Below, piece by piece: positions 1 through 64,000 of a stretch of 64,000 nucleotides of DNA (positions are counted from its first letter, which is position 1; every line of letters begins with the position of its first letter). Source of the stretch: an uncultured delta proteobacterium (lineage in GTDB: Bacteria > Desulfobacterota > Binatia > DP-6); NCBI GenBank assembly GCA_963815115.1, contig CAWFFN010000009.1, positions 352,001 to 416,000 on the forward strand, given 5' to 3'. The notes below the pieces were generated by a model that worked only from the letters and a program-made list of their open reading frames with translations, had not been told where the DNA came from and ran no database searches. The translations under genes and the position numbers were made by a program.

Positions 1-175
1 TCGCGGATTGCCCGTGGCGGGAGCGGAGACGGCCCGGAAGGTGCTGGACGCATCGCTGCCCAGCAACCACCTTATGGAGCGCTGGCGCGAGAGTGCAGGC
101 AAGCGCACGTGACCTTGCCGGGTCGCGCTCAAACACCCGTCGATGTCCAGGATCCCCAAAACCCCGGGCGCCGGT

Positions 176-679
176 TTAGCGCGACTCCAGCTTCTTCAAG
201 ATGGTCGTGATTTTGACCGCGATCGCCCGATCTGTGGCGTTCGCTCGATCTCCGCGCGCCTTCGTGAGGATCGTGTTGACGCCGAGGACGCGGCCATCGC
301 TGCCTACCAGCGGCCCGCCGCTGCTTCCCGCAGCGATCAAAGCATCGTGGACAATCACCACCTCGTTCACAGCGTGGACCGTGCCCGTAGACGCCGCGAC
401 AACGTCGCGGCCCTGGGGGAAGCCAATTGCTGTCACCCCTTCACCCTCCGTGATAGGCCCTTCACGAACTGGCAATGGTTTCGCTTTCACCGGTGACTGA
501 AGAACGGCGAAGTCCAAGTCTCGATCCACATAGATGACCGTCGCGATCACGCCGGCTCCCTGCCCAGATGACAGACGGGCGCTGGAAGCACCAGCAAGGA
601 CGTGAGCGTTGGTGGCGACTAGGGCGTCCGTGACGAAGAATCCCGATCCGATCGTCTTGCCCGTGTCGATGCGCACTAG
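176..679 (-). pseudogene. Trypsin-like (S1C) serine protease, 5'-truncated at the 90-bp module
   Basis: GSGFFV, ATNAHV (His), DFAVL (Asp) and GSSGGPLV (Ser) motifs. The frame upstream runs into the repeat module and IS. Confidence 0.8.
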
Positions 680-769
680 CTGATAGGCACGACGAAGGGC
701 CTTTTGCCGCGGAGGCTTACAGAACGCCCCATCCCGGACCTTCGCCGCATTTTCGCCCGCTCCGTAACA
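680..769. repeat. 90-bp module R, copy 1
   Basis: ctgataggcac...ctccgtaaca. Identical at 14038-14127 and 15601-15690, diverged inverted copy at 5258-5344. Confidence 0.95.
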
Positions 770-771
770 AG

Positions 772-985
772 TTCCCACCGACCCCGGGGGTCGACCCGCG
801 ATGGAGGAAACTGGTACGGCGCCGCTGCCGGCACCGAGGTCGAGCAATGTCTGGTGCGCGAAGCCCGCTAACAAGTTGGACCCGACGTCCCGTGCGCACC
901 CGTGATTGTCGCCACGGACCGCGCGGTCCGCGAGCACGCTTGGTAGACTGCTGCCCCCAGGGACGTCACGCCGGCAGAACGGGAG
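772..985 (+). ncRNA. Putative bridge RNA region of IS110
   Basis: Hairpin-rich non-coding region (e.g. cacggaccgcgcggtccg, ctgcc...ggcag). Contains CTAACAAG (868-875) and CTTGGTAG (939-946), which match the two junctions. Transcript limits and strand are inferred. Confidence 0.65.
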
Positions 986-988
986 GAC

Positions 989-2221
989 GTGACGATGGAG
1001 GTCATCCATGCCCAGTGCGCGGGGCTCGACGTACACAAGCAGACCGTGGTGGCCTGCGTGCGGATCACGGGCGCGGGGGGCGTGCGGCGCGAGGTGCGGA
1101 CGTTTGCGACGACCGCCGCCGAGCTGCTGGCCTTGCAGGAGTGGCTGGTGGCCGCCGGCTGCACCCATGCCGTGCTGGAGTCGACGGGCGTCTACTGGAA
1201 ACCCGTGTGGCACGTGCTCGAGGACCACCTGACCCTCGTGCTGGCCAACGCGACGGCGGTGCGCAATCTGCCCGGGCGCAAGAGCGACGTGAGCGACGCG
1301 CAGTGGCTCGCGGATCTGCTCGCCCATGGGCTGGTGCGCGGCAGCTTCGTGCCGCCCGCGCCGATTCAGGCGTTGCGCGAGCTGACGCGGACGCGCAAGC
1401 AGCTCGGGCGGGAGGTCACCGCCCACAGTCAGCGGATCGAGAAGGTGCTGGAGAGCGCGGACGTGAAGCTCGCCGCGGTGCTCCGCCCGCTGCTCGGCGT
1501 CAGCGGGCGGGCGATCATCGCGGCCCTGGCGGCGGGCGAAACCGATCCCGAGCGCCTCGTGGCGTTAGCCCACCCGCGGCTGCGGCCGAAGCGGGCCGCG
1601 CTGCGGGCCGCGCTGCCCGGGCACGTCCGGCCGCATCATCGCGTCTTGCTGGGTCAGCACCTGCGGGTGGTCGAGACGCTGCGGGCGACGATCGCGGAGC
1701 TGGATGCCGCGATCGGGGCCGCCGTCGCCCCGTATCGCGCCGCCGTCGACCACCTCGTGACGATGCCCGGCGTGAGCACGACGGCGGCGCAGATCCTGGT
1801 CGCGGAGATCGGCACGGACATGAGCCGCTTCCCCAGCGCGGGGCATCTCGTCTCCTGGGCGGGGCTGTGTCCGCGCCAGGACGCGAGTGCGGGCAAGCAC
1901 CGCTCCACGCGCCTCCGCAAGGGGGCGCCGTGGCTCAAGCCCGTGCTCATTCAGGGCGCGTGGGCAGCGGTGCGAGGCCGCGAGGGCTACCTCCGCACCC
2001 AGTTCCTGCGCCTCAAGCATCGCCGCGGTCCGATGAAGGCCATCGTCGCGGTGGCCGCCTCCATGCTCACCGCCGCCTATTACATGCTGCGCGACGACCA
2101 AGACTATCACGACCTCGGGGCCGCCCACTTCCAGCGCGGCGACCACAACCACCTCGTCGCCGGACTCACCCGCCGCCTCCACCACCTCGGTTACGAGGTC
2201 ACGCTCCGCCCCGCCGCCTGA
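989..2221 (+). CDS. IS110-family DEDD transposase/recombinase
   Basis: GLDVHK, LESTG and KSDVSDA (DEDD RuvC-like); MPGV...AEIG and GLCPRQDASAGK (catalytic Ser region). Confidence 0.97.
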   Translation: MTMEVIHAQCAGLDVHKQTVVACVRITGAGGVRREVRTFATTAAELLALQEWLVAAGCTHAVLESTGVYWKPVWHVLEDHLTLVLANATAVRNLPGRKSDVSDAQWLADLLAHGLVRGSFVPPAPIQALRELTRTRKQLGREVTAHSQRIEKVLESADVKLAAVLRPLLGVSGRAIIAALAAGETDPERLVALAHPRLRPKRAALRAALPGHVRPHHRVLLGQHLRVVETLRATIAELDAAIGAAVAPYRAAVDHLVTMPGVSTTAAQILVAEIGTDMSRFPSAGHLVSWAGLCPRQDASAGKHRSTRLRKGAPWLKPVLIQGAWAAVRGREGYLRTQFLRLKHRRGPMKAIVAVAASMLTAAYYMLRDDQDYHDLGAAHFQRGDHNHLVAGLTRRLHHLGYEVTLRPAA

Positions 2222-2250
2222 CGCCGCGTACCGAGCGAGTTACTTGGTAG

Positions 2251-3226
2251 AAGCGCGGGTCGCGCATCCCGTCCTTGCCGCCCATCGCTTCGAGGTCCTT
2301 CCTCCAGCTCTTCCCGTAGGGCGGGTTGGCGAGCATGAAGTCGAACTCTTGGGCGGGGAAGGCGTCATGCGACAGCGTGGACCACTCCGCGCCGCCGACG
2401 ATGTGATCGGCGCTCTCGCCTTCGCCTTTGAGCAGCATGTCCGCCTTGCAGACGGCGTACGTCTCGGGGTTGATCTCCTGACCGTAGAGCAGGCACTTGA
2501 CCACTTGGTCGTGCTTCGCGGCGATTGCCGTGAGCGTCTCCTCGCCCACGGTGAGCATGCCGCCGGTGCCGCAGGCACAGTCGTAGAGCAAGTATGTGCC
2601 GGACTTGATCTCCGCCTCGATGGGCAGGAACACGAGGTTCGCCATGAGGCGCACAGCGTCGCGCGGCGTCCAGTGCTCGCCCGCCTCCTCGTTGTTCTCC
2701 TCGTTGAACCGGCGGACCAGCTCCTCGAAGACCGTGCCCATCGCGTGGTTGTCGATGCCCGCCGGCGAGAGGTCGATCGTCGGGTCGAGGAACTTGTTGA
2801 TCAGCGTGCCGATGGCGTCGGCTTTGGAGAGCGTCTGGAGCTGATTGCGGAACTTGAAGTTGTCGAGGATGTCCTGAACGTTTGGCGAGAACCCGTTGAG
2901 GTAGTCCTCGAAGTCGGCGAGCAGCTGCTGCTGGCTGCCACGGGACTTGAGGTCACGCAGCGTGAACTTCGAGGTGTTGTAAAAGGCTTGGCCGGCAGCG
3001 TCGCAGAGCGCGGCGCGCTGCTCGGTGATGCGCGCCTCGTCGAGCATCTTCTTGGTGGCGAGCACCTGTGGCTTGGGGTCGGTTCGAGGACCGCGTCCAT
3101 ACGCCGGATGACGCACATCGGCAGGATCACATCGGGGTACTTGCCGCGTCTGAAAAGGTCGCGCAGGACGTCGTCGGCGATGCCCCAGATGAACGAGACG
3201 ATTTTGTTGTGGGTCGCTTGGTCCAT
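2251..3226 (-). pseudogene. hsdM: Type I restriction-modification methyltransferase, N-terminal half, truncated by IS110 and frameshifted near 3080
   Basis: IVSFIWGIADDVLRD, AGEHWTPRD, YDCACGTGGML, YGQEIN and NPPY motifs. Ends at RDPRF at the IS junction. Confidence 0.92.
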
Positions 3227-3699
3227 TCTGGCGTTCGCCCTCCCTCAGTACCCGCGGCGCGGCGCACTCATCTCGCGGGACTGCGCGACGCTCAAGACCT
3301 TCACGTTCGCGTGCACATTCGCCAGCAGTCGCTTCAACCTATCGGTGAGGTGCGTGTTGGCGAAGAGGACGGCTGGCTTGCTGTAGTCGTCGGGGCGGTG
3401 CCGCGGAGCACGCTTGCCAAGGCGGCCGCGAGGTCTTGGTCGCGCGTGCTGCCGCGCAGCACGTCGTTGCGAGGGGTGCAGAGGTCGAAGAGGGATTTCA
3501 CGCGTCCGCGCCTCCGTGGCGACCGACGCGGTTGGGGTGCGTAACAAGTCGCCGCAGCGCTGCTCGCGAACCTCTGCGGCCCATCGCCGCGGGTAGTACT
3601 GTCCGTGCCGGTACGCAGTCAACAAGGGCCGCCGACAGGCACCGATAGGCAGCGTGGTCCACGCCAAGACCGGCTCAGGCGATCCCGAGATCGGTTCGT

Positions 3700-4254
3700 C
3701 CACCACGGAGCGCACCGAAGCCGTGCGGCTGCTCAAGACGTTGCGCCGCCGGGGCTTCCGCCCCACCACGGTCGGCGGGGACAAGGCCTACGACACGGAG
3801 CACTTCGTCGAGGACGTGCGCGCGCTCGGCATCGCGCCGCACGTGGCGCAGAACATCACCAAGTATCGCGGCTCGCGGATCGATGCGCGCACGACCCGAC
3901 ATGCCGGTTACACGGTGAGTCAGTGGTGTCGGAAGCGGGTCGAGGAAATCTTCGGCTGGGGCAAGACCATCGGCGGCCTGCGGAAGACCCGCTACCGCGG
4001 CCGCGAGCGCACGGGGCTGTGGGCGTACCTCGTAGGGAGCGCGTACAACCTGCTCCGCATGGCGAAGCTGCTCCCGGAGACCGCGGTCACATGACGATGC
4101 GGCGTCGACAACGCGTCCCTCACCGCGCCCGCCGCCGCCCAACAGGACGGCGAGGGAACCCGTCTCCCGATCTCGGCCGCCGCTGACCGATCCGAGAAGG
4201 AGAGCCAGCCACATGGAACGAGTCGCCATCACCGATTCTTCAGCATCCTGCTAG
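3700..4254 (+). mobile_element. IS5-family remnant: C-terminal transposase (to 4094) plus right end ending in CTAG
   Basis: GGDKAYDT, PHVAQN, RKRVEEIFGWGK motifs; ttcagcatcctg-CTAG terminus. Confidence 0.8.
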
Positions 4255-4448
4255 ATGAGTTCGTGCTTGTGCTTGGTGACCTCACGTCCGAGGATGTGGT
4301 CGGCCGCCTTCTGGGCACGACTTCCTGCAAAGATCACCGCCTGCGGAGTGCTTCTCAAGACCCGAAGCCAGCTCTCGATATACGAGGCCGCCAGCTCCGC
4401 GGTCGCCGCAGAGATTCCTGCCTCGGCGCAGAGGAAGGCAGCGGTCAT
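4251..4448 (-). pseudogene. ArdC-like antirestriction protein, C-terminal fragment
   Basis: AAFLCAEAGI...ASYIESWLRVL...AGSRAQKAADHIL resembles the ArdC C-terminus. Confidence 0.75.
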
Positions 4449-4602
4449 CTCGGCGGTTCAGAGGCTCAGAGGCTCAGCCCGGGCGATATCCCAGTCGCTG
4501 TTGAACGCCGGTGAGCGGAGGCTCCGATGGTGGCCGTTTGCGCGACCTCCTTACCACGACCGCAGATCGAGATTCCCGCACTTCTCGCTGATCGCCAACA
4601 GC

Positions 4603-4950
4603 TTAGAGGCCGAGGTGATCCTTGTGCTGGCCGCGCCTGCGCTGCGGCCGCATCGTCGCGCCGTTGCCGTTGCCCTCGCCGCCCCCGCCACTCCGCCGCC
4701 GTACCCCCGGGCGTGCCTTGGCCTGGAGATGAATCGTGAAGCCATTCATGAAGAGGTTGAACACCTCGCGGTCGCCGAGCCGGTGGACCGCGCTGGCCAA
4801 GCTCTGCGGCATGTCCATCGGGACGTGCTCGCAATACTCGTCCGCCGTCCCGTGAATGGGGCATGTTGCGCCGGGCTTCCTCACCCCGACGTGGACGGGG
4901 ACCTCTTTCCAGTCCAACTCTCCCGTGATCGTGATCGTTCCGACTGCCAT
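4603..4950 (-). CDS. Hypothetical protein
   Basis: ORF with RBS-like gagagag before the ATG; CPIHG...YCEH possible metal site. Confidence 0.45.
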   Translation of the reverse strand: MAVGTITITGELDWKEVPVHVGVRKPGATCPIHGTADEYCEHVPMDMPQSLASAVHRLGDREVFNLFMNGFTIHLQAKARPGVRRRSGGGGEGNGNGATMRPQRRRGQHKDHLGL

Positions 4951-5053
4951 CTCTCTCGTCTCCTTCTGCGTGCCGCGTTGGTTGATGGCTGAGCCAGACC
5001 ATATGAGAGGGGGCTCGCGCAAGAGCGCATGTGCCTAGTTTAGTACTAATAGT

Positions 5054-5256
5054 TTCACGCGGGTTTCTTGCGCGACTTTCTCACGGATGATTTGCCCGCA
5101 TGATTCACGCGAGTTTCTCCCACGACGTTCTCACGGATGATTTGCCCGCATGATTCACGCGAGTCTCTGCCGCGACGTTCTCACGGATGATTTGCCCGCA
5201 TGATTCACGCGAGTCTCTGCCGCGACGTTCTCACGCATGATTTGCCCGCATGATTC
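5054..5256. repeat. Tandem repeat, 4 x 50 bp
   Basis: Unit ttcacgcgagtctctgccgcgacgttctcacggatgatttgcccgcatga starts at 5054, 5104, 5154 and 5204. Confidence 0.95.
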
Positions 5257-5257
5257 T

Positions 5258-5344
5258 TGTTACGGAGCGGGCGACAATGCGGCGAAGGTCCGGGATGGGG
5301 CGTTCCGTAAACCTTCGCAAAACCCCGTTCATCGCTCCTATCGG
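5258..5344 (-). repeat. 90-bp module R, diverged inverted copy
   Basis: Reverse complement ccgataggagc...ttacggaacgccccatcccggaccttcgccgcattgtcgcccgctccgtaaca-AG. Same two endpoints as the other copies. Confidence 0.9.
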
Positions 5345-5345
5345 C

Positions 5346-5611
5346 ACGAGGTGGAGATCAACGCGCCGGTCTCCCGCGTCGCGGAGCACGAGGCGGGCGG
5401 GCAAGCCCGGAGCGTCGCTGAACCCTAGCGCCGCGAGCGCCGCAAGCGCGCGGGATTCGTCGGCCCGCCTGACGACCAGGTCGAGGTCGTCGTGTTGCCG
5501 TGTCTGCCTACGGAGAAGCGCGTCCACGCCCCAACCACCGTCGATGCACGTTTGGACCCCCACCGCCTCCAGTTGCTCCAGCACCGCGATGACGTCTCGC
5601 GCGCTCATCAT
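5346..5611 (-). pseudogene. Nucleotidyltransferase (ANT(2'')/Lnu-like), 3'-truncated at module R
   Basis: IDGGWGVDALL...HDDLDL...RVDLH motifs. Confidence 0.85.
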
Positions 5612-6539
5612 GCAGGCCACTCAAGCGGAGCGGCCTGGGGCTATCAAGTTGGACACGCACTAGCTAGCACGGCCCGGCACCCGCGCTGGGGGCAACCGGC
5701 AACCCGACAACCTCTTTCGGCGCCCTGTCGCGAAGAAAACCGCGGGGGCGCCGCCTCGCGGGCCGGCCCACCGTGGGAAGGACCCGCGTCATCGCACGGT
5801 CGTCGACGGCGGCGGTCACTGTGGCGCTCGCAACGCACGCGGGTCGTCACCACCACAGCATCGCGATCGATCGCGGTACTCGAATGCAGCCCCGCCACTT
5901 ACCGTGCATATTTCAGTGGATGTCGGCCTGCCACCCTCGCTTGGAGCCCGACGACGCTCTCGTTCGACCACCACCCCGTCGAGAGCGTTGCCCATAGCAC
6001 GTTTCAAAGTCCCGAAGGTCGAGGCGGCAGTGGTGCGCCCGCACTCAGCCGTACTTCGTCTCGCGCGCCCGCTGGCGCGTTGACGCCGCGCAGAGGATGG
6101 CAGTAGGCTGTGATTTCTGTCTCATCGTCTAGCACTGTTCATCGTTGGGATCGTCGGCCTGTCGCTCGCCGCCACGCGAGGACGTGCCGCGGCGGCGTGC
6201 CCGAACACCTCCACGCAGCAGACTGGCCGAGTGCAAGCGGATGTGCCCCGCGGGTGGACACGGGCGCCGCGACTGCCGGGCGGCCTGCAGCGAGCGGAGC
6301 ACGTGCACCGCCCCGGGCGCGCGCATCCGGACGCTCGCCTAAGTGGTGAGCGAGTGCACCACCGACCCGCAGGGGCGGAGCTCGCTGAAGCAGAAGCTCC
6401 TCATCCGCCGCGGGAACTGAGGCAAGCTTGCTCGAGCGAGAGGACGAGTCGACCGCGGAGGGGGGCTCGCGTGATCGCTTGCGAGACGTTCACCGGCGTG
6501 AGGCATCCGTTGGGGGTGCAGGGCTGCTGCGCACGGCCT

Positions 6540-6746
6540 TCGCCGACGCGATGGCCGGCCGCGGGGCGTGTCGTGTTCCTCACCGCTGAACCGACGATCG
6601 GCAAGACTCGCGCGGCCGCGGAGTTCGCTAAAATAGCGCCCCGAGCCGCCGGGGTTGTGCTGTGGGGCCCCTGCTACGACGCCGAGTGGGCGCCACCGTT
6701 CGGGCCCTTCGCCGAAGCGATCGCCGTCCCGACCCAGCTCCGATGA
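6540..6746 (+). pseudogene. AAA ATPase (AAA_16-type) fragment
   Basis: GRVVFLTAEPTIGKTR (degenerate Walker A) followed by LWGPCY...PPFGPFAEAI. Confidence 0.6.
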
Positions 6747-9130
6747 GACGACTCGCCGCCATTGATTGGCTCCTGCTTGGCATCTCGCTGCCAATCTTGC
6801 TGTTCAGTCTGGTGATGTCCGTGGTACACGGCGTCCGTGGCGACTTCGTGGTCCCGACGTTCTGGGCAACGTCGGCGGCGGACGAGCAGTCGTATCCGGT
6901 GGTGGGACGAATCTGGTCACGCCCGAGCGGGGAGGCGAGCCCGGTCGCGGTGGGAGACCGCCTAGTGCGGCTGGAGGAAAGCGACCTTCGTGGTGTGTCC
7001 AACGCGGGATTCATGCTGCGCTGGTCGCAAGCGGCGCAGGCCGGTGCCCGCTCACTGCTCTTGACGATCGACCGCGGCAGCGTGCGCTCCGACGTCCGCG
7101 TGCTCCTCGTTCCCGGGTATGGCCCGGTTGGGATTACTTGGTGGGCGCCGCTTCCGTTTATCGCCGGCAGCGTTGTCACTGCGCTGCTCCTGCTCGTGCG
7201 TGGCGCCCACTGGCACCTCGCGCGGCGCTACTACGTGGCGAGCGTGCTCTTGGTGTTATCGATCGGGCCTTACTTTGCGGTCCCGACCGCGCCCCGGGCC
7301 GAACTCATCACCGATGTGCTGGTTCTCCCGCTGGCCTGCGGGCTTTTCCTCTGGAACCTCAACGAGTTCCTCCCACGCCTGCGGCTGTGGGGTCCCGGAC
7401 AGCGAGCGCTGACCTCGGCACTGGCGCTCCTGCTGTCGGTATCGTTCGCGGCTGATTTCTGGTTGCCCGATGTGGGGTTGGCGGCGATTTTCTCGGGGGC
7501 GGCTCCGCTCGCACTGACTGGCTTCAGCATCGCATCACTCGTGGCGCTCACGCGCGTGTACCAGCGCGCGGACCCTCTCGGGCGCCGGCAGATCAAGTGG
7601 GTGGTCTACGGCTTCTACGTGGGTCTGTTGCCCCTCGGCCTCTTCTGCGGCGTCCTCTCGCTCGGCGTCGCCCCCGAGTGGATCAGCGCGCTCTTCGCTG
7701 TTGCGACGATTGCAGCGGTGGCGGTACCGCTCGGTCTCCTGGTGGCCATCGCCTTCTATCAATTCTTAGATATCGACCGCCTATTCAGCGCCACCCTTTC
7801 CTACAGCATACTGACAGTCCTCGCCCTCGCCGTGGTGCTCGGTGTGATGCCGGCGGCTTCGCGCACGGCGAGCGACGTCCTCGGACTCGACCCGGTAGCC
7901 GGCCAGCTCCTCGTCTCCCTTGGCCTTGCGGCTGTCCTCGTCCCCGCGCACCGGATCGTGCGGCCGTGGATCGACCGACGGCTATTCCCGCAGCGTGCCA
8001 CGCTTGAGCAGGGGTTCGAGCAGTTGCTCGGGGAGATCTCGACTGCGGCGGACATGCAGCAGCTGACCCAGCTGACGAGCGAGCGACTCGACACGTTGCT
8101 GCGTCCGGCCGTCGTCGTCCTCTATGCCCGTGCCGGCGATGGCTTCACGCCACTGGCAGCGCGCGGTCGCAGCGCGCCGCCCGCCTTCGCTGCGGGGAGC
8201 CCCCTTATCGCGGCGCTCCAAGAGCGCACCACGCCACTCGCCGCAAGGCGCTGGACGGTGCGCCGGACGGCATCCCTGACGCCCTTTGAACGAGCGGCGA
8301 TCGAGACCCTCGACGTCGCGGTGCTCGTACCGATTCGACGCGGGGCCGACCTCGCGGCGTTCTGGTGCCTCGGAGCGAAGCGCTCCGGCGACATCTACAC
8401 GCCGACCGATCTTGCCGTGCTCGGCGCCGTTGCCGGGGCGATCTCGGATCGCTTGCTCGCGCTTGGCGAGACGCGATCAGAGGATCGACTCGAGGACAGC
8501 CCCCGGCACGCTCCGGCGTCGCCGGATGCTGCAGCGAGCCCACCGCTGACAGCTGCGGCGGCAGACGACGCGGGCGTCTTCCGGCGGGAGGGTGAATACT
8601 GGGCGGTGGCATACCGGGGCAAGACGGCCCGCCTGCGGGACACGAAAGGCTTGTACTACATCGCCCGGCTGCTCGCGCAGCCCGGCCGCGAATTGCACGT
8701 GCGCGACCTTGCCACGATGAACCAGCAGAGTGATACGGGCAACGGTTCCGAGCCCATGGGCGTGGAAGGCGACCTGGGAACGATTCTCGATGCGCGGGCC
8801 ACGGCGCAATACAAACAGCGGCTGGCTGAAGCGCGCCAGGAACTCGACGAGGCCACCGCGGCGGGCGATCTCGGGCAGGCGGCGCGCGCGCGGCATGAAA
8901 TAGAGACCATTACCGAGCAACTCGCCGCCGCCTACGGGCTCGGCGGCCGGCTGCGCACGGCTGGCGATCCGGCCGAACGCATGCGCAAAGCGGTGACCAA
9001 TCGGATTCGCCACGCCCTCGACCGGATCTCCGCCGCGCACCCAGAGCTCGGCCGCCATCTCACCAACGCGCTCCGGACCGGCTTTGTGTGCGCCTACCGC
9101 CCCGAGCACCCGGTGGCGTGGCGCCTCTGA
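6743..9130 (+). CDS. Multi-TM membrane sensor with PDZ-like loop, GAF-like domain and C-terminal putative DNA-binding domain
   Basis: VAVGDRLVRL, ~8-10 TM segments, RRQIKW, LDIDRLF, LGAKRSGDIYTPTD; C-terminus FRREGEYW...RKAVTNRIR...RTG..C.Y.P. Confidence 0.85.
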   Translation: MRRLAAIDWLLLGISLPILLFSLVMSVVHGVRGDFVVPTFWATSAADEQSYPVVGRIWSRPSGEASPVAVGDRLVRLEESDLRGVSNAGFMLRWSQAAQAGARSLLLTIDRGSVRSDVRVLLVPGYGPVGITWWAPLPFIAGSVVTALLLLVRGAHWHLARRYYVASVLLVLSIGPYFAVPTAPRAELITDVLVLPLACGLFLWNLNEFLPRLRLWGPGQRALTSALALLLSVSFAADFWLPDVGLAAIFSGAAPLALTGFSIASLVALTRVYQRADPLGRRQIKWVVYGFYVGLLPLGLFCGVLSLGVAPEWISALFAVATIAAVAVPLGLLVAIAFYQFLDIDRLFSATLSYSILTVLALAVVLGVMPAASRTASDVLGLDPVAGQLLVSLGLAAVLVPAHRIVRPWIDRRLFPQRATLEQGFEQLLGEISTAADMQQLTQLTSERLDTLLRPAVVVLYARAGDGFTPLAARGRSAPPAFAAGSPLIAALQERTTPLAARRWTVRRTASLTPFERAAIETLDVAVLVPIRRGADLAAFWCLGAKRSGDIYTPTDLAVLGAVAGAISDRLLALGETRSEDRLEDSPRHAPASPDAAASPPLTAAAADDAGVFRREGEYWAVAYRGKTARLRDTKGLYYIARLLAQPGRELHVRDLATMNQQSDTGNGSEPMGVEGDLGTILDARATAQYKQRLAEARQELDEATAAGDLGQAARARHEIETITEQLAAAYGLGGRLRTAGDPAERMRKAVTNRIRHALDRISAAHPELGRHLTNALRTGFVCAYRPEHPVAWRL

Positions 9131-9152
9131 AACGATGCGACGCCCATCTGGA

Positions 9153-9180
9153 TGTAGCGTCGCTACACGGCCTGTAGCGC
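9153..9180. promoter_or_regulatory. Candidate operator TGTAGCGTCGCTAC-N6-TGTAGCGC
   Basis: Palindrome plus extra half-site; same motif and spacing at 9607-9634. Confidence 0.65.
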
Positions 9181-9196
9181 CTGGATTCATGGCGCC

Positions 9197-9598
9197 ATGC
9201 CGTCACGGGACTCAATTCACGACCGGGTGCACCGCACACCGATCTTTCGCCGCGAAGGGGATTACTGGACGATCGAGTACGACGCAGCGGTGGTGCGGCT
9301 TCGGGACGCCAAGGGGCTGCGCTATATCGAGCCGCTGCTGCGGCATCCCGGCCGCTCCTTTCACGTCGCCGAGCTGATCCGCGTGGCGGACTGCCCGGAC
9401 GGGCGCCGGCCGGCGGCGGACGACGGAACCGCCGAGGCCGTCGAGCGTGCCCGCAAAGCCGTCACCAACCGCATCCGGGGGACGCTGGCGCGGATCGCCA
9501 ACGTCCACCACGCCCTGGGGCTCCACCTGCGCAACGCGGTCCACACCGGGACGCGCTGCGTCTACACGCCGGAGCGGCCGACCGGATGGGCGGAATGA
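9197..9598 (+). CDS. Stand-alone paralog of the upstream sensor's C-terminal domain
   Basis: FRREGDYW...LRDAKGLRYI...ERARKAVTNRIR...HTGTRCVYTP aligns with the sensor C-terminus but lacks the central helical segment. Confidence 0.85.
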   Translation: MPSRDSIHDRVHRTPIFRREGDYWTIEYDAAVVRLRDAKGLRYIEPLLRHPGRSFHVAELIRVADCPDGRRPAADDGTAEAVERARKAVTNRIRGTLARIANVHHALGLHLRNAVHTGTRCVYTPERPTGWAE

Positions 9599-9606
9599 AC
9601 CTGTCG

Positions 9607-9634
9607 TGTAGCGTCGCTACGCCAGTTGTAGCGC
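9607..9634. promoter_or_regulatory. Candidate operator, second copy
   Basis: TGTAGCGTCGCTAC-gccagt-TGTAGCGC. Confidence 0.65.
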
Positions 9635-9801
9635 CACATAAGGCGTTCGGATGAACGAGCTGAAGCTTCGGCGCAGCTCAAACGTACGAAGGAGGCAGGA
9701 ATGAGCGAGAGGGATTCGAAAATGCCTGTCCGTTCCCTCGGGGGCATTCGTATCTTCTCGATGGCGCAGAATCGTTACAGACGAGCGAAAGGAGACCAAC
9801 T

Positions 9802-10311
9802 ATGAAACGAATTTCAAGCCTTATGCTCATGGCGGCTGCCATGATGTTCCTCGGCCTGCGGCCAACCGGCGCCGCAGCGGATGAACCAATCGTTGGCCTT
9901 TGGCAGGTAACCTGGAAGGACGCCGTCACCCAAGCGGTGGTTCTCAATGTCTGGGACGTCTGGCATGCGGACCGGACAGAGACCCAGAACGACACCACTC
10001 CGATACTGATCGGAAACGTCTGCCAGGGTGCGTGGATTCCGCTTGGGAAGCGAACCTACGGCCTGACTCACCCGGCTTTCAACTTTCTGAGCGCGCCTGA
10101 GGATCAAGAGGGTCAACCCGATTCCAGCAACAGCGCCCTGGTACTGGAACGAGTGACGGTTTCGAAGGATGGGAACACCCTTCAGGGCCTGGGGATCTAT
10201 AAGACGATCGCGGGCATGGATCCCCTGGACCCTCACGCGGCCGTGCTGAGTTCTGAGAATATCACCATCACCGGGAAGCGGGTCCAGGTCGACCAGACTC
10301 AACTTCCCTAG
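9802..10311 (+). CDS. Secreted beta-barrel (lipocalin-like) hypothetical protein
   Basis: Signal peptide, PIVGLW motif, strong RBS aaaggag. Confidence 0.8.
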   Translation: MKRISSLMLMAAAMMFLGLRPTGAAADEPIVGLWQVTWKDAVTQAVVLNVWDVWHADRTETQNDTTPILIGNVCQGAWIPLGKRTYGLTHPAFNFLSAPEDQEGQPDSSNSALVLERVTVSKDGNTLQGLGIYKTIAGMDPLDPHAAVLSSENITITGKRVQVDQTQLP

Positions 10312-10426
10312 TCTGTGAGGGGGGAACATCAGATGCATGTTCCCTGTCAGTGTCAATCTCGGGGGCTCGGCGGCCCACCCGGGCATCCGAACACCACCAA
10401 CGACGAACCGAAGGGAGAACCCGCGC

Positions 10427-11389
10427 ATGTTGTATAGTCTGATGACCCGCGTCCCCTGCATCAGCCGCCTCGTTCTCGCTGTCGTCGCGCTTGTTGCCGT
10501 AGGAGCGGCACCAGCCGGGGCCGACTGCACCCGCGCGAAACTGAAGGCCATCGGCAAGAAGGAATCGGGTCTCCTCGCCTGCCAGGCGAAGGTCGCAGCG
10601 AGCGGCGACTCCTCCGGCCTCTCGGCTTGCGAATCGAAGGTGATGGCCAAGTTTAGCCACGCGTTCGGGAATGCCGGCACCTGCATGGGCGACCAGACGG
10701 CGTGTGAGAGCATCGCAGACGGCTGCGAGTCGTCGGTTGCCGGGGCTTTCATCGACACCTTCCCGAGCGACTGCGAGGTCCGGAAGCGGAAGGCGGCGGG
10801 AAAGCTCGCGAAGGGCGAACTCGGGTGCTACGCGAAGGCCGCAACGAAGGGACTGCCGGTGGATAGCGTGGTCTGCATCCCGAAGTCCACGATGAAGTTC
10901 TCGGTGGCGCTAACCAAGGCGGGGACGTGCCCGGACGGCGGCTCGCCCCAGAGTTTCGTCGAGAGCCACTGCGTCACCCCAGCCGTCACAACCGACGGTG
11001 GCGGCGTCGTGACCGATGTATGTCCGACTACCACGACCACGACCACGCTGCCCCCGCAGCCGTGCACCTCCGTCGTGGGCGGCTTCTGCTGGTACCTGGG
11101 TGCGTTTGATGCGGACTGTGACGCTACCTGTGCGGCGGAGGGACGGGTGTACGACGCCGCGACAGCTACGTATGCGGGCAGTTCGGGAACCAACGCGAAC
11201 TGCGAGGCTGTTCTCACTGCTTTGGGTCACCCGGGATCGGTCGCTGACGGATCGCTGAGCGTTGGCGGCGGTTTCGGCTGTTCTTGGATCTGCCCTAGAG
11301 GCTGCGGGGTAGGATTCCGCGACATCGGTGAGACGACCACATCTGGAGCCTCCGCCGCGCTATTCCAGCGGGCTTGTGCGTGCATGTAG
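10427..11389 (+). CDS. Secreted Cys-rich protein with poly-Thr linker
   Basis: Signal peptide, repeated Cys-helical units, TTTTTT linker, C-terminal Cys domain ending RACACM. Confidence 0.8.
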   Translation: MLYSLMTRVPCISRLVLAVVALVAVGAAPAGADCTRAKLKAIGKKESGLLACQAKVAASGDSSGLSACESKVMAKFSHAFGNAGTCMGDQTACESIADGCESSVAGAFIDTFPSDCEVRKRKAAGKLAKGELGCYAKAATKGLPVDSVVCIPKSTMKFSVALTKAGTCPDGGSPQSFVESHCVTPAVTTDGGGVVTDVCPTTTTTTTLPPQPCTSVVGGFCWYLGAFDADCDATCAAEGRVYDAATATYAGSSGTNANCEAVLTALGHPGSVADGSLSVGGGFGCSWICPRGCGVGFRDIGETTTSGASAALFQRACACM

Positions 11390-11526
11390 CCAAGGAAGAA
11401 CCCACAGCCCCAGGCGCTCCGAGTCTGCCCCTTCTCATTACAAGCTAACACAGTGAACCCCACCACAAGTGTTGCGACGTACCGCACCGCACCAAGGCCG
11501 CTCGAGACCGAAGGGAGGACCCGTTC

Positions 11527-11847
11527 ATGTTGTATAGTCTGACGACCCGCATCGCCTTGGTGCTCGCCCTGGCGGTGACGGGGGCACGGCCCGCCGGCGC
11601 CGCCGACCAGACCATCCTCGGCCGCCGGCTCGTGGTGAAGAACCCCCTCGGGGAGGCGGACAGCACCGGCAAGCGGCAGTTTGTGGTCAAGGCGAGGGAG
11701 ATCGGGAGCCCCGACACCATCGTGGGTGACCCTACCGCCGCCGGCGCCAGCCTCTCGATCACGCTCAATGACGGCACGCAGCCGTGCACCGCTGGCCTGG
11801 GTGGCCACGCCGAGAAGGCGAAAGCGCCGAGAAGGACGCCACGATGA
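11527..11847 (+). CDS. Secreted protein, probably truncated
   Basis: Signal peptide; DQTILGRRLVVKNP resembles the N-terminal domain of the next gene. Confidence 0.6.
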   Translation: MLYSLTTRIALVLALAVTGARPAGAADQTILGRRLVVKNPLGEADSTGKRQFVVKAREIGSPDTIVGDPTAAGASLSITLNDGTQPCTAGLGGHAEKAKAPRRTPR

Positions 11848-13790
11848 CGCAGTACACGCGAGCCTTGGTCGTCCTGGTGTGGGTCGTGCTCGGGGCGAGC
11901 ACGCTCCGAGCGGCGGACGAAGTGATCCTCGGCACGCAGGTCCGGATCAAAGACCCGACGGGGGTCGAGGACCGGCGGCAGGTGAAGGTGGTCGGGAAGG
12001 AATCCCAGACCGCCTTGCCGACGCCCCTCGCGCAGCCGGGTGCGGGGGCCACGTTGACGGTGGTTACGCAGGGGACGACGCCCAGCGCGCAGGCGTTCGT
12101 GCTGACCGGCACCTGGGTGGCGGCGGGGTCCAGTGGCTGGAAGTACGTGGCGGGCGGCACCGCGCCGGTGAAGTTGCTCCTCCTCAATCGGACGGCGAAC
12201 GGGACGGCGCAGCTGAAGGTGCTGCTCAAGGGGAATGTGGGCACCGACCCGCTGACCCTTGTGCCGCCGAACCTAGGCACGGAGGCCGGCATCATTCTCG
12301 ATGACGGCAACGGGACGCGGTATTGCCTGCGCCTCGGTGGCGCGGCGGGCGGGGTCGTGAAGAAGAACGACGCGACGCAGTTCTTCCTCGGGGTGCGTGC
12401 GACTGCCCCGGCAATCGAGGCGGGGTGCCCGACGACCACGACGACCAGCACGACGTTGCCGAGCACGACGACCACGACGACCACGACGTTCACGAGCACG
12501 ACGACGTTGGGGTCTCAATGTGGTCAATATCCGACGTGCGCTGACAGCTGTCCCACCGGTCAAGCCTGCGGGGTGTTCTGTGGGTTCAGAGGGTGCGGTT
12601 GTTTCTGCGTCCCGTCCGACGAATGTGCGGGTTCGGCACCAACCTGTGGCGGGTCGTGCCCCAGCGGCCAGGTCTGTAGCCCACTGAACGGCGTGAACGC
12701 CTGTGAGTGCGGATACACCTGCGATTCTTCCGAGGCGCCGACGTGTGGCGGAACGTGCCCCCCGGGGCAGGTGTGCGGGCAGGGAACGGGCACCACCGCC
12801 TGCACGTGCGTCACGCCCGACAACACCTGCGGCATTTCCCAGGGACCCACGTGCGGCGGGACGTGCCCCAGCGATGGGGCCTGCCGTCCGAGTTCGGGTG
12901 GAAACTCCTGCGAGTGCGTGTGCGGCTCGCCGCCGCTTTGCCCCTTCGTCACCAAGTGGGGCAGTACGGGTAGCGGGCACGGGCAGTTCAACGTCCCCTT
13001 GGGCGTCGCCGTGGATGCGAGCGGGCACGTCTTCGTCGCCGACGCACATAACGACCGCATCCAGAAGTTCCGGAGCGATGGGACCTTCGTCACCCAGTGG
13101 GGCAGCAACGGCAGCGGGGACGGGCAGTTCAGCTTCCCTGTTGGCGTCGCCGTGGATGGGAGCGGCAACGTCTACGTCGCCGACACGAACAACGAGCGTA
13201 TCCAGAAATTCACGAACACCGGGACCTTCCTGACGAAGTGGGGCAGCGGCCCCGAGCCCGGGGGCGTCGCCGTGGATGCGAGCGGGAACGTCTTCGTCGC
13301 CGAATCCAACGGCTCGCGTATCGACAAGTTCACGAACACCGGGACCTTCCTGCTCACCTTCGGGACCGAAGGCTCGGGGGATGGGGAGTTCGCTAACCCC
13401 GTCGGCGTCGCTGTTGATGGGAGCGGGAACGTCTTCGTCGCCGACGGCAGCTTCTTCTTCCCCGGCAACAACCGCATTCAGAAGTTCACGAACGCCGGGT
13501 CCTTCTTGACCAAGTGGGGCAGCCCGGGCAGCGGAGACGGGCAGTTCGATCAGCCCCAAGGGATCGCCGTGGACGGGAGCGGGAACGTGTTCGTCACCGA
13601 GGGCTCCCACAACACCCGCATCCAGAAGTTCACGAACACCGGCACGTTTCTCGGGCAATGGGGTTGCAATGTCGCCGGCAGCGCGGATGGGTTGTTCAGC
13701 GACCCCCGCGGGCTTGCCGTGGATGGGAGCGGTAACGTCTACGTCGCCGACTCCCTAAACAGCCGCATCCAGAAGTTCGCGTGTCCATAA
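11844..13790 (+). CDS. Secreted protein with Cys-rich repeats and NHL-repeat beta-propeller
   Basis: PTCGGTCP repeats; six GVAVD.SGNV(F/Y)V...N.RIQKF repeats. Confidence 0.92.
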   Translation: MTQYTRALVVLVWVVLGASTLRAADEVILGTQVRIKDPTGVEDRRQVKVVGKESQTALPTPLAQPGAGATLTVVTQGTTPSAQAFVLTGTWVAAGSSGWKYVAGGTAPVKLLLLNRTANGTAQLKVLLKGNVGTDPLTLVPPNLGTEAGIILDDGNGTRYCLRLGGAAGGVVKKNDATQFFLGVRATAPAIEAGCPTTTTTSTTLPSTTTTTTTTFTSTTTLGSQCGQYPTCADSCPTGQACGVFCGFRGCGCFCVPSDECAGSAPTCGGSCPSGQVCSPLNGVNACECGYTCDSSEAPTCGGTCPPGQVCGQGTGTTACTCVTPDNTCGISQGPTCGGTCPSDGACRPSSGGNSCECVCGSPPLCPFVTKWGSTGSGHGQFNVPLGVAVDASGHVFVADAHNDRIQKFRSDGTFVTQWGSNGSGDGQFSFPVGVAVDGSGNVYVADTNNERIQKFTNTGTFLTKWGSGPEPGGVAVDASGNVFVAESNGSRIDKFTNTGTFLLTFGTEGSGDGEFANPVGVAVDGSGNVFVADGSFFFPGNNRIQKFTNAGSFLTKWGSPGSGDGQFDQPQGIAVDGSGNVFVTEGSHNTRIQKFTNTGTFLGQWGCNVAGSADGLFSDPRGLAVDGSGNVYVADSLNSRIQKFACP

Positions 13791-14037
13791 GACAGTTGCC
13801 TGACGCAGACCCAGCGTCGCTTACTGCGACCTGCCACTTGTGTCGTTCCTGTTTGGGCTCGGGAGCGCGGTCGGCATCACGTCGATCGCGGCGGGTCTGG
13901 CGTGAAGTGGCAGCGGATCGGACTGTCGCTTCTACCCGCGTGCGACGTGCCAGTCGCGCCGGTCGCACGGGCCGAGGAGGGTACGCGCCGACTCCTCGCG
14001 TAGGGCGGCGCGCGGCGCACGTTGCTGGGACTCGTAG

Positions 14038-14127
14038 CTGATAGGCACGACGAAGGGCCTTTTGCCGCGGAGGCTTACAGAACGCCCCATCCCGGACCTT
14101 CGCCGCATTTTCGCCCGCTCCGTAACA
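14038..14127. repeat. 90-bp module R, copy 2
   Basis: Identical to 680-769. Confidence 0.95.
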
Positions 14128-15600
14128 AGTTCCCACCGACCCCGGGGGTCGACCCGCGATGGAGGAAACTGGTACGGCGCCGCTGCCGGCACGAGGTCGA
14201 GCAATGTCTGGTGCGCGAAGCCCGCTAACAAGTTGGACCCGACGTCCCGTGCGCACCCGTGATTGTCGCCACGGACCGCGCGGTCCGCGAGCACGCTTGG
14301 TAGACTGCTGCCCCAGGGACGTCACGCCGGCAGAAGGGAGGACGTGACGATGGAGGTCATCCATGCCCAGTGCGCGGGGCTCGACGTACACAAGCAGACC
14401 GTGGTGGCCTGCGTGCGGATCACGGGCGCGGGGGGCGTGCGGCGCGAGGTGCGGACGTTTGCGACGACCGCCGCCGAGCTGCTGGCCTTGCAGGAGTGGC
14501 TGGTGGCCGCCGGCTGCACCCATGCCGTGCTGGAGTCGACGGGCGTCTACTGGAAACCCGTGTGGCACGTGCTCGAGGACCACCTGACCCTCGTGCTGGC
14601 CAACGCGACGGCGGTGCGCAATCTGCCCGGGCGCAAGAGCGACGTGAGCGACGCGCAGTGGCTCGCGGACGCTCGCCCATGGGCTGGTGCGCGGCAGCTT
14701 CGTGCCGCCCGCGCCGATTCAGGCGTTGCGCGAGCTGACGCGGACGCGCAAGCAGCTCGGGCGGGAGGTCACCGCCCACAGTCAGCGGATCGAGAAGGTG
14801 CTGGAGAGCGCGGACGTGAAGCTCGCCGCGGTGCTCCGCCCGCTGCTCGGCGTCAGCGGGCGGGCATCATCGCGGCCCTGGCGGCGGGCGAAACCGATCC
14901 CGAGCGCCTCGTGGCGTTAGCCCACCCGCGGCTGCGGCCGAAGCGGGCCGCGCTGCGGGCCGCGCTGCCCGGGCACGTCCGGCCGCATCATCGCGTCTTG
15001 CTGGGTCAGCACCTGCGGGTGGTCGAGACGCTGCGGGCGACGATCGCGGAGCTGGATGCCGCGATCGGGGCCGCCGTCGCCCCGTATCGCGCCGCCGTCG
15101 ACCACCTCGTGACGATGCCCGGCGTGAGCACGACGGCGGCGCAGATCCTGGTCGCGGAGATCGGCACGGACATGAGCCGCTTCCCCAGCGCGGGGCATCT
15201 CGTCTCCTGGGCGGGGCTGTGTCCGCGCCAGGACGCGAGTGCGGGCAAGCACCGCTCCACGCGCCTCCGCAAGGGGGCGCCGTGGCTCAAGCCCGTGCTC
15301 ATTCAGGGCGCGTGGGCAGCGGTGCGAGGCCGCGAGGGCTACCTGCGCACCCAGTTCCTGCGCCTCAAGCATCGCCGCGGTCCGATGAAGGCCATCGTCG
15401 CGGTGGCCGCCTCCATGCTCACCGCCGCCTATTACATGCTGCGCGACGACCAAGACTATCACGACCTCGGGGCCGCCCACTTCCAGCGCGGCGACCACAA
15501 CCACCTCGTCGCCGGACTCACCCGCCGCCTCCACCACCTCGGTTACGAGGTCACGCTCCGCCCCGCCGCTGACGCCGCGTACGAGCGAGTTACTTGGTAG
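14128..15600 (+). mobile_element. IS110-family element, copy 2; transposase (~14344-15572) carries small deletions
   Basis: Near-identical to copy 1, with indels near 14670, 14865 and 15570. Confidence 0.92.
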
Positions 15601-15690
15601 CTGATAGGCACGACGAAGGGCCTTTTGCCGCGGAGGCTTACAGAACGCCCCATCCCGGACCTTCGCCGCATTTTCGCCCGCTCCGTAACA
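15601..15690. repeat. 90-bp module R, copy 3, directly after the IS110 right end
   Basis: ttacttggtag|ctgataggca...ctccgtaaca|gggagg. Confidence 0.95.
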
Positions 15691-15692
15691 GG

Positions 15693-15893
15693 GAGGACTG
15701 GAATTACTGGCCGTTCATCGGCACGGGTCAGGGGATTCCGCTCGACCGCACGGATCCCACGATACCGTGGACTTCGAACGGGGAGCACGTCGACCAGCAG
15801 CATTCGACCGGTTTCGGGGGCGATGGCGACCCGATCGTGGTCACGCACACGTGGCACTGGCAGCTGACCCTGGAGCCCGACCCTGGGCAGTAG
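15693..15893 (+). pseudogene. 3' fragment of an unknown gene truncated at module R
   Basis: Coding-like codon usage (EDWNYWPFIGTG...HWQLTLEPDPGQ*), with no start after the repeat. Confidence 0.5.
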
Positions 15894-16083
15894 GGTGGCA
15901 CGTCAGCGACCCCGAGCCCAGCGAGTTCCGTCGCTGCCGTGGTAAACTCCCTCATGGAAGAGCAGCGAGGGGCCCGGGTGCCGACGAGCCGTATCTTTCG
16001 CGGCCGGGAGTCGCCTCACCCGGGACACGATTGATCGGGGACGACTCCGGAGGAGAGGATCGAAGCGGTCTGGGAGTAGCTGA

Positions 16084-16109
16084 GTGCGAAAGGGGGGACT
16101 TGAACCCCT
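16084..16109 (-). other. tRNA 3'-end remnant (Leu-like), candidate att site
   Basis: Reverse complement reads aggggttcaagtcccccctttcgcac: T-arm plus acceptor 3' strand only. Confidence 0.7.
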
Positions 16110-16210
16110 GATGGATCCCGTAACTCCGCAGACGTATTAAGGGCTTACCCGCCAGGAACCGCCATCTGGAGGCAGGAAACGTGCCTCTGAGGCACATTGT
16201 TCCTGGCATG

Positions 16211-17062
16211 CTAGCGCGGCTCTTGTGCGCGTGGTGAAACGTCGTTCGCCGAGACTGCACGCATCGCCTTCATGAGATCGTCGGCGGTCGCCCCGAGCCC
16301 GAAGGTTTCGGCCAGGAGAACGAGCAGGGCGAGCGGCATGCGGAACACGTACCACAGCTCCAGCTCGATGCTCGCGATGAGCGGAACCTGGAGCGCCGAA
16401 CCGTGAACAAGGTCATGGCGGAAGCGATCGAAGCGGCGCAGCCGATCTGGGTCGTAGACCGTGCCGTCGGTGAACGCTGTCCAGCCCGACGGGGGTCGGC
16501 AGATCGCGAAGACGAGGGCGAACTTGGTCATGAGCGATTCGTGGCTCAGCTGCTTGAGTTCCGCATCCATCAGACGTCTGAGGACATCGTCGGCGTTGGA
16601 CCCTCGTTGTTCGGCGAGGCGGATTCTGCGGTCCTTGAGACGCTCTGCCCATGCGTCCGGCGCGACCAGCGTGGTGATGCGGCAGCAGTCGAGGGCGGCA
16701 TCATCGATCACCGCGTGGGCGAACACGACTGTCGCCGCGTCGATCACGGCAGACGCGCTCTGGACCGTGTGGTTCACCATGGTGTGCGCGAACATGTCGA
16801 CGTCGGTCTTACTGATAGCGGAGGGGTCCTTCAGGATCCCCTCGTACCCAGGGTCGTTCTGAAGCTTGTCGAAGAGGTCCGCGTGCTCCTTGAGCAGGAG
16901 GTCGGGCCCCTGCGCCAGGCCGATCTTGCCCACCCGACGAAAGCAGGCGACGAGATTCCACCCTCTCGTCCACCGAGCCGTTGTCTGTGCGAAGAGGGCA
17001 GCCGCTTCCTCCCGTGGCGTCACGTTCAGACTCGCAGTCCCTAGTGTATCGCACGCCGCCAT
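16211..17062 (-). CDS. Putative HEPN-like protein
   Basis: VVFAHAVIDD and DRFRHDLVHG (RxxxxH). Start codon uncertain. Confidence 0.6.
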   Translation of the reverse strand: MAACDTLGTASLNVTPREEAAALFAQTTARWTRGWNLVACFRRVGKIGLAQGPDLLLKEHADLFDKLQNDPGYEGILKDPSAISKTDVDMFAHTMVNHTVQSASAVIDAATVVFAHAVIDDAALDCCRITTLVAPDAWAERLKDRRIRLAEQRGSNADDVLRRLMDAELKQLSHESLMTKFALVFAICRPPSGWTAFTDGTVYDPDRLRRFDRFRHDLVHGSALQVPLIASIELELWYVFRMPLALLVLLAETFGLGATADDLMKAMRAVSANDVSPRAQEPR

Positions 17063-17126
17063 GCATGGGCCATCTTGCCGTGGCGTGGGGCGGAGCAGTC
17101 GCGGGAGGGTGTTCGACCTCGGGCCA

Positions 17127-17258
17127 GCGTCGAGTACCCCGCGTATCGCGTGAGTGTACTGCGTAGCCCACGGGCCGTCGGCCGACCATTCGAGCTGACC
17201 GTACCCCGCCCCGTGGGGAGTCTCTGACGCTCCGGACGTAGTACCTGCCGTCTCGCTC
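17127..17258. repeat. ~130-bp structured direct repeat, copy 1
   Basis: Highly similar to 19984-20112. Confidence 0.9.
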
Positions 17259-17541
17259 CCGGCTGTCCCAAGCCGGAACTGGCGAGCCCCGATGGCCGAA
17301 GCCTTTGCCAAGACTCTCGCCCGCGTGGCCGAAGGTCGCGCCGCCAACGTGGCGCAGCTACACGCGCTCGCCACCCGGTTGGAGCAGCTCCCGCTGGAGG
17401 ACGCGGTCGACGCGCTCTTCCTTGAGCCCGTTCTGGCTGAGCTAGCATGGCAAGCGGCTCGGGTCTTGGAACGGGCTCCCACAGGAGCGCTGCCTCAATT
17501 CGACAAGAAACAACTTCGAGCTCCCCGAGATCGTAGGGCGA

Positions 17542-17994
17542 TCACACCTTCGCAGCGGCTATGCTCGCACCCAGGATCGAGTCGCGACGTAGCCACAGGA
17601 AAACGAAGATCAACATCGAGGGCAGCTCGTACAGATACGCCGTCCCGATGTGGTAGCTGAACGGCAGGTACTTGGCTCCGGGCTGGAGCGAAAATGATCC
17701 GTCGTTGACCCACGTGCCGATGAATCGAAAGCCGACGAGGATGGTGAAGATGACCGACCAGATGAGCAGGTTGATCTCAAGGTACCGCTCCGGATCCCTC
17801 CAGCCGTAGAAGGCGAGGATTCCCAGTCCCAGCTCCGTCACGAGGTACCACGCCCGGACCTCGACCTCGGCCGGCCAGTTGTCGATCCCGATGCCCGTCA
17901 GCGTTGCGATGATCTGCGGGAAGATCGCACATGCGACCCCGTAGCCCGCCCAGATGATACCCGTCGTCAGAACGAACCAGCGACTGAAGGACAT
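17542..17994 (-). CDS. Four-TM membrane protein (DUF4345-like)
   Basis: Hydrophobic helices, EVRAWY motif, RBS ggagg. Confidence 0.8.
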   Translation of the reverse strand: MSFSRWFVLTTGIIWAGYGVACAIFPQIIATLTGIGIDNWPAEVEVRAWYLVTELGLGILAFYGWRDPERYLEINLLIWSVIFTILVGFRFIGTWVNDGSFSLQPGAKYLPFSYHIGTAYLYELPSMLIFVFLWLRRDSILGASIAAAKV

Positions 17995-18030
17995 CGAACC
18001 TCCCGTTTCAAGTGGCTGGTCATGCCAGCG

Positions 18031-18867
18031 CTATGAGGCCCTCGGGTAGTAGAGCGCCATGTCGATCTCGCCCGCCGCGGCGTCCTCGAGCCATCGTCGG
18101 ATCCACGTCGGCTCGGGCGCGCCGTCCGCCTTGTGGCCGGGCAGCGCAGTGCCGAGAAGCCCGAGGGCCAGGGCCACGCGGCCCGTCGTGCCTCTGAACA
18201 TCCCGAGCAGATGATCGTGCGGGACGCTGTTCGCCGCGGCCGGCACGAGGCGGTTCATGCCGTCGACGGCGATGCGTCCCACCTCGCCGAGGTGCCTCGC
18301 CATCGCAGGGAAGCTCTTGATGCGGAACCAGTAGTCGCCGACGACGTCGTCGTAGACGTCCGAGGCGCAGCGTCGATGCTCGAACTCTTCCACTAGGTGC
18401 CAGAGCATGAAGCTCGCTATCCGCGGATCGCTGTCCCCGAACAGGTGGGCGACGTTGCGGACGGCGAAGATCGCGAACGGCGTGAACAGGTTCTCCAGCG
18501 ACGCCATGTACGAGAGGTTGAACTCGAGGCTCTCGTTCTCGAGGAGCGCGTCGTAAGATCTCATGATCTCCTGCTGCACCCCGTCGAGACCCGGATAGCG
18601 CTCGTTCAGCAGTTTCAGATGCGCTTGGTGTTGTCGGGCGTGCTGGCTCTCCTGCTGGCTGAACAGCCTCGCCTCGCGCCGGATCCTCTCGTCCCGGATG
18701 CGAGGCATCGCTTCGCCCACCGCGCGTACGAAGTAGCGTTCGAAGGCCGGACCGATGAACGTGATGGTGTTGAACAGATTCCCGCAGTAGGGATTGCCTC
18801 GGTTCCACTGGAAGGAAAGGTCGGGCTCGAACCGGAAGTTCAGCCTTCTCACCTCGATCTCTGCCAT
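18031..18867 (-). CDS. Predicted metal-dependent hydrolase (ferritin-like diiron)
   Basis: QQESQHARQH, LENLFT and WHLVEEFEHR motifs. Confidence 0.9.
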   Translation of the reverse strand: MAEIEVRRLNFRFEPDLSFQWNRGNPYCGNLFNTITFIGPAFERYFVRAVGEAMPRIRDERIRREARLFSQQESQHARQHQAHLKLLNERYPGLDGVQQEIMRSYDALLENESLEFNLSYMASLENLFTPFAIFAVRNVAHLFGDSDPRIASFMLWHLVEEFEHRRCASDVYDDVVGDYWFRIKSFPAMARHLGEVGRIAVDGMNRLVPAAANSVPHDHLLGMFRGTTGRVALALGLLGTALPGHKADGAPEPTWIRRWLEDAAAGEIDMALYYPRAS

Positions 18868-18933
18868 CGCAAGCTCCTGCTTCACACGTCCCAGAGGCAA
18901 TCGCCGACCGACGCGTCGACCCGTCGTCGGTAG

Positions 18934-18955
18934 TACAGTTGACTGTAAGGGTCAA
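18934..18955. promoter_or_regulatory. Candidate TetR operator in the divergent promoter
   Basis: Overlapping inverted repeats tacagt-tg-actgta and ttgac-N7-gtcaa. Confidence 0.55.
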
Positions 18956-18964
18956 GTACGCTGT

Positions 18965-19660
18965 ATGCCCTGCGTGGCTACGCCAGCTCGACATCCGACC
19001 CCATCGCCGGCCTCGCGACGCGAGCGGCGCGTGCATGAGGTGCATGATCGAATCCTGCGGGCCGCCATGCAGCGCTTCGCTGAGCACGGCATCGACTCGA
19101 CCAAGGTCGATGAGATCTGCGCCCTCGCGGACGTCGCGCAGAAGACGTTCTTCAACCACTTTCCGACGAAGCAGCACATCGTCCGCGAGATTGCCGCGGG
19201 CTTCTTACACGACCTCCTCGCGATCCTGGACGAAGCTCGCCGTGCCCCCGGCACGACGGCGCAACGCCTTGAGCGCTTCTTCACGCTGGTCGCGACGGGG
19301 GTCGAGCGCGCCGGCCCGATGCGCCGAGATTTCGTGATGGAGGTGATCCGCCTCGTGCACGGCGACCGGACCGACCTCGAGCAGAGCAGACGGCTCTACG
19401 CCGCGTTCGGTGCGATGCTACGCGACGGGGTGCGCGCGGGCGACGTCACCGGCGCATACCCGGTCGCGGTTCTCAGCGAGGTCGTCGTCGGCACCGTTAA
19501 CACGCTGATGCTCAACTGGCTCGGAATCGACGACTATCCCTTCCGCGCACGAGCGACCGCCATGGCGCGCTTCCTCGCCGATGCTCTTCGCGTGCGGAAG
19601 GGAAGCGTCGCTGCGGCCAGGGTCAAGAACCGCGAGGGAATGACGAAGGGATGCCGGTGA
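18965..19660 (+). CDS. TetR/AcrR family regulator
   Basis: ILRAAMQRFAEHG...TKVDEICALADVAQKTFFNHFPTK. Confidence 0.93.
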   Translation: MPCVATPARHPTPSPASRRERRVHEVHDRILRAAMQRFAEHGIDSTKVDEICALADVAQKTFFNHFPTKQHIVREIAAGFLHDLLAILDEARRAPGTTAQRLERFFTLVATGVERAGPMRRDFVMEVIRLVHGDRTDLEQSRRLYAAFGAMLRDGVRAGDVTGAYPVAVLSEVVVGTVNTLMLNWLGIDDYPFRARATAMARFLADALRVRKGSVAAARVKNREGMTKGCR

Positions 19661-19752
19661 GAGCTAGGGTCGACGCGCTGGCGTAGACGGTTGCCTTCGC
19701 CCGCGCCCAACAGCGATCAGACGGGGGCGCGGCCGTCGACGAGAGTGAGCTC

Positions 19753-19980
19753 GGCACCATCTACCTCGCGAAGTCGGGCGGTTCTACAAGATCGGCAGGT
19801 CTGGTGCCGTAGGACGCCGCGAGTATGAGCTGGCGATCCAGGTTCCCGAGCGGCTCAAGATGGTGCACGTGATCGGGACGGACGAGCCGAACGGGATCGA
19901 AGGGTACTGGCACAGGCGCTTCGAGGCGAAGCGAAGAACAGCGAGTGGTTCGATCTGGACGCAGCCGACGTCGCGCTGGG
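19753..19980 (+). pseudogene. GIY-YIG/T5orf172 domain fragment (not in the ORF track)
   Basis: Manual translation across two frameshifts: IYLAKSG..YKIGRS...RREYEL...VHVIGTD...IEGYWHRRFEAKR..EWFDL. Confidence 0.7.
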
Positions 19981-19983
19981 TGG

Positions 19984-20112
19984 GCGTCGAGTAGCCCGCG
20001 TATCGCGTGAGTGTACTGCGTGGCCCACGGGCCATCGGCCGACCATTCGAGCTGACTGTACCCCGCCCCGTGGGGAGTCTCTGACGCTCCGGACGAGTAC
20101 CTCGTCTCGCTC
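19984..20112. repeat. ~130-bp structured direct repeat, copy 2
   Basis: Matches 17127-17258. Confidence 0.9.
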
Positions 20113-20284
20113 GCGATGGTCGCGAGATGAAACCACTGGATCTCAAGGCGCACCTCGTGGTACGTCCGACGGCGTGGCGAAACCCTCGTCGAAAACGCCC
20201 GTCGCGCGCCTTGGAAGATCAAATGGTTGGCGACGCCGCCCTTGGTGAGGCGAAACCAACAGGTTCTGCCACAGGGAGGCGACG

Positions 20285-20881
20285 ATGAAGGCAGCGATCT
20301 ACGCTCGGGTCAGTACCTCGAACGGCGAGCAGAACCCGGAGACGCAGCTGGACGAGCTGCGTACCTGGGCGCAGCGGCTTGGGCACGACGTCGTCGCGGG
20401 GTACGTCGATCGAGTGTCCGGAGCGAAGGGCGCTGATGAGCGTCCCGCGCTTGCGGACGCGCTCCAGGCCGCGCATGAGCGGCGGTTCGACGTTCTGCTC
20501 GTCTGGGCGCTCGACAGGCTTAGCAGGGGCGGCATCGGGCCCACGGCTGGGATCCTCGACCGACTCCGACGGTCAGGTGTCGCGTTGAAAAGCTACAAGG
20601 AACCCTGGCTCGACACCGCCGCGCCGGGCGTCGGCGAGCTGCTGACGGCTGTCTTCTCGTGGGTTGCCCAGCAAGAGCGGGAGCGCATTCGGGAGCGCGT
20701 CCGCGCCGGACTCGATCGCGCGCGACGACGTGGGACGAAGAGCGGCCGGGCGATTGGCAGGCCACGCGTGCACATCGATCCGGAGCGGGCCCGACGGGCC
20801 GTCGAGCATGCCGGGTCGATCCGCCAGGCGGCGAAGCGGCTGGGCGTGTCCGTGCGGTCGCTCCGACGGCGGCTCGCGTAG
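20285..20881 (+). CDS. Serine recombinase (resolvase/invertase)
   Basis: YARVST, Q...Q...L, LDRLSR, ERERIRER..AG, GRP and C-terminal HTH. Confidence 0.95.
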   Translation: MKAAIYARVSTSNGEQNPETQLDELRTWAQRLGHDVVAGYVDRVSGAKGADERPALADALQAAHERRFDVLLVWALDRLSRGGIGPTAGILDRLRRSGVALKSYKEPWLDTAAPGVGELLTAVFSWVAQQERERIRERVRAGLDRARRRGTKSGRAIGRPRVHIDPERARRAVEHAGSIRQAAKRLGVSVRSLRRRLA

Positions 20882-20894
20882 GGACCCAGCGCGC

Positions 20895-21055
20895 CGACGT
20901 ACCTACGTCGGCCGGGCGCTCGACGCGGCCATCGACCTCGCGACCGTCCAGCGGCTCGTCGGGCACCGGTCGCCGATAACCGCCAGTCGGTACGATCGCA
21001 GAGACGATCGCGCCCGCGAACGTGCCGCTAGACTGGTGCGGCTGCCGATGCATTG
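20895..21055 (+). pseudogene. Tyrosine recombinase C-terminal fragment
   Basis: DLATVQRLVGHRSPITASRYDRR, homologous to the end of 35101-36096. Confidence 0.75.
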
Positions 21056-21275
21056 TAGGAGTCGGCGGGGCTGGCAAGCGCGGCGCGGTTTGATATGGCC
21101 GCGCCATGGAACAGTCTCAGGTGTGCGACCAGCCTGCTCATCCGCCCCCGAAGTGCTCCGCAGTCGGCGTGCCGCATAACCGGAGGCAGACCGAGGACCG
21201 CACGGCTGCCGCGCCGCTGTGTACGGGTCGCGATGAGGCTGCAGTTGGTGGACCCGAACCTGCAACGTCAGCCTG

Positions 21276-21902
21276 ATGCTCGACCTCACGAAGGGAACGC
21301 TCAACTGTTGGGTATTCGGAGGCCTAGACCTGTTCGAGGGCCTCAAAGAATACACCGGCCGCCTCGAAGAGCAGATCGACCGCATGGCCGAAACGGAGCG
21401 TCACCGGCTAGCAGAGGTGCCACCAGACGATGAACCAGAAGCCTCCGAGCGGTGGCACCGCCACTGGTTGTTCGAGGACGCGATACCTCGGAACTTCCGC
21501 TACTCCGGAGTCACGCTACTGGTGACGACCATTGAGACAATACTTCTGCAGGTGTGTCAGGAACTACGTACCTCGCGGAAATTGCCGCTCGCAGTCAGTG
21601 ACCTCCACGGCCGGACCCACGAGAGAGCCCTCAAGTATCTCCAGAAGGTTGCGGGTATTCAGTTGCCGGCATCGACGTTCCGATCGACGCTGAAGCATCT
21701 GGTTACCGTGCGACATTGCATCGCGCACGCGGCAGGCAATGTGAACTTGATGGGCAGCCCGGAGGCCGTACGTGTCGCGGTGGCAGGCCTCGACGGGTTC
21801 AACCTCTCCTCTGACGACTACGTGGAGATCGACAAGGGAGTTTGCAACCGTCTCGTTGATGAGGCTTCCAGGTGGCTCGATGAGGTGGTGGAAGCCACTT
21901 GA
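21276..21902 (+). CDS. Putative HEPN-like protein
   Basis: LLVTTIETIL and TVRHCIAH (RxxxxH). Confidence 0.65.
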   Translation: MLDLTKGTLNCWVFGGLDLFEGLKEYTGRLEEQIDRMAETERHRLAEVPPDDEPEASERWHRHWLFEDAIPRNFRYSGVTLLVTTIETILLQVCQELRTSRKLPLAVSDLHGRTHERALKYLQKVAGIQLPASTFRSTLKHLVTVRHCIAHAAGNVNLMGSPEAVRVAVAGLDGFNLSSDDYVEIDKGVCNRLVDEASRWLDEVVEAT

Positions 21903-22157
21903 GCCTGGCGGCTCGGTTGGGGAACCTGCAGGGAGTTGGGCTCGAAGCACCGACCATCCCCGACGCGGAGGCGGTGCAGCGCTCGACGACCATGAGGCTG
22001 CGTGAACGCGACGGGGCCAGACACAGTAGGAAGGTTCCCATGTCGTGCGACATCTGCATGACGGTGGCGTGCGCGGCGACCGTCGCAGCCTTGACGGCTG
22101 CTCGCTGGATGGCGGCCGAGCTCTAGCCCGGACAGGCAAGGCATCGAGGGCGATTGT

Positions 22158-22778
22158 ATGGCTACCGAGTCGAAGTCCACGTTTGAGATCAACCTCGAGC
22201 GGGCATCGTACTTCCTCGACATTCACGCATGGGGTCAGGGCGGTGAGAGGGGAGCACCAGCCAAGCCGCTGAGGGAGCTACCTCGCGGCGCGGTCGTCTT
22301 TGCAGTGGGTGCCCTTGACGCTTACTTGTCCGAGGTATCGGCCGAGGTACTTGTCGCACAGCTTCAGGCGAACCTTCCTTCGCAGGAGATGCGGGACCTC
22401 CTGAAACGAGTACAAAGTGAACTCCCCACGCTCCCGTTGGAGGTTGCGTTGCTCTCCCACCATAGCGATCGGATTGTTCGCATCAGGGAGGCGGTCACCG
22501 ACCACTTCCACAACCGTGTGAGTCAGCATGGTACCAGAGCGCTCTCGACGACGTTGATTCGTCTCGGCGGCAAGCCCGCAGACATGTGGAGCGCCTTGGG
22601 AGCGCGTGGGCTCTCAAACGCGCAGTTCGATCTGGACCGTTGGACCGATCTGCGCCACCAGATCGTGCACCAGGGAAAGAGGCCCTCTATTCGCAGGAAG
22701 CAAGCGAGGGCGTGCCTGGAGTTGCTGTCAGCCATCGTAGAGGAGGTGGACAAAGCGTGCGACGATCTCCTGCCGTAG
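22158..22778 (+). CDS. Putative HEPN protein (RiboL-PSP-HEPN-like)
   Basis: RGAVVFAVGALDAYL and DLRHQIVH (RxxxxH). Confidence 0.7.
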   Translation: MATESKSTFEINLERASYFLDIHAWGQGGERGAPAKPLRELPRGAVVFAVGALDAYLSEVSAEVLVAQLQANLPSQEMRDLLKRVQSELPTLPLEVALLSHHSDRIVRIREAVTDHFHNRVSQHGTRALSTTLIRLGGKPADMWSALGARGLSNAQFDLDRWTDLRHQIVHQGKRPSIRRKQARACLELLSAIVEEVDKACDDLLP

Positions 22779-23051
22779 CTGCCTGGATAGCCCACGCGAA
22801 CGGGCTGAGGGTGACGCCATCTGCGGTTGGGTGACTGACATGATGAGCGCGGGAGACGTCCTCGCGGTACTCGGCTGGTTGCCCTCGGATGTCGATGCTG
22901 ACGCCGCACTTGTTGCCAACCTGCTTGGCATCCCGGAGGCCGAAGCGTCGCAGCTGCTCGCCGAGCTAGAGGGGGGGGCAGCGGGCGACATCACGAGCGC
23001 GACGGGGCCGGTGCAGTAGCAAGCGCGAGCCCACGACTGGTCACAGGCAAG

Positions 23052-23648
23052 ATGCAGACCGACCGAAGAAGGGCGGAAGAACTCATCATCGCCCAGATGG
23101 TGGCAGCGAAGCTGGGCGGCGAGGCCCGGCTCGCCAAACCGGACCCGCCCGACGCCTGGATCGACGTGCCAGGTGAGCCCGATCCCATACCCGTGGAGGT
23201 CGTGCGCGCATATCCATGGCCCGAAGGGCAGCAGCCCGAGCCGCAACGCGGCGCTCCCGCTGCACGGGCCGATGCCCAAAGGAAGCGTCAGGTTGAGGCG
23301 TTGCGGGAGGCTGGCGCGCCCGGCGTCATCTCCGGGATCCGAGATGCGAAGCAACCGTTCGCGGTGCCTGCGGTGCCCGGCGCAGCTGCCGCGCTAGGGC
23401 TGGAGATGGAGCGGCTCTCCCCGAGCCTATGGCTCATCGAGGCGGTGCGGCCGAAGTGTGAGATGCCGTACGCAACCGGTACGATCCTGGCGGTCGACTT
23501 CCGGTACCCCTGGCATCTCGACCCTGAGTACCTCGCTGAAGTCGGCCCGTTCGTGGCGAAGCATGGGCCTGCGCTCCGCTCGGTGTACGTCTGTCCATGG
23601 GGCAAGGAAGCGCGCCTGGCTCCATTTCCGTCGGGTCCACGCGGATAA
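23052..23648 (+). CDS. Hypothetical protein, possible PD-(D/E)xK nuclease fold
   Basis: E...PDPPDAWI...IPVEVV pattern. Confidence 0.5.
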   Translation: MQTDRRRAEELIIAQMVAAKLGGEARLAKPDPPDAWIDVPGEPDPIPVEVVRAYPWPEGQQPEPQRGAPAARADAQRKRQVEALREAGAPGVISGIRDAKQPFAVPAVPGAAAALGLEMERLSPSLWLIEAVRPKCEMPYATGTILAVDFRYPWHLDPEYLAEVGPFVAKHGPALRSVYVCPWGKEARLAPFPSGPRG

Positions 23649-23977
23649 CGAGTAGGATCCCAGTACGCCCCCGTCAGGAGCCATCGAAGGGTCACAAGGG
23701 ATCCACCGGCTGGCGGCACGCCCGCGTACGGGGCGCTGCGGCGCAACCACGGTCATCCCGGCGTGGTTCAGGGCGAGGCGTCGCGAGGCACGGCAACCTG
23801 CCGGGGTGTGCTTGACAGCCGTCGCCTCACGCGGAACTGGGGCGAACCCGGCAGGGCGAGCGCGCGGTGAGCGAGCGCGTTTCCCTGACGGCACCAGCCG
23901 AGCCACGGCCGGGGGCGGCCGGTTGACGCTTCTGACGTTTCCGTGCACACGCCGATGCTCCGGACGGAGGTTCTGCG

Positions 23978-24284
23978 ATGCGCCGACTTCCTCGCCGACT
24001 CTGGTCTGCCACTCTTACCCTGGTCGCGATCCTCGGGAGCTGGATGCGTCTACCACCATCGATGGGACCGTCCAGGTGCGACCGCGTCGAATTTCTACCG
24101 GGACTCCCAGGCCTGCCACCACGAGGTCGATCCGCGCTGGTCGTTCTGCACGGGGAACGCATGCAGGGACATGGAGGCCCATCAGCGCGACGCGATGGCG
24201 CGTTGCCTTCGTGCGCGAGGCTGGAGCAGTCGAGGCGTCGCGAGCATCACGGGCGGCTCGGACGAGGAATACGCGGGCGAGTAG
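23978..24284 (+). CDS. Small putative lipoprotein (frameshift near 24036)
   Basis: Signal MRRLPRR...LVAIL joins GAGC in a second frame, then WDRPGAT...C...CLRARGW. Confidence 0.45.
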
Positions 24285-24803
24285 TCTCAGGAGGACGAGG
24301 CCGCCCTCAAGCCGTAGGCGTGTAATTCCCCGCCGCCCGTGTGCCGCCTTCGCAGGATTTTTCTGTCCACCCGCCCATTTCAAAGGTCGAGGGCGTATAC
24401 CCTGGTGTGAGCGATTCTCAGGGCCCCCTACCAGCGCCGCGCGGCCGTCCTCGTGCGCGGCATAGAGTCCGGTGGCGTGCGCGCGCGTGCCGGGTGCGGG
24501 TTCCCGTGCACAGCACGTTCTGGAGGGTACGGATGAAAGGACACAACGCGACTCACGGCTGATGGCCGACGGCCCTGACGGGCCCCCTGGCCGCAGCCGC
24601 ACGCGCGTGAGGCCGGATGCACGAGCGCAGGCCGGTGGCCGTTCTGGCACACGATCACGTGGATGTTCTCGCGCGGAACATTCGGGCGTTGGTCGTCCGG
24701 CCCGTGGCGTGCGGCTTGATCTACGGGAGCGCCCCGGCGCGGCGGCACTCCCTGCTCAAAAAAAATACCGGCCCAGGACGATCCGGGACGGAGAATAGAT
24801 CGC

Positions 24804-25010
24804 ATGACGAAAAACACGCAGCACCTCACTGCGCCCCGCGCCGTCGGACGCCCGAGACATCCCGAACCGTTGACGCGGCTGGTCGTCACGGTCGAATCCT
24901 CGACCCTCGACCGGCTCCACGAGATCGCGAACGCCGAAGATAGGAGCCTGTCCTCGATCGCGCGGCGAGCGCTCACGCGTGAAGTCGCGCAGCACCCGGA
25001 GGCTGCGTAA
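24804..25010 (+). CDS. Ribbon-helix-helix (CopG-like) protein
   Basis: GRPR, LVVTV, LHEIA...RSLSSIARRAL. Confidence 0.75.
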   Translation: MTKNTQHLTAPRAVGRPRHPEPLTRLVVTVESSTLDRLHEIANAEDRSLSSIARRALTREVAQHPEAA

Positions 25011-25333
25011 TGGGCGCGGCGCACGACTTCGCAGCGGCCCATGTGGTCTGCAAGGCCGACGCGGCCAGCGTGACGATCGAACTCGCCGGCCGGACCGGCG
25101 AGCCCGCATCCGTTCCGGGGCTCTCCGTCGCGACCGTGGTCGGCCGCGAGCTGGTCGGGTCGCTCCTGGTGACTGACGACTCCATCATCCTCGTGCCGGC
25201 AGGAGCCGCAGGCCTGGTGCGGCTCCAGTTCAAGCTGCCGCGTGCCCACGGCGTCAAGGAGATCTTGTGCGACATCGCCTTGACGGCACCCGACGACGAC
25301 CGGGTCGGCATCGGCCAGGTGACGGTCAGCTGA
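25010..25333 (+). CDS. Hypothetical protein
   Basis: Overlapping stop/start codons with both neighbours. Confidence 0.6.
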   Translation: MGAAHDFAAAHVVCKADAASVTIELAGRTGEPASVPGLSVATVVGRELVGSLLVTDDSIILVPAGAAGLVRLQFKLPRAHGVKEILCDIALTAPDDDRVGIGQVTVS

Positions 25334-25826
25334 TGCAGCGGGTACGTGGCAAGGTCCGCACGCTCGAACTCACCGACTTCAAGACGAAGGCGGCGACGGA
25401 CGGTTCTCTCATCATCACCGGTCTCGCGAACACCCCGAACATCGACCGGATGAAGGAGATCGTCGAGTGGAACGCGTTCAGCGCCACGCTCCCGATCTAC
25501 ATGAAGAACCCGATCATGTTGTTGCAGCACGACCCGCGCCAGCCGATCGGGACGTTCACGGAAGTGCTGGCCACCCAGCAGGGCTTGCGGGTCAACGGCG
25601 TCGTGGTGTCCGGCACCCCGGCGGCCGACGAGGCGCAGGTGCTGATCAAGCACGGCGTGCTCCGGAGCTTCTCCATCGGGTTCCGAGAATTGGACGGCGG
25701 GTACGACGAGAACGACATCTACCACATCACGTCGGGCGAACTCTACGAGATCTCCGTCGTGTCGATCCCGGCCAACAGGGAGTCCATCTTCACCATGGAG
25801 GGTGGGATCACCAAGGCCGTCCGCTA
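25333..25826 (+). pseudogene. HK97-family phage prohead protease, 3'-truncated
   Basis: DRMKEIV, LLQHD..PIG, SFSIGF, LYEISVVSIPAN. Confidence 0.88.
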
Positions 25827-26083
25827 CTCGGGCGACACCCGCGCCAGTATGACGCAGAACGCGCGCTCCGCCCGGCTGAGCTTGGGCCGTTGCGCTGGGC
25901 GTCGCAGGACGGCCCGCTGCTGTCGCAGAGCCAGGTTCTCTAGCGCCAGCTCGCGGCGAGACTTGAGGCTCGACCGCGCCGCTGAGAGCAGGGCCCACAC
26001 GAGCTTCTTCATGGTTCGCGGAGCCTGCCCCAAGCGCGGAAACATCAAGGATCTCACCCAGCACGCGGTTTTGAGGACCCACA
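25824..26083 (-). mobile_element. IS left-end remnant with integrase-core-type transposase N-terminus
   Basis: Terminal TGTGGGTCCTCAAAAC; SRRELALENLALRQQ.AVLRR...RPKL. Confidence 0.7.
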
Positions 26084-26345
26084 GGCGGCAGGGCCGATCG
26101 GACGGACTCCCCCACGGGACCGCGTACCACCGGGACCGGAGCGAACCGAGCGCGTGGGTCGCCTCTCTTCGAGGCGACCCACGACTTCCTCGTGCCGCAG
26201 TTTCACGGAATGGCAGCCCCGCTGGGTCAGCGCCGCCCCCCTTGACAAGGCCAGGCCAGCGGGCTTAGACATCTGCCCAATTCGACTGCCCAATACAGCC
26301 GCCCAATCCAGCGATGGGCGAGCCAGAAGACAAGGAGAACGAACG

Positions 26346-27140
26346 ATGTCTGCCACCTCGTACCCCGAAAGCGAACTGGAGTCGGGCGCCTCGGCCGCGA
26401 GCCGTGCCGTGATCCTGCTCTACGGAATCGCGACCTACCTCTTTTTCCTGGCGGTCTTCGTGTACACGATCGGCTTCGTCGGAGGGTTCGTCGTCCCCAA
26501 GCACATCGAGAACGGCGCGCCGGGGGATACCCCGAGCGCGATCCTCGTCGACGTCGCCCTCCTCGCCCTGTTCGCGATCCAGCACAGCGTGATGGCGCGA
26601 CCCGCCTTCAAGCGCTGGTGGACGCAGATCATCCCGGCCGCGGCCGAACGGAGCACGTTCGTGCTGTGTGCCAGCGCACTTCTGGCCCTGATCGTCTGGC
26701 AGTGGCGGCCCCTGCCCGGCGTCGTGTGGGAGGTGGAGAGCCCGATGGGCGTCGCGGTGCTGCACGGCCTCTACTTCCTCGGGTGGGGAATCGTCCTCTA
26801 CGCGACCTTCCTGATCGATCACTTCGAGCTGTTCGGCGTGCGTCAGGCGATCGACCATGCCTTCGGCCGACCCGCTGAGCAGGCGCGGTTCACCGAGCGC
26901 TCCCTCTACCGCGTCGTGCGGCACCCACTGATGCTCGGCTTCCTCGTCGCGTTCTGGGCTGCGCCGGTGATGTCCCCAGGACGTCTCCTCTTCGCGGGAG
27001 TGATCACGGCGTGGGTTCTTCTGGCCATCCGCGTCGAGGAGTCGACGCTCGTCGAGATGCATGGCGAGGTGTACGAAAGCTATCGTCGTCGTGTCCCTGC
27101 ACTCCTGCCGAGATTCCGCTGGCGGGCCAGTGCGGAATGA
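26346..27140 (+). CDS. mddA: Methanethiol S-methyltransferase (ICMT-like)
   Basis: FAIQHSVMAR..FKRWWT, ERSTFVL, IDHFELFG, LYRVVRHPLM. Confidence 0.85.
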   Translation: MSATSYPESELESGASAASRAVILLYGIATYLFFLAVFVYTIGFVGGFVVPKHIENGAPGDTPSAILVDVALLALFAIQHSVMARPAFKRWWTQIIPAAAERSTFVLCASALLALIVWQWRPLPGVVWEVESPMGVAVLHGLYFLGWGIVLYATFLIDHFELFGVRQAIDHAFGRPAEQARFTERSLYRVVRHPLMLGFLVAFWAAPVMSPGRLLFAGVITAWVLLAIRVEESTLVEMHGEVYESYRRRVPALLPRFRWRASAE

Positions 27141-27851
27141 GTGAAGGAGCTTCCCGGGATGAAACGACCCAGTGAAGCGGCAGCCCATCGCGGCGGCCGC
27201 AGTCGCTTCCAGACCGCTCGGATGCAACCCGCCGGGGCTTCTCACGGCCGCCGGGAGGCCGTCGGCGCGCTGCTCGACGCGGCGGAGCGCCTGCTCGTCG
27301 AACAAGGCTACGGAGCGGTCACGACCCGGAACCTCGCCGAGCGGGCCGGCGTCAACCATGGCCTGGTGCACTACTACTTCGGCTCGATGGAAGAGGTGAT
27401 GGTGCAGGTGCTCGGGCGCTTCACGGCCAGGCTGATCGAGCGCCAGCGCGCCATGTACTCGAGCGAGCGCTCGTTCCTCGAGAAGTGGCGCGCGGCATGG
27501 GCCTTTCAGCAAGAGGACCTGTCGAGCGGCTACTCGAAGATCTGGCTGGAGCTGCAGGCCATGGCGTGGAACCGGCCGGAGCTGCGCGCGCGCGTCCAGC
27601 AGGTGAACGAGGAGTGGCGACGGGTGCTGACCGAGGCCTTCGCGCCGGCCGCCCGCGAGTACGGCTTCGGCGCGCTCTCGCTCGAGGCCACCGTGAGCCT
27701 CGTGATGACCATGGCACAGGGATACGCGCTCGAGAAGCTGTCCGGCATCGACGAGGGCCACGCGGCCCTGCTCTCGGAGATCGACTCCTGGATGAAGTCA
27801 CGCGCGAGGGGAGCAAGGGGCTCCCGATCGAAGAAGGAGCACACGTCATGA
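27141..27851 (+). CDS. TetR family regulator (true start may be ~27222)
   Basis: LLDAAERLL...TTRNLAERAGVNHGLVHYYFGS. Confidence 0.92.
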   Translation: MKELPGMKRPSEAAAHRGGRSRFQTARMQPAGASHGRREAVGALLDAAERLLVEQGYGAVTTRNLAERAGVNHGLVHYYFGSMEEVMVQVLGRFTARLIERQRAMYSSERSFLEKWRAAWAFQQEDLSSGYSKIWLELQAMAWNRPELRARVQQVNEEWRRVLTEAFAPAAREYGFGALSLEATVSLVMTMAQGYALEKLSGIDEGHAALLSEIDSWMKSRARGARGSRSKKEHTS

Positions 27852-30001
27852 GGACCACCTGGACACCGACCGGCGAGCAGAGCCGCGCCCGCTACCCCGA
27901 CGCCGAGGGCTACGCCTCGCGCGAGGACGGCACGCGCATCTTCTACGAGGTGTACGGCGAAGGGGATCGCACGATCGTCTTCGTGCCCCCCTGGGCCATC
28001 GTGCACTCGCGGCTGTGGAAGGCGCAGATCCCCTACTTCGCGAGGCGTTCGCGCGTGATCGCCTTCGATCCGCGCGGCAACGGCCGCTCCGACCGGCCGG
28101 CCGACGTCTCGCTCTACTCCGAGGAGGAGAACGCCGCCGACATCGGCGCCGTGCTCGATGCAACCGGCACCGACCGGGCCACGCTGGTCACGATGTCGCG
28201 CGGCTGCCAGCGGAGCCTCCTGTTCGCAGCGGAGAAGCCCCATCGTGTGGAGGGAGTGGTCTTCATGTCGTGCGGGACCCTGCTCTCACCCGAGCGACGA
28301 GAGGTCGACGACCTCACGCAGCAGATCCTCCCTGCCCGCGACGTACCCATCGATGCGCTGCCTGCCATGAACTACTTCAATCGCGAGGCCTGGCAGCGTG
28401 ACCCGGAGATGTATCGGTCCTTCCTGATCTGGTTCTTCGAGACCTTCTTCGAGGAGCATTCGACGAAGCAGATCGAGGACGCCATTGGCTGGGGCCTCGA
28501 GACTGACGGGAACACGCTGGCCGCAACCCATCTGGGCCCGCAGATCGATGCCGAGCGGACGCGCGGGCTCTGCGCCCGCATCCGGTGTCCCACGTTCGTG
28601 ATCCACGGAACCGGCGACAGCATCACGCCGTTCGCGGAGGGCGAAGCCCTGGCGGCTGCGCTGGGAACGCGCCTCGAGGCGGTCGACGGCTCGGGCCACG
28701 GGCCCATGGCACGAAAACCGGTGCAGGTGAATCACGCGTTGCGCGAGTTCCTCGAGCCCGGCTTCGAGCGCGAGCCCGCTCCGCGGCCTCGCCGACGGAG
28801 CGGCCCCAAGCGCGTCCTCTACATCTCGTCGCCCATCGGCCTCGGCCATGCACAGCGCGACGTCGCGATCGCGCGAGCGCTGCGGCAACGGGTGGACGGC
28901 GTCGAGATCGATTGGCTGGCGCAGCATCCCGTGACGCGTGTTCTCGAAGCCGAAGGCGAGTCGATTCACCCGGCGAGCCGTCACCTGGCGAGCGAGTCGA
29001 AGCACATCGAGTGCGAGTCCGCCGAGCACGACCTACACTGCTTCCAGGCGATCCGGCGCATGGACGAGATCCTGATCAACAACTTCATGGTGTTCGACGA
29101 CGTCATGCGCGAGGGGAACTACGACCTGGTCGTCGGGGACGAAGCGTGGGAGGTCGACTACTACCTCCACGAGAATCCGCGGCAGAAGCGGACCCCCTAC
29201 GTCTGGCTGACCGACTTCGTCGGCTGGATTCCGATGCTCGACGGCGGCGAGCACGAGGTCTTCCTCACCGCCGACTACAACGAGGAGATGATCGGACACA
29301 TCGCACAGCATCCGGAGGTGCGCGACCGTGCGATCTTCGTCGGGAACCCGGAAGACATCGTTCCACGAACCTTCGGACCGGAGCTTCCCTGGATCCGCGA
29401 CTGGACGGAGAAGAACTACTCGTTTTCCGGGTACGTCACGGGCTTCGATCCGTCCGACCTCGACCGGGAAGGGTTGCGGGAGGAGCTCGGCTACCGTCGC
29501 GACGAGAAGGTCTGCATCGTCAGTGTCGGCGGCTCCGGTGTGGGTGAGCACCTCCTCCGCCGCGTGATCGAATCTCATGCCGAGGCCCGCCGGCGCGAGC
29601 CGGCGCTTCGGATGATCGTCGTGGCCGGGCCGCGTATCGATCCCACCTCGCTGCCCCGGCACCCGGGCCTCGAGGTCGTGGCGTACGTGCACAACCTCTA
29701 TCGCCACCTCGCGGCGTGCGACCTGGCCGTGGTCCAGGGTGGGCTCACCACGTCGATGGAGCTCGCTGCCAACGGGCGTCCCTTCCTCTACTTTCCCCTC
29801 CGGCACCACTTCGAGCAGAACGTCCACGTGCGCCACCGCCTCCAGAACTACGCAGCGGGTCGATGCATGGACTTCGACGCGGCAACCCCGGACGTGATCG
29901 CGGGGGCGATCGCCGAGGAGATCCGCCGGCCCACGAGCTACAGGCCCGTCGAAACCGACGGCGCCGACCGCGCCGCAGCGCTGATCGCCGAGCTCCTGTG
30001 A
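27848..30001 (+). CDS. Alpha/beta-hydrolase fused to GT-B (GT28-like) glycosyltransferase
   Basis: DPRGNGRS, IHGTGD, GSGH; then SPIGLGHAQRD, VGGSGVG, GGLTTSME, EQ. Confidence 0.88.
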   Translation: MRTTWTPTGEQSRARYPDAEGYASREDGTRIFYEVYGEGDRTIVFVPPWAIVHSRLWKAQIPYFARRSRVIAFDPRGNGRSDRPADVSLYSEEENAADIGAVLDATGTDRATLVTMSRGCQRSLLFAAEKPHRVEGVVFMSCGTLLSPERREVDDLTQQILPARDVPIDALPAMNYFNREAWQRDPEMYRSFLIWFFETFFEEHSTKQIEDAIGWGLETDGNTLAATHLGPQIDAERTRGLCARIRCPTFVIHGTGDSITPFAEGEALAAALGTRLEAVDGSGHGPMARKPVQVNHALREFLEPGFEREPAPRPRRRSGPKRVLYISSPIGLGHAQRDVAIARALRQRVDGVEIDWLAQHPVTRVLEAEGESIHPASRHLASESKHIECESAEHDLHCFQAIRRMDEILINNFMVFDDVMREGNYDLVVGDEAWEVDYYLHENPRQKRTPYVWLTDFVGWIPMLDGGEHEVFLTADYNEEMIGHIAQHPEVRDRAIFVGNPEDIVPRTFGPELPWIRDWTEKNYSFSGYVTGFDPSDLDREGLREELGYRRDEKVCIVSVGGSGVGEHLLRRVIESHAEARRREPALRMIVVAGPRIDPTSLPRHPGLEVVAYVHNLYRHLAACDLAVVQGGLTTSMELAANGRPFLYFPLRHHFEQNVHVRHRLQNYAAGRCMDFDAATPDVIAGAIAEEIRRPTSYRPVETDGADRAAALIAELL

Positions 30002-30122
30002 TCACGGGCTCGTACAGGCGACTGTCGTGCAATCGCGGCGCGGTCCGTATGCGGTCGCGCCGAGGATGAGGGCGCCTTCGTCGAGAGCCAGCCGGGTGAT
30101 AGTGGCTTTGAACGGAGCGGAG

Positions 30123-30615
30123 ATGCAGCGCCGGCTGATGCTCATGCGGCAGGCGAAGAGCGCGTGGCAGTCACACGCGCCGACCGACCACGAGCGACCG
30201 CTCAACAGGCGCGGACGTCGCGATGCGCCGCGCGTGGGCAAGCGACTTGCCAAGCTTGGCTGGGTGCCGGAGCTCGTGGTGAGCTCGGACAGCCGCCGTA
30301 CCCAGGAGACGTGGGAGCGGATGCAGAAGCGCTTCCCGGAGACGCGCGTCAGCTTCACGCGGGCGCTCTATGTGGGGGGTTGGGTTGACGGAGCTGCGGA
30401 CGGAGGTCGCGCGCCTCTCGGCCGAGGTGCGCACCGTTCTGGTCCTCGGTCACAACCCAGGCTGGGAGAACGCGGTCAAGGCGCTCAGCGGCCGCGAGGT
30501 GCGGATCACGACGGCGAATGTCGTCCTGCTGAAGGGAGAGGGGGCGACCTGGGGCGAGGCGCTGCGGCGCGGCTCGTGGAGCGTCGCCGGCATCGTTCGT
30601 CCGAAGGAGCTCTGA
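30123..30615 (+). pseudogene. SixA-like histidine phosphatase, frameshifted at a poly-G run
   Basis: LMRQAKS (RH replaced by RQ), DHERPLN.RG, SS..RT.ET, VLGHNPG. Confidence 0.75.
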
Positions 30616-31194
30616 CGACCGGCCGTGTGGCCAGCCCCGTTGCCGTCGCCATCGCGCACCGGAGCGCCGCGACGATCGCCTTGGCCGGGTTGGCGTGTCG
30701 TCGGGCCACCTACTCCGCGGACCCGCGTGCCGAGAGCGCCTCCGTCTTCTCCAGGATGACCGCTCCGTTCAGGAAGTTGGGTAGCATACCTGCCACGGTC
30801 CCGGCCGACGAGCGTCTCCGCCTGCATGCTCGCGTTCGTCTTTAGCCAGTTCTGAGGACTGAACACCTTGCCGCTGGCCTGAGCCTGGTTGAGAGCTGTC
30901 TGGAGCGCGTTCTCCAGGCACGTCGCCGCCATCGGGAGGAAGTCGGCCGCGCTTTCGGCTGCGGACAACGTATATCGCGGTTCAACCACCATCGCTGGCT
31001 GCCTATTGGCGGCGGCGATCAGGGCCGAGATTGAGAAGAGGATATGGTACTGCACGTAGCCGTCGCCATAGCGGAGCCGATGATTGAAGGTGGAGATCTT
31101 CGCCGCCTCGCGGGGCAACAGCTCGCCGTCGACGTAGAGTTGCATCGTCGCATCGTAGGGTCCGCGCGCCGAGTCGACATGAGCGTCCGCGCGT

Positions 31195-31635
31195 TCAGCC
31201 GCAGACCGGCATCTGCCCGAGGGTGGTCACGGTGCAGGCGAGACCCGCACAGCAAAGCGTGATATTGCCGCATGGCGAGCCTGCCGGCAGGCAGGTCCCG
31301 TTGAGCTCTTGCGCGAGCTCCTCCGAGAATCGATCGACGAGCAGTGCGACGGACGGCGCGTCACCCGTGGCGCTGCATCCGCCCTTCGCGTCGATCTTGG
31401 CGAACGTCGTGCCGAGCGTCGCATGCGCGGCGTCGACGCAGGCGGGGTCCGGGTCGCTCCCCGTCTGGATCGCGTGGCGAAAGCATGTGTTCAGCGCCGA
31501 CGATGCCTTGAGCGCCGCATGCATCTTGGCGAACCCGCACGCGACGGCGGGGTCGAGCGACGCCGCGCTCGCACCCGCGGCGACGACCATGGTGAGCGCG
31601 ACGGCGCTGACCGATCGCATGATTGAAGTCTGCAT
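31195..31635 (-). CDS. Small secreted Cys-rich protein
   Basis: Signal peptide, RBS caggaggag, C-terminal knottin-like C-C-CC-C-C pattern. Confidence 0.75.
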   Translation of the reverse strand: MQTSIMRSVSAVALTMVVAAGASAASLDPAVACGFAKMHAALKASSALNTCFRHAIQTGSDPDPACVDAAHATLGTTFAKIDAKGGCSATGDAPSVALLVDRFSEELAQELNGTCLPAGSPCGNITLCCAGLACTVTTLGQMPVCG

Positions 31636-32176
31636 ATTCGTCTCCTCCTGCGTTGCGCGGTGGAGTGCCGGCGGTGTCCGGCGTCGCAACGCGTCAGCAC
31701 TCCTACGCGCGACGCGACCGTCCGGATGCGGCTCGACGCGACGATGGCGCTCGGACGCCGGCCCGAACGTGCACGCCGCGGAAACATCGATCTTCTCGCT
31801 CCCGGCGGGCGCGATATCCCGTCGCCGAGGCCGTTGCTTCCGATCCGGGTCGCCTTCACCACTAAATACGGTTAGCAAGCTCGTCGCTGCGAGCGCAGCC
31901 GGAGGGCGTCGCTATGCGCCGCAGGTGGCCGCAGGCCGTCTGGCGCTCACGGTCGGGTGTGGGCAACCGTGTTGGTGGCGTCACTGACAGCGGGTGGAGA
32001 TCACGGGCTCACGGACCGGGGAGTGCGACCGCCGGCGCGCTCGGTAGGCCGATCGGGCCGCCGCTGCGAGGCCGCCGGCGAAGTAGCGGTCCGCTACCCG
32101 AAAAGTAGCGGAAACAGAGAGATCGACCGTGAGGCGGGGCGGTCGCTCCCCGGACCCCGGCCGATCTGGAGGCACC

Positions 32177-33415
32177 ATGAGACGTCTCGACACATCGATG
32201 CTCGGCCCGCTCGGGGTCGCGGCACTGCTCGTTCTGCAAAGCGGCATGGCCGCGCTGGCCTCCACCCCGCCGACGATCTTTATCGACGACTCGCGGGACG
32301 GTGTGCAGTGCCCCGGGGCGCTAGACGTCGTCGACCTGTTCACGATGAACCCCTTTCCGGTCCAGGACGGCCAGACGATCACGTTCTGCTCCGGCGAGTA
32401 CAACGGGACGCTCGGCATCGACGGCGCGCACAACGTCACCATCACGGGCATGGTCGACCCGATGCTGGGCCCGCCGCGGATCATTCCGGCGCGGTTGGCG
32501 GGGAGCCTCGGCAGCGTCCTCCCGGACATTGTGAGCGTCAAGAACTCGACCAACGTGACGATCCGCAACCTCGGCCTGGACGGCGCGCCCAAGGGATCGA
32601 CCACGGCCAACTGGAACCCGGCCCTGACCGACGTGAACGGCATCCACGTCGTCAACTCCTCGGTCACGATCACCGACAACGCGATCTCGCGCATCCGCCC
32701 GCAGACGCCGAAAACGCAAGGTGGCACGGGGATCCTGGTCGAGGGCACCGCGTCGGCCGTTCAGGCGATCAACATCACCGACAACACGATCTATGACTTC
32801 AACGGCGCGGGTGTGGTCGTGAAGGGCTTCGCGGCCCGGTTCCACCCCATCATCACGGGGAACTTCATCTGGAGCGTCTTCGACGGCACCATGATGTCCG
32901 GGGTGCACCTGAGCGACGTCAGCACGGGAACGGTCTCGGGGAACTCGATCGCCGCCACGTTCAACTACGTGGATCTGCCCAACTGCCTCCTGTGCGGCAT
33001 CGGCGTCGAGCTGGAGCAGACCCAGCACGTGAAGGTCACCAACAACGACATCAGCTACGTCTTCGAGGGCATCCTGGTCGGTACGATCGGATCGCGTGAC
33101 GTGATCGACAACACCGTCACCGGCAACACGATCCTGGGAGCGCAACAGGGGATCGAGCTGTTCACCGGCGGTGCGATCCAGGTCGCGGACAACCAGATCA
33201 ACAACAACAAGGTGATCAAGTACGATCAGCAGCCGTCGCATGGCATCAGCATGTTCAGCTTCGACCCTGCGGAAACCATCCGCAACAACACGATTTCAGG
33301 CAACACCGTGCTCGGCTATGGTCCTCCCGATGCGGCGATAACGACCTTCGACCCGGATCCGGCCCACTTCAAGATCAAGAGCAACAAGTTCGGCTTCGCG
33401 ACCGGGGTGCAATGA
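32177..33415 (+). CDS. Secreted right-handed parallel beta-helix protein
   Basis: Repeated ITDN.I / VTGNTI / GI.V motifs; signal peptide. Confidence 0.88.
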   Translation: MRRLDTSMLGPLGVAALLVLQSGMAALASTPPTIFIDDSRDGVQCPGALDVVDLFTMNPFPVQDGQTITFCSGEYNGTLGIDGAHNVTITGMVDPMLGPPRIIPARLAGSLGSVLPDIVSVKNSTNVTIRNLGLDGAPKGSTTANWNPALTDVNGIHVVNSSVTITDNAISRIRPQTPKTQGGTGILVEGTASAVQAINITDNTIYDFNGAGVVVKGFAARFHPIITGNFIWSVFDGTMMSGVHLSDVSTGTVSGNSIAATFNYVDLPNCLLCGIGVELEQTQHVKVTNNDISYVFEGILVGTIGSRDVIDNTVTGNTILGAQQGIELFTGGAIQVADNQINNNKVIKYDQQPSHGISMFSFDPAETIRNNTISGNTVLGYGPPDAAITTFDPDPAHFKIKSNKFGFATGVQ

Positions 33416-33819
33416 ACGGAGGCACCAGAGAGGGTGATCGAGGCATCGGTCGGAAGATAGTGTGGACACGCCGCGCCGGCAGGGGCTCCGGGGGGACCGT
33501 CGCCAGCGGGTGACGTACGGGGCCCAAGCCGAAGGCCGCCTCTCCCCAGGGCGATGCTCCGCCGCGAAGACGGCGGGAGGTTGGAGCGCCGGCTACGACC
33601 GGTAGGTCGCCGAACGGATCTGCCACGGATCCGATCGGCTGGTATGCGTAGCCGCGAAACTCACCGGGCCGTCCGGTGGCATCCTTGCCGATCACTTTCG
33701 TGCCGCTTGTCTGCTTCTTGTCTCCGGGTCCGCAGATATCACACGTCATAGCGGGACTCCCTACTGCACCGACCCGATCGCGCTCACGACGGAGCCCGCT
33801 GCTTCAGCTCGTCGAGCAG

Positions 33820-34075
33820 GCGCGCCGCCGCGGCCTCGGGTACACCGAGCAAGCGGTGCGCGACGCCGGTCCGCAAAACGTCACCATCCTGCGGCCGTCG
33901 CTGCTCATCGGCGAGCGCGCCGATTCGCGGCCGATGGAGCGCCTGGGAATCCTCGCGGCGCCGCTCCTCGACACCATGCTCCTCGGCCCTTTCGCCAAGT
34001 ATCGTTCGGTCAGGGCCCGGGACGTCGCCCGGGCCGTGAAGACTCTGGCGGCCTCACCCGCCGGCTTCGCATCGT
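33820..34075 (+). pseudogene. NAD(P)-binding oxidoreductase (TIP30/YraR-like) C-terminal fragment
   Basis: TILRPSLLIGER...KYRSVRARDVARA. Confidence 0.65.
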
Positions 34076-34537
34076 CGACTCGGCGGAGATCCGCCGCATC
34101 GCGGCGACGGGCTCCTGACGATCCGTTTGGATCATTCCTTGTTGAGATAGTGCTTTTCCAGGAACTCCGAGCGGAATATCTGCGGCGGCACCGGCCGGTC
34201 CGGCCGCCCTTTCCATGACGCGGCCTTGGGCCTGCTCGGTTGGCTGCCCTATGATGTTGAGGTCGGCTGCGCCAGCCCGCGGTCTACGGTGCGAGACTGT
34301 TCGCCGCATCCCTGTTCGAGCAGGTGTGTACCGCGGTGGTTGACCGGCTTCGTCGTCCGCGTAAGTTCCTTTCGCAGAACCGAGATCTGCGCACGAGGAT
34401 GGACGTGTCACCTGTCCGGCGCTACGCTGGCGACCACGCTGGAGAAACGGGGGTGCCGCGTGATGCACCGACCGCCTCCTGTGATGTACTCGACCGAGCT
34501 TGATCGATCAGTTGCGGGAATGGAGCGAGGCGACACC

Positions 34538-34993
34538 GTGTCGGACGACGTAGCGGGCGCGACCGAGATGGTCGAGACGCCCTTCGGTCAAGCGCCGCGC
34601 TGCGCCGGCGTCTCCAAGACGACCGGGAAACGGTGCGGCAAGGCTGCCCGCCAAGGCGGGAAAACCTGCGCCATCCACGGCACGGCGGGCTCCGGCTACT
34701 GGTCGCGCGACGGCAACCCCGAAGACCCACGGCTGTTTGCCACGGCCGGGGGGGCGTACCGCGCTGACCCGAGCGAGGTCGTTGTCAGCTTCCTTGTTGC
34801 CCAGGAGCGCGCGCTACGCATCCGCCGCCAGGCCGCGGAGGTCGATGCCATCTCGATCGATCTGGTGGGGGGTCTTGTCGCGGGCATGCTGGATGTCCTC
34901 GCCAGGTACGTCCCGCGGGAGCGCGAACTCGAAGCCCTCGGCGAGCTGTACTCATGGCAAGCGACCTTGGTGCCGGGGCTCGTCAGGCTCTGA
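34538..34993 (+). CDS. Hypothetical protein with C-C-C-H (HGGxSTG-like) motif
   Basis: RCAGVSKTTGKRC...TCAIHG. Confidence 0.6.
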   Translation: MSDDVAGATEMVETPFGQAPRCAGVSKTTGKRCGKAARQGGKTCAIHGTAGSGYWSRDGNPEDPRLFATAGGAYRADPSEVVVSFLVAQERALRIRRQAAEVDAISIDLVGGLVAGMLDVLARYVPRERELEALGELYSWQATLVPGLVRL

Positions 34994-35100
34994 GACGTGG
35001 GGTTTGTGCGGCCGAGGGTGAGGGGCATCGTCGTCGGTTCCGGGAATCGGGAGCCCCTTCTGTTCCCTCGAAGTCAAGTCTATGAGAATGACGATTCTCA

Positions 35101-36096
35101 ATGACCATGCCCCGACCCACCCATCGACCGACCGACCCTCCCCACGAGCTCGTGCCAGGCGCCCGCGTCGACCACCTGGTCGCGAAGCTGCCCCGCGGCA
35201 CCCGGTCGCCCGCCGAGCGCTACGTCGCCGGGCTCGCGCCGGGTAGCCGCCGGGCACAGGCGGCAGCGCTCGTTCGGCTCGCCCGCCTGCTCGGCAGCGA
35301 CGACCCGCGGGCGGTCGCGTGGTGGAAGCTCACCCCCGACCTGATCGACGCCATCCGGGCGAAGCTCGTCGACCACGGAGCTCCGGCGACAGTTAACCGC
35401 GTTCTGTCGGCCCTTCGGGGTACCCTCCGAGCCGCATGGCGGGCCGGCATGATGGATGGTGCCAGCTACCACGCGGCACGCGACGTCCGCGGCGCTCGGG
35501 GCTCGCGGCTGCCGCGGGGGCGCGCCCTCGGGCCGGAAGAATGGCGACGCCTCTTCCGCGAGATCGGGCACGAGCGGTCGCCGATGCGCGAGCGGGACAC
35601 GGCGCTGGTCGCGCTCGCGTATGCAGGCGGCTTCCGCCGTGCCGAGCTCGTGGCGCTCGACCTCGCAGACTACGACCGTGACTCGGGGCGCCTGCGCGTC
35701 ATCGGGAAAGGCAACAAGGAACGCGCCGTGTTCGTCGCCAACGGGGCGCGGGATACGCTGCACGCGTGGCTGCGGGTGCGCGGCCGGGAGCCCGGTCCGC
35801 TACTGTTGCCCGTCGATCGCCACGGGCGTGTGCTGTCCCGCCGGCTCACCGAGCAAACGGTCTACGATCGCCTTCACTACCTCGCCGGGCGCGCAGGCGT
35901 CGCGGCCTTCTCGCCCCATGACTGCCGGCGCTCGCTCGCAGGCGATCTGCTCGACGCGGGCGTGGACCTGGCGACGGTGCAGGCGCTGCTCGGGCATGCG
36001 AGCCCGGCGACGACGGCGCGCTATGATCGCCGCGGCGAGCGCGCCGTGCGTCAGGCAGCCGACCGGGTGCAGGTGCCCTACGTAGGCATCGCATGA
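35101..36096 (+). CDS. Tyrosine recombinase/integrase
   Basis: GFRRAEL, GKGNKER, HDCRR, LLGHAS..TTARY. Confidence 0.95.
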   Translation: MTMPRPTHRPTDPPHELVPGARVDHLVAKLPRGTRSPAERYVAGLAPGSRRAQAAALVRLARLLGSDDPRAVAWWKLTPDLIDAIRAKLVDHGAPATVNRVLSALRGTLRAAWRAGMMDGASYHAARDVRGARGSRLPRGRALGPEEWRRLFREIGHERSPMRERDTALVALAYAGGFRRAELVALDLADYDRDSGRLRVIGKGNKERAVFVANGARDTLHAWLRVRGREPGPLLLPVDRHGRVLSRRLTEQTVYDRLHYLAGRAGVAAFSPHDCRRSLAGDLLDAGVDLATVQALLGHASPATTARYDRRGERAVRQAADRVQVPYVGIA

Positions 36097-36279
36097 CGCC
36101 GCGGAGGGCGACCTTCCTCTTCGGCTGGCGGCGGACGGAACTACCACCGCGATACACCTTCGTCGAAAGGCAGCCGGACTCAGCTCCCTCGTCCAGACAG
36201 TCTGGGCCCGCGCTGGAGTCTGTGAGGCCGCCATTTCCTCTTAACCGCTTCCCCGCGATCATCGGATAGACTTTGCGCA

Positions 36280-36438
36280 ATGTCGCCGATCCACGAAGCA
36301 GTTCTACACGCGCTGTATCGCTGTGAGGTGACCGCCGAGGAGCACCTTGCGCATCTCACGGGACTTCCCGTCGACACGGTGATCAGAGTGCTGCGCGACT
36401 TGGAAGCGGAGGGGTTCGTTCAGCCGGAATCGGATTGA
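36280..36438 (+). CDS. Small winged-HTH protein (below the ORF-track cutoff)
   Basis: MSPIHEAVLHALY...LAHLTGLPVDTVIRVLRDLEAEGFV. Confidence 0.55.
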   Translation: MSPIHEAVLHALYRCEVTAEEHLAHLTGLPVDTVIRVLRDLEAEGFVQPESD

Positions 36439-36462
36439 GTGGGGGCGGGGGAATCGAACCCC
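36439..36462 (-). other. tmRNA/tRNA 3'-end remnant, candidate att site
   Basis: Reverse complement ggggttcgattcccccgcccccac, about 340 bp from the integrase. Confidence 0.6.
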
Positions 36463-36874
36463 AACCGCGGATGCGCCGCTCGAAGCCTGAAGTGATCGAA
36501 ACACAAGCGGATTCCAGCGCTTGATCACTCGCCTCCACGGCGACCCCGAGCCCAAAACGGCCCGCCAGGACCCCGCGAGAACCCCAGGATTTCGGGACGA
36601 GTCCCGATCTGTTTTGGGACCGGGTGCCCTCCCCGGCCATCGTCCGCAACGAGGAAGCTCAGCACCGCAACCAGTACAGTGTCCGTTGCTTCCGAAGCGC
36701 CGCGTCGATCGATCGTCGCTCCGGACACGAGCCGCTCGACGACCGTGAGTGGGGCTCCGCGTCGCTCCGGCCGACCGAGCCCTCACGGCAGAGACTGACC
36801 GAAGTCGGGGTCGAACGGCTGGCGGTCGGGTTCGCAGACGGTCCAGAGCCTCCTCGCCCCGGCTCACACGCTCG

Positions 36875-37160
36875 AGCGAAGACCGTGTCGGCATCGACCT
36901 CGTCTGCTCCCCCGAGGCGCTTCACGCCGAATCCCTTCGCGTAGATCACCTCGTCGTCCTTACGATCGCGATCGCCATGCCCGGGACGTCCCACTGCTGC
37001 TGCGCCGCCCGCGCGAAGGTCTCGAGCCGGGCGAGGCGGTCGGCCTGCTGCGCCGTCGGCTCGGCACCGATGCCGTCGCGTGCTCCTGGGAGCGTCATGG
37101 CGACGATCACCATCGCCGCCGTCAGCGGACGACCACACCTGAACGAGCTTCGATGCATCA
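36875..37160 (-). pseudogene. Serine hydrolase (beta-lactamase fold) N-terminal fragment
   Basis: WDVPGMAIAIV / KDDEVIYAKGFGV...VDADTVF; ends before the SxxK motif. Confidence 0.7.
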
Positions 37161-37169
37161 CTTTGCTCG

Positions 37170-40100
37170 CTATCCGGCGCAGAACTGCGCCGGCGGGATG
37201 GGCGTGGTCGCGCATGCGCCGAGCAGCTCGTCCGGGGCCCTGATCAGGGGCGCGTTCCAGCCCGGGTCGCTCTGGCGGAGGCACTGCGGCACGGGTCGAT
37301 GGTCCTGATCGTCGGCCACGAAGCAGCCGCGTTGCCCTGGGCTTTCACAGGCGGGCGGGAACTTCAGGCCGAACGCGTACGCGCCGCCGTACGGATTTGT
37401 TCCCGACGGCCAGTCGACGTCCTTCCCGGCCCATTTGGCGCACAGGTCGTTGTCCTTGCAGATGTCCACGAAGTCGCTGCTCGGGTTGCACTCGCAGCCC
37501 TTCTTGCCGAGCATGCAGAAGCTCGCCGGCTGGCAGAAGTCCTGCTGCGCCTTCGCGAACTCCGTCTTGAACTGGTCGAATCCCATGTCGATCGTGACGG
37601 TCAGGATGCCGCTGCCGGGGTCGTACGTGCGCACCCAGCCCGGCGGCCACGTCATGTGATCCTCGGCGACCTGGAAGTTGATGGTGCTCGGGAACACGCG
37701 CGCCAGGAAGACGTTCTGATCGGCCCAGTTCGCCGCCAGGCGGGTCCCGAGCCAGAGCTGGTAGGTCTGGTGGGTGGTCGGCGTCGCGTAGACGAAGAGG
37801 ACGTAGTACGTGCGGTCGGCCTCGAAGATATTCTTGTGCGGGCTGCCGGCCTGCGTGGTCGGACCGGCCGCCGTGTCGATGTAGTAGACGCCGTTGTTCG
37901 CGGTCAGCGTGCTGCGCTGCCAGAGGTCGCCGCCCATCATCCGGATCGACTGCTCGCGGCCGGGCTGCTGCTCGGCGCTGGTCAGCCCCTGACGATAGAG
38001 CGGCACCCCGTAACACATGGGGTTGGCGCAGTCGCTGTACCAGTTCGGATTCTGGTACGGGGGCGGGTCCGGGGGAGCGTTCTTCCCGCACGGCGGCTCC
38101 CCCGGCGGCGGCCCGTTCAAGCGCGCGCATGCCGGATACACCGCGGTCGTCAGGTACTCGTACGGGCTCGTCTTCGCCGTGCCCGGCGGAAAGCCCGTGG
38201 GGGGGTTCGCGATGTCGGAGGCACACTCGAGCGCCTCGTTCGGCACGTCGAAGTAGGTGTCGAAGTTCACCGAGATCGTCTCGCGCGTTGCCCCTTTCGC
38301 GCCGTTCGGATTCGCGAGCAGGCCGGTCAACGAGCCGTCGTCGTCGTTGAGCACCGTCTGTCGATCCACGTCGGTAAACCCCTTGAACAACCCCTCGGCC
38401 GGGTCGGTCGGCGTGGGATAGGTGCAGTAGCGCTCCTTCACGCGCGTGGGGTCGGTGTCCTGGGTGCCGGGAGTGAACTCCGGCAGGATGACGAAATGGC
38501 GGATATCGGCGTTGTCGAAGAACAGTTTCTGGGAGTGGAACGCCGGGGGATAGAAAAAGCCGTTGGGCTGCTTCCACCCGATCGATGCGTTCGGCAGGTA
38601 GCAGGTGCCGGTCGCGTCCTTCGGCATCCCGCCGAGGCGGCCGTACAGCTTCATCGCGCCGGGGCACGAATTGCCCTGGGTCTTCTGACACGTGGCCGGC
38701 GTCAGGTCCGGGAGCTTCGTCGGCACGATGTCGAGGTAGGCGTTCGAGTCCTGGTACGACGGTCCGTCGTAGACGCTGAACAGCCGCTCGTTGGTGGCGA
38801 AGTTCGAGACGTTGAAGTTGACGCCGCTCTCCGGCTCGATGCAATGATTCGGGACGGCGTTCAACGTGGCGTCGTTGATCGGGCATTGCAGCCCCGACTT
38901 GGGATTGAACGGCCCGACGTCCGCCGCGAACGGGTTCGCGTTCGGGTCCTCGCTCGGGTCCGGCTGCGTGCGGCCCACGAAGGCGCTCTTCGCCGCCACG
39001 GACCACACGCCGTCGATGACCGAGGACCGGGTGTAGTCGCCGCCGGTGACGAAGGTGAGGCCGCCGTTCTGCACGTCGGTGATCGCGCTGTTCGACAGCA
39101 CGAACCAGAACTGTCGCAGCCAGACCGCGGCGAAGTTCGTATCTGCCCAGTTGAACGACGTCGTGTAGTGGTCGAGCACCGTGACCATGCAGTTCCGGAG
39201 CTGGCTGTCCTTCGGAAGCGGGGGCGGGAAGCCGTTGGAGGCGCATTTGGGGAACAGGGCGACGTTCCCGCAATCGAAGTCGGTCACCTTGGTGGGGTCG
39301 TCACCGCAGCGGGTCGCCGGCCGCGACGCACCCAGGTCCACGCGCGGATAGTACACGTCGAGCGCGGGGTTGCCCTGCGGCGCGGGCCCATTCGGGATGG
39401 GCTCGAGATGCTCCTTGTCCTTGTCCTTCGGATCGGAGCGGGGGGCGACGCCGAAGCACTGGGCGAACTGCCCGACCGTCTGGAACGAGTTCATCGCCGA
39501 GACGCACGTGTTGCCGATGAAGCTCTTGAGCGGCGTCGTTCCGGCGTTGCCGACGCTGCTCTGCATGGAGGCGTATCCCGTCCAGGCCATCTTCGAGTAC
39601 GGCGCGCAGATGAAGCCCGCGCCGTTCGATAGCTCGCACTCGGGTTTGCCAGGCGGTGGCGGCGGTGGCTGATTGAGGCACGCCGCGCCGCGCTGTTTCG
39701 TCGTCGGGTTGTAGCAGGTGAACGAATTCTCGGTTCCGCTGTTGTATCCCGGGACGAGCCAGTAACAGACGCCGCAGCTGCCCGCGCCGGCGGCGAAGTT
39801 GTACTGGAAGTCGTTCCATCCGTTCATGATCCAGAACACGCTCGGCGTCTCGGCATCGGAGTGATACGGCGTGAGGTGCTGGTGGTCCGGAAACGCCGCC
39901 GAGAGGATGCCCGGCACCTTGCGGGGATTCGGCGGCCCCTCGACTGCGGCGCGGGCGAAGATGCCGATGTTCGAGTACAGCTTGTTGTCGGTCTCCGTGC
40001 CGTCCTCGATGTAGTAGCCGTGGCCGATGGAGAGGTACCCGACGTTACGCGCGAGGAGGACGCCCTGGGTCGCATGCAGCGTGTACCAGCGCGTCATCGA

Positions 40101-41387
40101 GTCGTGCACCGAGCAGTCCTTCACGAACGTGTCGTTCGAGGCGTTCCGGACCATGTGGAAGTGCACCGGATAGTGGCCGATCCGTCCGCCCTGTCCGGCC
40201 TGGAAGAGCTCGACGCCCTGCATCTGGTAGGCCTTGTACCCCTGGCGCACCAGCGTATGGACGCCGAACGAGTAGCCGGTGCTCTCCGGCAGGAAGTCGT
40301 CGTCCTTCGTGTCGCCGCCCGAGATGATGCGCACGCTGCGCGAGAGGAGCGCCACCGCGGCGCGGGTATCGACGGTATCGATGTTGAGCTTCAGGCGCTT
40401 GATTCCCGGATGCGCCTTGTTGCTGAGAGAGTACTCCTCTCCCCAGTGGTGAAACATGACCCCGCACTCCGCCGAGCCGTCGAGGCAGGTGGCCCGCGTG
40501 AACTCGAGCTTCGTGCGTTTCTTCGCCAGATTCACGATCGTCCCGGTGATGACGAGCTCCTCGGAGTGCGACGGGAGGTAGTCCGTCGTGGTGACGACGA
40601 TGTGATCGCCCTCGCGCCAGTCGACCACGCCGTCGACGAAGAGCGTCGTGTCGCCGGGCTTGAGCGATCCATCGAGCCGCCCCCAGCTGCGTCCGGAGTT
40701 GGCCGGGTTCTTGTCCCCCGCGCCGTACAGGGCACCGCGCTTGCCGAAGATGCGAAGCGTCCCGCCGTAGGAGACTGCGAGGACCTTGGAGCCGAAGTAG
40801 CTGGGCGCGTCGTTCGCCGTCCCCGTGGTGAGCGGCATGACGTCGTAGTTGTAGAAGTAGTCCATCCCGCCTGGCAGCATCGACTGCACCGGCGGTTTCG
40901 TGGGATCGGCGTTCGAGTTCCAGATCGCCGGATCGACGCCGCACGTCGGTCCCGATTTGCACTTGATCGGCTCGTCGCCGTCCTTGCCGTATATCTCGAT
41001 CGTGAGCTTCGAGTGCGGGCGCGTCCCGATGGGATGAGGCTCGTGCCTCGACGACGACCAGCCGGCGAGCAGATAGCCGTAGTTCTCGACCAGGATCGAA
41101 TGCGCCTTGAAGTCGATCGTGGCGTCCCTGAATCTGAGCGTGGCGGGCGCCTCTGCGGTGCCGTAGATGTTGACGTTGCCGTAGTTGTAGTGGCCCGCGC
41201 CCACCGTGCAGGTGCCCAGCACCTCCAGGTCGTCGCCATTGCCGCCATGTGGTAGCGCGGCTTTGCCCTCGCCTTCGGGAGGACACATCACCGTGGCGTG
41301 GACGTCGCCGGTTGCCGCGATGACGATCGCTCCCACCATCAGCGTCGCCAGGAGTGCGTGGCACGTTGCTCTGCGGCCGTGGTACAT
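37170..41387 (-). CDS. Large secreted G8-domain/beta-helix protein (TMEM2/CEMIP-like)
   Basis: SWGRL, DW..GD.IVVTTTDY, AAVALLSRS..I, GQGG.IGHYPVHFH, SIGHGYYIEDG.ET.N, FWIMN. Confidence 0.85.
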   Translation of the reverse strand: MYHGRRATCHALLATLMVGAIVIAATGDVHATVMCPPEGEGKAALPHGGNGDDLEVLGTCTVGAGHYNYGNVNIYGTAEAPATLRFRDATIDFKAHSILVENYGYLLAGWSSSRHEPHPIGTRPHSKLTIEIYGKDGDEPIKCKSGPTCGVDPAIWNSNADPTKPPVQSMLPGGMDYFYNYDVMPLTTGTANDAPSYFGSKVLAVSYGGTLRIFGKRGALYGAGDKNPANSGRSWGRLDGSLKPGDTTLFVDGVVDWREGDHIVVTTTDYLPSHSEELVITGTIVNLAKKRTKLEFTRATCLDGSAECGVMFHHWGEEYSLSNKAHPGIKRLKLNIDTVDTRAAVALLSRSVRIISGGDTKDDDFLPESTGYSFGVHTLVRQGYKAYQMQGVELFQAGQGGRIGHYPVHFHMVRNASNDTFVKDCSVHDSMTRWYTLHATQGVLLARNVGYLSIGHGYYIEDGTETDNKLYSNIGIFARAAVEGPPNPRKVPGILSAAFPDHQHLTPYHSDAETPSVFWIMNGWNDFQYNFAAGAGSCGVCYWLVPGYNSGTENSFTCYNPTTKQRGAACLNQPPPPPPGKPECELSNGAGFICAPYSKMAWTGYASMQSSVGNAGTTPLKSFIGNTCVSAMNSFQTVGQFAQCFGVAPRSDPKDKDKEHLEPIPNGPAPQGNPALDVYYPRVDLGASRPATRCGDDPTKVTDFDCGNVALFPKCASNGFPPPLPKDSQLRNCMVTVLDHYTTSFNWADTNFAAVWLRQFWFVLSNSAITDVQNGGLTFVTGGDYTRSSVIDGVWSVAAKSAFVGRTQPDPSEDPNANPFAADVGPFNPKSGLQCPINDATLNAVPNHCIEPESGVNFNVSNFATNERLFSVYDGPSYQDSNAYLDIVPTKLPDLTPATCQKTQGNSCPGAMKLYGRLGGMPKDATGTCYLPNASIGWKQPNGFFYPPAFHSQKLFFDNADIRHFVILPEFTPGTQDTDPTRVKERYCTYPTPTDPAEGLFKGFTDVDRQTVLNDDDGSLTGLLANPNGAKGATRETISVNFDTYFDVPNEALECASDIANPPTGFPPGTAKTSPYEYLTTAVYPACARLNGPPPGEPPCGKNAPPDPPPYQNPNWYSDCANPMCYGVPLYRQGLTSAEQQPGREQSIRMMGGDLWQRSTLTANNGVYYIDTAAGPTTQAGSPHKNIFEADRTYYVLFVYATPTTHQTYQLWLGTRLAANWADQNVFLARVFPSTINFQVAEDHMTWPPGWVRTYDPGSGILTVTIDMGFDQFKTEFAKAQQDFCQPASFCMLGKKGCECNPSSDFVDICKDNDLCAKWAGKDVDWPSGTNPYGGAYAFGLKFPPACESPGQRGCFVADDQDHRPVPQCLRQSDPGWNAPLIRAPDELLGACATTPIPPAQFCAG

Positions 41388-42086
41388 CTGCGTACCTCCC
41401 CCGATTGCTCCGAACTGCTGCGAGCGTCTACTCCTCGCGATCCAACCGGCCGCGATCCGGCCACCCCCGCCGCGGAAACCCGCCTTGGCAGCTCCCGGGA
41501 ACACCGAGCTGAGCCTTCAGCGGTGTATCATGCGGCTCACTATCGTAGAGGGATTCCCAGGAACTCCCGCATCCACCGAACGACGTCTGCCTCGTTGGTG
41601 GAGTAGATATAGTGCGGAGCGCCGTGCTCACGCCGCGGGATGGTAGACCAGTGCATGAGAGGAAGCCACCAATTGCGACTGTCATAGCCTCCTCCCTCGG
41701 AATCCGGCTCGCACCCTGACCTGCCCCGGACGACGGCGCTTGCCTGACGTGCGTTTGCCAGGCGGACGCATGCCCCGCTACTCCTCCGCCCCATGGTCGC
41801 CCCGATCCGCCGTCTGCGGGCACCCGAGCTCCTCGGCGAGCACAGCTTCATGCTGCCCGGGTGCTCGTCGCGGCGTTCGTCGTTACCCGAAGCGGCTCCG
41901 CCATGCTCGTTGCGACTCCAAAATCCGAGAGGCCGAGAAACGGAAAAGACGGGAGGGAAACAAGCGGTGGTTGGCCCGTGAGCCCCTCAACAGCACACAC
42001 GCCGCCCCCGGTCACAGGCGATGAGGCGACCGTCCGGGCTGCCTACTCCGGCCTTCCGCAACCTCGAATACATCGGGTGTCGTACC

Positions 42087-42455
42087 GTGCGGATAGATCA
42101 AGACGTTGAACTGCCCGACAACTTGATTCGGGCGCAGCGCGACGGCGGACTTGTTGTCTTCGCGGGCGCGGGCGTCTCAATGGGCCCCCCGTCAAACCTC
42201 CCAAGCTTCGAGCAACTCGCCCGGGAAGTCGCACAGGACGCGATCGAGCGAAGACCAAACGAACCCCTCGATCGGTTCTTGGGACGCGCGGAGGGCATCG
42301 GGGTCAGAGTTCAAGAGCGTACGCGCGCAGTGATCGGCGCCTCGGTTTCGCGCACTACGTCGCTCCATCTCGACCTGCTGGCATTGTTTCCCAGTGCCGA
42401 CCGAGTCCGCCTCGTAACAACGAACTTCGACCGCCACTTCACCACAGCCGCCCGC
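42087..42455 (+). pseudogene. SIR2-family (defence-type) protein, N-terminal fragment
   Basis: LVVFAGAGVS...LPSF, LH..L, LVTTNFD; truncated afterwards. Confidence 0.85.
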
Positions 42456-42901
42456 AGCACCTCGCCGCCCGTCGCCACGACACGGAGGTATCCGGCACCG
42501 CCCTTCACCTGGGCGTAGTAGCGCGCCCGGAGCCCCCACTTGGTCGCGTTCGACAGCTCAACCGCGAGCCCGCCGGGCGCCGCGTAGTATTTCGCGGCGA
42601 TGCGGAGCAGGACGCGCCACGGCGGCAGTCCCGGCTGAATCGTCGCTGTGCCGTTCAGGCGCAATACCTCGCCAGGGCGTGTCAGCCGCTCGCCGGTCAG
42701 GAGCAGCGCCACCTCCGGCTGCCGCGCGACGTTCCGCGCCGCCCACGTCGCGGTGCCGGTAGTGAGGTAGAGCATGCCACCATCCACCACGAACCAGAGG
42801 GGGGTGACGAACGGGCGGCCCGTGGCCGACAACGTGGCGACCAGCGCGACCATCGAGCCGCGCAGGAAGTCGACGACGACGGACGCGCTCGGTGGCAGCA
42901 T
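42450..42901 (-). CDS. Pyridoxamine 5'-phosphate oxidase-like (split-barrel) protein, 3' end fused to the SIR2 fragment
   Basis: VATLSATGRPFVTPLWF...ARNV...PEVALL. Confidence 0.8.
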
Positions 42902-42917
42902 CGTCTCACGCCTCGCG

Positions 42918-45288
42918 TGTGCTGTCCCCCTCGTTTCCGTACAGCTCAGGCCGCTAGTGCACCGCCGTCGAGATGCGCTCAAGCATTCGACGATGCGACC
43001 GGATGATCGCCGCGGCAGGTTTCGTCCAGGCGAACGGCGTCGGGTTCTTCTTCCAGGCGCGCATGTAGGCGTTGAGATGATCGCGCAGGGCCTTCGCCGA
43101 GTGGAAGTCCGTCAGGCTCAGGGATTGTTTGCCGAGAATGCCGAAGAACCCTTCCACTTGATTGAGCCACGACGCGCTCGTCGGGGTGTAGTGGAAGCGA
43201 ACCAAGGGGGGGCGTATCGAGCCAGGCGCGCACGGCGGGGGTGCGGTGGGACGACGAATTGTCGAGAATGACGTGCAGTTCGCGGCCCGGATACGCCCGC
43301 ACGACTTTCTCCATGAACGCGAGGAAGTCCGCGGCGGTGTGCCGAGCGCTGAGCCGATGCGTAACGTCGCCGGTCGCGACTTCGAGGGCGGCGTACAGAT
43401 CGACGACCCCGTGGCGCTTGTAGTCGTGGGTGTGCCGCACGGCGCGGCCGGAGCGCAGCGGGAGCGGCCGTTGCGTCCGCTCCAACGCTTGGATCGACGT
43501 CTTCTCGTCCACGCTGAGGACCACGGCGTGCTCGGGGGGATGGAGGTAGAGCCCCACGATGTCGTGCACCTTCGCGACAAAGTCCGGGTCGCGGCTCACC
43601 TTGTACGTGCGCACGTGATGGGGCTTGAGCCCGTGGCGCCGCAGGAGATCGGACACGCAGCCACTCGTCAGGCCGACTTCCTTCGCGAGCAGGCGCGTCG
43701 TCCAGCGGCTGCGGCCCGCCGGCGGGGGCGACATAGCCAGCTCGACCACGCGCTCCACCGTCGCGGCGGGGACGGCGTGATCCGTGCGCCCGCCCTTCGG
43801 TCGCGTGGCGAGGCCGGCGACCCCGCCGTCGAGAAACCGGCGTCGAATCCGCGACACAGCCTCGGCCGACAGCTGCAGGCGGCGGGCGATGTCGGCGCCC
43901 GCCACGCCGTCGGCACTCCACAGCACCACATGCGCGCGCCGGATCACCTGCGCCGAGTCAGTCGCCCGCGCCACGAGGGTCTCCAACTCGCGCCGCTGCT
44001 TCGCCGTAAGCCCCACCACCATCCGCCGTCGTCTCATGCCACATTGGACGCACGTGCGTCATATTGATTCGATGACGACGGCGGTGCACTAGTTTCTCCC
44101 GATACTCCTTCGGCGTGAGGTAGCCCAACGCCGAGTGGGGTCGGTCCCCATCGTAGCGATCCAACCAATCCGCCACGACGCGGAAGGCGTGATCGCGGCT
44201 CTCGAAGCGGTGAAGCCAGACGCACTCCTGCTTCAAGGTCAGGAAGAAGCGCTCGATCATGCCGTTCTGCTGCGGCGTATAGGGGGTAATGTACTCCTGG
44301 GTCAGCCGATGGCGCCGCGCGACGGCGACGAACACCTTGGCGCCGAAGACGAGGCCGTTGTCCGACCGCAGGACGAGCGGCCGGGACGTGAGGTCGATCC
44401 GGCGGCTGCGTAACGCCTCCTCGCGCGCCGCGGCCGCCACGCCGGCGATGCCCGAGCGCGCCAGCCGCCAGCCGACGATGGTGCGGTCATAGCAGTCGAT
44501 GATCGCGGTGAGGTGGCACCACCCGTCGCGCCCGCAGAAGAGATGGGTCGTGTCGATGGCCCAGCGCTCGTCGGGCCGCGTCGCCCGCGACGCCCAGCCC
44601 TGCACGCGCGGACGATGTCCCTGCGGTTGTTGCCGGACCTGCCAGTTATTCAGCTGCACAATGCGATGGATCTTCTTGTGGTTCACCGGCGCGACACTCG
44701 CGCGCCGCACCCGCGCCGTGATCATCCGCACCCCGGCGGCGGTTCCGCCTCGATGATTGTCCGGATCTGCGCCTCCACGGTCGGATCCACGACCGGGGGC
44801 CGCGGCGCCGGCCGCACGGGCGGGCGGTAGTAGACGGTCGAGCGCGGCACGCCGAACCACCGGCACAGCTGCGCGATCGACACCGTCTGTCCTTCTTCTC
44901 GCATGAGGCCCTGCACCGTCAGAAGGCTTTGTCGGGTTTCCCGGTGAGGGCTTCGAGCTTTTTTCGCGCGTCGAGCTCCAGGACGAGTTCGCCCACCTTG
45001 GCGCGCAGCTCCCGCACCTCGCGGTCATGCGTCGCCTGCTCGTCCTCCGTCCGCGCCTTCAGCCCGCGTTCGCCCGCCTTCAGGAAGATCTCCATCCAGC
45101 TCTCGACCTCGGACTGCTTCAGGTCGTGCTCGCGGCACATTGTCCACGAGCTTCGCCTCGCCCTTGATCAGCTGCAGCAGCAGCTCGCCCTTGCGACGCG
45201 CCGTCCACCGCTGAAAGTCTTTCTCCATCGTCTCTCCCTCTGGACCCGGGCACTATGCCCTGTCCAGTCTGGGAGGGGGACGGCCTCA
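42918..45288 (-). mobile_element. IS3-family element (orfA ~45228-44919, orfB ~44916-44092 plus tail) with 4-bp TSD CGCG, interrupted by IS630
   Basis: Imperfect IRs TG..gtccccctc..acag; CGCG at 42914-42917 and 45289-45292; WAIDTT, LRSDNG, NGMIERF, RPHSALGY. Confidence 0.92.
42957..44089 (-). mobile_element. IS630-family element with TA duplication; transposase 44037-42954 frameshifted near 43210
   Basis: 14-bp IR gtgcaccgccgtcg; TA at 42955-42956 and 44090-44091; VDEKT, ILDN, SWLNQVE motifs. Confidence 0.95.
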
Positions 45289-45664
45289 CGCGCACGGCGC
45301 CGTAGTCCCATGCGAGCACCCGCCGCGTGTCTACGCCGTACCAGGCGAGTGGCGCCGCCTCCGCGTCGGCGGGCGGGTCGACGCGGTGGGCGATGCCGCG
45401 AACGGAGACGCCGCGGAGTTGGAACCAATACCACCCGTCGTCGATCATGAGCACGACCTCGCAGCGATCCAGGGCAGGCGCCGCGTCGGCCGCGACTGCG
45501 AAGAGGTGACGGTCCCCGTCGAGGCGGGCGCGCGCGGGGAGCACGGCCGCGCGGTCGCCGTCAACGAACGCCACGGTGGCGCGCGGCGGATGGTCGAGGA
45601 GACCGCGCAGCGCGGCTGGCTCGACGTCCCGGGTGACGCGCCGCGCGGACGGGGGGTCGGCCAC
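45289..45664 (-). CDS. Split-barrel-like hypothetical protein; last codons displaced by IS3
   Basis: Removing IS3 restores ...WDYGAVREA* immediately before the PNPOx-like start. Confidence 0.7.
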
Positions 45665-46129
45665 GGCCGGCGCGTAGCACACGCGGCGCTCGGGAACGAG
45701 CCACCGAGGCTGCCCGGGCGCGGCGCACCGCGCACGCTGGGAAGTAGATTCTACGCGGTCATGCCGCCCGTCGCCGGGGCGCATTCATCACCGCGACTGC
45801 CACCAACGTCATGGGCACGCGCCAGGGTCTCGGCGGCGGTCGTCGCGGAGATGACGACCACCACCACGATGGCAACCGTCGACGACGGCGGCGACCACGT
45901 CGTCGACGGCCACGGCCACGAGCAGCACGCGCGGCGAGACGATGGACCCGGCGGCGGTGCTACTGGAGCGGCTCCGTCGCGCTCGCGGCGCGCACGGCCC
46001 CCTCCAGCTCGTGGAGGAGCCGGGCCGACCCCACCATGGCACCCTCGATCCAGCCGCAGCTACTTGGGGCCCTCCGGCGGGGACGATCATCACTACCGCG
46101 TCGCGGCGGCTTTCTCGCGCGCGGCCGCG

Positions 46130-46466
46130 GCAGCACCAGGCCGGGCGCGGGTTGACGGAGATCATCCTTGCGCTCGGAAATGCGACGAGCATCCGGGCGA
46201 ATGGCGGTCGACAGAAGCTCGTCGAGGCCATGCGGCTGTTCATCCGGATGTACCGGCCGCACGAGGCGCGCGAGGACACCGTGCTCTTTCCAGCATTCCG
46301 TACCGTCGTCACGTCAAAGGAGTTTCTGGCGCTCGGCGAGCAGTTCGAGGACAAGGAGCACGAGCTCTTCGGAAAGGCGGGCTTCGAAGGCATCGTGGCG
46401 CAGGTGGGGACGCTGGAGCAGACGCTCGGAATCTACGACCTTCACCAGTTCACGCCGGCCGCATGA
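46130..46466 (+). pseudogene. Hemerythrin/HHE domain protein, C-terminal fragment
   Basis: QHQAGR, MYRPHEAREDTVLFP. Confidence 0.75.
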
Positions 46467-47698
46467 GCGTTCGACCGGCAGGGTCATCGCGGCCCCTGGC
46501 CGCCGGCAAGGGCTATTTCGCCGGGCTTTCGGCGAACACGTTCCTCCTCGCCCTGGCGAGCCTGTTTGCGGACACGTCGACGGAGATGCTCTATCCGGTC
46601 CTGCCGATCTTCTTGACGCAGACGCTGGGCGCGAACGCGGCCGTGGTCGGGCTCGTGGAAGGCGTGGCCCCGGCCATCCAGAACATCGCCCAGGGCGTCT
46701 CGGGTCCGGTCTCCGATCGCTTGCGACGGCGGAAGCCCATCGCTGTGCTCGGGTACACGCTCGCGGCCGTGGCGAAGCCGCTGATCGGCCTTTCCACCGC
46801 CTGGAGTGGCGTCCTGGCCGCCCGGTCGCTCGACCGGCTCGGGGCTGGCACGCGCTCCGCGCCGCGCGACGCGCTCGTCGCGGCTTCCGCGGACGATGCC
46901 CACAGGGGCAAGGCGTTCGGTCTCGAAGGCTTCGGCGACAACATGGGCGCGTTCCTGGGACCGCTGCTCGCGATCGCTCTACTCAGCGTCGGCCACGTCA
47001 GCCTGCGGTCGATCTTCCTCTTGGCCGTCGTGCCGGGGGCGCTGGCAGTCGCGATGGTAGCGTTCGTCCGGGAGGAGCCCGCCGTCTCGGCGTCGAAGGG
47101 CACGCTCGACATGAGCTTGCCACGATTGCCGAGGAGCTACTGGAGGTACGTCACCGCGACGGCGCTCTTCGGACTCGGCAATTCGAGCAACTCGTTCCTC
47201 ATCCTGCGGACCGAGGGGCTCGGCGCTTCGCTGACGCTGACCATCTTCATCTACGCGCTCTTCAACCTCGTCGCGGCGCTCGCCTCGTATCCCGCCGGTT
47301 ACCTGTCGGACACGCTTGGCAGGAAGGGCGTCCTGCTCCTCGCTCTGCTCGTGTTCCTGGTGGTGTACGCGGGCTTCGGGCTCACGGCGAACGCGCACGT
47401 CATCGGCGTCCTCTTCGTGCTCTACGGCCTCCATCAGGGCGCGTTCCGCTCCGTCGGAAAGGCGCTGGCGGCCGACTTCGTCTCCGCCGAGCTGCGCGCG
47501 AGCGCCGTGGGTTGTTACGCGGCGACGATCGGGCTGACCGGCCTCGTCGCCAGCATCGTCGGTGGCGAGCTCTCGACCCGCGTCGGCCCCACGGCCACGT
47601 TCCTGCTCGGAGCCGCCTCCGCCTCGATCGGGAGCATCGCGCTCGCGCTGGTGGTCACGCCGGAAAGGAGGGGCGCCGCGCCGAATGCTGCCGGTTGA
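46463..47698 (+). CDS. MFS transporter
   Basis: ~12 TM; SDRLRRRK, DRLG.G.R.APRDAL, GYLSDTLGRK. Confidence 0.93.
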   Translation: MSVRPAGSSRPLAAGKGYFAGLSANTFLLALASLFADTSTEMLYPVLPIFLTQTLGANAAVVGLVEGVAPAIQNIAQGVSGPVSDRLRRRKPIAVLGYTLAAVAKPLIGLSTAWSGVLAARSLDRLGAGTRSAPRDALVAASADDAHRGKAFGLEGFGDNMGAFLGPLLAIALLSVGHVSLRSIFLLAVVPGALAVAMVAFVREEPAVSASKGTLDMSLPRLPRSYWRYVTATALFGLGNSSNSFLILRTEGLGASLTLTIFIYALFNLVAALASYPAGYLSDTLGRKGVLLLALLVFLVVYAGFGLTANAHVIGVLFVLYGLHQGAFRSVGKALAADFVSAELRASAVGCYAATIGLTGLVASIVGGELSTRVGPTATFLLGAASASIGSIALALVVTPERRGAAPNAAG

Positions 47699-47732
47699 TC
47701 GTACGGCTCCGGCCGCCTCACCCAGGAGTGCG

Positions 47733-48325
47733 ATGAACTGCGCCCGGGTGACAATCTGCGATACGATCGCGTTGCTGGGCGCCATCCTCGCCATTGCCGT
47801 GGCGTGCGTCGGCGCGTCGCCCTCGCGGGAGGTGTCGTTCCCGACGGCGGACGGAGGCACCGTGGTGGCCGACTTCTATGCTGCGAACGGCTCCGGCGCC
47901 GTCGTGCTGGCGCACGGAGCGGCGTTCGACAAGGCGAGCTGGGCACCCGTCGCCACCTGGCTCGCCGGCCGCGGGCACCAGGTGGTGGCGATCGACTTCC
48001 GCGGCTACGGACACTCCACGGCGGGAAGGGACTCCCGGGCGCTGTTCGAGGACGTGCTCGCGGCGGTGCGCTATCTGCACACCCACGGCGCGACGCGGGT
48101 CGCGGTCCTCGGCGCGAGCATGGGAGGCGGGGCTGCCGCGGAGGCCGCCGTGCGGGCGGCTCCCGGAGAAATCGACCGGGTGATCCTGCTCTCCCCCGTG
48201 CCGGTTGCCGACCCGGAGCATCTCCGGGGCCCGGTGCTCTTCATCGCGAGCGAGCAGGAGCCGATGGCCGCTCAGGTAACCGAGCTGTATCGGCGTGCGC
48301 CCGAGCCGAAGCGGCTCGTCCTGCG
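47733..48325 (+). pseudogene. Secreted alpha/beta hydrolase, apparently 3'-truncated before the catalytic His
   Basis: LAHG, DFRGYG and GASMG motifs; frame drifts after PKRLVL. Confidence 0.75.
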
Positions 48326-48445
48326 AACCTGTCGGGCGGGTGGACGACCTACGAGGCGCTCCGCGCGGCCGGACTGGTTCCCGATGGAGGAAGAGGCTGT
48401 CTGTGAGGACACGGAGCGCGAAGGCTCTGTGCGAGTGATCGCAGG

Positions 48446-48871
48446 TTACCGCACGCCGCGGGGTGGCGGGTTCGACTCGAACGTCGCCATGTCCTCTGGA
48501 AGGCTGATCCAGGCGTGCTTGTCCTTCGTCCAGACCGACTGCTCAGGTTGGGGAAAGCTCGCGTCCGCGAATGCGCCGAGAGCGACGCCCAGGAGGTCGG
48601 GCATCCGCGCCGGCTCCCAATACACATTCGCTCCACATCGGCCGCAGAAATGGAACCTCACGGGAAAGCCACTCGCGGACCCGCGCTCGAAGACTCGAGA
48701 TGTGCCACGTTCGACGCGCACGCTGCTGCGCTCGTAGAAGACCGCGACGCTGAAGGCGCTGCCCGTCCGACGCTGGCATTCGAGACAGTGACACATGGAG
48801 ATCCGCCTCGGATCACCAGAACAGATGAGTTCGGGCTGCCCGCAATGGCAGCGAGCCGAGCGAGATTTCAT
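48446..48871 (-). CDS. GFA (glutathione-dependent formaldehyde-activating) family protein
   Basis: CHCG, CHCLECQRRTG, FCGRCG. Confidence 0.92.
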   Translation of the reverse strand: MKSRSARCHCGQPELICSGDPRRISMCHCLECQRRTGSAFSVAVFYERSSVRVERGTSRVFERGSASGFPVRFHFCGRCGANVYWEPARMPDLLGVALGAFADASFPQPEQSVWTKDKHAWISLPEDMATFESNPPPRGVR

Positions 48872-49004
48872 TGGCGCGTCAACTCCTGGACCATCCGGTT
48901 GCATCTGGGCTCACGCGGCGAGTCGATCCTTCCCATGCGCGTGGCTCGATGCCCTCAATGGGCTGCGCGAGCGGGATGGTGACCCGAACCGTAGCACCCT
49001 TGCC

Positions 49005-49215
49005 GATCCCCCCGATCTCACGCGTCTCACGTCCAGTGTCCAGGACCTCATGCGGCAGATCGACGGATCGCGCACCGTCCGCGCCCACGGCTCGGCGGCC
49101 ATGCCGGTTTGGGGTGAGGTGTTCGAGCAGTCATTGATCGACGAGCCACACCACCGCCGCACGGCGCTGCTGCACGTGCAGGCGCTGGGCGGACTACGTC
49201 TACCGCTTACGCCGC
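49005..49215 (+). pseudogene. Cytochrome c C-terminal fragment
   Basis: PPDLTRL...IDGSRTVRAHG.AAMPVWGEVF, but no CxxCH. Confidence 0.7.
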
Positions 49216-51899
49216 GCCGAAGCGCGAAGCGGCCCGTAGCCCAATAGCCGGGCCACCAGTTTGCGGCCCTCCTCCAGAACCAGCACGCTCGAGGCAACGC
49301 CGGCGCACATCGCCCAGTCGTATGCGTTCAACGCTGTCGTGCGGAAGATCGCCTGGGCCGGGGGCCAGTGGACAGCGACTCCCTGCAACACGACGACGCC
49401 GGCCAGCGACCACCAGAGCATCGGGTTGGTGAAGAGATGGCGGTTGAGGAACGAGGCCCGCTCGACACGCGCGTTGAACACGTTGAAGAACTGGAAGAGC
49501 ACGAAGGTTGTGAAGGCGAGCGTCAGGGCTCGTGCCCGGGTGCCCGTCTGCAATCCGAAGCGTTGGACGGCGAGTGTGCCGATCATCATGAGGAGGCCGA
49601 ACGTGACGACGTGGACCAGCCGCGACAAGGGAAGAACCGACTCACTTCTTTGGCGCGGCGGCTCGTCCATGATCCCCGGGCGGGCGGCGTCCAGGGCTAG
49701 TGACACGGCCGGCGGCCCGTCCATGATCATCGCAACCCACAGAATCTGAATCGGATTGAAGACGTCAGGCAGGCCGATCAACGGCGAGAAGAAGAGCGTG
49801 AAGATCGCCCCCATTGTCGTGGACAGCTGGAAGCGGACGAACTTAAGGATGTTGTCGTAGAGCGTACGCCCCTGCCGGACTGCGCCTACGATGCTGGCGA
49901 AGTTGTCGTCCGTGAGCACCATGCTTGCGGCTTCGCGGGCGACCTCCGTGCCACTAGCGCCCATCGCCACCCCGATGTCTGCACACTTGAGCGCCGGCGC
50001 ATCGTTCACGCCGTCTCCGGTCATGGCGACGACATGCCCCTTGGCCTGAAGCGCGCGCACAATCCTGACCTTGTGCTCGGGTGCGACGCGGGCGAACACC
50101 GCGACTTCCCCGAGGACATCGGCAAGGCCAACCTCGTCAAACGCGTCGAGCTCGACGCCGGTGATCGCTCTGCCGTCGATGCCGAGCTCGCGGGCAATGG
50201 CCGTGGCAGTGTCCTTGTGGTCGCCCGTGATCATCTTGACGGCGATGCCTGCGCGACGGCACAGCGCGATGGCGTCGCGTGCCTCGGGGCGTGGGGGATC
50301 TGCGAGCCCCGCCAGCGCCACGAAGGTCAGGTGCGAGAGGTGGGCACCCAGGTCTCCGGTCGGGTCAAATCCGTTCGCCGCCAGCGTGCGGGAGGCGATC
50401 AGCAAGCCGCGCAGACCTCGCTCCGCCATCGACCGATAGGCCTCCTGGATCTGGTGAACTGCTACGACGTCAATTGGGGCCTCGCCGCCGGCGGAGAGGG
50501 TGCGGCTGCATCGCTGCAGAAGTACATCGGGCGCGCCCTTGACGAATACCTGAACGCCGTCAGCGCGCCGATGGAAGGTCGCCATGAACTTGTGGGCGGA
50601 GTCGAACGGGATCTCCGCCACGCGGGGGAGCCTCGCGACCACCGCGGCTGCGTCCGCGCCCCCCTTAGCAGCCAGGATGAGAAGGGCCGCCTCGGTCGGA
50701 TCGCCGATGACCTGCTCGTCCTGCACTCGGCTGTCATTGCAGGAGACGAGCGGCTCCAGCAGGGCCGAGAGGTCGGGTGATGTAGCTGACCCGCGCTCGA
50801 CGCGGATCGTGCCTTCTGGTCGGTAGCCCTCACCCGATACACAGAACTCCTCCCCGCGGTAGTAGAAGGCCAGCGCCGTCATCTGGTTGAGCGTCAAGGT
50901 TCCCGTCTTGTCGGAGCAGATGACGGTCGTGCAGCCGAGCGTTTCGACGCTCGGCAAACGTTTCACGATCGCGCGCTGGCGCGCCATCTGGCGCATCCCG
51001 AGCGCGAGCGTCACCGTGACCACGACGGGCAGCCCTTCAGGTACGGCGGCCACCGCGAGCGCGATTGCGTCGAGGATCTCCTGGACGAGGTTGGAGCCGC
51101 GCAGCAACTCGAGGACAAAGAGCAATCCCACCAGGCTGACCGCGACCGCTCCCAGCCGCTTCCCGAGCTGGTCGAGCTGCGCCTGCAGCGGGCTCGCGGT
51201 CTCGGCTGTGGCGGCGAGCTGCTGAGAGATCCGTCCCATCGCGGTGTGCATGCCGGTTTCGGTGACGATCATCTCGCCGCGGCCGTGCGCGACGACGGTG
51301 TTCAGGTGGGCGAGGTTAAGCCGATCCGCCAACGGCGTCTCTGCGGCGACTACGGCGGCCGCGTCCTTTGCGGCCGGGGCCGACTCGCCGGTGAGAGCGG
51401 ACTCGTCGATCGTCAGTCCGACGGACAGCGTCAGCCTGCCATCGGCGGGTACGCGGTCCCCTGCTTCGATTAGAGCGACGTCGCCGAGCACGAGATCCTC
51501 GGCGGGGACATCGAGCTTGGTGCCGCCGCGACGCACACGAGCTCGCGCGGGTAGCATCTTCTTGAGGGCGGCGAGACTCTGCTCGGCCCGATGCTCCTGA
51601 TAGAAACTCACGAGGGCGTTCAGGAACACGACCAGCACGATCACAGCCGCGTCCTTGACGTTCCCGATCGCCGCCGCGAGGGCGGCGGCGAAGAGGAGCA
51701 CGAGAATGAGCACGTTCCGGAACTGCCCGAAGAAGAGCAGCCACACCGACCTGGATGGCTGCTCCGGCAGGCGGTTGGCGCCGTACGCCTCTCTGCGAGG
51801 TGCCACTTCGATCGGATCGAGCCCCGTGGCGAAGCCGACGCCGAGCAGCGCCGCCACCTCATCGCAAGGCAGCGAGTGCCACTCGCGCGAGTCCACCAT
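49200..51899 (-). CDS. Cation-transporting P-type ATPase (type II)
   Basis: TGES, PEGL, DKTGTLT, KGAP, TGD, GDGVND. Confidence 0.96.
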   Translation of the reverse strand: MVDSREWHSLPCDEVAALLGVGFATGLDPIEVAPRREAYGANRLPEQPSRSVWLLFFGQFRNVLILVLLFAAALAAAIGNVKDAAVIVLVVFLNALVSFYQEHRAEQSLAALKKMLPARARVRRGGTKLDVPAEDLVLGDVALIEAGDRVPADGRLTLSVGLTIDESALTGESAPAAKDAAAVVAAETPLADRLNLAHLNTVVAHGRGEMIVTETGMHTAMGRISQQLAATAETASPLQAQLDQLGKRLGAVAVSLVGLLFVLELLRGSNLVQEILDAIALAVAAVPEGLPVVVTVTLALGMRQMARQRAIVKRLPSVETLGCTTVICSDKTGTLTLNQMTALAFYYRGEEFCVSGEGYRPEGTIRVERGSATSPDLSALLEPLVSCNDSRVQDEQVIGDPTEAALLILAAKGGADAAAVVARLPRVAEIPFDSAHKFMATFHRRADGVQVFVKGAPDVLLQRCSRTLSAGGEAPIDVVAVHQIQEAYRSMAERGLRGLLIASRTLAANGFDPTGDLGAHLSHLTFVALAGLADPPRPEARDAIALCRRAGIAVKMITGDHKDTATAIARELGIDGRAITGVELDAFDEVGLADVLGEVAVFARVAPEHKVRIVRALQAKGHVVAMTGDGVNDAPALKCADIGVAMGASGTEVAREAASMVLTDDNFASIVGAVRQGRTLYDNILKFVRFQLSTTMGAIFTLFFSPLIGLPDVFNPIQILWVAMIMDGPPAVSLALDAARPGIMDEPPRQRSESVLPLSRLVHVVTFGLLMMIGTLAVQRFGLQTGTRARALTLAFTTFVLFQFFNVFNARVERASFLNRHLFTNPMLWWSLAGVVVLQGVAVHWPPAQAIFRTTALNAYDWAMCAGVASSVLVLEEGRKLVARLLGYGPLRASARRKR

Positions 51900-52297
51900 G
51901 CGCCACCTTTGCCAGATGTCGTGCGGCGTACGCGAGGGGAGTTGGTGGTGCGCCATCCCTCCAGCGACCTCGACGACGGCGTGCGGGTCCGAATCAGTCC
52001 AGGCGGGGCGGCAGTCGGCGGGCCCGCGCCCGGATCGCGTTGATCACCTCGAACACCGCCGGGCTGCCCACGTCGCTCGAGGGCGCGCTTGTCCGGCAGA
52101 TCCAGCAATCAGGCCGGGGGCCGGCGCTTCACGCGAACCGTCCCGGGCCCCGATCCACAACTGTTTGCTGTTCGCGATTTTCGTCGATGGCGTTCTCAGG
52201 GATGCGAGGAACACCACGTCACCCGGCGTACTCGTTCACTGCTGCGGGCAGTCTCGCCACGAGACCACGGGCACGGCTGTTGCTTGTGCGATGAGGC

Positions 52298-52783
52298 ATG
52301 TGGCCGCCTCCCAAACTCATCGCCAGCGTGATCACGTGGCGGGGCTGGAACCCCAGCGTGATTCGCGCTGGAAGCCGGCTTCATACCGCTCTTTTACGAC
52401 GATTCCGGGGGGCGAAACTAATCGGCGGTGATGCGCTTATCCTCACCAGCCGCGGGCGGAAGACAGGGAAGGAAACCTCGACGCCGCTCTTCTACGCCAG
52501 GGATGCGGACCGTCTGCTCATTGCCGCCTCCTTCGCAGGCAGCGGTGTTCCGCCCGGATGGTATCTGAATCTGGTCGCCCACCCCGATGTGCAGGCGACG
52601 ACCAGGGGTCGCACGGAATGGTATCGGGCTCGTACGCTTAGCGACGCGGACGCCGAGGCCGCCTGGCCGAAGCTGCTCGCGGTCTACCCGACGTTCGCAC
52701 GCTACCGGCGGCGCGCAAAGCGCACGATACCGGTCGTCGAGTTGCGCCGCAGTGTCGGCGACGCCTCGCCGCCTCCCACGTGA
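52298..52783 (+). CDS. Deazaflavin-dependent nitroreductase (DDN) family protein
   Basis: LTSRGRKTG..TPL, AS..G..P.WYLNL.A.P, RTIPVVEL. Confidence 0.85.
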   Translation: MWPPPKLIASVITWRGWNPSVIRAGSRLHTALLRRFRGAKLIGGDALILTSRGRKTGKETSTPLFYARDADRLLIAASFAGSGVPPGWYLNLVAHPDVQATTRGRTEWYRARTLSDADAEAAWPKLLAVYPTFARYRRRAKRTIPVVELRRSVGDASPPPT

Positions 52784-52866
52784 ACAGCGGATCGGCGTAG
52801 AAGCTCGAACGATTCGGAACCCGCGCGCGATCCACAACTCTTGACCCATTTCTCGAGGACGTTGCC

Positions 52867-53220
52867 ATGAGTGGTCTTCGAGGCACCGTCTATCTCTCAC
52901 GAGCAGGTCTCGTGGCGCTCGCAGTGGCGTGCCTGGTCGCGTGCGAGAACGACACTCAAACCTACTATCCGATCAAGTTCTGCTACACGCGCTGCGATGA
53001 ACCCGGCCGTACCGGACGCACCCACAAGCGCTTCGCGGTAGCTCTTCTACGGGAGCGCTATACCGCGATCCCCGCGCAACAAGACGTCATCCTCCAGATA
53101 GGCGACTTCGCCATGGAGTCGCTCACCAAAGATCACCATCTCGACCGCCGGGTTCAAGATCAGCGCAACTGGCGGTGCGCGGGCGAGCCGATGCCGGGGA
53201 GGGGATCTGAATTGGGATGA
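52867..53220 (+). CDS. Hypothetical lipoprotein
   Basis: LVAC lipobox, RBS gagg. Confidence 0.45.
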   Translation: MSGLRGTVYLSRAGLVALAVACLVACENDTQTYYPIKFCYTRCDEPGRTGRTHKRFAVALLRERYTAIPAQQDVILQIGDFAMESLTKDHHLDRRVQDQRNWRCAGEPMPGRGSELG

Positions 53221-53349
53221 TCTGGTCCGGGCGGACCATCACAAGCTCCTTCTCCGGCGTCGGGTGTAGCGGAGTGCCGGGTCGCCGAGCACGTTTCCCC
53301 CGTCGGGCTCGCCGCCGCCTAGATGCATCTTGCAATCGAGCGCAGATGG

Positions 53350-53757
53350 TCAGTGCGAGGAAGGCGGGGCAGTCTGCAAGGAGCGCACGTAGCTCGCGAT
53401 GGAGACGACCTTCGCGTGCATCGCGAGCTGCTGCTCGGGCGAGGAGTGATCCGTCCGAAACACCTCGCCCCACACCGGCATTTCGGACAGACCGTGCGCG
53501 CGCACCGTGCGAGTTCCATCAATCGCTTCGACGACGGCTGGCAGAGGAAACTGGCCCCCATTTGCAGCGGCGATCTGCGTCAGATTCGTGGGCTGCTGCC
53601 CCAGTGCGGGCGCCACGAACCCGTCCCCTTGCCCACTTCGGCCGTGGCAGGCGGCGCAATAGCGCAGATAGAGCGTCCGGCCCGTCTGGTCGGCCGCGTA
53701 CACCGTTACGACGGAGCACAGGGCCAGCATCACAGTCATTGAGAGCGTCCTGAGCAT
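53350..53757 (-). CDS. Monoheme cytochrome c
   Basis: Signal peptide, CAACH, MPVWG. Confidence 0.92.
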   Translation of the reverse strand: MLRTLSMTVMLALCSVVTVYAADQTGRTLYLRYCAACHGRSGQGDGFVAPALGQQPTNLTQIAAANGGQFPLPAVVEAIDGTRTVRAHGLSEMPVWGEVFRTDHSSPEQQLAMHAKVVSIASYVRSLQTAPPSSH

Positions 53758-53779
53758 CGTGAGGTCACCTCGATCGGCT

Positions 53780-53960
53780 GGTATTGCAAAGAGCGTTGCC
53801 AGTTGTCGAACCACCGGCGTCGGCCGGTGGGGTCTGCGGCGAGCGCGTCTGTGAGCAGCTCGCGCAGCAGCCCCGACCTCGTCACGCGGCGGGCAGGGTG
53901 GCGCTCCCGTTCGCGCTTGACCATCGCGTCGATGGCACCAAAAAGGCTACCCATCCGCGA
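53780..53960 (-). CDS. Small RHH-like protein
   Basis: AIDAMV...VTRSGLLRELL. Limits approximate. Confidence 0.4.
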
Positions 53961-54035
53961 GGTCGCGGAACAGGATCCCCCGGGCGCGTCACGGCGTGCT
54001 CTGCTCTGGGTCGGCGGCTAGCACAGCCTCCACCA

Positions 54036-54338
54036 TCAGGGCGAATCGTCGTCCCATTTCGCCCCTTGCGCGTCAGCCCGGCGGCAGAACTCGCGCCAGA
54101 TGTAGTCCGACAACTCCGTTTCTGGATCCAACCATGGCCTGAATTCGCGCGCCCGTTCAGGACGTTGCAACAGCGAGTGCGTGGAGGCGCGCCACTCCTC
54201 GAGGGCGCTCACGCAGTCCCATCTCCCGTCCTCCTGGCGCGTGATCTTGCCGCACTGCTCGGCCTTGACGATGGCGGTCCGGGCCACGCCGAGCACGCGC
54301 GCCAGTGCGGCGTCGGTCTCCACGAGCGCTCTGCTCAT
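54036..54338 (-). CDS. Terminase small subunit-like HTH protein
   Basis: TDAALARVLGVARTAIVKA...G.I...DGRWD....EEW; cos-like motif upstream. Confidence 0.55.
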   Translation of the reverse strand: MSRALVETDAALARVLGVARTAIVKAEQCGKITRQEDGRWDCVSALEEWRASTHSLLQRPERAREFRPWLDPETELSDYIWREFCRRADAQGAKWDDDSP

Positions 54339-54596
54339 CGGGGTGACACCTTTTCGTGGAACATGCGCTGCCATCAATCGTCCCGCAACGCGAGCACGGT
54401 CAATCCTTTACATCCGCCGAGCGGTCGGTCGTGACACCCCGATTTTGGGGGTGAAATAGGGTCGAACGCCGCGCGCCCACGCCCCGCATCGCTTCGGGCC
54501 TCCTGGAAGGACCCGCCGGGACGCTTTTTTTTCTCGGCCTCTTACCCCTTTGGCGGCTCTAGAGGGCTCCCAGCCCAAGGCGCGCCCAGCAGCCTA

Positions 54597-55090
54597 TCAA
54601 GCCCTGCCTCCTGTTGTCCGACCGTCGATGGGTGCGGGGGATGTCCCGGAACCTGCACGGGGCGCCGAGGCGGCCGCAAAGGAGCTCATCCGGGAGTCGC
54701 GCTCGTGTGCGCTCCGGCTACGTCCGGATCCGGCTCGCTCGACGCGACTCACCAGCGGAGCGGCCGCGAGGGCAAGCACGGCCACCAAGCCGACGATACC
54801 GAGAGCGAGGCGCACACCGGAGCCCTCACGTGGCTGGCCGCGCACGATACACACGATCCACTTCCAATGCAGGAGTACGTGCACCGACAGCGCCCAGGAG
54901 CGCCGCGGCCATCCAGAAGTGGACGCCGCCCCAGTCGTGGCGGTCGAGCCCCCAGATCGTCATGCGGTGGCCACTCCCTGGCGGCAGAACGAAGCGGAGC
55001 AGGACGCCGCTCGCGGTCATGAAAACGAAGCCGCAGAAGGCGATCGCGTCGACGACGAAGTTGAGCGCGGGGCGTCTCACAAGCGCCAGG
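54597..55090 (-). CDS. DUF4405-like cytochrome b membrane protein (frameshifted)
   Basis: NFVVD...SG.LL...WGLDRHDWGGVHFW / HVLLHWKWI. Confidence 0.7.
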
Positions 55091-55202
55091 ACATCTTCTT
55101 CGCAACGCCCGGCGGGGCAAGTCGCCCTGCGTGGCCTCACCGCGGACGTCGACGGCGGCGTCGCGCTTGCGGCGCGCGCCACGGAAGAGGTACGCGACGC
55201 GG

Positions 55203-55919
55203 CTAGCGAGCGCCCGTTCGAGTTGCCGGGAGCGCCATTGGTCGCGCGTCTGGGCCGCGCAGGTGCTCACGCGCGCGCTGGGCACGATTGATCCACGCCG
55301 CACGTCCGCGAAGCAGCAGAAGCCCCGAGGCGACGACGACCGCGGCAAGGTAGACACCCCGCATCCACCCCAGGTGGGTGTCGCTTCCCGCGAGGACGCC
55401 ATGAGCGGTCGCCAGGACGAAGACGACGAAGGTGAGGTGGTGCAACCGCCTCCAGGTTCGCGCGCCAATGCGGTGGCGCAGCTGGAAGCTCACCTGCACG
55501 ACGACGGCCAGAAAGGTGGCGAAGACACCGAGGGCGACAGCAGTGGGACGGTACGGCGCGATGAAGGGCACGAGCGCATCCAGGACATCGAAGCGCACGA
55601 AGCCGTCTCCCGTGAGCAGCAGCGCGTGGGTCGCCACCAACATGAGCGTGACGCTGGAGAGCCAGCGATGCACGTCGACGCTCCGGGCGCGGGAGATCCA
55701 GCCATCCGCGGCGCCGGTGGAAAGGAAGAGACCGAAGGTCACGTCGAGTGCGAGCGCGACGAACGCCGTCACCCCAGCTGCGCGGGAGGCTGCCCAGAGA
55801 AACGGGCCCGTGCTTCGCGGCATGACGCCTGCGACGAGGCCCGCCCGTGCGGCCAGCGCGTCCGCCACGGCGAGCAGCGCGAGGCCCACCACGACCCCCG
55901 TGACGGTGGCGCTACGCAT
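55203..55919 (-). CDS. Ferric reductase-like (MsrQ-like) heme membrane protein
   Basis: SRAAG, VHRWLS, H..L, WRRLHHL, AHG...GSD. Confidence 0.88.
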   Translation of the reverse strand: MRSATVTGVVVGLALLAVADALAARAGLVAGVMPRSTGPFLWAASRAAGVTAFVALALDVTFGLFLSTGAADGWISRARSVDVHRWLSSVTLMLVATHALLLTGDGFVRFDVLDALVPFIAPYRPTAVALGVFATFLAVVVQVSFQLRHRIGARTWRRLHHLTFVVFVLATAHGVLAGSDTHLGWMRGVYLAAVVVASGLLLLRGRAAWINRAQRAREHLRGPDARPMALPATRTGAR

Positions 55920-56811
55920 CGCACACCACGACGTCGCCCAGCAGTTCGACGCCGCCGGTCTGCTTCACGAGCACTGCGCCGACCTCGCGCATGCGCGCGA
56001 GAAAACACCGCGCCGCTCGGCTGCCGAGAATGAAGGCCGTCTTGGCGAGCACGTCGGCGAGCTCCGTGCTTCTGGCGACGACGGTTACCTGTGCCAGGTC
56101 GGAGTCGGCGGATCGCCGTGCGCGCGGATCGATCAGGTGGTGCGCTTGCCTGGTCCCGACTCTCCACCGGCGCCGATTCGGTGCGCTGGTGGCAACGGCG
56201 CGATCGCGCACGCGCAGCGCCAGGACGACGCGGCCGGGGTCGAAGGGATCCTCGACCTCGACGACCCAGCCGGCGCCATCGGGTCCGTCGCCGCGGGCGA
56301 GCGCATCGCCGCCGGCGTCGATGAAGCCCGGCACGGGAACGAGCGATCCCGCGAGGTCGACGGTGCGGCCCTTCACGAACCCGCCGAGATCGATCTGGAG
56401 GTCCGGCGGGCGACACACGGTGCCGGTCGTCTCATCGAGCACGACATCGAGGATGCTCAGAGGCCGCGGACGGTGCCCGGTCCCCTCCCGGTCCAGCGCG
56501 CCCGGTGAGAACGACCGGTCGTAGCCCAGTGCAAGGAGCGCCGCACCGACGGCGGGATCGAACACGCCCCCGGTGAGCATGGTGTAATGGTGCGTGCGGC
56601 GCAGGACGCCGAACATCTCCGCCGACACCGTCACCGGACCCGTCGCGCGGTTGACACGTGACAGCTCGCTGTCGGGGCGGAACCGGCTAAACCTGCGCTC
56701 GCTGGCGGTGAAGACCGCGGCGACGCGGCGGGCGACGGCCTGTTCGTCGGCCGGGGAGAGTCGGGGCGCCGCGACGGTGACGTCGGTATTCATGGCCCGG
56801 AATGTCGGCAT
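55912..56811 (-). CDS. apbE: FAD:protein FMN transferase
   Basis: AMNT, SRF...SELSR.N, TGG.FDP, DLGGFVKG, GGD, ATS, HHLIDPR, ADVLAK. Confidence 0.93.
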   Translation of the reverse strand: MPTFRAMNTDVTVAAPRLSPADEQAVARRVAAVFTASERRFSRFRPDSELSRVNRATGPVTVSAEMFGVLRRTHHYTMLTGGVFDPAVGAALLALGYDRSFSPGALDREGTGHRPRPLSILDVVLDETTGTVCRPPDLQIDLGGFVKGRTVDLAGSLVPVPGFIDAGGDALARGDGPDGAGWVVEVEDPFDPGRVVLALRVRDRAVATSAPNRRRWRVGTRQAHHLIDPRARRSADSDLAQVTVVARSTELADVLAKTAFILGSRAARCFLARMREVGAVLVKQTGGVELLGDVVVCDA

Positions 56812-57146
56812 CACGAGCTCCGCGTCCGGATCCGCACCGGGCGCGACCGGGTGGCACGCACCAGGGTCGGTGTCGGCTCGCGCGCGACCGGTCCCGCAAC
56901 CGTCCAGCCGGCCGGCAGTTGCACGGTCGGGCGTCGCGACGGGGGAATATCGGCGAGCCAGACGAACTGGACGTCGTCCCGAGCGGCCGCGGATTGCCGG
57001 CTCGACGGCGGTGGTGCCGCGTCCTGCAAGGTTGGCTGCACGGCGAACCACGCCAGCAGATACGTGCTCGCCAGTCCCGCGGTCAGCAGGAGACGCCATT
57101 CGAGGGGAGACAGGTCGAGGCGCGGTTCGGGTCGGTCAGTCTTCAT
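56811..57146 (-). CDS. Small membrane-anchored protein ending in RIRTRSS
   Basis: One TM; stop overlaps the apbE start. Confidence 0.65.
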   Translation of the reverse strand: MKTDRPEPRLDLSPLEWRLLLTAGLASTYLLAWFAVQPTLQDAAPPPSSRQSAAARDDVQFVWLADIPPSRRPTVQLPAGWTVAGPVAREPTPTLVRATRSRPVRIRTRSS

Positions 57147-57468
57147 CGTCGTCCTCGTGATGGACCGCGCGCGGACGGGTGCCGGCTGATGCGAGCCGCG
57201 TGTGCGTGGGAGCCGGTGACTGGACACCTCGCGCTGCGGGCGGTGCCGGTTGGACCGGCACCAGGACCACCGGAGACACCTGGTCCGGTGGACTGGAGTC
57301 CGCTATCGGCGCGTTCACCGCGCCCGTCTCGAGGGGCTCGAGCTGCCGCGGCGGGTGAACGTAGCCAAGCAGCGCGCCCAGCGTGACGCCGATGGCCAAG
57401 GTGACGGATGCCGAGGCGACGGCGATCGCCAGCCCAAGGCGTGGGTTCAGGGGTCCTTCTCGTTCCAT
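57136..57468 (-). CDS. Small membrane-anchored protein with acidic tail
   Basis: RBS ggagg, N-terminal TM, HHEDDDED end. Confidence 0.65.
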   Translation of the reverse strand: MEREGPLNPRLGLAIAVASASVTLAIGVTLGALLGYVHPPRQLEPLETGAVNAPIADSSPPDQVSPVVLVPVQPAPPAARGVQSPAPTHTRLASAGTRPRAVHHEDDDED

Positions 57469-57541
57469 GACGATCCTCCATTGGTCGCGAGTTCTTCATT
57501 GCGATACATCCTTCGAGGCCCTGGCTCCGTCCATTCCACGG

Positions 57542-58132
57542 ATGTCAGAGACGAACGACTTCCAAGGGTTGCCGCGCGTGGATCGTACGGATGACAGAAG
57601 CGAACGGAGCCTGACGGCCGGCCTGACCGCGGTCTTCGCGCTGGTAGCGGTGCTGACCGCCGTGGACCTGGCCACGGACGTGAGGGAAGGCACGTGGCTG
57701 CGCCACGTCCTGATCGAAGGGTCCGTCACGCTCGTCGGGCTCACGGGGTTCGTGTGGATGGCTCTGCGGTTCCGCGCGATCTCGTCGCGGGCGCGCCGCC
57801 TCGCCGAGCATGCGCAACATCTGGAGCAGTCCCTCGAAGCTTCACGCCGCGAGGCCGAGAAATGGCGCCGCGAGGCGGGGGATCTCATTGCGGGACTGAG
57901 CCAGGCCATCGACCGCCAGCTCGAGCGCTGGGGGCTCTCGGCGGCCGAGAAGGAGGTGGCACTCCTGCTCCTGAAGGGTCTGAGCCACAAGGAGATCGCC
58001 GGAATACGCGGCGTGGGTGAGGCCACGGTCCGCCAGCAGGCGATGGCGCTCTACCGCAAGGCGGGACTCGAGGGACGCCACGACCTCGCGGCGTTCTTCC
58101 TGGAGGATCTGCTGGAACCGCAATCGCGCTAG
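57542..58132 (+). CDS. Membrane-anchored LuxR-family regulator
   Basis: Two TM, coiled coil, LSAAEKEVALLLLKGLSHKEIA...TVRQQ..LYRKAG. Confidence 0.9.
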   Translation: MSETNDFQGLPRVDRTDDRSERSLTAGLTAVFALVAVLTAVDLATDVREGTWLRHVLIEGSVTLVGLTGFVWMALRFRAISSRARRLAEHAQHLEQSLEASRREAEKWRREAGDLIAGLSQAIDRQLERWGLSAAEKEVALLLLKGLSHKEIAGIRGVGEATVRQQAMALYRKAGLEGRHDLAAFFLEDLLEPQSR

Positions 58133-58208
58133 CGTCTGGATCCGCGGGACGGCGAAGCGCCCGCTCTACGGCCGTCCGCGCCGGACTCGAGCGCGTGTCG
58201 GTCGTACG

Positions 58209-59417
58209 TCATGGGCCAGGGCGCGGTCGCACGCGCACCCCGTCGGCGATGGCGTCGCTCGGGTAGACCACCACCTGGCTGCCTTCAGCGAGCCCCGTGT
58301 CGATCACGGACTCGCGCTCGCCGCGCGCGCCGACCGCCACGGCGCGCCGCCGCGCCCGGCCGCCCTCGACGACGTAGGCGGCCCACCCGTCGCCGTCGCG
58401 GAACAGCGCTCCGGACGGCGCGACCAGGGCATCGTCCCGCTCCTCGACGGTGATCCGTGCATCGACCCGGAACCCGTCGCCCAGAGACCGCCAGCGCTCC
58501 GCGGGCGAGACGATGTCGACCACCACGTTGACGCGTTGCTCCTCCACCCCGAGCGCCGACAGCTTCGTGAAGCCGGACGGCTCCACGAGCCGCACCCGCC
58601 CCTCGAGCGGCATGTCTCCGCCCCAGCGCTCGATCGACACGCGTGCCCCGGGCGCGACCCGGACGGCGTCCACCGTCAGCAGGTCCACGACGACTTCGAT
58701 GTCGTTGGGGTCGGCAAGCTCGAGCAGCGGGGTGCCCGCGCTGACGACCGCCTCGCTCTCCTGGAGGACGCGCAGCACGCGGCCCTGCACCGGCGAGCGG
58801 ATCTCCCACGGCTCGCCGCTTGCCCCCGATTCCCGCCGCGGGTCGCGCAACCGGAGCAGCGCGGTGCGCGCCATCTCGAGCTCGTGCTCGGCCAGGTGGT
58901 GTCCGAACTCCGCGGCGGCCATCTCCTTGATGCGCATGTCCACTGCGAGCTGCGCGCGCTCGATGTCGGTCTGTGAGAGGCCGGCCGCCGTCGAGAGCCT
59001 CTGGACACGAGCCAGTTCCACTTGCTCCTGGGCGAGGTTGATGCGCGTCCGCTCGAGCACCGCCGCGGCTCGCCTGGCCGTGGCTTCCGCCGCCCCGACG
59101 CGCTCGCCGAGCTCCTGACGCGACCGGGCGTCGAGCAGCGTGGGCGCCGTGGGAACGATGGACAGTAGAAGCTCCCCGCGCGACACCTCCTCTCCTGCAT
59201 GCCGGTCGACGCGGAGGACCGTCCCCATCACCGGCGCCGAGACGACGTAGCGCTCACGCACCCGCGTCGTGCCGTCCTCCTCGACCGTGAGCTCGAAGCG
59301 GCCGCGCTTCACCGTGGCAACGTCCACCGGGACGCTGCGAGGCCACAGCAGGGCGGCCGCGATCGCCATCCCGAGGAGACCCGCCACGACGAGCAGGAAT
59401 CTGCCGAAGTGTCGCAT
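58209..59417 (-). CDS. Efflux periplasmic adaptor (HlyD/MFP)
   Basis: VSAPV.G, IRSPVQGRV, SALGVEEQRV. Confidence 0.92.
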   Translation of the reverse strand: MRHFGRFLLVVAGLLGMAIAAALLWPRSVPVDVATVKRGRFELTVEEDGTTRVRERYVVSAPVMGTVLRVDRHAGEEVSRGELLLSIVPTAPTLLDARSRQELGERVGAAEATARRAAAVLERTRINLAQEQVELARVQRLSTAAGLSQTDIERAQLAVDMRIKEMAAAEFGHHLAEHELEMARTALLRLRDPRRESGASGEPWEIRSPVQGRVLRVLQESEAVVSAGTPLLELADPNDIEVVVDLLTVDAVRVAPGARVSIERWGGDMPLEGRVRLVEPSGFTKLSALGVEEQRVNVVVDIVSPAERWRSLGDGFRVDARITVEERDDALVAPSGALFRDGDGWAAYVVEGGRARRRAVAVGARGERESVIDTGLAEGSQVVVYPSDAIADGVRVRPRPGP

Positions 59418-59423
59418 CGCTCC

Positions 59424-62515
<3,092 letters not shown>

Positions 62516-62722
62516 CGCCCGGCGATCAGGCCAGAGCACCGCCCCGCCGGTCAAACCCGGTCGGTCGATTCTCGGCGATGCGACGCTTCGCGCGATCGGT
62601 TCGACGTGCATCAGGGCACGGCCCGGGATCCAGCGTCATCGACACGGAGGTGTCCTGGTTGAGTAACTCCCCGGGCTGCGCCGTCGACACCAAGCTGGCA
62701 CTAGCTGATATATGCCGATCCC

Positions 62723-63112
62723 ATGGTCCGACTCCTCGCTGCTCTCGGACTGCTCCTCGCCGGTTGCGCGCACGAACCGAACTATCCGCGGCACGGGGAA
62801 GCGATGTACGTCCGGTACTGCGCGTCCTGTCACGGGGTCACGGGGAAAGGCGATGGGCCCGCCGCCGCGCTGTCGCCTCCGCCGACGGACCTCACGAAGT
62901 CCGACCTGAGTCTCGCCGAGTTGATGAAGGTGATCGACGGCCGCCGCACCGTACGTGCCCACGGCACGGCGGCGATGCCGGTGTGGGGTGAGGTGTTCGA
63001 GCAGACGGCGGCGGATCCGGGACGCGAGCATCGCCAGGCCCTGCGGGACGTGCAGGCGGTGGCGGAGTACGTCCAGGCGCTCCAGGCGCGCGCCAGGCAA
63101 GGGGGGACGTGA
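62723..63112 (+). CDS. Monoheme cytochrome c lipoprotein
   Basis: LAGC lipobox, CASCH, MPVWG. Confidence 0.92.
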   Translation: MVRLLAALGLLLAGCAHEPNYPRHGEAMYVRYCASCHGVTGKGDGPAAALSPPPTDLTKSDLSLAELMKVIDGRRTVRAHGTAAMPVWGEVFEQTAADPGREHRQALRDVQAVAEYVQALQARARQGGT

Positions 63113-63114
63113 CG

Positions 63115-63445
63115 CGGTTAGCGAGCAGCCTGCTCGGGTTCGCCGGAATCGCCATCGGTCGAGCACCTTGACGACCTCGAGCCACCCGACGCTCGCGATC
63201 CCAGCGGCGAAGCAGAGCGATGTCGGGAGGATGCAGCGGGGAGATGCGGAACAGCGTCCGCAGGACGGGAACGTAGAGGACCAGACCGACCAGGAGGAAT
63301 GTCCGCCGACGATCCACGAGAGGGCGCGGTTCGGCACCCGCATGGCTTCGAACGCGGGGCGGGTCGAGGACCGGTTCACGAAGATCAGGCCGAGGTTCGC
63401 GACGATGAGGGTGGTGAAGCCGACGGCGCGCGCGTTCGCCCGGCA
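63115..63445 (-). pseudogene. P-type ATPase C-terminal fragment
   Basis: ARAVGFTTLIVANLGLIFVNRS...NRALSWI...LYVPVLRTLF across frameshifts. Confidence 0.65.
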
Positions 63446-63500
63446 CGGCCGGCGGTAAGCAGCCGACCGGGCAGGTCGCTCGATTCCTAGGAGCGGAGGA

Positions 63501-64000
63501 TCACTTCATGACGCAGTTGACCGTTGACTCGACAACGAGGCCGCCGCCAACGGTCAGGATCGCGCCCGTCACCTGCGGCGGAGTCCCCTGGATGAATGCC
63601 GCGGCGATCGCCGTGGCGCCGGCGGCGATGTCTCCGCCGTCGCTGTCGAAGTCGAACTGTGCCTCGTTGCCGATGGTCGGGCGCGCCGGCGCGGTGGCGA
63701 TGTTGCCGCCCGAGATCGCGCGCGCCTGATAGCTGCCGACGGCGAGGTTGTTGCCGTCGACCGAGATCTTCGAACGATTCGCCCGCTGCTCGCACTTGAC
63801 GATCACGGTGGCGCTCGCTGACGGCGGTGGGAACGACGTGCAAGGATTCGGGGTGCAGGTGCCCGTCCCCGCGTTGATACCACCCTCGACGGCGCACGCC
63901 GCGGAGGTTCGGTCGTCGCAACTCGGGCCGCTGTCGTCCGCGAGGCAGCACTGAATGTCGTCGTTCGCGGGCGCTACGGACGACCCACAGGGGTTCGGGA
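63501..64000 (-). CDS. Cys-containing secreted-type protein, C-terminal part (runs off the window)
   Basis: Open frame CEDRTSAACAVEGG...CTPNPC...VKCEQRANRSKISVDG. Confidence 0.65.
   Translation of the reverse strand, partial: PNPCGSSVAPANDDIQCCLADDSGPSCDDRTSAACAVEGGINAGTGTCTPNPCTSFPPPSASATVIVKCEQRANRSKISVDGNNLAVGSYQARAISGGNIATAPARPTIGNEAQFDFDSDGGDIAAGATAIAAAFIQGTPPQVTGAILTVGGGLVVESTVNCVMK

What the first reader, a model, noticed from the sequence alone, without database searches (positions are those of the whole stretch)
680..15690. A 90-bp module with fixed ends occurs four times, docks IS110 and marks gene breakpoints
Seen: R at 680-769, 14038-14127, 15601-15690 and diverged/inverted at 5258-5344. 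All copies share both endpoints while flanks vary. Left flanks: truncated protease, intergenic DNA, IS110 right end, truncated nucleotidyltransferase. Right flanks: IS110 (twice), a headless gene, a tandem array. No TSD is visible. Three copies are preceded by TAG and three are followed by AG. There is an internal inverted repeat ttac(a/g)gaacg...cgctccgtaa. Inference: R is an independent non-autonomous mobile or recombination unit that IS110 targets, or that IS110 also moves. Its minus-strand end CCTATC(A/G)GC loosely recalls IS91/ISCR oriIS, which could explain one-ended events without TSD.
Basis: partly seen in the sequence, partly recalled or inferred. Interest (0 to 1): 0.8.

Follow-up and report, generated by a model that had tools for sequence, protein, structure and literature searches.

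The report
IS91-type end module targeted by IS110
The 90-bp repeat is the detached end-piece of a rolling-circle (IS91/ISCR-like) jumping gene, copied about 18 times into two genomic islands, and a second, RNA-guided jumping gene (IS110 family) homes precisely onto its inner edge.

Summary
R lies at window 680-769, 14038-14127 and 15601-15690 (identical) and inverted at 5258-5345. Genome-wide there are 18 strong copies, all in two islands, in two subtypes, with sharp ends (GCNGATAGG...CCGTAACA) and no target duplication.

The genome's only IS91-family (Y2/HUH) transposase gene has an R copy about 150 bp past its stop, with the CCTATCNGC end pointing outward. In the same bacterial family, 9 of 38 Y2 loci carry an R-like sequence downstream in that orientation, and none upstream. 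So R is the origin-side end module of an IS91/ISCR-like element, mostly present as transposase-less solo copies. IS801 'miniature' one-ended products are a precedent.

The IS110 element (window 772-2250) is separate. Its non-coding left end holds GCTAACAAGTT, matching the junction TAACA-AG|TT, and CTTGGTAG, matching its own right end. In two relatives, guide and flank change together. All 5 left junctions read TCCGTAACA-AG.

R flanks are gene fragments or captured segments, including a 1615-bp DUF1329 cassette. How solo copies acquire unrelated flanks remains inferred.

The parts
679..771 (+). R copy 1 (type A): GCT-GATAGG...CCGTAACA plus the AG that serves as the IS110 core
772..2250 (+). IS110-family element, copy 1 (1479 bp, ends ...ACTTGGTAG); transposase ORF 989-2221 with DEDD_Tnp_IS110 and Transposase_20 domains
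867..877 (+). guide-like segment GCTAACAAGTT in the IS non-coding left end; equals the junction TAACA-AG|TT (left target + core + first 2 nt of the IS)
937..948 (+). guide-like segment CGCTTGGTAGAC; CTTGGTAG equals the last 8 nt of the IS (left donor + core)
176..678 (-). outer flank of R1: trypsin-like peptidase gene fragment lacking its N-terminal part
2251..3116 (-). flank after the IS right end: HsdM fragment cut at position ~142-150 of 311 of N6_Mtase; the rest is absent from the genome; the G012 homologue continues past the junction
5054..5253 (.). 50-bp x4 tandem array next to the inner end of the inverted R copy; function unknown
5258..5345 (-). R copy 4 (type B, inverted); inner end at 5258, outer end GCC at 5343-5345
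5346..5620 (-). outer flank of R4: nucleotidyltransferase (Aminoglyc_resit) fragment, positions 2-84 of 149; remainder not found in the genome
14037..14129 (+). R copy 2 (type A) plus AG core
14130..15600 (+). IS110-family element, copy 2; differs from copy 1 by 8 deleted bases and 2 substitutions; metagenome contigs show the undeleted form
15600..15690 (+). R copy 3 (type A), abutting the IS right end; its leading G is the G of the IS core AG
15691..15957 (+). inner flank of R3: segment whose homologues in G003 (2 copies) and in metagenome contigs continue upstream with other sequence, so it is cut at the R boundary

Best explanation
Two separate mobile elements meet here.

(1) R is the roughly 90-bp origin-side (oriIS-type) terminal module of an IS91/ISCR-like rolling-circle element that encodes a HUH Y2 transposase. 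Its outer terminus is ...CCTATCNGC on the transposase-sense strand. Most copies are transposase-less solo modules. They end internally at ...CCGTAACA, usually followed by AG, which gives CAAG/CTTG, a tetranucleotide used by IS91-family elements as target and termination site. Inferred: solo copies arose as early-terminated one-ended products, as described for IS801 miniatures, and were supplied with transposase in trans. Also inferred: insertion into genes, read-through capture of adjacent DNA, and deletion between copies produced islands in which R separates unrelated gene fragments without target duplications.

(2) The 1479-bp IS110-family element is not part of R. It inserts by bridge-RNA-guided recombination at TCCGTAACA-AG, the inner edge of R, with AG as the core dinucleotide. 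The R-IS-R arrangement at 14037-15690 is best read as an IS insertion between two abutting R copies. The sequence matches and the guide/flank co-variation are shown. Expression and fold of the RNA, and any transposition activity, are inferred.
For: R and the IS91 family:
- The genome has a single Y2_Tnp hit, at C5:1419746-1420378(-). Its frame carries Zn_Tnp_IS91 and Y2_Tnp and the motif NVHSHAL.
- A type-B-like R lies at C5:1418993-1419080(+), about 150 bp past the deduced stop, with its outer end pointing away from the gene.
- In the family scan, 9 of 38 Y2 loci have an R-like match within 2.5 kb downstream in that orientation, 7 of them at 490-670 bp. None has one upstream or in the other orientation.
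- R-like sequences occur in 22 of 25 family genomes, often as same-orientation arrays.
- In G002, solo copies share a sharp inner boundary where the transposase-linked copy continues.
- Of the 18 strong copies, 16 have GCN before GATAGG and 16 have a purine just outside. There are no terminal inverted repeats and no target duplication.
- The nearest annotated transposase is ISVsa3/IS91-like, at 40.6% identity.
- Precedent: IS801 right-end fragments of 229-679 nt ending at a tetranucleotide transpose in vivo (PMC3189936, abstract and passages). IS91 facts come from PMC13181058 (passages).

Capture of adjacent DNA:
- The 1615 bp between two R copies on C5 carry a complete DUF1329 gene, 94% identical to C7:228686-230300. 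Homology stops exactly at both R boundaries.

IS110:
- Both transposase domains are present.
- All 4 full copies and 1 left-end fragment in non-R DNA are preceded by TCCGTAACA-AG.
- The internal 9-mer and 8-mer matches arose in 42 and 101 of 20000 shuffles respectively, and together in 0.
- In G001 the flank is TAACAAG|TG with guide GGTAACAAGTG. In G003 the flank is TAACGAG|TG with guide GGTAACGAGTG.
- The guide layout follows PMC11208160 (passages).
Against: - No solo R examined has flanks that are contiguous elsewhere. This covers C9:416564 and the listed rows for 5 copies in L006 and 4 in the window. A simple miniature-element insertion has therefore not been seen directly.
- The only Y2 gene needs at least two frames to read through, and its own R copy is only 89-95% like the amplified subtypes. 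The source of transposase is therefore unclear.
- All five type-A copies carrying the CGCCCGC variant touch the IS110 element. Four other type-A copies carry CGCACGC. A metagenome contig shows an undeleted IS right end joined to R. Both would also fit an R+IS unit or a circle junction.
- No RNA fold supports the bridge RNA: MFE folds are no better than shuffles and Rfam gives no match.
- The bases to the right of the IS insertions (AA, CT, GC, AC) show no consensus.
- AG follows TAACA in only 11 of 18 copies.
- Which strand the literature tetranucleotides refer to could not be fixed from the passages read.
Confidence: 0.7

Rival explanations
1. R is a hitch-hiking module of the IS110 element itself, like ssr9 with ISPpu9. 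The IS110 recombinase would make circles of the IS alone, of R+IS, or of R alone, and solo R copies would be its products.
For: - All five CGCCCGC-variant type-A copies are in contact with the IS.
- The right-end-to-R junction at 15600/15601 looks like an R+IS circle or tandem junction. It recurs with an undeleted IS in a metagenome contig.
- Modular circles are documented for ISPpu9 (PMC12288879, abstract only).
Against: - 13 of 18 strong copies have no IS110 at either end.
- R's right end matches the target guide, not the donor guide. The left flanks of R+IS (CACTAG, TCGTAG, TGTGGG, CCGCGG) do not match the guide.
- R-like sequences sit downstream of Y2 transposases in 8 other loci.
- In G002, solo modules have a different inner boundary sequence that does not carry the IS-A target motif TAACA-AG.
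Confidence: 0.1
2. R copies are relics left by decay. Many full IS91-like elements once sat in these islands, and deletions that happened to stop near the same internal point (for example at IS110 insertion sites) removed everything but the end.
For: - PMC3189936 (abstract) argues that most IS801 fragments in genomes result from reorganisations rather than one-ended transposition.
- The IS110 insertion point coincides with the inner boundary in this genome.
Against: - Nine type-A copies are on average 98.6% identical to each other and six type-B copies 96.6%, whereas the transposase-linked copy is 89-95% like them. This points to recent copying of the 90-bp unit itself.
- The boundary is exact to the base in 15 copies.
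- G002 shows an equally sharp boundary at a different sequence that lacks the IS-A target motif.
Confidence: 0.12
3. R is a host or cassette-type recombination site or structured RNA (an integron attC-like site, REP/REPIN, or a small RNA) that mobile elements merely target.
For: - Same-orientation arrays with unrelated segments between copies resemble cassette arrays.
- IS110/IS1111 elements are known to target repeats (recalled, not from a call).
Against: - There is no consensus pairing in 17 aligned family members and no Rfam match.
- There are no inverse core sites at the two ends.
- Copies sit at broken genes inside two islands, not in regular intergenic positions.
- There is a fixed position and orientation behind Y2 transposases.
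Confidence: 0.04

Closest known systems
IS801 'miniature' one-ended derivatives (IS91 family; Bardaji et al. 2011, PMC3189936, abstract and passages read)
   Same: They consist of the right (origin) end only, bounded internally by a tetranucleotide like the element's target/left end. They have no transposase and no target duplication, and are mobilised in trans.
   Different: R is much shorter (about 90 bp against 229-679 nt). It is amplified to about 15 near-identical copies in arrays. Its flanks are not contiguous. No transposition was observed here.
IS91 / ISCR elements (oriIS, terIS, one-ended transposition; PMC13181058, passages read); nearest annotated transposase ISVsa3 (ISCR2-type)
   Same: The transposase carries Zn_Tnp_IS91 and Y2_Tnp. 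The origin end lies downstream of the gene. Adjacent DNA is captured, and there are no inverted repeats or duplications.
   Different: The transposase is only 40.6% identical. The R profile finds nothing at the one ISVsa3 locus examined. The flanking-base preference is weak (a purine outside GCN) rather than a clear CTTG/GTTC.
IS621-type IS110 elements with bridge RNA (PMC11208160, passages read)
   Same: It has a DEDD recombinase. The left-end non-coding region holds one segment equal to left target + core and another equal to left donor + core. A dinucleotide core is repeated at both ends, and insertion is site-specific.
   Different: The core is AG rather than CT. The RNA and its two-loop fold are not demonstrated. 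No consensus is seen on the right side of the target. The target is the end of another transposable element.
ISPpu9 with its ssr9 module (PMC12288879, abstract read)
   Same: An IS110-family element is found next to a short module that also occurs alone.
   Different: There the module uses the IS110 transposase. Here the module belongs to an IS91-family element, and its edge matches the target guide, not the donor guide.
IS1111-attC group and IS4321/IS5075 (recalled from memory, no call)
   Same: These are IS110/IS1111 relatives that home onto conserved sites of other mobile elements.
   Different: Their targets are integron attC sites or Tn21-type inverted repeats, not IS91-family ends.

Membership tests
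IS91 family (R as its origin-side end) | Y2/HUH transposase (Zn_Tnp_IS91 + Y2_Tnp) in the element | tested here: met
   This holds for one R copy only: C5:1419491-1420945(-). The other 17 strong copies lack it, so they are non-autonomous. The frame is broken at least twice near the C-terminus.
IS91 family (R as its origin-side end) | Conserved end downstream of the transposase gene, same orientation in related elements | tested here: met
   9 of 38 Y2 loci in 25 family genomes have R-like downstream in this orientation, 0 upstream and 0 in the other orientation. Many of the other 29 loci lie at contig ends or are domain fragments.
IS91 family (R as its origin-side end) | No terminal inverted repeats, no target-site duplication | tested here: met
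   Flanks of 18 copies; repeat scan.
IS91 family (R as its origin-side end) | Specific tetranucleotide next to the origin end | tested here: inconclusive
   Only a purine preference just outside GCN was seen (16 of 18). Whether GCN is element or target is inferred from subtype linkage and the DUF1329 junction.
IS91 family (R as its origin-side end) | HUH motif and catalytic tyrosine(s) | tested here: inconclusive
   NVHSHAL and ARYVLRPP were read by eye. The motif definitions are recalled, and only one Tyr was seen in that motif.
IS91 family (R as its origin-side end) | Rolling-circle transposition initiated at this end | not testable with these tools
   Needs a transposition or nicking assay.
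IS801-type miniature one-ended product | Intact origin end plus an internal end at a target-like tetranucleotide | tested here: inconclusive
   CA|AG (CAAG/CTTG) is present at 11 of 18 inner ends. The strand convention of the literature could not be fixed.
IS110 family / bridge-RNA element | DEDD_Tnp_IS110 and Transposase_20 domains | tested here: met
IS110 family / bridge-RNA element | Non-coding RNA guides matching target and donor | tested here: met
   Sequence matches at 867-877 and 937-948, a shuffle control, and co-variation in G001 and G003.
IS110 family / bridge-RNA element | Two-loop RNA structure, transcription | tested here: inconclusive
   MFE z-scores were +0.81 and +0.60. There was no Rfam match. 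No RNA data were examined.
IS110 family / bridge-RNA element | Site-specific insertion with the core dinucleotide at both ends | tested here: met
   5 of 5 left junctions read TCCGTAACA-AG. 4 of 4 full copies end in AG.
Integron attC site | Imperfect palindrome with inverse core sites at both ends | tested here: not met
   There were no consensus pairs in alignment A1. The ends GCNGATAGG and CCGTAACA are not inverse copies. An integron integrase was not searched for.
MITE | Terminal inverted repeats and target duplication | tested here: not met

The most novel reading that the evidence does not exclude
In this family of soil bacteria, the 90-100-bp origin modules of an ISCR-like rolling-circle element may act as the joints of a cassette-building system. 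Each module would carry both cleavage sites of the HUH transposase. Modules and the DNA next to them would be copied and stacked head-to-tail into arrays of captured genes and gene fragments, a functional analogue of an integron built by a HUH enzyme. At least two IS110 lineages would then have evolved bridge-RNA guides against different positions of this module, using another transposon's end as a safe landing pad.
Probability: 0.2. Interest if true: 0.7.

Novelty: new variant of a known kind. Interest (0 to 1): 0.5.

Why it matters
IS91/ISCR elements are known mainly from clinical plasmids, where they capture resistance genes. How they pick up and stack DNA is still debated.

This genome and its relatives offer natural material for that question. 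They hold many near-identical solo origin modules with base-exact boundaries, at least one complete captured gene between two modules, and same-orientation arrays in several genera.

The locus also gives a clean natural example of bridge-RNA targeting, with guide and target changing together. It shows that IS110 elements can specialise on the end of an unrelated transposon.

My searches listed no paper describing IS110 insertion into IS91-family ends (listings only). I therefore cannot say it is unpublished.

Tried and rejected
- Rfam scan of window 1-20000 at E<=1: no match.
- RNAalifold on 17 R-like sequences: no pairs.
- MFE folds of the IS110 left ends: no better than shuffles.
- DNA folds of R: weak, -10 to -14 kcal/mol.
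- Open-frame test across excised R copies: uninformative, because at 70% G+C long open frames are common.
- GC3 filter: recovered few genes.
- My by-eye reading that the DNA upstream of the C8:54333 left-end fragment is a diverged R was wrong. nhmmer finds no R there. Only the last ~12 nt resemble R, which in fact helps define the IS110 target.
- Partner halves of broken genes: the N6_Mtase and Aminoglyc_resit families each hit only the fragment itself.
- Empty-site search: no listed subject joins both flanks of any R. One search left 73 rows unlisted.
- The left (terminating) end of the IS91-like element could not be defined. Y2 loci are 67-90% alike in the coding part only.
- The ISVsa3 locus L073 shows no R-like end.
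- Read laying: 13800-14012 had no cover in any run, and the other three runs held only short pieces.
- Supplementary files of papers were not opened. Target tables in the supplements of PMC13181058 and PMC11208160 could bear on the tetranucleotide and guide claims.
- In one search I merged 4 of the 42 Y2 rows (G003:C8:241628, G020:C21:23399, G005:C2:9491, G021:C164:1233) into the neighbouring row of the same gene, giving 38 loci.
Full report
**1. Observation**

Direct reading and the repeat scan confirm three identical direct copies of R at 680-769, 14038-14127 and 15601-15690. They also confirm an inverted, diverged copy at 5258-5345. An IS110-family element follows copies 1 and 2. Copy 3 follows the right end of the second IS, so 14037-15690 reads R-IS-R.

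IS copy 1 spans 772-2250. Copy 2 differs by 8 deleted bases and 2 substitutions.

**2. Genome-wide picture**

The window is G000:C9:352001-416000 in a 6.9-Mb, 70% G+C genome of 12 contigs.

- blastn found 19 R hits.
- Iterated nhmmer found 25 hits, 18 of them above 70 bits.
- The 18 strong copies lie only in C9:318,222-428,692 (9 copies, 8 on the + strand) and C5:1,376,330-1,419,080 (9 copies, 7 on the + strand).
- Two subtypes dominate. Type A has 9 copies with mean pairwise identity 98.6%. Type B has 6 copies with mean 96.6%.
- Both ends are sharp. GCN precedes GATAGG in 16 of 18 copies. The base outside that is a purine in 16 of 18. ...CCGTAACA is followed by AG in 11 of 18.
- No two copies share a flank apart from the IS110 element, and there is no duplication.
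- The IS110 element follows 4 of the 18 copies.

**3. What R is**

The genome has one IS91-family transposase gene, with a Y2_Tnp hit at C5:1419746-1420378 on the minus strand. Its 485-codon open frame carries Zn_Tnp_IS91 and Y2_Tnp. The C-terminal part continues in other frames. The gene is therefore either decayed or the assembly has indel errors there.

A type-B-like R lies about 150 bp beyond the deduced stop, with CCTATCGGC as the outermost sequence on the transposase-sense strand.

I then scanned the 25 genomes of the same taxonomic family:

- 19 have Y2_Tnp hits.
- A sequence-only model of 17 aligned R-like sequences (A1, R1) matches in 22 of 25 genomes.
- Of 38 Y2 loci, 9 have an R-like match within 2.5 kb downstream in the expected orientation, 7 of them at 490-670 bp. 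None has one upstream or in the other orientation.
- Many of the remaining loci sit at contig ends, are domain fragments, or belong to other IS91 subgroups.

This placement matches the origin (oriIS) end of IS91-family elements. According to the passages read in PMC13181058, that end lies downstream of tnpA, abuts a target tetranucleotide, makes no duplication, and suffices within about 82 bp.

The nearest annotated transposase in plasmids is 'IS91-like element ISVsa3 family', at 40.6% identity. No R-like sequence was found at that one locus.

R shows no conserved pairing and no Rfam match. That fits a protein-recognised DNA end rather than an RNA.

**4. Solo modules**

Solo origin ends are not unique to this genome. 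In G002, three copies share about 102 nt up to ...GGTTGCCGCGG and then diverge. One of the three is the transposase-linked copy, which continues into the element. Same-orientation arrays are seen in G002, G013, G007 and G006.

A published precedent exists. IS801 (IS91 family) produces and transposes 229-, 360- and 679-nt 'miniature' right-end fragments, each bounded by a tetranucleotide like its left end (PMC3189936, abstract and passages).

R's inner edge, TAACA|AG, contains CAAG/CTTG, one of the IS91-family tetranucleotides. I could not fix the strand convention from the passages read. I therefore read R as a very short product of the same kind. This step is inferred.

**5. Why R marks gene breakpoints**

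Pfam scans of flanking frames show broken genes at both kinds of boundary.

At outer ends:
- a trypsin-like peptidase lacking its N-terminal part;
- a sigma-54 activator cut inside the AAA+ domain;
- a nucleotidyltransferase fragment covering positions 2-84 of 149.

At inner ends:
- an LPG_synthase_TM gene lacking its C-terminus, while the G001 homologue continues;
- an integrase reduced to its N-terminal SAM-like domain;
- a carboxyl transferase lacking its first ~70 profile positions.

Behind IS right ends:
- an HsdM fragment;
- a DDE transposase fragment.

The missing halves of hsdM and of the nucleotidyltransferase are nowhere in the genome.

One inter-R segment is informative. The 1615 bp between the R copies at C5:1400726 and C5:1402432 carry a complete DUF1329 gene and are 94% identical to C7:228686-230300. 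Homology stops exactly at the inner end of one R and the outer GCC of the next. This is a captured segment.

Homologues of the DNA right of R3 (two copies in G003, plus metagenome contigs in X3 and X4) continue upstream with other sequence from exactly position 15691/15692.

No R examined has flanks that are contiguous elsewhere (listed rows only). A plain 90-bp insertion has therefore not been observed. I infer a mix of insertion, read-through capture and deletion between copies.

**6. The IS110 element**

It encodes DEDD_Tnp_IS110 and Transposase_20 and has four full copies, each directly after a type-A R. Its right flanks differ: AAGCGC, R itself, GCGGCG and ACGGCG.

A 93%-identical left-end fragment at C8:54333 lies in DNA that is not R. 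It is nonetheless preceded by TTCCGTAACAAG.

Inside the non-coding left end:
- 867-877 reads GCTAACAAGTT. TAACAAGTT equals the junction of left flank, AG, and the first two IS bases.
- 937-948 reads CGCTTGGTAGAC. CTTGGTAG equals the IS right end.

Matches this long arose in 42 and 101 of 20000 shuffles respectively, and never together.

In IS621, the left target and left donor guides have the sequence of the top strand up to and including the core (PMC11208160, passages). The layout here is the same, with AG as core.

Relatives co-vary with their flanks:
- G001: flank TAACAAG|TG, guide GGTAACAAGTG.
- G003: flank TAACGAG|TG, guide GGTAACGAGTG.

The left flanks of R (CACTAG, TCGTAG, TGTGGG, CCGCGG) do not match the guide. 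The IS therefore starts after R, and R's inner edge is its target. R-IS-R then implies two abutting R copies before insertion.

**7. Open points**

- All five CGCCCGC-variant type-A copies touch the IS.
- An X1 contig joins an undeleted IS right end to R. This keeps a small probability for an R+IS unit or circle, as with ISPpu9 modules (PMC12288879, abstract). X1 may be the source sample. If so, the deletions in IS copy 2 are probably assembly errors.
- A second IS110 lineage (59% amino-acid identity) sits at one and the same position inside two diverged R-like copies.
- A third lineage begins with an R-outer-end-like sequence.

Both extra lineages were only partly followed up.

**8. Verdict**

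R is the origin-side end module of an IS91/ISCR-like element, present mostly as solo copies. The IS110 element is an independent, RNA-guided element that homes on R's inner edge.

This is a new variant of known kinds. The known kinds are one-ended IS91-family miniatures and IS110 elements targeting repeats. The unusual features are the degree of amplification, the array formation, and the cross-family targeting.

Noticed in passing
L050 (G000:C8:220336-221900) and L006 (G000:C5:1395064-1396628, minus strand): A second IS110-family element (59% aa identity to the window's, two copies 99% alike) sits at the same position inside two diverged, inverted R-like copies. Its right flank is the reverse complement of R-like positions 1-47. 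Its left end holds CGTCGATAAGTT, resembling its left flank CGTCGGATAAG|TT.
   Followed up: partly
L005 (G000:C5:1374836-1376306) and five other left-end copies: A third IS110-family element begins with GCMGATAGSCGTAGCAATGAAGACGG, which resembles the outer end of R. One copy lies 25 nt from an R whose first bases are altered, with GAGCCGATAGGAA on its other side.
   Followed up: partly
window 14130-15600 and G000:C5:1419169-1420945: IS copy 2 differs from copy 1 almost only by single-base deletions that metagenome contigs do not show. The Y2 transposase gene also needs several frames. The assembly may carry indel errors.
   Followed up: partly
window 5054-5253: Four tandem 50-bp units directly abut the inner end of the inverted R copy. 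Their nature (iterons or cargo) is unknown.
   Followed up: no
L009 (G000:C8:808611-808854 and the 25 nt after it): A right-end fragment of an IS-A relative is followed by CCCACCGCCCTTCCGTAAC. This resembles the sequence that precedes the left-end fragment at C8:54333. It is unexplained; it could be a tandem target or a junction remnant.
   Followed up: partly
L054, L055, L057, L058 (G002:C3): Four R-like copies share only their first ~60 nt and then continue into a common sequence of at least 130 nt. This suggests yet another element inserted at a fixed point of R-like.
   Followed up: no
window 11784-13790: An NHL-repeat beta-propeller gene accounts for repeat families D1, D5 and D6 (141-nt periodicity).
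   Followed up: partly
window 10407-10457 and 11507-11557; 17127-17238 and 19984-20095; 49035-49130 and 62909-63004: Further two-copy direct repeats (88%, 96% and 79% identity) that I did not examine.
   Followed up: no

Follow-up and report, generated by a model that had tools for sequence, protein, structure and literature searches.

A predicted bridge RNA in mirrored layout probably guides an IS110-family element to the end of a genus-restricted repeat

The insertion sequence described here very probably picks its insertion site by means of a bridge RNA from its own 5' non-coding end (about 800-980), which would be transcribed together with the recombinase gene. We conclude that the bridge RNA of this element is real and that it is a variant of the known bridge-RNA mechanism in a mirrored layout. 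What appears new, judging from the sequences of the element and its relatives, is that each strong guide occupies the 3' side of its loop and reads the sense strand, with the RNA upstream of the gene; that handshake-like bases seem to follow the target guide; and that a conserved GAAAC near the left end is the complement, with compensatory changes, of a GTTTC near the right end.

We analysed a 64,000-nucleotide stretch of DNA (the window), in which an IS110-family insertion sequence occupies 772-2250; the second AG core (2249-2250) is assigned to its right end. The element, its target and its gene are laid out as follows:

679-771, plus strand: module R, a 91-93-bp repeat, whose last bases TAACA (765-769) and AG (770-771) are the left target and the core
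772-2250, plus strand: the IS110-family insertion sequence, present in the genome in four full copies at 99-100% identity, with flanks that diverge exactly at these positions
995-2221, plus strand: recombinase (transposase) gene, 408 amino acids, from Pfam and NCBIfam matches
2239-2250, plus strand: right end, consisting of GTTAC (2239-2243), programmable TTGGT (2244-2248) and core AG (2249-2250)
14130-15600, plus strand: second copy of the element in the window, directly 3' of another module R

The boundaries follow from comparison of the copies. All eight right ends (four full copies and four right-end fragments) stop at ...CTTGGTAG, that is, at ...TAG, and their flanks differ beyond this point; the right flank is not conserved among the eight insertions. 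The left ends of all four full copies, and of one left-end fragment with another flank, begin after ...GTAACAAG. These ends agree with the junction coordinates given in a first-pass annotation of this DNA. The left flanks end in ...AAG, and AG stands at both junctions of the element. The non-coding ends measure 223 nt on the left and 29 nt past the stop codon on the right. The copy at 14130-15600 has suffered single-base deletions, and its recombinase frame is not intact. The element shows the traits of IS110 elements: it has no terminal inverted repeats, no multi-base target duplication and a short core at both junctions, and its insertion is specific for both site and orientation, the orientation at the end of module R being identical in 4/4 full copies. 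A head-to-tail junction (right end, single AG, left end), which had been predicted from the sequence, is present in a DNA contig of a close relative and at loci L090 and L112; these contigs come from relatives and not from the exact element, and a circle and a tandem copy look alike in them. Tandem and nested copies do occur (L031, L054, L090, L112).

The recombinase matches DEDD_Tnp_IS110 (PF01548) at 87.3 bits (cut-off 29) and Transposase_20 (PF02371) at 76.8 bits (cut-off 21.3) in Pfam, as well as the NCBIfam model NF033542, 'IS110 family RNA-guided transposase', at 257.8 bits against a cut-off of 140. It is about 25% identical to the recombinase of ISEc21, which is IS110-type like IS621, and its GLDVHK, LESTG, KSDVSDA and SAGK motifs, which carry the D, E, D, D and S positions, line up with their equivalents in ISEc21. 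D12, E62, D98, D101 and S298 are invariant in five relatives, and we infer that they are the counterparts of the residues named for IS621 in the published text. Among the plasmid matches to the recombinase, which we looked at for placement in the IS110 or IS1111 clade, almost none carries a specific name.

The target of the element is the end of module R, a repeat restricted to the genus. Upstream of all four full copies 93 bp of module R are identical, and the flanks diverge beyond it; we collected 18 copies of module R with their flanks, and the empty ones end in GTAACA followed by AG or a variant. Bridge-RNA targeting would explain why every copy of the element sits at the end of module R. 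We considered two other identities for the repeat; the first was rejected, and the second found no support. As an integron attC it would form an end-to-end hairpin, and none is found on either strand; the two integron integrases above the cut-off (C9:616301 and C5:519851) lie far from the R clusters. As a mini-element that duplicates two bases it would have matching bases before and after, and these do not match copy by copy.

Guide-like segments lie in the 5' non-coding end of the element, together with the predicted structure that holds them:

779-793, plus strand: hairpin H1 near the left end, with three pairs (779-781/791-793)
807-811, plus strand: conserved GAAAC, the complement of GTTTC in the sub-terminal part of the right end
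825-977, plus strand: core of the bridge RNA, from alignment covariation, with an outer stem (825-830/972-977) that encloses the target and donor loops
838-882, plus strand: target-binding loop, closed by GGUC 838-841/GACC 879-882, with an inner hairpin (852-857/863-867)
847-852, antisense, 5' side of the target loop: tentative candidate for a right-target guide
869-875, sense, 3' side of the target loop: left-target guide TAACA (869-873) plus core AG (874-875), copying the left flank and core
876-877, plus strand: TT, identical to the first two bases of the element and resembling a handshake guide
885-966, plus strand: donor-binding loop, with a stem (885-890/961-966) and an inner hairpin (917-919/926-928)
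939-946, sense, 3' side of the donor loop: left-donor guide C plus TTGGT (939-944) and core AG (945-946), copying the right end and core

The first-pass annotation had read two internal repeats of the junctions as guides of a bridge RNA with an AG core, aimed at the end of module R. Indeed, CTTGGTAG is identical at 939-946 and 2243-2250, CTAACAAG at 868-875 fits GTAACAAG at 764-771 in 7/8 positions, and TAACAAGTT occurs without mismatch at 765-773 and 869-877. Each 8-mer ends in AG and lies just 3' of a hairpin, nearly invariant in one case (852-867) and covarying in the other (917-928). Within the 64-kb window, CTTGGTAG is found four times against 0.33 expected from shuffles, and TAACAAGTT four times against 0.02; these occurrences are the two sites in each of two element copies.

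The covariation check that the annotation had proposed came out in favor of its reading. We aligned 73 homologous left ends, 69 of which differ by more than 10%, and in 73/73 both guide columns end in AG. The left guide 8-mer fits the junction of its own element in at least 7/8 positions in 62/73 cases, as compared with 123/5202 pairings with the guides of other elements; for the right guide 8-mer, the same threshold is reached in 65/72 cases and in 601/5114 such pairings. Columns 869-873 covary with the element's own left flank at -7 to -3 (58-65/65); these counts are inflated because each boundary was placed where the guide fitted best, up to 8 bases from its position in the alignment, and the independent figures are those of the 8-mer fits just given. 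Columns 940-944 covary with the element's own right end at -7 to -3 (47-60/60). As whole loop segments, 869-875 go with -7 to -1 of the left flank and 939-946 with -8 to -1 of the right end. The guide columns thus follow the junctions of their own elements in homologs. The layout recurs, with other guides, in a second IS110 lineage of this genome (L005).

The two bases after the left-target guide, 876-877, equal the first two bases of the element in 58/65 sequences (53 TT, 3 TC and 2 TG), and the second of them matches in 63/65 against 47 expected. After the donor guide there is no such signal; 947-948 match positions 1-2 of the right flank in 16 and 15 of 56 elements. Isolated hits in single columns with no support from neighbors were set aside as noise: left flank -3 with column 903 and -4 with 831, element position 5 with 911, and right end -9 with 886 and 895. 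A possible antisense guide to the left flank at -12 to -8 was likewise dismissed; UGGAG at 802-806 fits the CTCCG of this element and not the other homologs, and with no covariation the match is taken as chance.

The 223-nt 5' non-coding end folds into a two-loop RNA, as predicted from covariation in the alignment. The whole structure has seven helices, in which 17/29 pairs show changes on both sides; 93.8% of cells are paired, as compared with 30-49% when the partners are slid, and the covariation score of 0.384 (controls, 0.07-0.105) was reached in 0/500 shuffles. Changes on both sides are seen in 4/5 pairs of the outer stem, in up to 31 sequences, in 6/6 pairs of the donor-loop stem (2-30 sequences each, 99.5% paired) and in all three pairs of H1 (10-14 sequences each); the inner hairpin of the donor loop covaries in 3/3 pairs. 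The pairs of the target loop are kept in 98-100% of sequences and are nearly invariant, so that they speak for conservation and not for covariation. G-U cells outnumber A-C cells by 100 to 22 (two nearly fixed G-U pairs left out), an excess that marks the plus strand as the one transcribed. The structure comes from the alignment only; the minimum-free-energy fold of the single sequence is no better than that of shuffles (z 0.98). A search of region 500-2600 against Rfam 15 gave no credible match, the best being Methylosinus-1 on the minus strand (E 0.29, 17.6 bits, gathering score 145). Metatranscriptome contigs of relatives cover 761-950 and 811-1020; they may hold DNA. The 3' strand of the outer stem, 972-977, adjoins the ribosome-binding site and the start codon at 995.

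The first-pass annotation had found no convincing second-arm guides. This holds for the right-donor arm: in a scan of every left-end column against element positions 1-12, in sense and antisense, nothing emerged except self-matches and column 877. Element positions 1-2 are matched by 876-877 in the target loop, and positions 3-12 have no covarying column outside the left end itself. Candidates picked by eye, namely GGAGGAAACT at 803-812, the ATTGT region at 903-909, and UUGGUGC against CACC, were rejected, as they showed no covariation or were conserved on both sides. It holds less well for the right-target arm, for which a weak, tentative candidate emerged at 847-852, where the antisense diagonal with the right flank is strongest. 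Pairing at position 1 is seen in 34/56 elements versus 39% of non-cognate pairings, and at all four positions in 7/56 versus 3.3%, an enrichment of roughly two- to fourfold. The family consensus of this segment ends in CT, the complement of the core, which is present in 34/65 sequences, and this element has TC at these positions; three differences from a 93%-identical relative fall inside 847-852.

The family right end reads G-T/C-T-T-C, five variable bases and AG in 60/60 homologs, and its first five bases have a partner near the left end. The GAAAC region and the right end are perfectly complementary in 57/60 homologs (50 GAAAC/GTTTC, 6 GAAGC/GCTTC and 1 GAAAG/CTTTC), with antisense covariation in 59/60 and compensatory changes. 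In this element GTTAC, not GTTTC, stands opposite GAAAC, which leaves one mismatch.

Could this be an ordinary bridge RNA of IS621 geometry, its mirroring a product of misassigned loop sides or strands and its full second arms simply missed? We consider this improbable. The weak antisense signal for the right flank on the other side of the target loop would suit it, as would an inner hairpin in that loop that is invariant and hence without covariation support, and the comparison of layouts covered the running text of published surveys. However, the inner hairpin has no bearing on the order of antisense 847-851 followed by sense 869-875, the donor guide is found inside a covarying stem, 3' of a hairpin that also covaries, and no other column covaries with the left end of the element. 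The same search on ISEc21 returned the opposite order, in agreement with the published passages.

It is very improbable that the internal 7-8-mers are DNA sites, copied from the junctions for binding or pairing by the recombinase, with no guide RNA involved. The matches are in sense orientation, and DNA-level repeats would look alike; yet the left flank is host DNA and still covaries with an internal segment across 65 diverged elements, and the helices carry compensatory changes and the excess of G-U over A-C cells. Moreover, relatives use such RNAs, according to the experiments described in the text of PMC11208160 and PMC11187229. A region that is a mere 5' untranslated leader controlling translation of the recombinase, its matches being chance or leftovers of nested insertions, is extremely improbable, even with 972-977 so close to the start codon and tandem or nested copies at the four loci named above: chance would produce only 0.33 and 0.02 occurrences per window, and the matches recur at fixed alignment columns with letters that differ from homolog to homolog.

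In the bridge-RNA reading that we prefer, an outer stem would enclose the target loop and then the donor loop. The target-loop guide, 869-875, would read the left flank (the end of module R) and the core, with 876-877 matching the first bases of the element; in the donor loop, C-TTGGT-AG at 939-946 would stand for the right end and the core. By analogy with relatives, we infer that the element produces this RNA, that the recombinase binds it and that it brings a circular donor and the target together. The core reads CT on the other DNA strand, and seen from there the layout would equal that of IS621; the 3'-side guides would pair with this CT-bearing strand and span the junction. With the 3'-side guides on the CT strand, the recombination site would thus be inverted relative to the RNA and recombinase genes as compared with IS621 and ISEc21.

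The family is large and widespread in soil; in a metagenome scan 575/600 candidate stretches encode relatives. Public metagenome records contain many relatives, and natural variation within the family reveals the guide code directly. For annotation, the ends of the element are fixed at 772-2250, and further landing sites become predictable. A possible but doubtful reading, to be taken as a whole, is that these elements represent a third layout of RNA-guided IS110 elements: the RNA would be upstream, as in IS621, the recombination site would be inverted, as implied by the strand order of IS1111 type, and each loop would hold about one programmable 5-base arm plus the core; both strands of the donor's right end would be recognised, the donor guide reading the bottom one and GAAAC the GTTTC of the top one; and the targets would have in common a fixed pyrimidine-C immediately beyond the guided bases. 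If true, the third layout would amount to a half-site bridge recombinase found in nature, whose programmable code is very short. The known bridge-RNA mechanism itself is unchanged by our finding.

The first-pass suspicion that the architecture may differ from that of IS621 was justified: the guides lie on the opposite sides of the loops and on the opposite strand compared with ISEc21 and IS621 as the published text describes them. The IS621 bridge RNA is 177 nt long and has guides of 7 bases plus core on the 5' side, and an inverted repeat of 2-3 bases flanks the donor, according to the text of PMC11208160 and PMC11208158. As in that description, our element has a predicted non-coding RNA upstream of a DEDD recombinase gene, at the left end, with a target loop followed by a donor loop; each guide includes a two-base core repeated at both junctions, extra bases that span the junction resemble handshake guides, the size (about 150-180 nt) is close to 177 nt, and the strand paired by the 3'-side guides carries a CT core. 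Unlike in IS621, the strong guides lie on the 3' side and in the recombinase-sense strand, which bears an AG core; 5 bases plus core are programmable here instead of 7 plus core; of the opposite arms, that of the target loop is weak and none was found in the donor loop; one outer stem encloses both loops; and in place of a repeat flanking the donor, the left end contains, 36-40 bases in, five bases complementary to the right end. The strong guides in our element are short and in sense orientation, each placed on the 3' side of its loop beyond the inner hairpin, and the IS621-type geometry of the IS110 group is absent; the polarity of the site is inverted, with the RNA still upstream.

In the control search, ISEc21 gave a sense match to the right end at 295 and antisense, junction-spanning matches at 228 and 319, a layout that agrees with the text of Durrant 2024 (PMC11208160) and Siddiquee 2024 (PMC11187229). 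Read by eye, ISEc21 also has a 6/7 sense match to the left flank near 207. Our element resembles the ISEc21 seekRNA in its upstream non-coding region, in short matches to both target strands within one small RNA and in a target that lies within another mobile element, as the text of PMC11187229 has it. In ISEc21, in contrast, the top-strand complement follows the bottom-strand (sense) match, an order that is reversed here (PMC11187229). The order found here is that of the IS1111-type elements ISEc11, ISKpn4 and ISPa11, in which the passages of PMC11187229 place the top-strand complement 5' of the bottom-strand match. The published text also describes for IS1111-type elements complementary sub-terminal sequences and insertion at the ends of other repeats or mobile elements, as we see here. 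In IS1111, however, that text puts the RNA downstream of the gene and gives sub-terminal inverted repeats of 11-13 bp, 7 and 3 bp from the ends; our element has its RNA upstream and a complement of 5 bp, whose distance from the element's ends is 7 bp on the right and 35 bp on the left. Our element has neither the downstream RNA nor the 11-13-bp repeats that define the IS1111 group. Rare IS1111 relatives with an upstream region, such as ISMtsp17, are mentioned in the text of PMC11187229. None of the papers covered by the literature search pairs 'bridge RNA' with 'AG core'.

Orientation-specific insertion at a fixed point of a repeat is also described for the REP-targeting ISPpu9 and ISPpu10 and for IS4321 and IS5075 at Tn21-type terminal repeats; the target here, unlike theirs, is the end of a genus-restricted repeat of 91-93 bp. 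RNA position and strand order, which are coupled in both described groups (IS110 and IS1111) as the published text presents them, are separated in this element; it also lends itself to a natural test of the order in which the strands are exchanged.

The recombinase, which carries DEDD_Tnp_IS110 and Transposase_20 domains, scores 257.8 bits in a profile search against NCBIfam NF033542; NCBI now names this family 'IS110 family RNA-guided transposase', which already says that this element is RNA-guided. In an alignment with the ISEc21 recombinase, the protein is 25% identical, with the GxDxHK, ExTG, KSDxxDA, and SxGK motifs in register. The element, its second copy, and the copies of module R, the repeat that ends directly to its left, are placed in the window as follows.

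Element and module R in the window
772-2250, + strand: insertion sequence, IS110 family (full copy)
995-2221, + strand: recombinase ORF, 408 aa
14130-15600: second full copy
679-771: module R
5170-5263, - strand: module R
14037-14129: module R
15600-15690: module R

The genome (G000, 12 contigs) holds four full copies at 99-100% identity, two of them outside the window, together with one left-end fragment and four right-end fragments. All eight right ends terminate in ...GAGTT(A/G)CTTGGTAG, and the sequence differs afterwards (aagcgc, acggcg, gcggcg, ctgata, tccggg, cccacc, agagag, aacccc). All four full copies begin after ...CTCCGTAACAAG, the final bases of the 93-bp module R, which is identical upstream of each of them; the DNA beyond it is unrelated. 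The left-end fragment, L008, has a different flank that has only TCCGTAACAAG in common with that of the full copies. Because right ends, left starts, and empty R copies diverge around it, AG is the sole boundary ambiguity; it is found once in the empty site and at both junctions when the site is occupied, and it is the core of IS110-type recombination.

The second copy in the window has single-base deletions in its left end (three over the 260 nt aligned) and a recombinase frame split into fragments of about 120 aa, and another R follows it directly; it is either a decaying copy or the product of assembly errors. To the right of the first copy, a type I restriction-modification methylase gene (HsdM_N and N6_Mtase; 2251-3116, - strand) breaks off against the element, past position 150 of a 311-position profile, and to the left lies an unrelated gene for a trypsin-like peptidase (176-760, - strand). 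Since the two flanks do not rebuild one gene, the sequence suggests that they arose by rearrangement between copies. Further right, within 3527-4094, a short DDE_Tnp_1 transposase ORF (146 aa) matches the profile end only; the motif GTAACAAG occurs again at 3541-3548, about 110 bp upstream of this ORF, in a context unlike R.

Module R, 91-93 bp long, was listed with its flanks in 18 copies, with clusters on contigs C9 (318-430 kb) and C5 (1376-1419 kb). Empty copies end in GTAACA followed by AG (or GG, GA, etc.) and diverge afterwards. R is present at low copy number in three of the four other genomes of the genus and in none of 26 others searched; two close relatives of the element in other assemblies, L029 and L034, also lie at R-like ends. 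The R variant with C at -14 from the junction adjoins the element in five of five copies, while the closest copies with A at -14 adjoin it in none of four, so that R and the element may be copied as a unit. Among 14 copies read, the bases preceding R are AG in eight and GG in five. A reading of R as attC-like was rejected: R has no hairpin fold, and it does not lie beside the genome's two integron-type integrase genes (C9:616301-617218 and C5:519851-520699), both far from the window, which score 431.7 and 389.3 bits against TIGR02249 (curated cut-off 265).

The first-pass annotation had proposed that the region upstream of the recombinase contains copies of both junctions, and on re-checking the sequence its coordinates and letters for these matches proved exact. 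CTTGGTAG occurs four times in the window against 0.33 expected, and TAACAAGTT four times against 0.02 expected; every occurrence is a junction or an internal site of the two copies in the window. The left-target guide (869-875, TAACA+AG) and the donor or right-end guide (939-946, C+TTGGT+AG) were then followed through homologs. A scan of species-representative genomes yielded seven loci with 56-91% protein identity, hosted by MAGs labelled delta proteobacterium, Polyangia, Acidobacteria, Gemmatimonadota, and Verrucomicrobiae, and by Delftia. A scan of metagenomes that used an aligned set of five proteins as its seed (A1; L033, whose frame is broken, was omitted) found 575 relatives among 600 candidate stretches, and the best 80 of the 575 (54-64% identity) were used. 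Of these 87 sequences (the window and 86 loci), the 73 with at least 285 nt upstream were aligned and the other 14 left out. Both guide columns end in AG in 73/73 aligned left ends.

For each locus we took the 8-mer of the guide column and its best ungapped match in the locus's own upstream or post-stop region, with the 8-mers of all other loci against the same regions as a control; this test is independent of the later placement of boundaries. The left guide matches at 7/8 or better in 62/73 cognate cases compared to 123/5202 non-cognate ones, and the right-end guide in 65/72 compared to 601/5114, the higher background arising because right ends share CTTnnTAG-like sequence. The covariation test proposed with the bridge RNA candidate thus bears it out: the guide columns follow their own junctions.

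To scan all columns against all junction positions, we set the left boundary at the best guide match lying no more than 8 bases from the aligned boundary (69/73 reach at least 6/8) and kept representatives with less than 90% left-end identity (69/73), of which 65 have a left boundary, 60 a right end, and 56 a usable right flank. Four clear diagonals emerge. Positions are counted back from the junction, with the core AG at -2 to -1. Left flank -7 to -3 matches 869-873 in sense (58, 65, 64, 65, and 65 of 65) and right end -7 to -3 matches 940-944 in sense (47, 60, 58, 60, and 60 of 60); these identity counts are inflated by the boundary setting, and the fair cognate figures are those of the guide test. 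The third diagonal, also in sense, joins element positions 1-2 to 876-877, and the fourth, antisense, joins right end -12 and -11 to 811 and 810 (59/60 each). Among the representatives, positions -8 and beyond do not track the guides. A second IS110 lineage in the same genome, L005, whose gene is 69% identical at the DNA level, shares this RNA layout, its guides reading CGATA-AG (flank GGATA-AG) and GTCCC-AG (right end GTACC-AG). On a genome contig, the left junction of L031 abuts the right end (GTTTC-TCTTT-AG) of a related IS110 element and fits L031's own guide at only 6/8, an example of insertion beside a relative's end.

RNAalifold on 65 left ends (A2) predicts a consensus structure, listed here in window coordinates.

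Consensus RNA structure
779-781/791-793, + strand: hairpin
825-830/972-977, + strand: outer stem
838-841/879-882, + strand: GGUC/GACC stem, enclosing hairpin 852-857/863-867
885-890/961-966, + strand: stem enclosing hairpins 896-898/907-909 (small, conserved) and 917-919/926-928 (variable)

When the 3' partners are slid by 1-3 columns, paired cells fall from 93.8% to 30-49%, cells changed on both sides from 232 to 44-60, and the covariation score from 0.384 to 0.067-0.105; the structure was derived from the same sequences, which gives it an advantage over the slid controls, chiefly for paired cells. None of 500 shuffles attained the observed covariation score. Both-side changes occur at 6/6 pairs of stem 885-890/961-966 and 4/5 pairs of the outer stem; the two target-loop helices are nearly invariant, and are therefore conserved, not proven by covariation. 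With two nearly fixed G-U pairs set aside, G-U cells outnumber A-C cells 100 to 22, so the folded molecule is the + strand, in the sense of the recombinase gene. Folded as a single sequence, the window copy gives an unremarkable structure, and Rfam 15 holds no family matching the element's RNA region. Relatives are represented in metatranscriptome contigs over 761-950 and 811-1020, which is no proof of transcription.

Columns 876-877 equal the element's first two bases in 58/65 (53 TT, 3 TC, 2 TG), and the second base matches in 63/65 against 47 expected; this is mostly joint conservation, with few covarying cases. For the two bases that follow the donor guide (947-948), matches to the right flank number 16/56 and 15/56, which is no signal. 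Against the right flank, the strongest antisense diagonal runs over 849, 848, 847, immediately 5' to a consensus CT (the core complement, 34/65) and to the inner hairpin, where the second target arm should be. Right-flank position 1 pairs in 34/56 (non-cognate 39%) and positions 1-4 all pair in 7/56 (non-cognate 3.3%). This right-target arm is tentative, and its signal would not hold up by itself after correction for the column pairs scanned. In this element's register TC stands instead of CT; UGUCU (848-852), shifted by one base, could pair, with wobbles, to 10/12 flank bases of the four full copies, and three of the positions at which this element differs from L008, the 93%-identical fragment, are in this segment. 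Scanning every column against the junction positions of the homologs gave no arm for the element's left end.

The antisense diagonal reflects GAAAC (807-811), which is reverse-complementary to the GTTTC just ahead of the right end's five programmable bases. The complement is perfect in 57/60 (GAAAC/GTTTC 50, GAAGC/GCTTC 6, GAAAG/CTTTC 1); the window's subgroup of two sequences has one mismatch (GAAAC/GTTAC), and one locus a deletion. It could be a sub-terminal inverted repeat in DNA; such repeats are described as short in IS110 and long in IS1111 elements in the text of PMC11208160 and PMC11187229. [quoted passage not shown] In the left flanks of 65 homologs, C stands at -8 in 44/65 and a pyrimidine at -9 in 51/65, a preference that parallels the invariant TC found equally far from the junction in the right end. 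Neither a guide column nor any other RNA column in the homolog set accounts for this preference, which may reflect a protein contact.

In a soil DNA run, a close relative's contig joins ...GACTTGGTAG directly to TTCCCACCGAT..., the right-to-left-end join that the first-pass annotation had predicted for a circle, and in L090 and L112 the right end and one AG are followed by the locus's own left end; circles and tandem copies look the same in such contigs. The run containing most of the stretch has a contig in which the right end leads straight into the start of R; the genome shows this arrangement too, beside the second window copy. In the metagenome contig L054, the right end and AG are followed by a target-guide stretch (CCCG, guide, AG, TT...), as if joined to the AG within GAGCCCG, a conserved motif, in the RNA gene of another copy; such a junction may stem from a deletion inside a tandem pair or from self-targeting.

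The use of bridge or seek RNAs by the IS110 family has been established since 2024 (PMC11208160, PMC11187229), and the text of Durrant et al (PMC11208160) gives a predicted bridge RNA for 85.7% of IS110 and 93.0% of IS1111 elements, so one is expected here. The loop order is target, then donor, as the text of PMC11208160 describes for IS621. Guide 869-875 is flanked by the target-loop inner hairpin and GACC; guide 939-946 follows the variable hairpin and precedes the 3' strand of the 885/966 stem. Both strong guides are thus on the 3' strands of their loops and are identical to recombinase-sense DNA, so they would pair with the bottom strand. In IS621, by the same account, 8-9 nt on the 5' side pair with the bottom strand and 4-7 nt on the 3' side with the top strand, so that the strong guide is on the opposite side. 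As a control we applied a similar match search to the IS110-type element ISEc21, whose seekRNA has been mapped experimentally, using coordinates from PMC11187229. It returned a sense right-end match at 295, antisense matches across the right and left junctions at 228 and 319, and, read by eye, a sense left-flank match (6/7) near 207; the loops therefore run sense first and antisense second, in agreement with the text of PMC11187229, whereas the order in our element is the reverse. IS1111-type seekRNAs, as that text describes them, have the top-strand complement 5' of the bottom-strand match, the same strand order as here, yet the RNA of our element is upstream of its gene.

Read on the other DNA strand, the family core is CT, as in IS621, and the 3'-side guides pair with the CT-bearing strand and extend into partner DNA, exactly as the right-target guide, core complement, and handshake guide are arranged in the text of Hiraizumi et al (PMC11208158). 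From this comparison we infer that the family uses standard chemistry and that its recombination site is inverted with respect to the genes for the RNA and the recombinase. An element with an upstream RNA and IS1111-like strand order was not found in the passages of published text covered, nor in a literature search for bridge RNAs with an AG core; the text of Siddiquee et al (PMC11187229) mentions rare IS1111 relatives with an upstream non-coding region. The combination may already be on record. RNA guidance itself is known; what may be new here is an RNA upstream of the gene combined with the strand order of IS1111-type seekRNAs.
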